64,000 nt of DNA from Tubulanus polymorphus (Eukaryota > Animalia > Nemertea): contig NC_134027.1 of assembly GCF_964204645.1 (NCBI RefSeq), positions 6,108,485 to 6,172,484 on the forward strand. The letters are read 5' to 3'. The translations under genes and the position numbers were made by a program. Within the stretch, counting starts at the first letter, position 1. Each line of letters begins with the position of its first letter. This document shows, one piece after another, positions 1 through 64,000 of the stretch. The notes under the pieces were generated by a model that saw only the letters and a list, made by a program, of their open reading frames with translations, made no database searches and was not told where the DNA came from.

Positions 1-478
1 CTAGAAATCAATTTTTGTGGAATAGTCCTGGTTTCTTTTCCATTGTAGTTTCATTTTAACTGCTACATTGCCTTACGTATTATCTACTAGATATTGATTA
101 TGTTGGCGCTAAAGGGTTAAAATATATCGAAAACCAACAAAGTTACTGAACAAACACGGTAGAATCAATTTCTAATGTACAAATCATACAATGGAAAAAG
201 AGAAAACGCAAGGCGTCGATTTCTGTTGGAAAGAACTTTTTATTTTACAATTTTTATCGGCGTTGCGAACGGTTTCTATGTTTCATTCTCACATTTCCTC
301 ACATAATATCGATAGAAATCTAACTGATTACCCGATAAATGCTTTATCATTCCACGGAAGTCCATAATCATTCGAAAGACACGAAAATTTATAGAAATGT
401 TTCTCATAATGTTTGCCATTTTACGATTGTATCTAACCCTTATCATTGTGAATAAATTGGTGCTGTTTTTTTTTTCAG

Positions 479-3400
479 AGGAACTGAATATGGAACAACA
501 AAATGTTTACTCGCAATTGGAACCCTCTTTTCCACCAGACGTAGCGCCACAAATGCTTGCAGATATCGCAGGATACGGATATGATATATCATCAATGAAA
601 AAAGACGAAGTGGTTTCTGATTTACCTAGTAGAACGCCTGATGGCCAAGAGGGCGATTTCAATCGCTCAGACAGACCAAGGACACTCAATTTCACCAGAC
701 AGGAGAAGTCCCAAGATTCGGAAAGTCCACTTATCGATGCAAATCAGAAAGAAAGACATGCGGAAGTTCAGTCGGAAGCTTTGCTGGCAGACAGTACAAG
801 AGGCGTAGATAAATCTGACTGTAAACGCCAAAAACCTACGGATGATAAAACTAAACAAGCTCCTCAGCGTTCAACCAAGGGCTCTAGAGGAAAAGATACA
901 AATGACAGGGAGAGGGGGAAAGATTTCAATAGAGGAGGAAATAACAGACACGAAGAATCATCCGAAGGTAAAGATCAGACATCACGGGAGAAAGGAAGAC
1001 ATGGAGAAAAATCTCAGCGAATTATACGTGACGATGATGATGTGGACATTGAGGAGATTGATCGCAGTTCTAAATCATATGACCGACGTGACAGAGACCG
1101 AGATCATGAGCGCAGTAGGTCAGAAAGATCGGACAGAACGAGAACCAAAGCCCGCGATAGAGACAGAGATAGAGAACATAAGAAGTCGAGGAATCGTGAC
1201 CGTGATCGAGATCGAGATCGAGATGGAGAAAGGGGAAGAGACGCCGATAAAGAAGGGTCAAGGTCAAGTGGGAGTGGAAGTGGAAGGGAACGAAGCAAAG
1301 ATAAAGCAGACCGTGAGACATCGAAATGTGACCGAGAACAAGATCTAGACAGATCAACAGCAAAAGACAAAGATAGACAAAGGAGAGCTAGGGATTCGGA
1401 AAGAGAGAGACACAGAGGTGACAATAGTCGCAGCGGTAACGTGAAACAGAATGATAAGAAACTCACCGACGAGAACGCACAACACGGCCAAAGTCAGGCG
1501 GATAGTTTTGACAGGGAGTTAGAAAGGTTTGGAACATCGCAGGTTGAAATAAGCCAACCACCAATAGACAATCAAATATCAGAGCAAGTTAGACACGAAG
1601 CTATGGTAGTGGAAGCAACAGATGCTGTGTCAATGAAATCACGAATTATTGACGAAGAGAGATGTGAAATCACGAGTGCCTCAAATACTGAATTCGGATT
1701 TTTCCCAGTCCATCCAGAACCTAGAACTACTAATAATCATATTGCTATAGAGCCCGCCCACCCTGAACCACGTCTGCCAGCACAAATAACGGAAGATGAT
1801 CAGCAATTACCTCCGCAATGTCAAATCGAAACACTTTCCCAGTCACCAAGCTATGAAAATCAAGATGTGATTATTGATTCGTCTTTCGCTCTTCAGCAAT
1901 CCACATTTCTACAAGAAGAACATGTTATTACAGATCCTACCCCAAAAACTAATAACCAAAATAATTTCCAGCAAATCACTTCATCAGGATGGGATAATTA
2001 TGAAACCGATGTTATTCCTGACATTCAGATCAGCTCGATGAATATGGAAAATGAAAGACCGTGTGAGGTAACAGCGCCAATGCCTCATTCACCTACTGAT
2101 TTAAATGGAGATGGGTCCTCGGTATATTGTAGTGATGAGGACACTTTGAATTATGGACCTTGTTATTTTGATAATATCGATCATCAAAATCTCGACTACA
2201 AAGATATTCCGGATATGATCAGTGTGATAGATACGTACGGCGTTGGACCTGACGATATGCGGTTACCGGAAGTGAATTTAGACCACGCCCAAATGAATAT
2301 GGATAATATGGTCTATGGTCAGCCCATGGATGGGTCGTTGTTTAATAGTGATAATATTGAAAGTATCGTCGTTGATGACATTACAAGAGGTTCTCTGGAC
2401 GTTCTCTCCACGCAACACGATACCAATAGTCTGAATATAGCGGCATATGCAGCCGCCATTTCGAGCAACACGGCACAACTTACGAATCTAAGCGTGTCAC
2501 CGACGGATTTAATGGCCTATAGAGATAGCGGTACTATCGTGGAACCAGTCGACTTGTCGCCGACATCATCACAGGAAGACTTATCGCAATTTGCAGAGGA
2601 GGAGTTGATCGAGTTTGCAGATCCGTCGCAAAAAGATGTCGAGCAAGGCGCGCAAAGACAGAAAAGTCGTCCACCTACATCCGACTGGTCGCCTGTCATT
2701 GATCTTTCACCCATTGAAGACGTATCACCTTCAATCGAGGAAGCTGAAGAGGAAGAAATGTACGTTGTCCAAAGTGAAGATTATACTCCTTTACCAGGAT
2801 TGAAACGATATCAGAATTTCGACGATATTTCCCAACTGCAAAATGCATGCGACAATATAAATATTTGTCAAATGGAGGATATGTCCGATTATGCTGGTAA
2901 TGACGAAGAGAAAATGAGTGAAAGTGATATATACGAAAGTGAACCAGTACCCGCTATTGTAACTAGCAATAACAATAATGTACAAGCTTCAGGAGGAAGC
3001 AGTGAATCGGAAAGTACCGATACCTCGTCCGAAATATCCGTAGCTAAGCGTATACATCGTAAACTACCGCAGCCAACTCAAGAAATGTTGAGTAACGCCA
3101 TAAATACTGCAAAGTCTTCGGGTACAGCGTTCTTCAGACAATTTCAACAATATCTGAATAAAGACGCAGAAAACGAAGCTAGCAGTAGTGTGAAAAGAAG
3201 CGATATAATTGACATTTCTGAGAAAACTACTACTTCACAGGCATCTTCATTTTCCACGACGTCAATTAGTGACAGTAAATTGCAAACAGAAATTATAGAG
3301 CAAAAGTCGGAAACGCACGTCATCAATGTTGAAACTTCTTCCAATGTTTATCCCTCAGATGTCGGCTTAACATCTTCCAAACAAACCCATTCGGAATCGT

Positions 3401-6400
3401 ACATCCCCGTGTCCGCAAAACAAGCCCAACATATAGATTATGCAGATGACTCACGCGAAAGAGCTGAAAATGAAAAGAATAAGAAACTAAATCGAAAAGA
3501 AGATACATTCCGAAAATCTGAGATAGTTGATACTGCTAATGTAGACAGGGAACACATAGTGCCTCCAAAAATCGTCGTGAATACAAGTAACAGGGTCCAA
3601 GAGCCTCAAAGTAGTGGATTAAGCAAATACGAGGAGCCTGCGAACGCAAGCTTAAAAGAAATGAAATCCAAACCACATCCTCTTAAGCTAATACACGCTG
3701 AAGGAGATGAAGAAAATGCTTCGCCGCAATATTGGGTGAGTAGGAATTTCCATTTCGATCTCGGATAAAATGGTTTAAAAGAAAAAAGAAACGCTTTACA
3801 TCAAACGTCAAAAAAAGGGCATCTAAAATCCAATACACCTTCTAGTCGGAGACTTTATTTAGCCTTGAGGCCCGGCAACTGAATACTGACCGAAATGTAG
3901 ACGAATAATTAGCGGTTTAAACCATTGTAACAGATGCTCGAAAACCCAGTTAATTATGCAAATCCCGTATATAGATATCATGCAGCAATTTATATAAGTG
4001 AAATGCTGCAGTAATTAGACTGATTTATTGCTTCGAGATAGAAGATCCTCATTGATCAAATTTAATGCGTTGAGCCTTAAATGTATTAAAGTATTATTAG
4101 TCTATCCATAAAGCCTCAAGTGTAAGTTAATTCAATTCCATGATAACCATTGCATATGAGACCCGCGCAGTCAGTTGCTGGTGTACTGTTAAAACGACAA
4201 CCATACTATACTATATAATAACATATCAATTAGAAAAATTAACGTGTTCCATTTCAGTTAACACAGAATGCAAATTTTTCGCATCGATTTCGTCGTTGCA
4301 TGACATGAAACATGGCCAAGTTTTGCATGTTACGTAAAGACGGAATTCGTGTCATTACTTAAAAAATTAAACCCTTAAACCGTTTAATCATGTTTTATGT
4401 TGACAATAAACGATGAAGCGCTTGTAAAACTTGTAAGACTTGTGTTAAGCGCTTTAAAATACGCTTTATGCCCAAGAGGAAACATTTGCCGATGTATTAT
4501 CATCATCGGCAGCAAACTATATTCCCTGTTCGAGATGTTGTTTCCATGGTAACTGCCTCCGTATTCTGAATGTACTACGGTTGGTGTATTTACGAGAGCG
4601 CCGACATCTTCAACAAGGCGACCACATATTGTAAATCCGACTGCTAAATGTATGTCAATGCCACGCCAACGCGACAGTACCATCGACCAATTCAAGTGGT
4701 CATGATTGATATCTTTAGCCCAGTTAATTCAAACAATATTGCCAACATGCAAATATGCAAATATGGCGTCTCGGAACAATATCCCACTTCCGCTGGTTGT
4801 GCACGCTTTTATTTGCTAAGCTCTCAAATACAGTTGCTTCAAAATGAAAATTCACTAATCGTCTATTTCTCTCACAAAAGTTGCCACCAATTGAGCCAAT
4901 AGTTTGATCATAATTTCATAATTGTCGTATATTATATAGGTCTTTCGGAAATTTTTGCAAGATATGAGATTACTGGGACTTCTCGGAGATCTTTAGTCAT
5001 CAATATAACCCAAAATACCATTTTAAATGTGTTTTCAATTAGCATAAATAGATTGTATAGAAATAAAGGGGCGATAAACATGTACAAATCTTTTTTAAAT
5101 ATTTAGATTAATAGTTCGAATATGTATGTCAAAAATTCCGTTTGTAGTTAGTAACAAATACATATATAGCATCACTTGATATAAATCAGCAATTCCGGTC
5201 CGTTTTGCACAGCCCACAACTTTCTTGGGCTATTAACAAAATTGCCTCTTTTGACTGTGTGTATCTATTGGAAGAAGTTCCCATAACTTGTGCTCAAATA
5301 GAATACAATGACAGTTGCTCAATTTTCGAAGAAAGATGAGTTGTACCACTGCGAATCAGTAACAGACCATGAATCCATAAATAGCTGCATGTTGCTGGCG
5401 TGTCGTGTGTGTGTGATGCTGTAAAATTGATGAATCAATCAGTTGATACTGTAGCGAGTGTCCGTGTATCTGCATCTGTTTTATTTCTGCTGCATACGCG
5501 TAGGTACTGAAATCACCTGTGACACCCGAAGCTGCAAAGAAAAAGGAGGCGAAATCGTACGACCAATACGACGACGGCGAGCGAGGAGTGACCAAGTCTT
5601 CCGACGAGGATAACCCAGCATTCATCTACCCGTCACCTGTAACGCCACCAGATTCAAACGCGTCACCACCGAAACCTCAATCCCCATCGCTGCCGATAGA
5701 AACCAACCTGGCTACCTCGAACGTCGATTGGAAACGAACATCTTCAGTGACCACTGCCTCAACAAGTGTTGCTTCATCAAAGGTATGCTCGTACATTCTT
5801 TACTTCTATTCTCATAAAGACGTATTCGCCTTCATAATCAATTCTTTTAGCGTCATGTCTGGTATACGTCAAATGTTAATTCCGTCTAGAATTAATTCAA
5901 TTTACTCAGCGGGTTGACTCACTCTTCTCCTATTCTGTCTTCAACCAGAATCGCGTCATCTCAATGCAGATTCGTAGGCTACAGGTCGGCGCGTATGCCA
6001 AACGTTAGGTCGATGGAAAATATATTCTAATCAACATGAATAGATAACTAAGATACAACGTAAGCGAAGAAAGCTAATCCAATATCAGTGTCTCTTATTC
6101 AAATTATAGAATACAAAATTGAAAAAAAATTACAATGCAAATTTAATTCGCGAAGTACGTATGTAACGTTATCTGTTACCCTGATGCGAATACCATAATG
6201 TCGATTACCGCTGAAACCAAATTGTATTCGTAGTTGGTGAAAAGCTTTTTCGGTTTTTATAAGCACAAACTTAGACGTGTGTATTATTATCATTCGCCGC
6301 GCTTAGATCTATCTCATCATCGGCACAATAGTCAAACATACACAGGACGTCATTGGACGATAATATATATTGATTGATACAATCCTGCACGAATCACTTA

Positions 6401-9400
6401 TCGAAAGATGCAAATATATTGCCAACATCGATCTTGCGGGGACAATATAGTATACAAATATATATGAATATCATAGGGCCTTTGAAGTCTGGCTATGCAA
6501 AATGCTTTCGAAGACATGCAAATTTGAGACCGACGTATTGAGACTACGAACTGGTTACAAAACCATATATCTTTGATTTGGAATTGTACACACATGCTTA
6601 TATCTTGTCCAGTTTCACAAAAATAAATTCTGATTATTGATGACTTCTCAATTTCAATAACGATAAAAGTGATTATTTCTGTGAAATTGGACCCAGAAAC
6701 GAGTTCTAAACATTCCGCATAATTGGAGTTGAGTCCCTGGTACGGTTTCATCATATTCTCCTATGAATGATGGCTACGGGTTAAAAGATTATTACGTGAT
6801 CTAATGCGATAATGATTTATTTATTTACGAGTACACGGATCCTACATTGGGATTTAGTGCATTCTCTGCAGTAAAGGGAAATTTACAATATGCGGACATT
6901 TTCTATTATGCATACTAAATTAGAGCATTCTGCACGTAGCAGTTTACGATGGATTTGATCCACTACCATAATATGAGCGCCCGATCGACACCGTTTCTTT
7001 CACTTGAATCAAGTTCATCTATATTTTCATTTTTAGATAATTAGTTTGCCCAATACCCATCATACAATTCTGATAGACGCAGATTTGAATTCATCAAAAT
7101 ATGTAAATATATGGGTATATAATCTAAGAATCGGGTTTAAGTCTGTTTAAGATTGGTTTTTTGTTCGATAAAAGCCCTTTCTTCATCTTATGGAATATAT
7201 ATTTCATTTGCCTAATAGAAACAATTTCTGCATAAATTCCCGCACTGATACATATACACATATTCGTCAAATATCTCGGCATAGTATCCGTTTTCGATTT
7301 TGATGCGATATTGAAAAACCTTTTTCCAATATTGCATTAGAATAAGTCGTGTCACTTGATAAGCCGAAACCTGTCACTCGCCAGTCCTGTTAATGTTTGT
7401 TGAAAGTATACATCAATGTTATTGTGCGTTTGATGTGTGATTTAGATCGGTTTGAATAAAATAGTAATTAAAAATCGTATAGTTGAATACTGATTATACG
7501 TGAAACTCCAGAGATCAGAGACTTGTTATAATAACGTACTGGATAAACCTTCATCTGTGGAGATATTGATTAATTGCTAATTTCTATTGCATTGCTGGAT
7601 TGTCTTTTTACAGAACGAGTCACCAGGTCAGCCTGGTGAAGGTGTACAGAAAAAAATTCGACGAAAACTGCCACCACTGCCACCGGGCGTTGTCGAAAGC
7701 CCCGTTCCGTCGAGAAATGCTTCGGAAAGGACGGCTAGTGAAGATCGCGACAAGCCTGCGGTGCCACCAAAACCAGTTCGAGGTGTCGCGAGGAAAAACT
7801 CTGCTCCTCGAAATGAAGTCGAATACAACCGAACCGAACAAAAACCGGCGCCAAAAGCCGTCGTGGAAGTTTCCAAAGAGCGCGTATCTGCGATGCGTGA
7901 TCGTTTTGAGCAAGCAGCAGCCGCCGAAAGCCCGCCACCACCACCAATCATCCGCCGAGATTCGCCGAAAAGATCGAAAGCTCAGGAAAAACGCCAACAG
8001 AAAACGGACGAAAATCAAGTGCCTTCAGACATCCAGCCAACACCTAAACCTCAACCCATTCATGATAAATCTCAACCAGCTTCGTCTACTGCCAAACTCC
8101 AACCGTCGAAGAAGATAGGTGAAACACGACAACAAAAAACAATGAAGGAAAGTGCAAGAGAGGAAACTATCAGTATTCGAGGGATACATGTCCCGAAAAA
8201 GGTAAAGGTTATGAAAGATTTGGTGAAAGATGAACTAAAGTTAGTGACATACTCGAGAAAAAGGCAAATTGAAGAATTAGAAGAAATACGCACTCTTGAA
8301 AAGCAATTAGATGATATACGGGAATTGGAAAGGCAACAGCGAGAAGAGCTACAGATGAAATTGGCCGATCAGGCTCAAGCAGATCAAATTAAACAGATAG
8401 AAACGATGAGGCTAATGAAATCCGCCTCGCATTCACCTTTACTAAGCGGTCGCATTTCTCCACATGTATCACCCAGTCGATTCTATACGACTCGACAAAA
8501 TTCCGACCCGCTTTTAGCAAAATTCTCACCCATCGAGGAATATAAAGACATTGAAAAGGAGTACTTCAGGAAACACCTCTCCAGGACGAAATATAGGTCT
8601 CCCGATACAGTCGCATTGGACAACAGACCTATTCACCGAACGGGCCTTAATTCGTACGATCAGCTGATGAACACTTTGCGCGGTAGAAGTCGCGATCGTG
8701 AAAATAAATATGCAAGAAGTAACAATCGCCTATCACGATCGTCGGAATACTTAACTCGGGACAGCGGTTATGAGACATACGGCGTGTACGCGGCTCCAAC
8801 ACCGCTCGCGGGAAGTCGATCCGAACGGTCGTTGTTGACCGCTTTCGACGACGACCCGATTAGTTATTACGGATATACTAACAACCAGAGACGATATACC
8901 AGGGATAAGTCACCAGGGCGTATATCTGACATTACTGGAATCCGTTACAGGTCACAAAGTCACGGAAGGGTTCCAGAAATGTCGTTACCCCGCGATTTAC
9001 GCGTTTCGGACGATGAGCTGTTACGTTACGATATTTGGCGTTACGAGGATGAGGTGATCAGAAAACGTTACCGAGATGCGAACGCCGCTCTGTTTCCGAG
9101 CGATTCACTTCCTAAAGGTATCATCAAACCGATTGCCGATTCGCCGATACCAAAACCAGAGGGTCGTCAGAGTCGTCGTGATCGGTATCTACAATCCAGC
9201 GCGTTCGTGCCCGTGAAAAGTGCTCCATCGAAAGCGCGAACGTATAGTTCAAGCGAGTATCTCTCACATCGAGGCGGTGATAGAGTCGAAACAACGCATC
9301 AGTATTATCCGGTATCGGGATTCGATCAGTTCTACTCGGATCCGCGCAATCTCAACCCTCAGAGAACGACAGGTTACAACATTAGTAAAGATTCAGGAAT

Positions 9401-12400
9401 GTCGAGCGGTCGAATTGATGACTTCTCACCGGTTGCTACGGATACGAACAGTGAAGCAAGTATCAATGATAAGACTCCTGCTATGCCTCTTCTTGGTGAT
9501 CTTACCGGGAAATCACGCAAACGCCTACACCACATCAGCAGCAGCCGACCGACATCAGGGGAATTCGATGCCTACTTCGAACTAGAGGGTTTGTACTTAA
9601 CAACACTACCCCACCCGACTCCCTACCGAATTAGATACCTTTCTCGGTTTCAATATATCGCCTAACTTTTAAAAAACATACATCATGTGGTATTACAATT
9701 ACATGTATATAAGTAACATACAAATTAACGTATACATGGTACATAGTTATCAATAGAATATTAAACAGAACCGCTCGTTCTTTTTTTTCAAGTGAATTCG
9801 TACGTAAGTTGCATTTTTGCATTTCAGAAGGTTTTAACGATCTCCATCGCACGGAAAGTGATATCAGTTTTGGTGGAGATTCCGATGAGCCTATTATGGA
9901 GCACATGACTGAGGGTGGGGTCACCATACTGAGAAGAAAAGTCAAAGAAAAGGTGATCATATAAAAGTATATTACATATGTCATAAATGATAATAAAAGA
10001 TCGCGTGACGACTCTAGAGAGTGAGAGATAGGTCTTTAATGAAAGGATGATTTCTAAGAATTGTAATCATATATTTGTACATGTTACGTTTTACCATAAC
10101 GTACCATAACCGTACCATAACGTCGTTTTCAGCCACCGTGTCCACAGCGCCCGAAAAAGTATCCATATCAAACGAAGCGAATTCTCCTGACCAGAGATCC
10201 CAATCGATCATTAAAAGGTATTTCTTATACGTCTATCAAAGTAGATTCGGAATTTACCGCCGGTATTTATAATTTTGAAGCCATAATTCCTGAAAATGAT
10301 TATTTTTCCGCGAGGATTGTTTACCATATGAATACCACGTGATAAATATCTGGTGGATTATTTTAGGTAACGGTCTCGGTATGAAGATTATCGGAGGTAA
10401 AATAATTCCGGGAACGATGGGAAATACCACGGGAGCGTTTGTGCAGACCATCTATCCGGGCGGCGTCGGTGAACAGCTTCACGGAGAATTACAAGAAGGT
10501 AAATAAACATGAAATACAAATTAACAAAAATATCATAACGGTACTTCAAAACAATTCCATTCCAAATATTATACATGTATCGTATTATATCGTATTGAAT
10601 TTTTTATTACCAGAGTACGTGTATTTAATGTCGTTAATTTTGAACAATATTTATCAGAGGAGAGAGAAATTTAAAACCTGTGGTGTAGGAGTATGAGGGT
10701 GGCATTGATTTTGGAGTGAATTCAATTCGCTTAAGGCATGCATATTCAGGCGACCAGCATGTGCATTGCTTCCTATCCGTATCTATTACGATACATTTCG
10801 TATTTTGTCTTGCTGTTGTTATTCACTGAACTCCGGCAATTCCAGGTGATCAGATTCTCGAGTGGAATGGCATTGAACTCAGTGGCAAATCATATGAAGA
10901 GGTTCAACAGATAACCACGCAACCGAATGGTGAAATTGATTTAGTCGTTAAAGCGTATGTCATCATTCTGTCTATCTACACAGAGACTAAAATAGATCGG
11001 CTGATTTTATTAAATCTATTCTAATATCATATTTAAATGTCATGTATATATTTAGTAATAATTGTATCTTGAGCAGCAATGAGCAGCCGGCTTCTCTGAC
11101 GCACAGTACTAGTAAGACATCATCTAACTCAATAGTGTCGACTTTGAAGTCCGATAGCTGCCACTCCCTTTACGACAATATTGACTTCACAAGTGCCAGT
11201 GACCACGATGATTACGGTACGATTGAGAATAACTGGTAAAAGGCTAATTTTCGTGTTTATTTAAGTCTCCATATTTACATACGTAATTTTCATTCCGTAT
11301 TAGATTCGTATTTCAAAGAGCACCAACACGGGGTGGATCCATCGTTGTTAGCCGCTCATTTGGAAGGCATTAAAAATCGAATGTCGCCCGGAATCTCCCC
11401 GACTTCTTCCCAACACGAAATGAACCAACAGCAATCAACGCCAAAACAATCGCACGAAAAGCCCCGACAAGAAAAACAAGTAAGGCAAAATCGAAAACTT
11501 CCGCAGTCGTCTTCACAACCGCAAATAGAGTCGGCCCAGTCACAACCGGAGCTGCGTCAAACTAAACCACACCGACATCACAAGGAATCCAGGCAACAAA
11601 AACATCATCATAAAAAGGAGGCAAATGAGACTAAACCAATTTCGGGACATTCCAAATCCGCTGAATTACTATCACACTCCGATTCTCCGAAATCCAGTTC
11701 ATCTCATAAAGAAAAGGTAAATATAAAGCTTTTCGTTGATGCGTGAATGTTTTGCAAGTTCGCGAAGAATCTTCATATTTCCTTGATTATTTGACAAGCA
11801 GACAAATAATCATAATAAAAACTGAATATAGCTAATGCAATAAATTCGAATCGTCGGAAATTTTGTCTCTGATTCATATTCGCATTAAACAATACATTTC
11901 ATTAGGCGCGAAGTCCCAAACCAAACATGCAAGAGGAAAAGTACATAGGAGAAATTCAGGTAAGCATAATCTTCGGCGAAAACAGCCATACTGGTTCTCA
12001 GCGAAGAAATATTCATAAATATGTAGGAGTATTCTCTTGAAAAATTACATTTCTAGCTACAATTTGATTTTGATGACTACGACGAATCGCTCAGTGTTCA
12101 CGTGGTTAAAGCCAAGGATCTGGTCCCAAAAAGTGGCGGTGCAACGGTTCTGAATCCATACGTGAAAATGTTCCTATTGCCAGGGCGTGGGTACGTAGAT
12201 TGTTTTGGAAAGCAAGTTGTATACAGAGTGTTCTTAAGCGGCCATAATCTCACTTCACATTCCACGATCTTAACATTCGTATTTCAATTTGGTTTTTTGC
12301 AGACCGGACAACCGTCGGAAGACAAAATTCATTCCGGACACGACCGATCCCGAGTGGCACCATACACTCGTATTCATGACGACTCCCCGAAGCGAATTGA

Positions 12401-13511
12401 AGAAAAGAACACTGGAAATCACCGTTTGGAATTACGAAAAAGGCCGTTCTCCTCATGATAATCTCGGCGAAGTGGATATCGAATTCGCCGGTTAGTGCAG
12501 TAGTGACGTAGATGATGTATTCTGACAGTCATAAAAGTTATAGTTTAATTTGCTTGAAAGATTGAGACACAGATATGTGATAACAATATGATAAATAACA
12601 GTATGAAAATATAAGACAATCACAGTGATTTCCATTTTTTAACTATTTCTGTTATTGAAATCAGATTCTTCCATCATCGACAATAAACCTCACTGGTACA
12701 AATTGCGTCTGTCGAACATCGACGACACGGCCTCGGACCGGTCGACGAACGTTTCCAATTCGCCCAGTAAACATTCAACAGGACGAAAACACAAAGGCAA
12801 CAACAATGACAAGCATAACCGATCAAGGTCAAGGTCACCGAGTGCAAGTCGGAGAGATGCTTCACCGCGAACGCCAAATCACCGAGTCGGGCATGTATGT
12901 ATTTTCTGTGCGGTACCGTGTATACATTCATTTCTCGATTTGTGCATGTAGTTTGATTTTTCATAACGATCAAAATCACTGTAAACTCGTCGTTAAACTC
13001 GTCCTCCCCATTATTCTTGAATACATTTAATCGACGCAGAATATCAATTAATCATCATCGAAAATGGAACATTTTGAACTTAGAAAAAAATAAGAAAAGA
13101 TAGGTCGTAGCGGAAATGAGAGAAACCTCCTGCGACATGTACTGCTTCACGCGCGCTGTCTGTAAAATCCAGTGTTTTAATTTAACTCTGCACTGACGTG
13201 GTTTAATTTAGTAAGACTTAAGACTGAAAACCAATTACTTTTCCTCTCGTGGGTAACCCCGTATCTACTTCTGATTTTGGGAGAGGCGCACGCAAACTGA
13301 AGTTCTCGTCGCTTTCCTTTATGCACAAAACGGCTATTTCTGAATTTGAAATTTCTTTTTGTTTTTGCTTGTACGTTTGTTTTGGACCTCATATAGGGAC
13401 ATATTATTGGTTATTTTGAATTTTCAAACACGTATTGTGTGTGGTTTGAAATTGGAAATCATGAGAATCATATCGGGTTTTTTTTTTCATTTGTTATATG
13501 TATGTAACCTG

Positions 13512-13542
<31 letters not shown>

Positions 13543-16500
13543 GCTTGGGATACGTAGGAAAATCCGGATGTAGAAAAATAGAAAAGACCATGTCTTTGTG
13601 TGATATTTCAGAAAGCAGTTTCCTGGCGGCAGTACTTGGGCTTTTCGCAAGATCACGAAATGTTGAACATCCTAACTCTGGTTTTCTCTGGGGGATGCTG
13701 TGGCAGGGCCAACCGAGCTGTAAGAAAATCGCGACACGTACGCGCTATGTGCATGCTTTTGCTGGACGTGTTTATTCGCTTCTTTACATACCGAATTCCG
13801 TTGAGAAATCGCCGAAATATTTTCTTCTTATTTGACACGAATTGTTCTACAGTATTCGATAGTGGATAAACTCTCATGTAAAAAGATACTGACATACAAA
13901 GTTCATTTCGCTTGGTTGCATGGTTACTGTTAATTTATTTCCGTTTTATAAGGTCGTCCGAATTTGCATGTAAAACAGTGAATTGCTTCGAGTCGAATAT
14001 ACACACGAATTCGCGGATATTTCGAGCGTGATATCTGAGGCGACATAGATCACTGCAACGTCTGGTGTATTTTGATTTTTTGGCACAATTGCTAATTTTA
14101 TTTTATTTTTCGTTCCTAATCTGTCAAATTTTAGGACCATACGAAGGCGTGTATACCATTGTGATAAATTCACGTGACGTACGTGACACACGACACGTTT
14201 ACGGCCTGTCACTCAAACTTCGATATATCTAGTGTGGGAACAAGGAAAGATGAAACGACACTTTGTATTGATACGGCACTTTAAACACGTTATCTTCGTG
14301 GCGAAAACCATATCAAAGTGTACTTATTTCTGTTGCATATTTTAATGTACTTGCAGATGTTTTTCTTATAGAAAAAGTTCCCCTGAATTTGCCTTGTTAA
14401 GTTTAGCGTACTCTGCACCTTTAAACGTTTGTACTGTTATCATAACCATTTTCAAGACCGTCAAATTTTGCTTTTATCAGAAATATTATTCCACGACGAC
14501 ATAGAAATAGTATCGTACAATATTCAAAATCATAAATCTTGAAATAACGTGCAAAAGGCGCCGACAACTTGGGGATATCATCCTATAGATATTCACTTAA
14601 TATTGCTATCTTACCCCTCCGACTATACTCCCCTCTATTTTCAGGGCATGGGAAAAATGGAACGGCTAAGTCCGAGGCCACGACGCAAAGAAGTGGAAGG
14701 TACGTTACATATACTAAAAATCAAAACAAGATGATTCAATTCATCATAAAGTCGATTATTTTGAACGAATCAAAAGGCTATTTTACGCCATTATCGCCGG
14801 ATGTAATATCATTCGTATAAATAACCTACTGTTCATACGGCCTTAGATTTCATAAGAATAGATCAGAATTTCTGTCACGCCACTGATCAAATGAATATCA
14901 TGAATTTGTTGTTACTTAAAATCATCAACCCACACACGCTTTTTCATCTCAGTTCCAGCTTACAGAAACTTGAAGCACTGCTCTTACCTCTCCTTACCTC
15001 TCGTCCACAAACTGCAATATTTTTAGTTGTCGTTACGACTAAATTGTATTCACCATTCTCACTTTCCCTATGCATCTGTTTGAAAAACATATCATTGACA
15101 TATTTTGGTATCATGATTCTATTCATTGTGATATTGATTTCGTGGACTCTGTATCACCCAGTTTTAGAAACATGTTTTACCCATTGTTTATCTTTGTTTT
15201 GTCTCGAATCTATTCGGTGTTGTTCGGCTTAAAAAATGCATGCCTCCCAAACAGGATGTCCGACGATCCAAGCTATGAGCTCACTAATTTTGCAGCGGCC
15301 TGCATAACTATCCCAAATAGCGTTCGCTAATAAAGCGAAGTACCCTTACTTTCCGAACATTTTCAAGAATTGCTTAAACCTTGGACATTTCTTTTTCTAC
15401 GTATATTCTCCTGGGAAAATGCATTTCTAAATTCTCGCTTTTCATGATAAATAGATAGGTTGTCTGTTTAGGAAAACATTCCGTACAAAAACATCTTCGG
15501 TCGGTAACTTTGATTACAAATTTTCTAACTGAAATTGTCGTATGATTTTCTCGGTAGCAGCATTTAGATAAGGACCGTGATCATATGGTAAGGGATTTGA
15601 ATGATTATTATTACACCATCATATTCTAGTATAAAAACTTTAGCAAGCACGTGCATATGATAGATGAAATTTAATGATTAAGAATATCAGTTTTTTCATG
15701 TTTTTAATAAGGATGAGAATAAAAAAGAGGTTTCAGTCATCCAAACCTGTTCAAAACTATCTATGCTTATTCGCCTGCTGTTTTCGGTTCATGTACATTG
15801 AAGGACGATTGAGTCATGATTTTGAAGTTCTTAGAAACACGATGTCGAACCTCCTCTTGAGTTCAATTTTCGGAGCTTTTGATAATTTCATCCGGTCTTA
15901 CTCTTTCAGTGTATCTATATATCGATGTCTATCTATAGCTTTAGTTGTATTTGTTGTAAATTCCTTACGTGTGTTTGAACCATCCCATAGCAGCTCCCAT
16001 CTCATTCAACCAACAAGAAATGTTTATCTGAAATATACCACTTATAGATTAATAGAACGCATCTATAGTTTCATTTCCCGGTTTTAGTCAGTTTTACTGA
16101 CTAGTGTGAACTTGGAATATGCTGTCCCTTGGCTGAGAACATTTTCCGATGAATCGGTCAAACGCATTAAATAAAGACATACGATTAGGTTAAACGTCGA
16201 TCATATTCGCTCGGATTTCCTGATTTTATGATAGTTTACTTTCTTTATGACAGACCAATCTTCATCCTCATCATCCGAGTTTTTCTCTTGTAATCGCCAA
16301 AAACAAACTAGTGACCAAGCAGTCAACAGCATTCTAGAAACCAACAACAATAGCGCCATGCCTTTCCTTCCGTCCGATAGTGACCACAGGTCGTCAATTA
16401 CTAGTCATCTCAGTGCTGTACACAGCCCAACAGTGAATATACAAGATAGATCAGGTAAATGAAGAAAAAGGCCATGGAGCGTAATGATATTTCGATAAAA

Positions 16501-17552
16501 GAAATGAAAACGCGAGTTTTACCCTTTCAGATGTCAGTACTTCTACTTCAGCAAATTCCTTCGAGACACTCTCGAGTAATAATCACACATTTCAAAACCC
16601 GAACTATGCAAGGTTGAGCAGGTTCGTAAGTTAACACCACCCTTTAAAACCGATATGAAGTTAATTCACTACATATATTTACATTTGTTGGCATCATCTT
16701 TTACAGATCATACGATAGTGGTCCATTTTCTCTTCAAGTCTATAACGCTGAGTTTTCATCCCAATTCTCAGTAGATTCGTCACACAGTCCCGCTCATTTG
16801 AAACCGGGATTGACGGATGTTTCGGAAACCACGGTATCTGATCGTTCGACGACATCTTCCGGTAAGAATCTCGTTATTTTCATCGTCAATTTTATCGAAT
16901 CTAATTTATTAATTTGTTACTCTTATCGTTTAACAGACCACGAGTCCATAAGGGAATCTATAGCAGGAGAGATTCTCATTCACATCCGCAAAGATTTAGC
17001 CATTCACACCATGTCCTTGACCATCGTGCAGTGCCGCAAAATTAAGCTACCGATGAAACTCAAGGAAAATAGTCAAGGTAATATACATACATCATCAAAC
17101 TAAACTGAACTAAACTATCAGACTTTTATTTATTGCTGAAATTATACATTTTCCAAAACCTGAATTGAATATTTCAGGAGTATATGCGAAGGTATATCTA
17201 ATCGGAAATGGACAGTACGGTAAATTCAAGAAGCGTCGAACGCAAAGTAAGAAGTTCTGTCTGGAACCGTTGTTTCAAGAAAGCTTTTCGTACACAAATA
17301 TCAACGAAGGAAATTTCCTTCAGGTAGGAGTGCAACAAATATGAAATCATATAGCTAGAATTATTTACGTGGTTTTAAGGTTAGACTCCTTTTCAGATTT
17401 CGCTTTGGACAGAAGGGAACATATTCAACGGTGACCATAACATCGGCCAGTGTATAATAGACGTAAACAACATCAGAAATATGGAAGAAAGGCCAATAAA
17501 TGATGTAGATATAATTGATGTAACAAACTGGTATAAGCTAATGTCAACTTGA
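479..17552 (+). CDS. PCLO: Piccolo/Bassoon/Fife-like presynaptic active-zone scaffold, 5'-truncated by the window (multi-exon; PDZ, C2A, C2B)
   Basis: Phase-compatible GT-AG exons: 479-3735, 5504-5782, 7614-9588, 9828-9952, 10133-10217, 10367-10498, 10846-10954, ~11056/11077-11216, 11304-11716, 11906-11959, 12057-12190, 12303-12490, 12665-12894, 14645-14699, 16254-16454, 16531-16621, 16707-16861, 16937-17077, 17178-17323, 17397-17552 (TGA). The PDZ reads RILLTRDPNRSLKGNGLGMKIIGGKIIPG...GDQILEWNGIELSGKSYEEVQ and C2A reads GEIQLQFDFD...NPYVKMFLLPGRG...KKRTLEITVWNYE...DNKPHWYKL, both resembling Piccolo as recalled. A second C2 domain ends the protein. AATAAA at 18314. Confidence 0.85.
1080..1410 (+). 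repeat. RD/RE/RS-rich low-complexity coding repeat, including a (GATCGA)n run
   Basis: gatcgagatcgagatcgagat at ~1204-1224; the translation RDRDRDRDRDGERGRD lies inside the 3.3-kb Piccolo-like exon. Confidence 0.8.
4540..4553. promoter_or_regulatory. RFX X-box motif in a Piccolo-like intron
   Basis: GTTTCCATGGTAAC matches the palindromic X-box consensus GTTNCCATGGNAAC. Confidence 0.45.
13511..13542. repeat. (TA)n microsatellite, intronic
   Basis: gatatatacatatatatatatatatatatata; a similar run lies at ~18100-18119 in the 3' UTR. Confidence 0.9.
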
Positions 17553-20500
17553 ACGATAAATTTACGTTGAATTTCAATGAACAATATTGATGAATACGAG
17601 GGCTTTCCTCGTACAGAACGAGAGGGTAATCATGAAAAGAATTCTAGATATCATTTCTATTAGTACTAAATAGTAAGAAATGCGTAACAAAATGAACAAA
17701 TGATCATTTCAAGCTTGATCTCATTATTCTCCAGTTTTCCTGCATGAATTTCTTGTTTTCTGTTAGAGATTTCAAAGGAAATAGCGCCTGTATAGAGATG
17801 TTTCTTAGCGCCCTGTGATAGTTCGGAGCTTGTCGGGCATGGATCGAAATTGGTCATAGATCCGGAATAAGCGCATATTGAGCGTACTGTTGACTGCTTT
17901 AAATAGTTTATTGTATATATAGCGTATTTTTCGGGTTGCCTGAGTTTTAAAAAGGAATTTCGTGTGTTTCGTCGCCTCACTTATATGAGTCACTAGCGTA
18001 GATGATAAACAAAGATGTAACATATAAGTATGACTATTATGTCGTATTATTTTTTTCAACATATTTAGATATACCTCGACGATATGTATTTAAATGTAAA
18101 TATATATATATATATATATGAATATATGCTACGTCATCATCTCAAAGGCCTTCGAACAAATACTACGAATTATATCTGAAAAATACTGTGCTATCGAGAA
18201 TTATATCATATGAAATATATATATATGAAATGTGAAAAGAATAATGGAAATTATTATTATTGCTGTTTAGCGAATTGTATTCGATGTGTATATATGTAAT
18301 TCAAATCTTTGTTAATAAAAGTTATTCTGAAAAGGTATTCGTTGATTCGATTCATCTGTGTTTCCTAACAAAATTCTAGACTATTTCAAATAAATTTTCG
18401 TCTCACAAATTGCTATTTGAAAAAGAAAAATTGATATTTCGGGTCTGAAGATCAATGGACAATGATCAGGCCTGTATCATTGAATTCTTTCAAAACAGAA
18501 TGAGGTCTCAGGTAAAAACCCCGATCCTTCGGGTGCGAAATTACCGAACAAGGACTAACATATCCTTCAAATTATAGTCAAATGACTACGCGCACTAGAA
18601 ACAATCAACTATCACATTTATTCACCACAACAACAAGATAAATCACTACAATTCACAACGGGATTTTTTATCGTCTAATCAAAATTTTACTGCAAATTCT
18701 ACTATAATATACTGCCCTAATTTACTGCCCAATGTTAATGCAATCAACATTATCCACCGATGTGTCATGACGGCTTTAATGTGTAGAAACGAGTATTTCA
18801 AATTCAATTTACGTTCTCGGTGCATTTCCCAGTCCTAGCACGGTCTTGTATGAGCCAATTCCATACCGAGCGACTACAAAATAATACAAATTGACATATT
18901 AGCAAAGGATGAAAATTGATCTTTATCGATTCATATTTTGTCTACCCACACTTAGTCGGTTTCGGCCTTTCCATTGGCCAGTACTTGAAGCCTTGTCTAG
19001 CCCTTTCGTTGTACGATGTCCGTAGATGACCGTGAGAAGTTTTGGCCCGATCTAGATGGCTGTTTCCCGGCAGATGGCGGACGGATGACATTAAACCATC
19101 AAGGTCGGTTCTAACGGGTACACTTTGAAACACTGGATGGCGACCTTCCTCATTTGCATCAGTTTTATTTTGAACGCTTTCTTTGTTCGTAGATTGATGA
19201 GGGATCGTTACTGAAATGGTTTATCAACAACAATGACGATATACAGAATCTTTATGTATACGTTCTTTTCTATATTACACAATTCTAGAATAAATGTTAC
19301 TAACGTTCATGTGGTGTTCGAGCAGAGACATTTCCGGACTAAAATCAAAACAGTATAAAACTTTTGAATGAAATCATACAATCAGACTGTTGGTCGCTTT
19401 AATCATCGAGCTAACTAACCTTAACTCTTAATTTAGCCCAATGATCAGTACATTGTATCGGCTGAAGTGCTAATTCGTTACTCGCCCATCGAGAGATGCT
19501 ATAAAAATATTAGGTCGTAAGAAAATAATGTATATACTCATGACAACTGAAAGTCCATGTTATGCTAATCATGACTGAGTCTATAAGGTAATTACGGACG
19601 ATAAAAGTTACCCATGAATATGCTTCGAAGGGCTTGTGAGCGGCTATATTGTATGAACACAAAAATGAATAGACGGCTTTTTCAAACAGCCTTTTAAATA
19701 TACCTAGCTGTTTTTCTAAACATTGGCTTCTGTGTAAGAAACACTCACAATGAGTCCCCACGAGTCAAGTCAATTTAGTAATTCGATAGCATTCATACTC
19801 TCTTCCTTAGAATATCTAACAGCAAGTGTAGATTTACAAGACGAATTTTATTTAACGTTTATCTATAAGCAACCATACCAATTGCCTCAAAGTTTCTTAC
19901 GAACTGAGATGATATATAATGATTAAGACTTACCTAGATTGTTGTGGCATAATTTGATGTTGGATTCTTGCTTATTCTCTGGATAAGATATTGCCGTCAA
20001 GTGGTTTCGCTGGTCTGTTGTTAACAAGGGCACATGTATATGCCAACCGATAATCTGTCGACCAGTTTTAATACGACAAGTCCTGTGAACCAGTACCATT
20101 TAATGAATATATAAACACAATCGGCAATGTAGTGTTAAGCATTGAAAATGCGCTAAAATCCATTAGACGAAAGGTTAAACACAGTTAACGGTTCTGTTTG
20201 GAGATTTCTATTCGTATATTTCAGTCATTTGATATCGGTAGTAGTAAATTAACAAACCGGGATTGACACCAAAGAAGCTTCTTATCGATGTTTTGAAAAT
20301 GTCCAACAGATTTATCAAACACAAATCATATTTTGGCAAATATCATGATGTACATAGTCACACATTCACATGCTGCTGTCTCCTGGATTTAATTAACCTA
20401 TTGTACACGATAGTTTGTAATTAATAATTCAATATATGTGCTACCGTGGTGCGCTAGTGTAGTCCTGGTGATGGTTCTTTCGCTTCAAAATATGCAATCT

Positions 20501-22170
20501 GATGATAACAGAATGGCTTTCAAACAATTCAACCTTCATCCAGGTGAAAATCTGCTAAAAGTCAAGTCGTTGAACTGCACAATATATCTTATATACATAC
20601 GTTTATTTCTATGAAACCAATTTCAATGTATGCGCTGGAAAACCTTCGAAAATAGTTCATAGACCATCTGGAACTTTCCCTATTTTCATACACTTTATTA
20701 CAATCATCTTTAATTCCATTTCATATACATATATAACAAAGATTCACGCAATAACTATAGCCCAACGCACACGGCAAGGAAAAAGATTTTACATTTTATT
20801 CAAACCCAATTTGATCATGATTCGGCCGCTCATTTCTGCTTAAGCTGGACGCACACCGATGTACGTAAGCACGCGAAAAACAAAAGAAAAATTATGCAAA
20901 TATAAAACATGTTTTTTCTTTCCGCAAATTTTTTTAACAAAAACACACAAAATTATTTTTTCTGTTAGAAATTTTACGAGTGCGTGCGTTACTCTCCATT
21001 AATCTATGATATGAACACGTTTTATACAATATTTTAAGATAAATTGTGCCGAACTTTCTCCATCGAACAGCAGAAATTCATTTACACTATCTACATAATA
21101 AAATAACAAACCTTCCTATACTAAGCCTGTGTAACGATCCCTTTACGTGATTAGTATATACCTAAAACATTATGATACCACCAGCATGTGAACACACATA
21201 AACAAAGTAACGGCTGTCGATAAAGTTCATTTACATATTTAATGTATGAAAATTGTTAATTTAGATAATCACTTCTTTTAAACAATTCTTGCACAAAAAG
21301 AAATCATTTGTTGTCCCTGAGGTCATGCGGGGAATGCCAAAATGAAACAGTTCGTTTTCCTTGCGGAACCAGTACTATCATATCAGTCAGATATCACTCA
21401 GTGAATATATTCATCTAAAGTACCCGTATCTATAAACTAATGATAGGATGAATCTTTTCTATACCAGATAATCCTATTTCTTGCGTAATATACTTTATGG
21501 TGTTTCTGTAAATTTGTTTTATCGGTTGAACAAATCGGTCATACTTCTCGATAAGCCACGGGTAGTATTTTCAATTTTACTGAAAATAGGCAGAAGATAG
21601 AAAAACGTGTTTTACCAAAATTACAGGGAATAACAATCTACTGATGCCAATTTGAAATACATATATTTTGATTCGAATTCGAGATATATACCTGGCACAG
21701 TCATTCCAAGCTTCTTTCGCACGTGTCTGTAAATCAAATGGTTTGGCTTTAATTTGATTGAAATTAAGTTGACTAAATCTTAGTTCACATTTATATATTT
21801 CTAGAATATTTTCCAAAATATAAGAGTTGACAAATTTTCAGGTATTAGTAACTTTTGAAAAGGTTTTCATGGTGAATGGAGAATCCTATATATTTACCTT
21901 GGTCTGATTCCTAAAACATAAAAAGATATATAATCGTTTTGATTATTTTTGATTACGAAAATAACGGGTAATCAGGTTAGGAAAAAGGATTGAATAAGCA
22001 ACTCAGTGCAACAGTTCTATTGTTATTGCGACATTTATTCAAATAGTTTTTCATGCATTCAAGTATGTAGAATACGTTGATTTTTGGATATTGCTCTCAA
22101 ATATACAGATCTTCAGATGATCAGAACAATAAATTACAGCTCTCCAGGATGATAACGATAGCTTGACTAC

Positions 22171-22464
22171 TTACGCTGTCGAGCTCGCTCCACGGACGCA
22201 GCCTGAGAACATGTTTGAAAACCACTTTTGTATCGACGCAAAGATTCCACCTCCGCCGCTCTCACTGGATGAATTTCCACCCCCGCTTGAAGCGACGCCA
22301 CTTTTACTAGAGGAAGCACCACGGGAGGTTTTTCCGCCTTCGTTGGAGGCAACTTCCCGTCTATCTTCATTAATTTCAGGCGACACTCTCGTTGAATTGC
22401 CTGCTTGCGGTGGTCGTGGAGCCGTCCTTTTGGTCACAGCGGATCCTGAACTATTTCCACTCAT
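22171..22464 (-). CDS. Putative intronless 97-aa Gly/Ser-rich microprotein with a C-terminal amphipathic helix; unknown family
   Basis: ATG in an AAAATGA context, locally raised GC, TAA at 22173-22171, AATAAA on the minus strand at 22039-22034, head-to-head with ZMYND10. No recognisable domain. Confidence 0.55.
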   Translation of the reverse strand: MSGNSSGSAVTKRTAPRPPQAGNSTRVSPEINEDRREVASNEGGKTSRGASSSKSGVASSGGGNSSSESGGGGIFASIQKWFSNMFSGCVRGASSTA

Positions 22465-23307
22465 TTTCCTTTTTAAGAATCCTCTTATAGATCAGCTGTA
22501 TTCTCAATGTATTTAGCTTTCATAACTGCCACTTAACAATCAGCAGAATCAGAGCTACTACCGAAGTGAACTGATAAATTGACGTGTAATGGCAACATGT
22601 GTGGTTCCCCTTCAATGGGAAATGCGGGTTCCATATTATGCTGGTGTCATTTCGTGACAGGGGACTGTGATTATCCTGGGATAAATAGATATACATTTCA
22701 GTTCACCAAGACATTTACTGATCTAGGTTCCAAATGTACCAGTAGTGAAAGAATTTAGCAATTCTACTGATTGCCGAATTGTTCCGTGACGAAGGTCTAG
22801 TTCTGGAAATAGTTTGTATGGCAGTATATTATAACATCCGTTTTCTCCTCACCTTTGCGTCAATTTAATTCAATTTGAATGAAATCTTTGATACTGTTAA
22901 TCGCCAAGTATTCGGAAAGATTTCAAGAGTGTCGACTTTTGTGGATTGCGGCTTAGTGCTGGGCCGGTGGCGGGCCGGTGGTCGACAAGTAGTATGTTTA
23001 TGAAATATATACCGGTATGAGGAGACACTTGATTCGGCGAAAGTTTTGAACAAATCTTTGAAATTAATCTTCCGAGTTTGCTATATGTTTTGTAGTGAAT
23101 GCATATACTAACTGGAACAATTTACTGTTTGTTACATTAGACAAGATCGGTCGGAGCCACTGAGTCCGGATTCGTTGTTTAGAAATTCGAATTTAGTCCG
23201 GCAACCGGGAAATAGGAAATACCGTATTTCGGTGACAAGAAGAAGTAATCGTCATTCCCATTACTTGTCGGCTTTTTTGATGATATTGGGCTAAATAAAC
23301 ATATGTG

Positions 23308-26599
<3,292 letters not shown>

Positions 26600-27133
26600 C
26601 ACAACGTCCTTTTATCAGTCGTTTACCGTCCATTTTAATAACTTTCCCATAAGAATTCCATGTACATGTATATCTATTCTTTTGATTGAAATTTTGATAA
26701 TAAAGATCAAAAATATTTTGGAAATTTATTTCTTTTGTTATGTATTAGTGTCATAAACTTGTTGTATTGTTTTTTAATGGTTGCTGAATGGAAAGATTAG
26801 TCTATCGATTCGAACCCTGACCGACCATAACGATCTATTGGCACGACTCGTATTGACTGCGGCATGTCGTGTACGTACAATGAAGATTATCGTCATGTGT
26901 CGTCAGTAAATTAGATCGGTTAATAATTTTGAGATGGATTTATTGGAGCTTGCCACGAATTCAGAAGCAGCGGCTTTTCCAAATACAAATTATGTAGCAA
27001 GAAAAAAGCATGCGGAAATACGACGACCATTTATTTTATTTTAACTGATCATTTGACGTATATATTTTATCAATTTATATTGGTTTTATCAATTTCAGAA
27101 GTTTTAATCGACCAAACGTTCGAAATACGAAAA

Positions 27134-30100
27134 CTATTTGATCATAGTTATGCGATGCTCTAAACCAGTATAGATAGGACTCCTCTCTTTGATGTATTTC
27201 AAAAGAACATCTGAATCAAGATCGCCTAAAATGAAATGATTGTTAGCTGGTAATTGTAAATAAATCAACGGCGAATACTTATTTTTACAGTAATTAAAAT
27301 CTATCTCACCAAAAAGATGGATTTTCTTCGCTTTTTCGGGAATCATTGTGTAACCGTCTCCTCCTTTCACGATATAGCTAGGAAGCAGTATTGAGTAAAT
27401 TTCGTTCTGGTCCAGCGGTTCAAATTTAGGTATCAGGCATTTTGCGCATCTTACTTTTGCCTTCACAAACCTTTGACCGATCGGTGCCGTCAAATTGTAT
27501 GTAACCCAAATACCTGTAACCAAGTGTATGGGGACATTGCTTTTCAGATTTCAAAACGGTGCAGGTGTAGACTATCCTCCAACGAAAATGCCTAGCGTAT
27601 CTGTTTTCATTAGTGATGTGTGCCATGATGCATAATTTGATACATGCAAAATTACATCAACATTTTTCACTTAACTGTGAATTTCAATATAGATTTTGAA
27701 TTATTTCCGAAACAATCCAGCAAAGTTATAGTCGCTGATCAACGCAACTCACCGGAATACTGCATAAAGCGGCCGTCAGGATCTTCATAGTTGTACTTCG
27801 ATACAGAATGTTCCAAAACCTCTTGTAAATACTTGCCCTGTAACTCTACCATATCTATGGTATTAGCATACGGTACCAACATACGAACCATTTCAACTTC
27901 TATTGGACCTGAAAAAAATTTACAATGCATTTAATGAATGATTGACATAATCATGATAAAGTCTACATAAGATATCACTATTACTATTTGTACCTTGGTG
28001 TATTGAAGCCCTGATGCTCCCACCATTCCACATAGCTATGGAGGCATTAGTCCACTGAGAGTCAGAGGGTCGAAGATTCCGATAAACCATTGCGTCCGTT
28101 ATCATATTGCCTAAAATCAAGAATGAATTCTACAGATTATCAAAACAACACCGAAATTCCCAGAGGTAAATGAATTGGAGAATCACGATGATATTTGTTA
28201 AAACCTACCCATATTACATTCGACCATCCGGCACTGGGATCTTTGTCCGTCCAAAAGCACGTGGGATTTACCAACAACCTCCTTACCCAATTTAATCAAC
28301 GGTTTTGCCCAAGTTTGAATTTCTCGCAGAACGTCGGGGTCTAAAAGGAAAACGACATGCAACGACTTGCAATACTGACTTCTCGGAAAAATTGTCGAAG
28401 CACTTTGAGCACCTTCGTTAAATCTTATAATTTACCTTTGGGAACAGTCGAGTCAAGTAAGAACGGATTCCCTGTCCAATTTATTATCTTTCCCATTTTA
28501 TCGAATTCAACATGTAAGCAGCCCAAATATTTTCCGTAAGCAAAGTCCTGAACGATCAGGACTTGGTTTCCATCACTTTGGCGAACCACGTATGGATAAG
28601 TGTCGACTGCCTTGTCATTTGACGGTACGGGACCTAAAAACACGACGATACGGTAGGAGACTTCTTACTGAGAAAAAGATCTTAGTAACATTTTCAAAGG
28701 TGACCGCAATACCTGAGTATAGAAACGTGTTTGTGTGCCCACCAATGATCACGTCGATACCATTGACATTCCTAGCAATTTCCTTATCGAAATTAAACCC
28801 AGCATGACCGACAGCTACGATTTTGTTCACACCTGCTTTTTTCAGTTTGATCACCTCTCCTTTGATGGCTTCGATTTCATTTCCAAATAGCAATGTCTTT
28901 CCTACATGAGAGTGATAATCATAGATTCTTGAAGGGATCACCAATCACTTAGATCAATGAGTGTACATGAGAATCGTGCCGATGCGTATGCAGACTTTTG
29001 TTAGACGAATTGTAATTGATTGTACCTGGTTTTGCGAGTTCCGGCGTATCCCTCGTAGTGTAACCTATGACGCCAATTCTTTCGCCCCCAACTTTAAGTA
29101 TTGTCGATTTCTTAAATTTCCCGTTCAATTTCGGTTCATTCGATGCATCGATGTTACAGTTGAGCAGTGGAAACGAAGCGTTCTTTATAAGTGGTAAAAG
29201 CCCATCAACACCATTATCAAATTCATGATTACCAAATGCCTTAAAAAATTATCGAATAAATCATTTGTAAAGTACCGTTGACCAAACCGTGTCTGAATAA
29301 ACTATTTTACGGTTGCCAAGCCGCTGTTTTGAGGGTATGTTTTCATATGCACTATATACAGTCTCGTTGCATGATTGTTTTTCTCTTTTTTAAATCTGTT
29401 ATTGTGTTTTACTATTCCGCCGTTATTTAGATGGATTTACATACTCCAGTTTGATATATACTAGTTTTTGGGAATCTCGGGTTTGGGCACATGTAAAGAT
29501 TCATAAAGTTTGCAACAATATTGTAAGCTCGAGATAGCTATTTATGGATAAGGATCCGCTCCTCTTTTCAATATGTAGGTATACATGCATGTACGCAAAA
29601 ATGAAACATCTGCATGATTGACAGCACGGCAGCGGATACCGAGATCAAATCATTTCATCATCAGGGAAATAATCAGAATTTAGGCTAAGGGAGATTTTTA
29701 CGGTTCTCTCATAACCAAACGAAATTTCGATGATTATAGTTGTGCATCAAGCTAATTATGGTGATCGATCGTATAAACATCTTTAACATTTCACAGGTAA
29801 TTTGAAATATGGAAATAAATCGACATCCTCTGTGTAACTTACCATCGCGTCATACTGCAGAAGATTCATAAAATGAACGGCTGCTCTACCCTTGTAGACG
29901 TAAAACCAAAATGTTCCCTGATACTGGTCTCCACCGTCTAGAAACAAATTATTGGGATATTTGCGTCTTAGTTCTTTGAGTTTTGTCATCCTGCGGGCAG
30001 CCCCACCGAAACACGGTGGTTTATCTGGGTTGCAAGAACCTCCAAATTTGTTTGCTTCTTCAAATCTAGAGTGCACGTCATTAGTGTGAAAAAGCGTTAG

Positions 30101-30184
30101 CTTGAAAGATTCGACCATGATAGTATGAATATCATTGGTAAAAAGTAAAATACACGCAACGAGGTATAACTTGGAACCCATCAC
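27134..30184 (-). CDS. NT5E: 5'-nucleotidase (CD73/apyrase family) with signal peptide; 9 exons
   Basis: Metallophosphatase motifs HTNDVHSRF, LDGGDQYQGT, GNHEFD (~29239-29216), VGHAG, IIGGHTNTFLY, GKYLG; C-domain NGGSIRASI and GGDGY; stop TAG after GLEHRITMIK. Confidence 0.92.
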
Positions 30185-31029
30185 GCAGGATTTAATTCCA
30201 CGAATGGCACCAACATTGATCCCTGCGCGTTAGTGGGGTACGTGCGTCAGTCGAACGAACTCGTCGCGTCGAGAAATCGCGAATGGTACGTATTAACCAA
30301 TGAATTAGTTCAAAAACCTGACACGGCATGAGCATTCTAATCTTTTTATTTTGTTACTTTATTTCTGTTTTTTGTTCTCTCTACAGACAGTACCTTGAAT
30401 AATGATTACTTTTACAAACCGTTCCATGTTTCTCGCGCCTTGAAAAACGTTAAATTGCTATGCCCTAAAACCCGGCCATCTATTTAATAGTGGAGTCACA
30501 AAAACGTTATCAAATCTTTAAGCCGGTTAAATCAAGGCCTAAAAACAGTAAGTAGCAACCTCGGGATAGAGAAAAATAATAATCTTTTAAAGAATGTTTA
30601 TTTTTCAAGTTTTTTTTCGATTGATCCTTTTTTGGGTGACATGAAACATGCCGAATTATTTATATAGAAATTTAAAATTTTTATTCGTGATGATCAATTT
30701 TTTTCTTAATGCTGGTCATTTTTCTGCGTGAAAAAAAATTATTTATATGTAACATTTTTCTCTTTTCTGCCTGTAAACGAGAAAAATAATAACATGAAAT
30801 AGAAATTATTTTTTCTCTGTAAATGATTTGTAGAGAAAAATGCTCCCCCTGTTTAGTTTTTTTCCATTTCTTTTGATAAATGTGATACCGGGTTATGTAG
30901 TGATTATCAATCGTAAGATAATCATAATGCTTCTGAGAGCTACAGAAAAGGTCGGCAGGATGCGTGCGCCATAAGAGAATTGTTTTACCATCCCCAGGCA
31001 CTCTCGAATTCGGTTTTCATGAAACTTGT

Positions 31030-31250
31030 AGAGAATTTATGACGTATTATGTGACGTCAGCATACTTGAACGTGCATTACCTTCAAGGAGGTGCTGCCAT
31101 CTCTTGGCCAGGCGAAACACTATACGCTTTGCCTTTGTGCCGGCGTCACGTGACCTCTCTCTACCCGCGTCATCCATTTACAACAGAAAGAACGTTAGAT
31201 CTGACTGAAAGGGCTCGTAGAAAGCGCGCTATTATAGCTTATAGAACATC
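31030..31250 (+). promoter_or_regulatory. Promoter of the HMGB gene (region shared divergently with NT5E)
   Basis: CRE TGACGTCA ~31052, E-box GTCACGTGAC ~31145 and TATA-like TATTATAG/TTATAGAA ~31230-31247, just upstream of the ATG at 31300. Confidence 0.5.
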
Positions 31251-31299
31251 AAAATTTCAAATCAAATTACTCCTAACCAAATCTTCATAACTTCGAGCA

Positions 31300-33145
31300 A
31301 TGGGTAAGCATATTTAGAACATTTCAAAAGGCAGATTTGGCCGTTTTATTGATGGCGTAAATTTGACCTGATTTCTTAAAAATTTTGTTTTGTCCTGTGA
31401 AGTCTCCGGCGCTTTCTTCTTCGTTGTTTCATATTGGTTTCGGCGCGCCTCGTCGACGCGAAGTTAAGATGATTTTCTCGCGCGTTTTCGATCGTGGCAA
31501 GCGATGGAAAGTTAGCGAATCGGTTGATCGACGACTGTTGATGGATTTGATTAACTGGCTTGTGCGTTTTGCGAGGTTTTTAACATAAAAAATGATGATG
31601 ATGTGGTGTGAATTCATCAGTGTGGCGGGTCTGCCGCGTTCAGTCGGTTGTTTTTCAGTAGTGTAGGGTAAACTGCGCGGGTGCCTGTTAGTGTAATGCA
31701 GTACTCGCTCATCGCTGTATGGAATATGGTGATACTTATTTTGATGAAAATGATATTTCAGAATTTATGATCATGACTATTTATGGAAAAAAATCATCTA
31801 GGCCTACTTAATTTAATTGACATTATTTTCCTTCATTTTTTCCAGGAATCGTTTCATATTTTAAATGTTTTTTGATATATTTGTGTGATGCTGATAATAA
31901 TTTGCTAGTCATGGATCATGATTTTGAAAAGAAATTAATTAAGAGAGCTTTTAAAGTTGTCTTGGAGCATTTTGAAACACGTAATGGAGAATGTTTTTGT
32001 TTTATTTTTGATTCCAAATTTAATGAAATTGGGTAAACTTAAAATAATATTAGAAAAGCCTCATTCTAAAATTAAGATTTGCTTTTATTTGGAATATTAT
32101 GGTAATTTATTGGAATAGATTATTCTTTTAAAAACATAATTCAACGATTTATTTTTTTCTTATGTATTAGGGCGTAAGACTGCTGATCAGGGACAGAAGC
32201 GAAAGAAGAAGGATCCAGGTGCACCGAAGAGGCCTACAACTGCCTTCTTCTACTTTGTAAAACATTGCAGAGATGAGAACTTGATTAAAGCCGATCGGGT
32301 ATGTGAATAATGTGATCAATTTAATTTATATTTCTTGTAAAGCTCATTCCCCGATGTTTTAGATGTTGTTTCTAGAAATTTTTGAATGTTTCATGTGTAG
32401 CGTTTTTTTTCTTTCATTCAGGTATCTGAATTTACGAAGGCTTGTGCTGAAAAATGGAAGAAAATGAATGATGATGATCGTGTTAATTATGACAATGCGG
32501 CCAAGAAAGACAGAGCCAGATATGATGAAGAGGTATGTTAAAGAAATTAATATTGCTTTCATTTCTTTCCTATCGCAGTTCTTAGAATAGTTATATGTAC
32601 AATATTGTTTCTATTTTTAGATGGCTATTTTCAAGCCAGTCAAGGACCCAGGCAAGCCAAAGAAATCTCAGACAGCTTTCTTACTCTTCGTGGCCAGTAT
32701 GAGACCTAAACTTAAGGAGCAAGGCCTACCCAACAAAGACATATTAGTCAAAGGTAAATGAAATAATTGTCAATAGAATGAAATAATTAAGAGTTCATTA
32801 ATGAGTTAAGAAGTTGGTTCTATCCCCACGTTTCTTCGCTTTATTTTTAGCTGGTGAATTATGGAGAGGATTAGATGAGACAGAGAAGGAGCCATTTGAG
32901 GATCAAGCTAAAGTAGCGAAGCAAAAATACCTTGAAGATATGGAACGATATAATTCGGTAATTTCTCGAAATTATGCTCTGTGAGATAAGTCTACATTCG
33001 ATCATTGGACATACTTAAACTGTTCGTTTGATTGCAGAAACAAAGCGGAGCAAGTCCAGCTAAGAAAGTGAAGAAAGTAGAGCCCGCGAATGGTGCTGAT
33101 GATAGTGATGAGTCGGAGGATGAAAGTGCAGAAGAAAGCGATTAG
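31300..33145 (+). CDS. HMGB: High-mobility-group B protein (two HMG boxes plus short acidic tail); 6 coding exons
   Basis: Exons 31300-31303 (ATGG|gtaagc), 32171-32298, 32422-32532, 32621-32753, 32851-32957, 33038-33145. KKKDPGAPKRPTTAFFYF...EFTKACAEKWKKM and KDPGKPKKSQTAFLLF...AGELWRGL; tail DDSDESEDESAEESD*. AATAAA at ~33488, ~33840 and ~34908. Confidence 0.92.
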
Positions 33146-35441
33146 ATGACATGAGAATGTTTCATTCGGGCATCTCTTAAAGTTTCCCACCGGTCGTTTG
33201 TAAAAAAAAAATAACGTGAACAAATGATTTTTGCCGGAACGCAATTCTCGGGTTTCTGTGACTTGTTGCGGTATATTGTAATTTCGTAATTACTTCATGT
33301 ACTTGTATTATAAAATGATAACAGTATATTAGATATTCTGTTCGTGAACGATGTGGTTCAACATCATCGGTGTTCTTTCCTATATCAGTAAATTGCAAAA
33401 AATGAATGCGGCTCGTCATGGAAGCAATGTAACACTAATTTACAGCAGCCACCATTGGTAGATATTGCGCTTGCCCTTACTTACCTGAATAAACATTGTT
33501 ATCAGGTTCAAAAACTTATCTATCGTCATTCCAGTTGTTAATATTTAAATATTTAAGTTATTTTGAAACATTTGATCAGCCATTTCATGTTGCTGGCAAG
33601 CGTTGCGTTATCGATAAGATTGTCGTCTGTTTGCAAAAAAATGACGAAGCATTTCAACAGTGTAGAAACGGATCGGCAGGAACGACGTATATCATTCAGT
33701 GCGAGGACCTTCCTGGGACGAGCTTTTGAACATTTCCTCGCTCTCCAGCTCATCGTGGTCTACTTAATCGTTGCACTATAACTCGATAACAGCTGTAAGC
33801 GGAGTCGACACTCTGGTACTGGAGTGTTCGTGCTGTAGAAATAAAGCATTACTAGTGATCATTCATTAGGAAGAAGTTAAGGAAATAATTCATCAAATAT
33901 TAATGAATAACACTTGTGTATTAATCAATCTCTGTCTCTAGTTATAATTGTGTAAAAAGTAGCTTAATTAACTCGGTGTTTAAGTTGTTAGTTGTGTAAA
34001 TTATGTGTTTATGATAATAACAACGTTTTCTATAGTTATTGGAAGGATTGTTCAAGAAGCGATTCTTTGTAATTGTAAATGTGTGAGGATATAATATGTT
34101 GACAACGCGCTCTCTATTGTTGATCGAATTACTTTAAATATAACGGATCGATGTACGGCTATCAGTCGTACTTATTATTCCCATCGCTTAGAAAGTTTCT
34201 TAGTAAAGTACGAGTCTGATAATTTGACCCTGACGAGTAGCAGGCATTGATTTATTATCTGTAAACAGCTCAAAACATTTGGAGCTACATTGAAAATTAA
34301 GAAATTCCAGTATTGAGTCATTAGTTGAAAATATTTGAGTGTCATAGAGTATTTTGATGTCTGCTTCTTGATAGTTTGAATATGTCACTATCTGAAGTAA
34401 TTGCAGAATATTGGTTCAGGTGTCTGGGGTTTTACCATCTGTAATTGGAAAGTGTAATTTTAAGAACATGTATAATAATGTAATAGCCATTGTGACAGGA
34501 AAAATGCTGACTTTGTTTCAAGTATTCTGTTATGTTAGCTTCTGCGTAATTCTGGCTTTTGTATTCAAACGATGGCAGGTTCAGTGGCACTTTTCAGTTT
34601 TACACTGCTGATTTCTTTTACGATCCAGTTCCTCTGTTATTGGTTCTTTCTTTACTTTACACTAAGTTGTTAATGCAGTGAAATACTTAGAATATATTGG
34701 AACTGGTTCTCGAAGGTTTTGTGAACCTAACATATAACCTGCCCTTCTTGGAATATAAAGTAACCACCTGTCTATCTTATGATTGCTGCAAAGAATTTCA
34801 TAAGATTTTGCGTTGGTTGTCCAATTTTCAGTCATTCTCTTGTAGCATTTATTCCTGCATAATGTATGTGTTCAGTGTTGTCATTTTGTATCTTACTATT
34901 TTATAGGAATAAAAAAACTTGTGTTTTATCCGCGACACTCAATATTTTGCATTTTCTAGTCATTTTGTGGATTTTAAGCTGTTTGTGGGATTGCATAGGA
35001 CAAGCTACAATTTACTGTCGTTGTAATTCAAGTGGAGACTGCTAAAATCCCTCAAGACATAAAAGTTATCAAATGGGTGTTAATTTAAAATAGGTGACAG
35101 GAGATTGGGCAAGATTATGATGCAACAGTAGATTATGGGTGACCACGCAGTAACTGGGCACTGTTCAAGCAAACCCTGTAACACTTGTACAACGTCCATT
35201 GAGGATTAACAGTAGTGTTGATATCTCAAATCTTCAGCTGTGGTATACAGATTCCTCACTACAGAAAAGGTATTCAAAATAAACGTATAATATTGTACAT
35301 CGATGTTTATTAAAATCCATGCATTAATGACAGTATTTACAACATAGTCGTATGCACATAAATAAAACAATTGGATTTATACAAAGATTATTAAAATCGA
35401 ATATATACAAAATAGCAAAATCAGATGGATTTTTATGTAGC

Positions 35442-37665
35442 TTATGTAACATCTTTTTCATAATCAACCATTCTTGAAGGATCAGTTGGATAGAACTTCT
35501 GACATTTTGTCATAAGACGCTTCAAACCCTGCAATAGAAAAGAAAAAAGAACTTCTGAACTGATGCTCACAACAGATGATGATAATGTTTGGCATTGGAC
35601 GAGACAATGAAATATAGTAGATGAATCATACCTGTATATATTTGCGTTGCGTTTCATCATTGAGTACATGTGCAACGTTCTTGTCAAAAATCTTCTCACG
35701 ACCAGTACGTGCGTGAATACCAACCATAGTTACACCTATTGGCCATGGCGCATTACCTATAGCCATCTCTAAATAAGCATCATTTGCCTGAAAATTTTAA
35801 AATAGGTTATTCCCTGAATCATCTGATCGCAATTAGACATTTAGGTGCAACGATTTGAAACAAGAGTAGTTTCATAGGTCAATGTAGATAATATTTACTT
35901 TTATGTAATTTCTCACAAGAAGATGCTTCACAATATCAACCAGACACACCAAAATATCCTCCGATAATTTCTGAAAGTGTACATATAATCAGTTTAAATA
36001 AATATTCCATGCATCCAGTGCACCTAAAAAACCATGCTAATGTCTAAGTAATGAACTTACTCGCTTTTTTAGTTTCCTCATCAGTGGTCTCAGATATGAC
36101 ACAGTTTGAGAGTGTGTCGCGCTCACTAGCTTTCCACGGTTGCTGGTCTTCTCTTCATTTGGTCGGCTGTTCAATTGTTTACCCCAATGTTCCAGAATGA
36201 GCTAAAAATCGCAAGACAAAAGCTTTTAATATACTTACGGATTTATAACGAAAATGCAAAAATGTAGATTGAGAACATAAAAATAGCCAATGAACTTACT
36301 TTGATAAAATTGAGGATTATCTCTTGATCTTTATCACTGGCACCCCGACCGAGCTCATTTTTCCATTTCTATGAAATAGAATATCTAATGTTCAATACTG
36401 AGAATTTATAGTACTGGTAGTAACAGTATGAGAATGCTGCTTAACTAATACCTCAATGTCTTCTTCTGTAAATGCAGATTCTTTGATTTTAACATCTGTT
36501 GAATCAGTATCGTCATTCGTATTATACTGTACAATTTCATTCAGATATTCCTGATCCACTCTGTCCATAGCTGCTTTAAAATCATTTTTAAACCCCTGCA
36601 ATCAAAAACATCACTAACAATTGGATTAAAATGAAGCATTGAAGTTAGAATCAACTGAAGTCATGTTCTCGACTCTACCTTATTGACTTCAGGTTCTAAG
36701 ATTTCTAGTTTTTTCAAACGCTGAAAAGCTTCATGATCTGACTCGGCAAAAAATCGTATAGGTTCGCCACGTTCCCTTAATCTTCTGATAACCTACAATA
36801 TCAAAGAATAAAAATCATATCTAATAAAATATTGTACGTCTGAGATATTCTGCTGGCACCTGTGACTGATGAATAAATGAAATTGAAATTCTATTCCTAT
36901 TTCCTTACTTCTTTTCTTGGAAGCATGTATTTTTTCGTGTTTGCAGTCTCCTTTTTATCATCATCGACTTTCTCTTCAACTTCTTCCTGTAAAAAGCACA
37001 CCAAACATTAAATTATCTTTAGATTATCATTTTTTAGAGTTCTTACTTACAATCAGTGACAAATATTGGAAATCAAAGAAATACCTGCTCTTTCTTTTCA
37101 TGTTGTTGTTGTAGAAGTCTATGTTTTTTCAAATATTCCTCTGTTTGTTTAGCTGCAAGATCACCACGTTTGAAATATTTCTTTTCTGGAGCCTTACAAA
37201 AAAAATGATTCCCAATTTTAATCAAAGCGAAATATAAGCACAAATAACTTATTATTAGAGTTTTGTAATGAAAATCATTCATTTGGCTTCATTGAATGAT
37301 ATACAAATCAACGACAATTGTCAATGGTCATTTGGTTTACTTATACCTCACTCCAAGCTACTACTCGATACAGATTACAGTACAGGCAGGGGCCAGTTGC
37401 TCAAAACATGGTTACCGCTGGATAGATACCATAGTAACAATGAAATTTTAATTGTCACTATACCAACTATCCATCGGTTAGCAAGATTAAGAATATAGTC
37501 TAAAAATTTGTATTTGTATTTATCTCATACATGATACAAACAATGTCCATTTTAAGCTAACACACTGAAACGAGCGGTAGAAATCAAGATTTATAAATTT
37601 ACCAAAACATTAGTTGACTGTATTTGCTTTCTTTTGCGCTCGATTTCTGCTTTTAAGATGTCCAT
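35442..37665 (-). CDS. PRPF18: Pre-mRNA splicing factor 18; 10 exons
   Basis: [14 protein letters not shown]...[13 protein letters not shown]...[15 protein letters not shown]...[21 protein letters not shown]...[29 protein letters not shown]...[31 protein letters not shown]. Confidence 0.95.
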
Positions 37666-37699
37666 TTTATTGTTCTGTTTAATGTTTTGATGTTAATAA

Positions 37700-38240
37700 A
37701 TGGTTAAGTATGTTAAGTACCCATTTCCTGGTTTGTGGTACATCGCCATCTATTGTCGGAATTTCACTGAATCCTAATCATCGGAATCGGCTCTCCAACC
37801 ACATTTAAGGCCGAAACCGGGAATTAGGGACACCTCAACAAACAAGTAGTTCACTATCAACAATGTTGTAGCAACAAGGCGAATGAAAATATTCAAAATA
37901 ACTCAAATTATCCTTATTTCGTATAGCTACAACTATTTGTTATGCACTATTTTCTAAATATAATAGATATTCTAGGTCGGTTTCATTCGTATTTAACTGA
38001 AACAACGTATTGAGCAAGAAAACTAAGTTCAAATGAGTGATTATTTTTTCTAAGTGCACGTCTGATCTGTTTTATTTCCGGGTGTTGTCCGGTCCCTCTT
38101 GACAGTTCGAGTTCGCGTGATGAAATCTATTGCAGGTCTACTTATTTCGATACTGTATCTAACACGCCATGTCCACATAAGAGAATGAAATGTAGCCAGT
38201 CGGAACGTGTTATGAGTGTTCTTTGATTTTTGAGTAATAG
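37700..38240. promoter_or_regulatory. Bidirectional promoter PRPF18/CFAP92-like, plus a non-coding first exon
   Basis: CGCCATCTATTG (CTCF/YY1-like) ~37744, ETS-like CCGG(G)AA, X-box-like GTTGTAGCAAC ~37865-37875 and a strong donor ag|GTAAGT at 38241, upstream of the acceptor at 38654. Confidence 0.5.
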
Positions 38241-38670
38241 GTAAGTACTCATCACTTTTTGTTGATCCAAATCAGTCAAATCTTTTTTTTAAGTTTAAAA
38301 AGTAAGTTTAACTAAAAAGATCTGGACACTCAGTCCAGACTCCACAATTATTACGGCCAATCACTCCTAGTACCTAATCAGTATTGTATTGCCAAAACTA
38401 ATAGGGCAGTTAGTAAAAATTGTAAAAGTAAACATTTGCGTTAATTAGTTGACTCTTGATCGAACACGCACACAGAATAGACAACATGTTCTGATTTTAA
38501 AACTCCCCTTTTTAGAGATTAAATTCATCAATTGTCATTTCGTTTCCATGATGGCTCCTTTTTCTGTAATAGTTGGGCTTTTTGAAAAAACATTTAAGTT
38601 TTTTTCCTCAAACGAATCAATTTTGGCTTAAATTATTTGTTATCTGTTTTGTAGAGTGGTTCAATTAATC

Positions 38671-41600
38671 ATGTCCAACCACCGAGTTAGTGGAGGGGAT
38701 CTGACACAGCAGGCATCAGTGACGAGTATGACTAGTCAAAGCAGCAGCAGAGGAAGGAATTCTTCAACAGGTGAAAGGAAAACTTCGGGAGGTAAACAGT
38801 CATCAGCTAGGTCAAGTGGCAAAAGTCTTCTAGGTCAGTATTTATGCCGAAATTAACTGCCAACATATTGAAAATTTTGCTTTCATTGAAAATATTCAGT
38901 ATTTTTTCATCTATTTCAACAGCGGACACTTCTGGAACAAGTTTGACATCGATGCCGAATTCGCCAAGGATGAAAAATGTCGCCAGCAAATCTCCCTCGC
39001 AAAGAAGCGCTTCAAAGTCTCCCAGTCGCACATCGAGCAATGCTAAATCACCTCATGGCAGTAACACTCAGGATAGTCTTCCGAAACCACGTCGCAGGCG
39101 AAAGAAAGGCAAAACTGATGACGAACACAGAGTGATTTTTACTGTAACTGTCGCACAAGCTATTCCTACTGGTAAGCAATGCACGCAATTTTCAGGAAAT
39201 ATTCAAGAGAAATAAAAATGTTTAGCCTAGTACCGTACATAAGGCTATTATGCAATAGACTGGTTGAGAAAACAATTTACTTTTCTCTCTCTTCATTGCT
39301 CAGTAGATTTCAGTTTTAATTGATTAGATTGTGCTTTTATCTGTGCTGTATTGATATGTTATTTATTCTGTCAACAGTTGTACTATCAAACTGTTATTAG
39401 ATTTTCCTTAAAATGGTCAGTTTTGATCATAGGTAATTCGTCATAGCGTTGGTGTATTTTTTACAGGTATTTATAGAGTTAATTTATAATTTTTATCATC
39501 GAGCACTATAATCGATTTCATCAATTAGTTGCTGCACTATTTCTGTTGACATAAGGCTCCAGTCAAGCATTCCGCTGATGATAGAGTGTTTATAAGTTGC
39601 CCGGGTAACATTCATATCGTTTGGTGTTGGCAAGCGCAATAAAAGAAATGAAAAATGAGCATGATTAAGAGTAATTCAATTTCTCTACGGTATATTATTG
39701 CGGTTGCTTTTTTGAAAGTGGAAATCGAGAATGTGATTACCGGTAAATCTTGCTTGTATAGGCCTATGGCCTATGTGCTCCCAAAAAATGTCCCAGCCCC
39801 AATTTGTTTCAAATATTGAATAGCAATCATTGATTCCTTCAGCTGTGTTCGAGGGTAGAGAAATATCTAGGGATACAGAAAATCCGAGTCGAAATTCTGC
39901 AGGTAGTACATGTATAAATATTTAATCAAGCACGCCTCTCACATTCTTATTTACTTCAAGTGGTATATTTTTCTAATCAAAAGTCACAATAATTTGTTGC
40001 ATAAGCTAGTGTATTCACTAACATTAAAGTAAACAATTCTAAACGGTACATTTTGTTTTCTGGCCCTCACGAAATTTATTTAACAGTTTTTTTGTCCCTA
40101 CAGTATTTTTTGCACTGTAAACCTGTGTAACTTGATCCAAACCAGTTTTTACTGCAATGGTGACTCGAAAACAAGTTTTTGTTTACATTACAAAACAGTT
40201 ATTTGTAATTGTTGCATGATCTTTGCATGTGTCTCGTCTCATTGATTTGTACCCTGAATATTTAATGCATATTTTATGAGCAAAAGCCACTGAACACATG
40301 CATGCGATGTGATGTTTAATTCATGTACTGTATTCACCATCCACTATTTGCAAACCAAATTGGCTTCCAAATATCTGTTCTTTCAAATGATATACAGTGA
40401 ATATGGAGGTTATCAGAACGTATTGCTTACGATTTAAAGATGTTTGCTTTTGTAACAATTGAATAGTTTGAAAATGTTATTATAATTGAATTCACCTAAA
40501 ATCTAACTCAACGTTTCCTTTTTCAGGTTAAAGGCTTATTTTCTTGCAGCGGCACAAAACATGCATTTATTCAGCCATCAATAGAAACTTGTTTCGTATC
40601 GATTAATGCATTTATCAATCCATTTATCACCATTAATACACGCTTATTCTGTTTAACTACAGCGTGTTTAGCTATTCAATAATATATAATCAATATGACT
40701 TACGTCTAATTGGTGGTATTTTGAATGTAATAGCTGTGTGCTATAATTACACCTGGTATGTTCAATTCCCGAAAGATTGTGTGGTTTTTATAAAAATCAT
40801 GATCCTTTAATGCATTCACTTAATTCTTGTTTCTACTTATTTCAAAATTATAGTCAATACTTCGATGAATTGAATGAAATTTTCTTAACTAAGAATTAGG
40901 TACTTTCTCATTTTCATGTCTTAGCATTTTATTTTCATAAATCAACTGTAAGTCTATTTTTGATTGAAAATTTAGTGAAAGCAGATGACCAGCCGGACGT
41001 CACAGCTCTTGTGAAACGAAAGAAACGTATAGTTGAAGCACCACGCGCACAGAATTACTATCACTGTGAATATTTCCTGTTACCGGATGACGATGAACCA
41101 GTTCGAACAGATGTCGTTACGTTTGGAATGGCAGCTAAAATCTACCCAGATAAACAAGAACCAAAAGTGCTTAAAACTTGGCAAGATGGTGACCAAACCT
41201 GGGTGGTCTGGTCGCATAGGTAAGTATGTTTGCTGGGAATACAATCGACAGTCATGAATTTGAAGAATATTCTAGAATGAGCAGATATCGATGAAGCAAT
41301 TATCTGATCTGACCATGGCACAGCTCTGAATATCCCTAGTTTAATTTTTGTTTTCAGCCATACAATTATCATGACCGAAGAGGTTTTGTTGAAATTATGT
41401 AAACATGATCTTGATCTGCGAATCTGGGATATGAAAGAAAAATGTTCTTCGAGAGCCAAATTTGATCGCCCTAAAGCTTTCAAACTCCCATCGGCCAAAG
41501 GTAATCACTCTTATTTTTTGGAGTCTCTTCAGAACTGCAGATTAAGTTTATTCAAATTTGATAATTGGTGTTTATTTCGATTCAAGGAGAAGATACTGAT

Positions 41601-44600
41601 GATATTGGAGGTGTGAAATCAATGGTTTTGAAACAAGCTAAAAACTTTCTCAAATCACAGCCGAAAAAATTAGTAATTGAAAGACCATTACCTTCAATGT
41701 CAAAAATTGCCTTCGATGAAAATGGTATGCTCATAACAACTGATATGTCAGGTATGCATTAATTGAAATTTGTAAGCTATTAGTGTTTATCTATGAACTC
41801 TTGTTGAAGTCTAAATGTTTTACAATTTTGTCATCATTGGCTATGGCTAATCTCTGCACAGATGTTGGAACTCCTGCACCACGTGACGATAAAGCTAAGG
41901 GAAAATCAGCAGATGAACAGCTGAATACAGCTCCCAGTGAGTTAATATCAATTCAAACTCGAGATCGTCCTGGAGGAAAAGTTAGTGAGGAGGGTACAAG
42001 GTAATAGCGTTACTTCAATGGAGCTCAATATCCTTAGAAAATGATTATGACTTTAAGCTCTTTGCTAATGTTTATTCATGTCTCAGGACGTACAGTAGAC
42101 TTGGAGAGCTTGCTGGAATCAAACCTCCTAAAGAACCAAAGAAAGAAAAAGCTGGGCCAACAAAACGTTCGCGACGAACCCAAAATGATAGCTCCGATGA
42201 TGAAATGTATACAAAATCGGCCGCAGTGCCTAAACATGGAAAAAATAATGTGTATTCTTCGGGTAATAATCTTGAGGGCCATGACGCAGAAGATACTCCA
42301 GGCTCTGCTCCTCCGGGTACTGGTTCGACAGTTGGATTTCGCCGCAGAAAGAAAGATCCTCTTGCACAAGCTCAAGCTGAATATGTGAAGAAACATGGCA
42401 TTGCCACAATAAAAGTCCGACTTGCGGAACTGTTTGCAGGTATGTTAACCTACACTCAAGAGACAATTATCCACTTGATCATGTAATATTTGGAATCACA
42501 ATCATTCCGAAAATTGCTCATACTCCTAGTGCCTGTTGCGATTGTAAAATGCATAAAATGAATATTGAATCTAATCTCCTTTGTTTTACAGATAAATTGA
42601 CGATCACCAGTCGACTAGAAAAATCAGTGACGACAATTGACGATATGTTTGTAACTGTCACTATCGATAAACAGATAATGTCCGACGAACAGAGGCTAAA
42701 ATTCAATCCAATTGTTGTCAAAGTGCATTCAGCTACAAACATGCCTGAAACTCCAATATCACATATGGATTTGAACCAAAGGTTACCTTTTTTGATGATC
42801 CTGATTCCAATATGCCATCACTTCAAACCACATAGTCCCTTCAAGCATCTGGATCTATCCTTCAAGAGCATTCTCATTTGATTTTTTCCAGGTGCCATCC
42901 AGTTTTTTGCAAATACAAGTTTTTCACTGAAGATGAACATACAAGTATTGGTCGTGATCATAGACACAATATATACTGGGATGATGTTACTGTATTTTTC
43001 ACTGGTGAGGATGAAAAGTCAATAAACAGTGCTTGTTATAGTTGCATAGATCAAATCTGTTCTATCATTCCACAAGCTTGAATTCAAGCAATTTTTGTTA
43101 ATTTATATCTTTTATTTCACTTTTTACTTTTTTTCACCAGGAACAATGGATAAATCTGAGTTAAGACAATATTTAACAGGGCCTCCATTGACAATTGAGG
43201 TGCATGATCGTGACAGAAAATATGTCGAAGAGAAGTTAAAACCTACGCTATTTGGTGACGATTTGGAGGATGAAAAAATCAGCAACGTTGGAACGGTTGG
43301 ATGTGAGTGCTGTTTTAATACATGTCAACAAACCCAGCTCCTCGGTTATGAGTAAAGTAGATCTAATGATTTTATGTCACTTCCAGCTCGCAGAACGATA
43401 TATAATCCATATCTAGACAGAGAAAAACCTTGGGATCCATATGGTTTGGCGAAATTTGATCTATCTGGTTTACTATTGGGTCAAAAAGTATTGGAACTTG
43501 CATCTCCAATACAGCCATGCGCAATGCCCGATCCATTGGGTATCAAAGAAGGGAAGATGGATGGCAAATTATTAGGTGTAACTGGTGCAGTTGATGGACC
43601 AGGTATGTCAATTTGAAAATATGGTAATTTAATCCTGATTGGTCTATCTAACTGGATGTGGTTATTGGTTTATTCGTTATTCTTTTTCAGTTGAAACTCC
43701 TCTACAATCTGGTCATTATCTGCAGGGTGGTGCTTCTCTGAAAATACTCGTGGAAATAGCTCATACCCTGACGAATGCAGCAGAAGTTGCTGAAAACGTT
43801 GATTTGGAAACTACGACTGAGGTAGAATAGAAAAGCAAATATTTGTATTCATGTCGCACATATTTTGGCGATGATAAATTGTAAAAAAATTTCTGTCATC
43901 ATTCCAGTGTCCATTTGCTCGAATTATTTTCAAATTTGACTACAAGAACGCAACATTCCTTCATAAAATACAGAATCTCATAACTGAAATCAATGCAAAA
44001 GCATTGCAGCTTGATGATCTGCCAGACACTGTAGTAAGTGTAGCTTTGTCTACATACAAGTTATCCAGGTAACTTAAACAAATGTCCTGATTTAGAATTA
44101 TCCATCCTTTGAGCTGTCTTAAAAAGAAATTCTAAATCTTGTAGGCAGCAGCAGCAAAGTAGAGATTTGGACATAGTAACTGGATTCCACGTGATGGATG
44201 GCAAGCGACATGTGTTTGTGCTAGAAGGGCTCCGTGATTCGGCCATCAAGTTACTCTGGGAGTCTCTTCCTAAACTTGAAAATTCAGGTGCAGCTCATTT
44301 ACTTTGTAAAAACCTGAGTGTACTGACATGTTTCATTAATGATGAACAGATTTTTTGTAATTGAAATTTATAGATGTAACAGTTTTATATCACACTGATA
44401 TGTGCTTCAGTGACCGGCTCTATACAGCGTTAGATGTGGATTTGTGTCGAGTAAAACTACATGAACCGTTAGATATAATTGTGCAACAACCATTACTATA
44501 CATCAGAGATATGGTGCCGAGACCTTGCTTCCAAGCTCTCATCAAATTACACGATGTAAGTGCCAGCCTATCATGGTGGATATATGGAGTGTCTGCTATG

Positions 44601-46744
44601 CAGTGATCTTTAAGTTTCAATTTGTTTAAGGGAGGAGATAGTGAATTCTGTTCTGTTAATGAATTTTAGTTGCTGTCAATGGATCTACTGAGGAATGCTG
44701 TTCGAAATGAATTATTCCCATCTGCTGAAATGGTAGTTTCTATGAGCAAAGAATTTGGTGTCCCATTAACCAGTGAAGATTTTGAAGGTACTGAAGAGCA
44801 ATTATATCCTATTTAAAGCCTACATTTCCTTGTCAATTTGAAACACTGAAATTTTTGTTATTTCAGATTTACAACCAGTTTCTCACGATGGTAAAGATGC
44901 AATGGATGATCCAAATGGCTGGATGAATAATATTGGTCCGAGTCATGTCCATACACCGATAGATAATTTTAATGATCTGTACGTCACTGCACTTGAGAAA
45001 CGGCTAACTGAAGATGTCAAAGATTTCAAGCAAGAAAATATGGTAATAATTGATTTGCATATAATTCTAATTTTCTTTGAATCAAAGAAGTAGTTTCCAC
45101 TCATGGTATGTTGGACTTCATATTTTGTATATGACAGGAAGAGATTCGGAAGAAGAGTGATGAAAATAGACGGAATAAGAAATGTCCTGTGACGCTGCAT
45201 GCAGATCAACAACCAGCTCATAATTACAGCGTTCAGTCTCTCAATTCAACTGAGCTGGCTAAAGATAAACTTCGTCAACTACTGTCAGAGGTTCGTTGTG
45301 TTTATATCATTTATGATTGATAGTTAAAAAGTAATTAAATGGGAAGAGTTTATGTCATTGTATTCATTCATCAGGATCCAGATCGTAGATATACATACTG
45401 TCAGAAATACCATCATTCAATGACAGTTTTGCCTGTCAATATCGACAAATTACGTAAAGATCAAGAGAATCATTCTCGAGCGAGATGGCAAACACAAAAT
45501 GGTTTTGTGTACCCAGGCGTCAAGTCAACAATTGACAGTAATATACATGCCAAAAAACCTGTCGAACCTCGGACTGATGAACTTAAGATGGTGAGCTACA
45601 ATACCTTAATTTACCCTTACTGGTGAATCTTAACTTATGACACAATTTATGAATTAGGAATTGGTTAATCTTCATATTTCAGCCATGGATTGAAAACTCA
45701 CTTCATACATCGATAATGCAAGCTCCGTTGGATCGTGGTCGTTTCTCGTGGAATTATCGTCACAACGATATGAATTTGTGGCGACGACCGATGGAAAATT
45801 TCGGAAACCAAATTCCCATCACAATCCACGAAGCTGGAGATAAATTAGAACAAGAAAAAATATCAGCTGTCGAAAAGTCCTATCAGGTAATTGTAGGATT
45901 AGATACGATCCATCACATGCTACTACAGATATCATAATTTCAAATTTTCTCATAAAAGGTAGAGTACCTGACTCTTAACGCATGTGTTTATATTTAAGGA
46001 ATGGTTATCTAAGATAATTGTGGACAGTATGGGTACAAAGTCTCATCGATGTCTGCCGGCAACTGAACTTACTCATAAAGGATTTAAATCGAGCAATCAG
46101 TTGGATCGTTTACAGGGGCTTCTTAAAAATGAACCGCAAAAAGTGGCGTTACGTCGGCCAGGAATGAGATTACGAGAAGTGCCACCATTGAGCGTCGTTT
46201 CAAATCCGAGTGTTGATACGGCATCTCGAAATCTCGGATTACGCCTGCCACCGGCATTCAATGCCAATATAGAGAAGACGAAGGGCTTCGCTCCTGGACC
46301 GTTTGCGCATAAAAGCTGGGTTAATGAAAGTAATAAGATACCGATACGATATTATGATCATTCAAAATACGCTGCTTCAAAAGGACATGATTTCAAGTAA
46401 GTAAATCATCTTATATCCCTGTAAATTCTTTGGTCTTTTGTGTAATGATGCAGATAGAATATCAAAATATGATATGAAAAAATCTTATTTCCAGCGTTTA
46501 TCACAAAGAACGAGATGTGTTATCATGGCGACCAATAATCCCTCTGAATGAAGAAGAACGTGACAATCATCTATTCTGGTTGTACAATCAATCAACGAGT
46601 AACACCTGTCCGGAATTGGTGTCTGGTCACGGTATTGATTCAGGATTTGGCTCGAGCGATGCAGCCACTGGTGAATATACACTTGATCCAACTCTAGCTG
46701 TGAGCAGCCATATAGAAAAACAATCAATAGGCTGTGCAGAATAA
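38671..46744 (+). CDS. CFAP92: CFAP92/KIAA1257-like (DUF4550) cilia-associated protein, ~20 exons
   Basis: [15 protein letters not shown]...[30 protein letters not shown]...[15 protein letters not shown]...[24 protein letters not shown]...[15 protein letters not shown]...[14 protein letters not shown]...[17 protein letters not shown] matches KIAA1257/CFAP92 as recalled. Phase-consistent exons run to TAA at 46744. Confidence 0.75.
39596..39609. promoter_or_regulatory. RFX X-box in an intron of the CFAP92-like gene
   Basis: GTTGCCCGGGTAAC; a further X-box-like GTTTCGCTAGCAAC lies at 47883-47896 downstream of the gene. Confidence 0.5.
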
Positions 46745-48563
46745 TTGTTTGTATATTTTGTCTGTACATGTATTTGTGTTATATTACTGCTGAGTATGAC
46801 ATACCTAACATGCAAATTAGCCAAAACTGTTCTACGGTGCCTTTCTAGCCTATGAACGTATAACTCTATTTTTGCCAAATTGTTTTCCCCCTCTGTGCCT
46901 TTGTTTTATGCATATAGAATTATCTAATCCTTGAAGGCATGTTAGGTTACTTTGTTTCATAATTTTCTTTTGATTTAAAAATTGTAAAAACTTGAAAAAA
47001 AATTAAAACTTTTCACATTTACGTGTTAAACGTTTTGTCCGTTTTGACAATCACATTTTAAAAAATTGCCTTCCGTCCTCCGAAGAACCTATGAATCTGC
47101 TGTTTTATCTTTTAAAAAAATTTTTGCCTTTTTTGTCTGCTGTATGCCTTATAGATAGAATAGAAAGTATGTCTTCCATTATCCTCGACTTACCTGTACA
47201 TTATTTATTATACACTGGATACTGTGTGTATACAGTCCGATGTTTTACCAAACCACTCAATTGATCATTATTATAATGTATCTATAATGTTTTTATTACT
47301 ATTTATCTAAGATACAGTAGAATCCTGCCTTCCTTGGTACAATTAGGACAGTAAATATTTCACTCTGATCATTGAAATTGAGTCTTGTGAAATATCAACT
47401 GGTTGTTTTCACTTGTACCATATAAGGAGGGATATACTGTAATGAGTAATGAGATTAGAATAGCCTTCTCTGCTGAAATTAGATAAAGAGAGCTGTGTTT
47501 TGTTATCAATACCAATTGAAATTACTCTTGAGATGTTTATTAACTATTTTTTAAGATGATTATTGCTTCTAGTTCATGTAAATGTATAGTGTATTAAAAT
47601 CTCTATTATATGTATTATTGTCAATTATTGCTATGTATATAAGAATACAATCTGTGATAGAATATACACATCCAATATCTGTGATGCAATGTGTTACATA
47701 CCGTCTATATTTAGGATGCATTAATCTTAATATTCATTAGGGCATTTCAAACCAGTGCTAACGTTTCCTGGTCATAAACAATGATTGAGATTCCGAGAAA
47801 AAATACAGTCAATAGAAAATACTGTGAATAGAATGCGATATAACAGTAATGATAATTTATGTCAATTCTGCTTTTAACCTTGGTTTCGCTAGCAACGTTT
47901 TGAAAGTGTGTTGTTCCAGATACAAATCTATTTGTAGAAGTGTGTTAGATATTTTTAATACTCATTGATATGAATTGTCTACGAATTGTTTGAATAAATT
48001 ATGAATATGTCACATATGAACATTTTGTCTTTGAATAATATTGAGTAATGAATGAATTTTCCACTGATATTATGTAAGTTTTATCAGTTTCAAAACGTAA
48101 CCAAGTTGGACATTAAAAACGACCATCATTTCAAGTCAACTAGGCCAAGTGAAACACCGAGGCAAACTGGTCATAGGCTTCAAAAAGCTTCCTTTGGATT
48201 TAAGAACAACACGATATGAAACTAAATTGCAAAGGATTGGACAGTTGGCTCAGCAAGCTGAAAAGCGTCTGCTTTTGTGGCCCTAAAAACCATTAGACAC
48301 TACCTGATAATCAGATAAATGATAGACTAATAAAGGTTACGAATCATAAACAATTATTCTTTTTAATCAAAACTAAAGATTAACAATAATTTAAAGTCGC
48401 ATTTACAAATTATTACACTCATTACAACTGCACTTGCATGAATTTCACTGACCATCTATGATTTGCAAAAGCTCTATTCAGTCCATTTGAATGTGAAAGC
48501 TATAATTTGAATCTTAATCTATGAAACTGAAAAATCTGAAGTTTTATTCAGAGCAGAGAAATC

Positions 48564-51500
48564 TTAAGATTCACCAGGAGCTTCAATTGGTTCATCGTCA
48601 CTGAAATCCCAAACCTGGAATGAAAAAAGATAAATCAATTGAAGAAAATAGTCTGGATTACAAATGCCCCAAATAACATGAAACAATCACATAAAACTAA
48701 ATCACAGTTTATGTAACCAAACAAAGAGAAACGAAAAATATCTGGAAAACACCGTTTAGGTTCTTCAAGTCACCCCCAGTGTTATAGATGCTTTTCAGTT
48801 CTTTATTGAGCAAACATAGAATTTCATATGTTTTCTTGTGTAAATAAACATATATTTCATCTATACATGTATACATATGTATATTATAACTACTGCCTCA
48901 TGCAATACAAATTCACCTCCTTCCTCAACTTTTAATGAAAGCAGCAGATGTAAATTCAAGAAATATGCACCAGTAAGTTCTCTGCAAAATTTGAATTTAC
49001 AATAAAACTCCGAAATAATCATAGCCCTATAACATACTTCAATATTATCCGATTCCTCTTGTAGCTTTTTCAAACCAGTTAGTTCTTCAAGATAATTCGG
49101 ATCGTTGAATGCTTTTATTAGGAAGTCAAAACCATCAGTTTGGTAAGCATTAAGAACGATTTCACTGCAAGCTGTACAACATTCAAATGCACGACTTGCT
49201 GGTAGCACAGTATGGAAACGAGACAAAAATCCCCTCATCTGAAACGTACAGCATAACTCATTGTGATTGGTAGCACTCAATTAACAACTTCATGATATTT
49301 GCGTTATGGCCTAGTGTTTACTTACTTGATGAGGAACTATGCCTAATGATGAAGCTTGTTCACTGGGCAGGTGCTCATTACAACATCCGGTATCGGCAGG
49401 CGCTTCCCCTCTGAAAACCAGAAATTACCCCGGTATACTGTTGAGCAGCAATCTTTGCCAAAAGTAACAGTTAGATAGAACTTTATAGAATTATGAATAA
49501 AAATCTAAGTGTGCTAGTATATGTTGTGACATAAACATGAAAACATACCCTAGTGGATGTTGTAATACAGAAACAAGTAGTTCCACAGCTAGAGCGCTAA
49601 CCATCATTGAGATACCAGGACGCGAGACTGTACACTGTTGGTCCAAAGTGCGATCTTTCGTAGACTAAAAATATGAAGCAGACATCATGGAACTTTAAAG
49701 TGAAAAGTTTGCTAAACTGAATGATAGGAATGATATGAATGATCCAATGCTCACACTCACATCTCCAGGTGCCACAACATCGTTACAGAAGTAACAGCCC
49801 AATTGATCACCAGTAATTGTATCCAACAATGAATAATCTTTTGGTTTTAGTTTATCCGATTTCAGTCCGTGTCGAATGACTAGGAACGTATCGAACCCTA
49901 AAGCTGCATTCATGACTAGTTTTTGTTTAGATGCTCCCATAACAGTAGGTAACCATCTTGCTTCTCGAGTATCCATCAATAGAAATACTACATCATGTTC
50001 ATCAATAAGTCGTTCTAAGTGAGCCACATCTGCCTTTGTTTGTTCAATAGAATTATCTATACCACGGTAAAAATATAAAGATCTAAATCTACTTCCCTCC
50101 AGTTACAAGAGTTTTAAGTTATATCAGCATGACAAATTACCTGAAATGGCATGTCCAGGCATAGGAATGCTCAAGGTAACACCTGAAGATTTCTGCAAAA
50201 TATTAGCGAAACAGAAGTTATGATCCTACTAGCTGCTGCCAGGGTATGAAGCAGCCGGCTACTTACAACTCCAGGGAAAATTCTACGTAAAGCCTCTGCT
50301 GCAGCCTGCGCTTTTGGTTTACCACCATTTACACAATCCTCGAAAACGAACAATGACTGTCGTACTGGATTCGAATACGATATCTTAGCATTATCTACAA
50401 ACGTAATGGTCCGCACTCCCCAACCCTGCAAAATAGAGAGCATTGAGATGCAGAAAAAATGCATGGAGTTTAAATAGATTTCTTTAAGGCTAGACTCACC
50501 ATTAAATTCCGAGCAACATTGCAACCCAGAGTTCCAGCACCAAGCAGCAGACAACGAGTGTTAGCTATTTTATCCAGATTAAGATCTGGTAACAGGCGCC
50601 ATCTCATCAATTTGAGGTTTAAATCCACTGATGATTCGGCCAATCTATAATTTTACACAACTCGTCAACAATCTGATCTGTCTTAAGAATCTTAACACTA
50701 TTGGATTCAATCACTTACTTAGTAGGATCCATGGATGCGCTCAGGTCAACAGTACGTGGGCCCAGTTTTTGATATTGATTTTTCTCCCAACCAACACAAC
50801 TTGGACATTGTTCAGTTTTGTGCAGTGTTGGAACAAGAATATGTAGAACCAAACTATGCGAGACATCTCTTTTACCATCAGATATCCGATCACGGAAACA
50901 AATCACCTCGACTTCAGTGTCCTCCTGGAACCTTTATCAAAAATATATACCGCTATCCAGTTTTAGTTGACAGATTCATATATTGGAAAATTGAATAATA
51001 TGACAATATATAAAGCTCACCAAAGTTTTCCAGCCAGAGCCAAGAAATTCCTCAAAGGCCATCCAGGATGTTTCTCCAAACAACAGGGATCACAGAAAAC
51101 AAGAATTGGCTGTAAGTACACATGATACAAATCATCTATATAACAAAAAATTCATAAAGCCTATGAATGACACAACCGTACGTATGAAGAATTTGTTGGA
51201 GGCAATTAAAACTTACTTTCATGCCTTGAGATGTTAAAGTCGAATACGCGGTGAGACTAAACAGTTCACTTTTCCCCTCTACATTTTTCAGTAAGAAGAA
51301 TCCATCAGTATTCGTCTGACGAAACTCATCATAACTGATCAAAAAACTTTCCAACTGTATAAAGATGATGGGATAATGAATGAGTCTCTTTCTACTACAC
51401 AAAAATGAACAGTAAGATTATAGTCAATGAACCAGCATACACTGTCATACCTGTGAATTACTGTATTTTTCTGAAAATGTTTTGGTGGGTGAAACATGTT

Positions 51501-52314
51501 TCACTGGTTCAGTCACAAAAGTAGGAAATGTAAACCAATAATGGAATACATATTTCTTCAAATTCTGAAAAACCAATAGTTTTATGAATTTTTTTCAACT
51601 CTGGTTTTCAACCTGTAAAATATTTTCACTGATAAATCGATAGAGAACTTACTGCAAATGTGATCAGGTGGAATTTTACTAATAAAGAAGGATTTTTTTC
51701 AGCATCTCCTGAACATATATCATTCCATAACTGAAAGAATTTACAATATTAAATCATCTCGAAATAGATGATATCATCAAAAGAAGTCATTTGACTTGGT
51801 AAAGATAACTATTGCGTACTTCTTTTCCGTGTTTATCAAGATAGAGTTTTTTATCCAGACTTTTGAATGAGTCGAGAGTATTTGTATTCAGAATTGATCC
51901 ATTTGTTCTAAACAGTCGGGCTGGAGTTTTTGCTTTGCTGCAATAGATGAAATGGAAATGGTACAATATAATGTTCAAACTGAAGTACCGTAGAGGCGGG
52001 AAACCTACTAAAATCTCAGGGACTTGTCACATTCAATGGCGAATGGATAAAACCTGTATGGACTAAAAGGAGTACACACAGACTAAACCATAACCCGGAA
52101 GTCATTATGTTCGTTACCTGTCAAACGCCGAAAAATCTAAGTTTGTTCGACAAGATGAACCAAGGAGACCACCATTAGAGTAAAATCCATGAAGTTCTTG
52201 TTCTTCTTCGGCTAATCCGAACACGTCTAACTTTTTCTGCGATAACGTATGCCAAAATCCGCCGTCTAAAACCGACGAAAAAGGAGCAAACTGTAATTGA
52301 ATGGGCGCCGCCAT
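48564..52314 (-). CDS. ATG7: Ubiquitin-like modifier-activating enzyme ATG7 (autophagy E1); multi-exon
   Basis: [30 protein letters not shown]...NTNTLDSFK...[10 protein letters not shown]...VGWEKNQ...[15 protein letters not shown]...[13 protein letters not shown]...[18 protein letters not shown]...[14 protein letters not shown]...[14 protein letters not shown] (catalytic Cys)...VWDFSDDE; stop at 48566-48564. Confidence 0.97.
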
Positions 52315-52415
52315 CTTGAATAAGGTCACATGACCTGAAAATGGCTTCCGGGTTTATGTCAAACTAGGGGATCTTTTAGAGACGATGAAGGTTGTATAAA
52401 TAACAGTATTTGGCG
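52305..52415. promoter_or_regulatory. Ultra-compact bidirectional promoter ATG7/PPM1H-like
   Basis: 101 bp between the two ATGs. YY1-like AAGATGGCGGC overlaps the ATG7 start, GGTCACATGACC (MiT/TFE M-box/CLEAR-like) lies at 52324-52335, and AAAATGGCTTCCGG (YY1+ETS) at ~52338-52351. Confidence 0.6.
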
Positions 52416-55157
52416 ATGTTTAATCGCATAAAAAACGTTTTTACCAATGTCATTGGAACATCGGGATTGACACTGGCCACAGAAACAACGCTGGGAAACA
52501 ACATTCCTAGCGTGAACTTGGAAGTGAAACAGGCGTACTCTCGACCAGAATTTTTACATCTCTCGCACGATGAGGTAGCTGCATCTTCCGATCACGAAGC
52601 CCGTCTAATTGTAACGCCAAAAGATAACAAATCACTTTGCTGGAATTCCGGTTATGCCGAGTAAGTTGTTTGCCTAATCATGAAATTGCAATCCTAATAC
52701 TTCTAGGCTGTGTTATCTTTTTTGTTGAACCATCGCAATCATTTGATTGATCATGTAATTCACCATGTCTTCCAGAGTGATAAATGCTGGCAAAAGTAAA
52801 GTAAATGAGGACCAAGCAGCATCGGGGACATATGAACTCAAACATGATAATCCAGCTGATCCGAGAGACTATATATTTGCTAGTCCATTTCGAAATAAAC
52901 CTAAAGAGTTAACAGATTTTACATCAGCTCATGTGGTGAGCGGTTAAATGCAACTTTATCTGTTAATATGAAAAGACAGTTTGCGGCATCTTACATTCAA
53001 TCTCAATCTTTGTTTTTAAGGCGGATGAATTTATGCCATTTACATATTTTGGCATTTTTGATGGACATGCTGGCACTGGTGCTGCTTTGATGGCTGCTCA
53101 TACTCTACATCATCATATAGAGGTAGGCCTAGTCTTCAATCGTCTTTCTCTTTCAGACAAAACAGGCTGTTCTGGGAATTGGAATGATTTTGGTTAATTA
53201 CATTTTACCTTATTGCAGGAAAGATTATCTGCTGTGAAATTGCTTTTGCTGGCAAAACATGCCGGTTTGGATGACCACGTTGAACAAAATGAAATGATGA
53301 AATTTGCTCTTCCTCAAAAAGAAGTTACTGTTGATAGCTTGGTGATAGGTGCGCTGGAAGCTGCTTTCAATGCAATGGTAAATAAAACACTATCTATCGT
53401 CCATCATAGATTTTCTGAGAATGATAAATTTCTATACATGTACTTAGAATTTCCAAATTTGAGCCTTCTCATTTCTAGGATGCTCAAATTTTACGAGAAC
53501 GGACAACGTTTCGTATAACTGGAGGTTGCACAGCTTTAGTTGCTGTGTTCATTCTAGGCAAACTCTATGTAGCTAATGCTGGTGATAGCAGGTAAGACAG
53601 GGCTGCTCCTCTTCAAATATATACATTATAGGACATTTGAAGATTCATTGATGTTTGCATTCTTCCAAAATTTCTATAGGGCTGTCATTTGTCGGGCAAG
53701 TTCTAATCAAGTAGTAGAAATGTCCCATGATCACACTCCAGGAACTGAACGTCAAAGACTTCAGAATATAGTAGGTGAATATGTATGTTACACCTTTACC
53801 TTCACATGCGCACACACTAATCCTTCTCTGTGGTTCACATTGATTTCCATTGTGAGATTGTGTTTTTCATTTAGACACATTTATTCTAAGCAATTTCGAT
53901 GTACATGTTTTTTTTATAGTTGAAGATCTAACGCATACCTGTCACATTAATTTTCCCTATTACTTTCTGCATTCCTTCACTATCGAGTATGTTATAGTTT
54001 GTATATGTATTTTCTAGGCAATGCTTCAACCTGATCTGCTTCATGATGAGTTCACTCATCTGGAATTCATGCGGCGACTCAACAAACGTGATCTCGGTAA
54101 AAAAATGCTTCATAGAGACGCTCATATGTCCGGATGGTAAGATCTAGTAGTGATTTATTTTGTTTTCAGTCCTTCCTGAGCCCCTGATAGCAGAAATCAA
54201 GAGCATATAAAACAATATTTTTCAGGGCTTTTAAAACGGTAACTGAAGATGATCTGAAATTTCCACTCATTCATGGTGAAGGAAAAAGGGTATGCAAATC
54301 TTGATTTATATCAGTATCTTCATTACACCATGTATACATCGAGATGCATATGCTATGAGTTTACATCGTGTGTTTATCACAAACATAATATTTTTTCTTC
54401 AGACTAGAGTTCTAGCAACTATTGGTGTAACCCGAGGCTTCGGAGACCATTCATTAACTGTTCATGATTCTGATATTTACATAAAACCATTTCTATCACC
54501 AATGCCTGAGGTAGATACAAAATACAATAGACCTGCTTTTCAAATACTTGTAGTTCTGTATTTATTTGACTTCATGTACCGGTATGTATGTTATTTCTGT
54601 CAGGTTATGGTGTTTGACTTGATGAATGAAGATGTCACGCAGGATGATGTACTTGTAATGGGATGTGATGGATTGTGGGATGTGACGACGCATGAAGAAT
54701 GCATGCAAGTTGTACAGTACTCTTTCAAACAATGCTCCAACACTGAAAATAAGTAAGTAAACATCAAGTAGTGGTGAAATTAGCGTTTAATTGTTATACA
54801 AGTAGACTTTACTATTTAGCTGCTGTGGTTGTGAATAATTCTTTAAACAGGTACATTGTATGATAATGTCAAGAGATAAGTAAGCACCATAACTATTAAA
54901 CTTGAATGTTTATTTTGTATGATTACAGATACATGTTGACTGCGCAGAACCTAGTGATGAATGCAAGAGGGCTTTATAGAGGCAAAGGATGGCGAATCAA
55001 TCCTGATCAAGAAAGACCAGCCTCTGGGGATGACATCTCTGTATTCGTTATTCCCATTCATGCACACAAGATCGAGCACTCACAGAGGCAGAAGGCAACG
55101 GCTAGTTTAGCCACGTATTTCGAGGCTGTGGATGCTGAAAAAGCCAGCGGATCGTGA
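52416..55157 (+). CDS. PPM1H: Protein phosphatase 1H/1J/1M-type (PP2C family); multi-exon
   Basis: MFNRIKNVFTNVIG...YSRPEFLHLS...WNSGYAEVINAGKSKVNEDQA...YFGIFDGHAGTGAAL...LVIGALEAAF...GGCTAL...KLYVANAGDSRA...RVLATIGVTRGFGDH...VLVMGCDGLWDV...ASGDDISVFVIP. Confidence 0.92.
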
Positions 55158-56790
55158 TGATTTCCAAAGATTGGTATGCTAGGTTTACTTTTTTAAGAGA
55201 AGAGTTATCAAATTTGAAGAGAATCTGTTTTTGGCTGATGAGAATTTCTTAGAGACATCCAAGGTGAAATTATAAATTGACCATTTCGTACATTACCATA
55301 AAATGAAAAAGATGTAAACTTTAGCATGTCCATATACTGCCAGATTATCAAAATGTAACCATAGATGAGAAGCATTTCCATAGTCATCCTGATAGTTATT
55401 GTTTAGTGTGCGTGAACTGTGGAGTATTGAATATATACAACAAATTTTGAATGCTGAGTGTTTCATTCTAGATTATAACCTATTTAGTCAATGATATTGA
55501 TATATACTTACACACATGTACCTTTGTCTTTATGTTGTCATTAGAAATGAACCAGTATGATATTTTTGTACAGTACAAAATCTCTACTATTGTTGATACC
55601 ATAGAGTTAAAAATGTAGACATGAAGTTAGTCATATCTTGGAGTAATCATTTGTCAAATGATTACTCCCAAGGTGTTATATTGTAGATGGAGTGGACTAT
55701 GTAGGAGCAGCTGGTTATTCTGAAGAGCTTAGCAATCAATCATATGAAAAAAATAATAACATCATTTGTTCTTTTACTAAATATATCATTATGTTGTTAA
55801 TGGAATTCCTAAAAAATTCATGTTATGTTTTAATTTTGCATTTGAGCATTTCTCAGATTATGACGACATTCCATCAAATGCTGAGGTGTTTTTTTGACTG
55901 TAGTGAACTATGTATTCTGGGGCTGATATGCTAGAAATTTTACAACACTTAGCGTAATGTTCATATTGTCGATGTTTTTGTGCTCACTTTACATATCAAT
56001 TTTAAACCAGAAATAATGTTAACCCTATCAAAGTTATTTTTCAATAAAACTGTTATTTCCATAAAATTTCTTTGTCTTTGTCCTCTAGTTCGGATTGAAA
56101 TTCTTTTTAATCGAAATTTTTGAAGGATTAATAGGGTTGAACGATTCGTTTCCAAACCACTGCAACCACCCGCTAAAGAGCTAACGGAGTATAGGCTACA
56201 ACACTGCCTGTAGACTGGTCGCCTGTCCAATTCTGCGCCACCTGCATTCGCAGTCAGAATAGGTAGATCAATTTTAAGATGTTATTTTCAAGATGATTTC
56301 GTCAGATGTTTATTTTCGCGTAATTTAGAAAAATGACGCTGACGATGCCGACGGTGGATGCGGTTGCTGCGGCATAAAAAAGGATGATAACAATGATGAT
56401 GATGATTATTATTATTTAACCGAGGAGGAAGAACCTGAATTTATTAAAACGCGTTTTCAAATGATTTTAATGAGGTTTAATATTGAATTTAGACAACTGA
56501 GTTTCTTAGGTCATTATTTCTCCCTGCCCTAGTAGAGTTTATAAACAAATTTCCAAAAGGGTTGATTTATGAGGATATTTGGTGGATGTTAGGCTCCCCC
56601 TTCATTCTCCATTCAGATTAGATATTTTTGAAATTTACATTTTTCTAATGGACACTTACGTTTTGTAAAATTTGGTGATTGTTTATTTCACGTATGTTTA
56701 GATATTTCAGTCACGGATTTATTTGGAATTTCAACCTGAATTGAGACAATTAATTCTGAGATATTTTCACCATCTGTAGAACTCTGTTTA

Positions 56791-56943
56791 CAGTGGAACC
56801 TCGTTTTAACAATTTATCAGTTATTGCAAAACTAGAATTTCATTCCAGATAAGACAATATCAATTATTTTCATACTTGATATAACGAATTATAACTAACA
56901 GATTTTCTGGTGCCCTGAAGTTCGTTGCAACGAGGTTCCGCTG
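56791..56943. mobile_element. 153-bp Tc1/mariner-pogo (Tigger-like) MITE with TA target duplication
   Basis: TA|CAGTGGAACCTCGTT ... AACGAGGTTCCGCTG|TA: a 15-bp TIR with one mismatch. Confidence 0.85.
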
Positions 56944-57566
56944 TATAATTTTCTAAATTCAAAGAATATTTTACAGACTTTTCTACATCAATAATTAACC
57001 ACTAAGAAATACTTTCTTTTTATTATTTCAGGTGGTGGGAAAGAAAGGCGAGGCGAGGGTCAATATCGAATGTAGGCTACATGATTTCACCAAGAAACGA
57101 AGATTAGGAACTTAAGGGATTAATTTCACCAGAGACACATTACAACAGCAAGCGTATGAATTTGCACCAGGCAAATTGAAAATTACCACTTTTATTGCAT
57201 TGCACTCAATATTATTATTATCATTTACTGAATGGTTTTTCTTGAGTTTATTTTTCTTCTATCAGAGGACCGGCATCAATGATTACATGATTTTTGTAGG
57301 CTTAAGCAAAATTTAACACTTAATGCGGAAAAAAGTGGCAGGTGGCAGTTTTTCGCGTATTCAACCCGGCGGTGGAACCTTTCATAATGTAAATCCATTC
57401 AACAATAGAGACACAATTGCGGTTTTTCAGAGTTGTTGATATCATTTATACGCGCTATCGAATACGTCACCGGCTGACGACGGTGTACATAAGCATAGGC
57501 CATTCACCTCAGCTTACTCACACTGTGAACATGCTACCGTGGATTCTCCTCCTGGCGATCTTCGCT

Positions 57567-57640
57567 GCGCTCCCGCTCCCGCTCCCGCTCCCGCTCCCGC
57601 TCCCGCTCCCGCTCCCGCTCCTGTTCCTGTTCCTGCTTCC
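57567..57640. repeat. (CGCTCC)n hexanucleotide microsatellite decaying into (TGTTCC)n
   Basis: About 9 perfect cgctcc units, then cctgttcctgttcctgcttcctg. Confidence 0.9.
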
Positions 57641-57790
57641 TGAGGAACGACGTCTTTATGTTTTATGTGTTACTGTTCGTCTCCGTGCTGTCCTGTACTG
57701 TTCCGTTTTAATTAATCGGTTCTTTTTTTCAGGATTTAACCCCTTCTATTTTTCAGGGCCGATTTCTCCGTCGAATTTCAACGTTTGCTG

Positions 57791-58585
57791 GAACAAAACT
57801 AATGTCCGAAAGCGTGCTCTCCTTCGCCGGTCACGTGTCGAGGATGTCAGACAAAGAGTCGGTCAGGAAATGGCTGCCCTCTACACGCCCTCATACGGAA
57901 CACGAAAACCAGGATGACGAGGCCTCACTCTCCCCACGTATCAACAGAGTGTGCTTGGTGACGTCAATGACGGGCAAGTCAGTCGGATTGCACGGGTTAA
58001 AAGTGGAGTGGTAAAGCTGGACTGTCTACTAGTATTCATTGATTCCTTTTCAGGAATTGCTTCGGACAAAGATTTAGTCTTTTCTTTCTTTGCGTTCTAG
58101 CATTCATTGATTCCTTTTAAGGGATTGCTTCGGGCAGGGATTAATTTCCCTGTCTTCCTTTGCGTGCTAGGATTCATTAATTCACTGCGGGATCGCTACC
58201 GTGCTAGCATTCATTGATTCCTTTTAAGGGATTGCTTCGGGCAGGGATTAATTTCCCTGTCTTCCCTTGAGTGTTAGTATTCATTGATTCCGCCTGGGTT
58301 GCTTCGGGCAGGGCTAAGTCTTGTCTTCCTTTGGGTGCTAGTGCGGGCAATCCAGTTGCGCTGCCCTATTTTTGGCTTGGGCAATTTGATAGGTTTGTCA
58401 GTTACTGACGTCACCCGGCACACCCTGTCGGTAAATGGTGAAAGTAAGGCGTGGTCATCTTTTTTTTCGCGTTCTGTGTGAGGGCGTGTAGAGGGCGGTA
58501 TATTCCTGGCTGGCTCTTTGTCTGGTGTTCTCGGCATGTGACCGGCGACGAAGAGCTGAAAAGCTTTCAGACATTAATTTTGTTC
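57791..58585 (+). ncRNA. Long imperfect foldback (~240-bp stem) with a branched repeat cap; candidate hairpin RNA
   Basis: 57791-58032 is reverse-complementary to 58338-58585 with only two small bulges. Hand pairing gives ~35 G:U versus ~13 A:C appositions on the + strand. Confidence 0.7.
58031..58339 (+). repeat. Tandem array of four 64-70-nt units plus one 37-nt partial unit, each full unit with two internal hairpins
   Basis: Units start AG(C/T/G)ATTCATT at 58031, 58099, 58169 (partial), 58206 and 58276. Consensus agYattcattgattcc-loop-ggRWttgcttcgggcaggg-loop-YcYtgtcttcctttgNgtgct. Confidence 0.9.
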
Positions 58586-59049
58586 TGTACCAGGTTTTCA
58601 TCGCTCTTCTCTTTTTTTTTCATTTCAGGACTCCCAAGATGAAGAAAAAGGTGCTGAAGGCGACTACAACGAAGACGATGCCAAAAAAGAACACTGAACT
58701 CGGCAATATTGAAAGTTAAGTTGATACACATGTAAATTACGATGCGTGATACGGAAAGGATTGTGTAACTACAGAATATGGTTCTTTTACTCATTTCAGG
58801 TTAATCCGGAAAGGCCCATCTAAAATCTGCCCACCAGAAGCGCCCACAAAAGACTCCACCTTGAAGTACCACCAAACACTGAAAGACCTGCCGCAACCGA
58901 ACCTGGCAGTCTTGACCTCATCCTGCATGGCAACAGGAATACATACATACATAAAGCTCGGTTGATTTTTCATATCTGGGGTAGAATGCATAGGCGCTGG
59001 TCAAGCTCACCATCTCTGCACTACTTTATTGAAGCTCTGTGGCCGGTAG

Positions 59050-61820
59050 TAAATTGAAATATAGCTAGGCAATGATTGCTTGAATATTTACAATATTAGA
59101 CGAAATGATTGAGTGAGGTCCCTTAAATATTCTTTGGTCTGATAATTAAAATGTAGATTGGTCAGTTATTGATTAAAAGATTTTGTAAGTAGGTACAATT
59201 AAGGTAAATTCAATATCTTATGTGACATTTGAAATTATTCGAATGTACCGTAGATATTTCAGGCCTCATATGACTATTGTTTAACTGACAATCAAGATAT
59301 AGATAGGACAATTTACTAATTAGCAATCATTCAATATCTTGTAATGTTTGATGAGACATTCTTTTGGTGTAGATATTTCAAGGCCCCATATACATTTAGG
59401 CTGGCTTTACTTAAAGATATATCAATTAAACTTTATCGTTGGTTAAAAGATTTTTGTTTACAAATAATATATTGATAAATTTATCAAGATTGAGGCCATA
59501 CTTTACAATATATACTGTGTGCTGCCTCACACATAACAGTAATGAATTTCATAAGATAGTGTCTTGGGCTCTATCGAGGTCTGGTGTTATATGGGGAAAA
59601 CTATGGACTACGGGTCTTTATGAAACAGTGATTTGGTCAAAACACTTTGATAAATCCAGAATAAACCAAAGCTTTGATTGATTTAATTCATTCCTGAAAC
59701 ACTGCGTCTTGTTTTGGGCGATGCATGATAATTGTTGTTTGACTGACAATTAGCATACATCCAGGAAAAATGGCTTAGATATTCACAATTAAGATGAATT
59801 CAATATTTGATGTTAGATCAAAAACTTTTTATATATCATAAATATTTATTGAAATATAGCTGAAATATATAATATATTTGAGCACATCTATAAGTGAATC
59901 AGTCTCATTGCTCTCGCTAGGTATCAGTTCTGTATCGCCAACTGCCGCGCTTACGACGACTAGCCATGCTTTTCATTATTGGCAAAATTTACTCAAACCA
60001 AACTGATTCAATTAATATCTAAAAGCCATACTGTGTGTCAAGTGACGCATATTAGATATAGTTTAACTGAAAATTAGAATCTAAGATGAATTACTCATTA
60101 ACGAATTACTTAGATCGATTAAGGTTAATTCAATTGTTATGTGAAATTATTTCTAATTCCATGGACATTTAAAATGTAGCTGATACATGTGTATCTGAGC
60201 ACATTTATTTATCTGTATCTAAGTGAACCTATGGTGTCTTCATACAGCTGTATTAGTTTTGATACATTTTGTCAAAATCATTTAACGCAGATTTAATTCC
60301 GATCGAATCTGTGCACAAATACATTCTTGGATTTGGAAGGGGGAATATTTCAATTTCACTGTGTATGCCTTATTCTGACAGGATATCCTAAACTTAGGTC
60401 TTATTCCTCTTGCTAATAGCTCTCTTTTACTAACCCCTCTCCTTCAAACTATTTTCTAGCATCATGACTCGCACCGCACCAGGGAGGTCCGGTCATAACA
60501 AGGTCTTTTGGTCCTTATACACAGTGTACTATATAAGGGAAATAAAGATTATATAGCCATTCGGCTAAGGAAATTTCTAATTTACCACTAAAAATATGCT
60601 TTTTTATCTTTAATTTCTGATGAATTCAAATAGTGACGAATTCACCACATCTGAAATTCTAGTCATGTAGATTTTTAGGCTCCATATAAATATTGTTCAA
60701 CTGACAATTAAAATATAGCTAGTATGATTACTAATTAATGTTCGCTTAGATACCTAGAATTTAATTAAAATTAATTCAATGTAATGAATATAAGTGAAAC
60801 GTATTCAAAATTGCACAGTGGATGAGACGACTGTATCGCGCAATGTCATCTGCGTCTAACTGGGCCACATGTGTGTGTGGGATCTGTTGAATCAGTTAGG
60901 TTTTGGGGGATTCTGGGTAAGTTAAGCTAGGTATCAAAAGCTCTGATGCGAAATTAGCAGTTCTAATAGTGATTAATTCAAATTCGTACCGGATCTGAAA
61001 TTCTTCTTGTGTAGAAATTTCAAGCCCCATATAAAATATTGTCCGAGACAATTTCAATTAGGCCTATAGCTAGGACATTATCAATTAACTTATTGATTAG
61101 GTATCTAATTCAGCATCTTCATATAAGGTAAAAGTGCTCAAATCTAAACCATAGGGGTTGATAAGACAACTGTATAATTTAATATTGATTGATATATAAA
61201 GAATACTGGGTATGTTTTAACTCTGTCTCTTGTGCGTAGGGTTTATTGAATCTTTAAGGCCTTGCAGAATTCTGGATTTGTCAAGTTGTGGGAATGATTC
61301 GAGGTTTCTTAAATCTGTAGAACCATGTTACTTATAGGATCAGTGTGCTCAATGCTGGCAGCGCACTCACTCTTCAGTTAGTTATATTATCATAATTACA
61401 AAATCATTGTATATATTAGGAGCAATATTTAGATTTAATGAAATGGATTAGAATACCATTCACTGGGTACAGATGTCGCCATCTGTGGGTAGAAAACATC
61501 TCTTAAGTTTATTAACTGACGATGAAGTAAATTTGATAATACGAACATGGTTTAGCTGACAATCGAAATATATATAGGCCAATATTACTAGCAGGTTTGC
61601 ACTGTATGATGGGCCTGGGTTTCAATAAAAGACACATCAAGAATTTCAAGAAGATAGAAGAGAAGACAGTTCAAAAACGATTTGATAAGATTGATTATGC
61701 ATTATTAAATTTGTTGTAACTCTGGTATTCCTAGAGATGACTATAGATTCTTTAGTTGAATTGTTGTTAAACTATAATAATCAACCATTGCTTAGATATT
61801 TAGAATATAGATGAATTACT
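59050..61820. repeat. Degenerate local repeat family (decayed tandem duplications)
   Basis: Recurrent gtagaWatttcaRgccYcata...actgacaatt...atatagct...attcaat blocks at ~59250, ~59368, ~60666 and ~61010, and again at ~63515. 60650-60930 and 60995-61290 align as a ~345-bp duplication. Confidence 0.65.
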
Positions 61821-62144
61821 ATATGAGTTGAATTTCATGAATATCATTTAAGACTATTATTAAAATCTACGTATCGATCCACATTGCTGATCTTATATAT
61901 GAATTGACATGATAATTATGATCAGTGATATTCGAAAGGATTTTCTGCTCAAAAGGTTCTGCTCTTTTCTTCAGCTTGCCGTTTCAGACGGATTGGAAGA
62001 TAGTTTGAATGAACCGGAATCGAATTTCCCAATTATGTACTTCGATTTCAGACATACTCGAGAAAAACTACAATAAACTTTAAGAATTAGACAAATTTAA
62101 ACGGTGAAAATGACAAAAAGATTAAAGTTAGACAAAATTCTCCC

Positions 62145-62830
62145 ACCTTGTAAACTTTCGGACTAGTTACATGAAAAAAAAGACAAAATATTGTAAAATA
62201 TAGTTATTTCCAAAATCTCGATGTATTGAATTAGGCAGAAAAAAAATAGATAAAATTATTCAACCTTGTAAAGTTTCGGACTAGTTACATGAAAAAAAGA
62301 CCAAATATTGTAAAATATAGTTATTTCCAAAATCTCGATGTATTGAATTAGGCAGAAAAAAAATAGATAAAATTATTCAACCTTGTAAAGTTTCGGACTA
62401 GTTACATGAAAAAAAGACCAAATATTGTAAAATATAGTTATTTCCAAAATCTCGATGTATTGAATTAGGCAGAAAAAAAATAGATAAAATTATTCAACCT
62501 TGTAAACTTTCGGACTAGTTACATGAAAAAAAGACCAAATGTTGTAAAATATAGTTATTTCCAAAATCTCAATGTATTAAATTAGGCAGAAAAAAATAGA
62601 TAAAATTATTCAACCTTGTAAACTTTCGGACTAGTTACATGAAAAAAAGACCAAATGTTGTAAAATATAGTTATTTCCAAAATCTCATTGTATTAAATTA
62701 GGCAGAAAAAAAAATAGATAAAATTATTCAACCTTGTAAACTTTCGGACTAGTTACATGAAAACAAGACCAAATATTGTAAAATATAGTTATTTCCAAAA
62801 TCTCGATGTATTAAATAAGGCAGAAAAAAA
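62145..62830. repeat. Tandem satellite, 116-118-bp unit, ~6 near-identical copies plus a diverged copy at ~62920-63020
   Basis: The unit start accttgtaaaStttcggactagttacatg occurs at 62145, 62263, 62380, 62497, 62613 and 62731. Confidence 0.95.
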
Positions 62831-64000
62831 GTTAACCCCAATCAGTCACTTAATATGTGCTTCGACTATTTAAACGGTGAAAATGACCAAAAAAATTGAA
62901 GTTAGACAAAATTGTTAAACATTGTAAACTTTCGGACTAATTACATTAAAAAAAGACCAAATATTGTGAAATTATCTTCAACAATATAGTTATTTCCAAA
63001 ATCAGAATTAGGCAGAATAAAAGATTGTTTGAATGAACCGGAACCGAATTACCAATTATGTTCTTGGACTTAAAAAAAAGAAGATCTGTAAAAACGACCG
63101 CCGATCACGCAACGATATATGTACTTCGATTTCCGATTTTGAAAAAAAACCGCCGTATCGCTCCCGGCAGGTGTGGTAGGTTTGTAAGGGACACCAACTC
63201 GAAAAGTCAAACGAGAGCTTGAGGTCAACAACTCATCAAAAATCTGCCAATTAGAGAAAACAGTGCACAGAAACCAACCGACTTAGGAGATCCTCGTCGA
63301 TGATGAAACCAGCAATCATAAAAGGTAACTTTATATACATGGAGTTATTACGATGATTTCTAAATGTCATGATTACAGGATATATTTGTTTACTCATTGC
63401 AGCTAAGTTTCAACTATAAGAAAGAGACCAGCTTAAAATCAACTACTCATCTGAAATCTACGGATTTGAACAACCCACAGAAGAATCAAACTCATTAGAT
63501 GGAAATTACCGGTATATAGAAATTTCAGGCCTCGTATGAATATCATTTGATAAGTGATTATCATCGAAATCAATTTACCTGTCCACATGGCTGATCTTAG
63601 AACTTTTATCTTTACTAGTCTTACACCTTGGAGTAATAAATTTTTCAAATGATTACTCCAAGCTTAAACATTGATGAACTAGTCCTACTACTGCAATTAT
63701 TTATTGGGGTTTAAATCGGCAATTGACGTCAATGAACATAATTCTGATTTTGGAAATAACTTTATTAACTAAGTGAAAAACACGGTGGCTTGTAATTTGA
63801 AATGACATGTAAGTTATGATAAATCTGTCTAAAATGTTTTGCTTTCTTCACTTTGTTTCAGTCAAACTACATCCCGGAAATAATGGCCTGAAGAAGACAC
63901 AAGTAGACAAATACCCATTGACCCATTTGCTGATGAAAACTGCAGAAGCCCAGATGAGAAGTTTAGGAGCCAGCGACGGATTAATCACTCAACGATGGAA

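Follow-up and report, generated by a model that had tools for sequence, protein, structure and literature searches.

The base pairing of a long foldback in the 64,000-nt stretch of Tubulanus polymorphus DNA analyzed here (the window) is asymmetric between the strands, and an RNA duplex formed from the + strand is the best explanation of this asymmetry, as the initial annotation had proposed from an excess of G:U pairs. The structure was probably selected as + strand RNA, whatever its role. It makes up the internal core of a many-copy repeat dispersed in the genome and is not a MITE with arms at its ends, although the foldback resembles one in being multicopy. Our tentative reading, held at a little under even confidence and drawn largely from predicted folds, is that this core encodes a + strand hairpin RNA that would likely be cut into small silencing RNAs. 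The two arms of the foldback are located as follows.

57791..58038, + strand: left arm, from strand-neutral alignment and folding
58332..58585, + strand: right arm, from strand-neutral alignment and folding

Strand-neutral local alignment places the arms where the foldback had initially been drawn (57791..58585) and pairs them with a 4-nt bulge towards the outer end and a 2-nt bulge towards the inner end. The central duplex is ungapped over 209-211 bp, in line with the earlier claim of no indel across the central ~210 bp, and an inverted-repeat search returned this foldback as the longest in the window (209 bp ungapped, 72%). It scored 278 in a 1.2-kb sliding scan with a runner-up of 56.5, and the scan found no second foldback of comparable size in the window. 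Continuation of the stem into the flanks was rejected, pairing there being not above shuffled controls. No target-site duplication was found at the arm ends, as had been observed before; the best flanking direct repeat is 5 nt long, with its ends shifted by 10 nt. The 248 paired columns of the arm duplex comprise 181 Watson-Crick pairs, 38 G:U pairs, 13 A:C mismatches, and 16 others, close to the initial hand count of ~35 G:U versus ~13 A:C. The G:U share of the G:U and A:C columns (38/51) departs from 1:1 with a binomial p = 6e-4 and from an arm-composition null with p = 0.025, the latter null being conservative because the composition is itself partly a product of the G:U excess. The wobble pairs are evenly oriented, 19 with G and 19 with U in the left arm, and the numbers of G:U and A:C columns along the stem are 22/4 in the inner third, 3/6 in the middle, and 13/3 in the outer part. 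When Watson-Crick and G:U pairs are counted together, 219/248 columns are paired on the + strand compared with 194/248 on the - strand, fully paired 21-nt windows number 35/228 and 3/228, respectively, and the longest unbroken runs are 46 bp (ending at 57869) and 29 bp (ending at 57901). The G+T content is 63% in the right arm and 48% in the left arm, and the CpG observed/expected ratio of the arms is 0.9-0.96. Folding of both strands against 20 shuffles each, a check suggested in the initial annotation, gave RNA energies of -436 kcal/mol (z -24) for the + strand and -327 kcal/mol (z -18) for the - strand. With DNA parameters the corresponding energies are -171 and -162, such that the + fold gains 109 kcal/mol as RNA and 9 as DNA; the near equality of the two DNA energies indicates that the strand asymmetry matters for RNA. 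The left arm also contains motifs between 57830 and 57970 that we take to be E-box-like, YY1-like, and CRE-like, which may be due to chance or to a promoter origin of the arm.

The loop, 293 nt long, consists of structured units in tandem within 58029-58341, four of them of ~70 nt (U1-U4) and one shortened, with joints at CTAG. This array and the multicopy state described below are additions to the initial annotation.

58029..58100, + strand: loop unit U1, predicted three-way junction with a 10-bp closing helix and hairpins of 6 bp and 8-9 bp
58097..58170, + strand: loop unit U2, last hairpin ~12 nt ahead of CTAG
58167..58207, + strand: shortened, diverged loop unit, from reading of the sequence
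58204..58277, + strand: loop unit U3, 93% identity to the U2 region across 91 nt
58274..58341, + strand: loop unit U4, with the most G:U of the units (11/23 pairs)

Each of the four units can be drawn as a predicted three-way junction, and the 3' end of U4 is predicted to pair with the start of U1, closing the long stem. The minimum-energy folds predicted for U1, U3, and U4 depart from the hand-drawn junction. The fold energies on the + and - strands are -27.7/-18.1 for U2, -29.5/-16.5 for U3, and -19.5/-7.2 for U4, and U1 alone gives a weak fold with no strand preference (-10.3/-11.0). The 97 pairs of the hand-drawn + strand helices include 68 Watson-Crick pairs, 25 G:U pairs, 4 mismatches, and no A:C, a count in which the choice of helices by hand on the + strand favors G:U. 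The last hairpin of U1 has A-U at two pairs that are G-C in U2 and U3, giving two A-U to G-C double changes, and U4 has G:U at one such position. Across the four related units the pair count was no better than in shuffles (244/500, a count in which the third helix was misregistered), and comparison of the units with Rfam families gave no match.

Assembled contigs of four out of five sequencing runs were aligned to 53000-60000 at 80% likeness. A gene of the PP2C family (Pfam PP2C), presumably PPM1H judging by its sequence, has its stop codon 2.6 kb upstream of the hairpin, and an ATG7 exon in the window is 100% identical to Tubulanus polymorphus ATG7, with the other 119 listed matches at 69% or less; both neighbors are single-copy housekeeping genes. 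Run X1 is DNA-like, with a single 7.8-kb contig that includes introns spanning PPM1H at a depth of 35. The resulting repeat features are listed here.

57340..60000, no strand assigned: high-copy core of the dispersed repeat, holding the hairpin, from depth; extends beyond 60000, with the left limit estimated from a single bin average
56205..57354, no strand assigned: left part of the repeat region, from depth and contig ends
57568..57621, no strand assigned: (CGCTCC)9 microsatellite inside the repeat core

The summed X1 contig depth over the hairpin and both flanks is 1,300-9,700, or 40-280 times the single-copy level of 35. It amounts to 5,275 and 5,259 in the bins on either side of the arms, to 9,708 and 8,559 in the outer arms, where double counting is likely, and 1,315-1,342 in the inner arms and loop, and it is down to 1,136 at 60000. 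One flank position is covered by up to 20 distinct contigs, and the copies are uneven in extent. The foldback family is read as tens to hundreds of diverged copies, on the understanding that summed depth is not copy number. Both flanks are as multicopy as the arms, which places the arms inside a larger repeat and not at the ends of an element. The initial annotation had held that many genomic copies with terminal inverted repeats and target-site duplications would mark a foldback DNA transposon; the many copies are present, and the arms do not form ends with a target-site duplication. Unique sequence stops near 56208, a boundary estimated from where a 600-nt single-copy contig terminates. The left part of the repeat begins with a short high-depth piece followed by a lower-depth segment (summed depth 290-480), and another copy skips this segment through a joint from 56254 to 57355. 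Around the microsatellite (57529-57640), the CGCTCC array would read on the - strand as Glu-Arg repeats, flanked by acceptor-like and donor-like sites, and on the + strand as Arg-Ser; a Pfam scan of the open reading frames gave no protein support for these frames.

Run X2 bears on possible transcription and is RNA-like in that one contig skips eight GT..AG introns of PPM1H. The same run holds family contigs over the arms and loop, from which strand and level are unreadable and for which DNA carry-over is possible. Among the 15 joints shown of 38, no GT..AG joint lies inside the repeat. The splice signals on the + strand are the following.

57722..58799, + strand: splice-acceptor-like sites ending at 57732, 57756, 58628, and 58799, predicted only
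58444, + strand: best donor-like site, within the right arm, predicted only

A candidate intron of 80-85 nt is predicted ahead of 58799, and TTTCAG-type sites in 56000-60500 number 10 on the + strand and 5 on the - strand, a weak difference. In X2, a family variant with a 1-nt deletion at 58670 (58629-58995) accounts for a depth of 956 of 1,221 and is absent from two other runs, and one subfamily may thus be preferentially expressed. For the small-RNA machinery, Formaggioni et al. (PMC11114477), whose main text does not name Tubulanus, report Nemertea to be without DICER2, some nemerteans to retain siAGO without known cargo, and Notospermus small RNAs to give no endo-siRNA signature (21 nt with a 19-nt overlap). 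The same paper reports the endo-siRNA pathway as lost in trochozoans and describes a single Dicer that serves both pathways in C. elegans. The reported lack of DICER2 and of an endo-siRNA signature counts against the hairpin-siRNA reading.

A Pfam scan of 46 open reading frames (12 + 34) gave real matches in the host genes only, with the matches in the repeat below the curated cut-offs and no credible match among the frames of 56000-64000; no transposase or terminal repeat was found for the repeat. Coding constraint on the arms was rejected, the arm differences being even over codon positions (21/20/19). Searched against 1.84 billion proteins, a profile of the frame common to both arms gave two matches, each a tandem-repeat protein whose score was inflated and which had no pairwise similarity, and for the second arm frame 0/7 candidates (lengths 70-224 aa) were real. 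An Atlas search with a downstream open reading frame gave scores of at most 0.83, which is chance level. These protein searches with the two arm reading frames found no target or source gene for the arms. DNA pattern scans gave 1 and 0 matches in viral contigs and 0 and 11 in metagenome contigs, and all 12 were dismissed as chance matches of 32 nt or less in GC-rich contigs. Six Rfam 15 matches in 55000-61000 had E values of up to 5 and were all far under the gathering threshold, no hammerhead match being among them, and ARAGORN found no tRNA or tmRNA. Motif scans for hammerhead and HDV cores gave five hammerhead core-like matches, at the level of letters alone, in 56000-64000; none of them lies in the foldback, which has no HDV-like core either. 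A search of the open-access PMC/bioRxiv literature, judged by titles and the first lines of abstracts, turned up no account of a nemertean element of this kind.

The history of the window copy was read from 40 of 398 variant rows. Of these, 34 were counted as private to the window copy, meaning that the window differs from essentially all X1 contigs, and six rows (55570, 56544, 56554, 58060, 58375, and 58867) were left out as lying outside the repeat or as not showing the X1 majority letter. The private changes comprise 8 A>G/C>T, 8 G>A/T>C, and 18 transversions, and the recent decay of the window copy is strand-symmetric within the wide odds interval of this small sample (0.33-3.1). In the same 40 rows, where an arm position has another letter throughout the contigs, that letter turns a non-Watson-Crick pair into a Watson-Crick pair in 6/6 cases; five of these six positions belong to the right arm, to which contigs of the left arm may have aligned at 80% likeness. 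A 2-nt insertion after 57815 in other contigs makes the outer bulge smaller, and a minority variant at 58375 breaks a G:U pair. The window copy resembles a family member in slight decay, the stem being better in the other copies, and the excess of G:U, judged from these 40 of 398 rows, looks older than the window copy.

An old inverted duplication without function, carried in a mobile element, could acquire G:U pairs through strand-biased A>G/C>T change on the + strand, by deamination while single-stranded or transcribed or by editing followed by reverse transcription, which would turn Watson-Crick pairs into G:U without selection; we consider this explanation rather doubtful. On non-transcribed strands in mammals, A>G changes exceed T>C and, locally, C>T changes exceed G>A, which would supply such a bias, but fish introns show the reversed A>G direction, both according to PMC2927911. 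The bias would have to be about 2-fold or stronger, since at least 38/51 would be reached with P = 0.02 under a 1.5-fold bias, P = 0.15 under a 2-fold bias, and P = 0.61 under a 3-fold bias. The 8:8 private changes argue against it, and the initial assumption that neutral decay gives G:U and A:C in equal numbers agrees with them, although that assumption fails if A>G/C>T is favored on a transcribed or single-stranded strand. The G:U to A:C ratio does not differ significantly between the arms and the private changes (p = 0.12). Transversions relative to G:U-type changes are fewer in the arms (13:36) than among private changes (18:8, Fisher p = 5e-4); a scarcity of transversions is also predicted by strand-biased deamination, and relative to A:C-type changes the arms are no different from the private changes (p = 0.26), which favors mutation, as does the null covariation result among the loop units. 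The register, in contrast, is intact across 209 bp despite 28% differing positions, two double changes separate the loop units, and no element-wide G+T skew is present, with values of 0.40-0.55 in larger segments outside the hairpin. Sequence context speaks against mutation as well. ADAR-edited sites are depleted of a 5' G, which is present at 15/38 wobble G positions versus 25/87 paired A (p = 0.30), a count that assumes that every G:U arose by A>G; the wobble sites do not have the context of an ADAR-hyperedited retrocopy. A CpG-type context of the G:U sites is likewise absent, with 10/38 wobble U positions in TpG. The small gain as DNA, the lack of ADAR or CpG context, and the symmetric recent decay together support a + strand RNA duplex.

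The fold could instead be a cis structure in the RNA of a non-autonomous retroelement, for example a Penelope-like one, that recruits a reverse transcriptase or packaging protein, so that each jump would select the + strand fold; this is unlikely in our view, despite accounting for strand-specific selection without Dicer-2. The multicopy state and the sharp depth step at ~57340 with a slow rightward fall, as truncated copies give, agree with such an element, and the repeated structured units are suited to protein binding, but the depth fall fits a 3' end on the - strand, opposite to the strand that folds, and no poly(A) tail is found at the depth step. Penelope-like elements and retrozymes carry a hammerhead ribozyme motif in their repeated part, and the foldback has neither a hammerhead nor an HDV-like core; the 46 open reading frames show no reverse transcriptase or Gag remnant against Pfam, and splice-like sites persist on the + strand, a weak objection. 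A host family of hairpin-RNA genes of the Drosophila kind, grown by ordinary duplication and silencing the paralogous source gene of the arm, is quite unlikely. It shares the structural evidence of the hairpin-RNA reading and agrees with the lack of a transposase, terminal repeat, or target-site duplication, and in flies an hpRNA locus may comprise several inverted repeats that are related to one another and have matches to their targets, as stated in PMC10292708. Against a host family, however, the 40-280-fold depth, the up to 20 contigs per site, and the uneven copies fit a dispersed element better, the neighbors PPM1H and ATG7 are single-copy housekeeping genes, no target was found, and DICER2 is reported missing from the phylum (PMC11114477). 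Least probable, and very unlikely, is an element of the Helitron type, in which the + strand would be displaced and fold as single-stranded DNA and the loop units would be repeated Helitron 3' ends. Helitrons begin with a 5' TC, insert between A and T, and end in a hairpin ~12 nt before a terminal CTRR, and a strict scan of the window for a hairpin followed by CTAR passed only two sites on the + strand, one of them the end of U2; the element region further includes a microsatellite and, towards the right, tandem units of 117 bp. The DNA energies are nevertheless nearly strand-neutral (-171 vs -162), the loop units are internal with repeat extending on both sides, and a scan of 56000-64000 that required T after CTAR found 0 sites.

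Under the hairpin-RNA reading, an inverted duplication would have made one arm, and selection on + strand RNA in the copy-producing lineage would have kept Watson-Crick and G:U pairs and purged A:C and other mismatches, after which the cassette would have been amplified as DNA within a non-autonomous element. Its transcription from the + strand is predicted to give a 248-bp G:U-rich duplex topped by four small three-way junctions. The duplex would be diced by the remaining Dicer (Dicer-1) and its products loaded on an Argonaute, with silencing aimed at the element's own family or at the source gene of the arm. The G:U pairs would preserve the RNA duplex yet weaken the inverted repeat in the DNA, as they do in G:U hairpins engineered in plants. 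It is conceivable, but doubtful, that the element carries its own hpRNA gene, producing Dicer-2-independent endo-siRNAs for a siAGO that was kept after the loss of DICER2. If true, the hpRNA would be borne by a transposon in animals regarded as having lost the pathway, and it would account for the retention of nemertean siAGO, for which a strand-specific, high-copy hairpin is a concrete candidate substrate. The tens to hundreds of copies offer natural variation for a covariation test, which single hpRNA loci do not, and if the pattern is mutational it would be a clear case of a G:U excess mimicking selection.

Some fly hpRNAs are G:U-rich and have tandem units, and our search of the open-access PMC/bioRxiv literature found no support there for their G:U richness. 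Drosophila hpRNAs (Nmy, Tmy, and others), which are endo-siRNA precursors, resemble the foldback in their long, imperfect inverted-repeat duplex made from one strand. These fly loci are few, Dicer-2-dependent, and have named target genes, according to PMC13228617 and PMC10292708, whereas the foldback belongs to a high-copy repeat, its host phylum is reported to be without DICER2, and no target was found. Fly hpRNAs are low-copy host loci, in contrast to the depth of 1,300-9,700 versus 35 seen here. The foldback is accordingly hpRNA-like in anatomy, as far as its predicted fold goes, and we do not class it as a Drosophila-type hpRNA; the single-locus gene of this type that the initial annotation had put forward is not supported for a multicopy family in nemerteans, which are reported, in PMC11114477, without DICER2 and without an endo-siRNA signature. 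By analogy, the nearest precedent for a repeat-borne hairpin would be rice miR820 in CACTA transposons, also a hairpin precursor dispersed inside a repeat family. miR820, a microRNA hairpin that acts in trans, has a demonstrated target in OsDRM2 (PMC3459959), in contrast to the 248-bp stem and junction array of the foldback. The window contains no partner for the CACTG at 56202. Foldback transposons and MITEs share the multicopy state, long inverted repeats, and internal tandem repeats, but the arms here are internal, lack a target-site duplication, and have a divergence of 27% that is strand-biased. In engineered plant G:U hpRNA transgenes the DNA inverted repeat is weakened and RNA pairing is kept; as described in PMC9263138, these hairpins still drive RNAi and escape self-silencing. 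The transgenes are artificial and in plants, which makes them a mechanistic analogy only.

Several further observations concern the surroundings of the repeat. The CpG observed/expected ratio is 0.5-0.65 over ATG7 and PPM1H (48001-56000) compared with 1.1-1.4 across the first 24 kb, a drop of the pattern expected of gene-body methylation. Run X5 carries the same species label, and over 53042-54698 its PPM1H exons are less than 90% identical to the window, with the repeat uncovered, which may reflect a divergent population, a cryptic species, or a mislabel. At the left edge of the repeat (56211-56247), run X4 has a joint whose two sides are separated by telomere-like letters. A small MITE at 56790-56945, its inverted ends flanked by TA, reaches a summed X1 depth of 13,900 with many differing flanks. 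A palindromic element of ~45 nt has two copies in the window (55628-55683 and 63616-63673) and is multicopy, 41 contigs continuing with unlike sequence at 55668. Further right, recurring diverged AT-rich modules of 50-150 nt that are 62-84% alike occupy 59050-63600 (for example 59225-59322, 60647-60737, and 60961-61107), and six AT-rich tandem units of 117 bp with 96% identity lie at 62129-62830, in part inverted at 63739-63858; this tandem array may be part of the large repeat that holds the hairpin.
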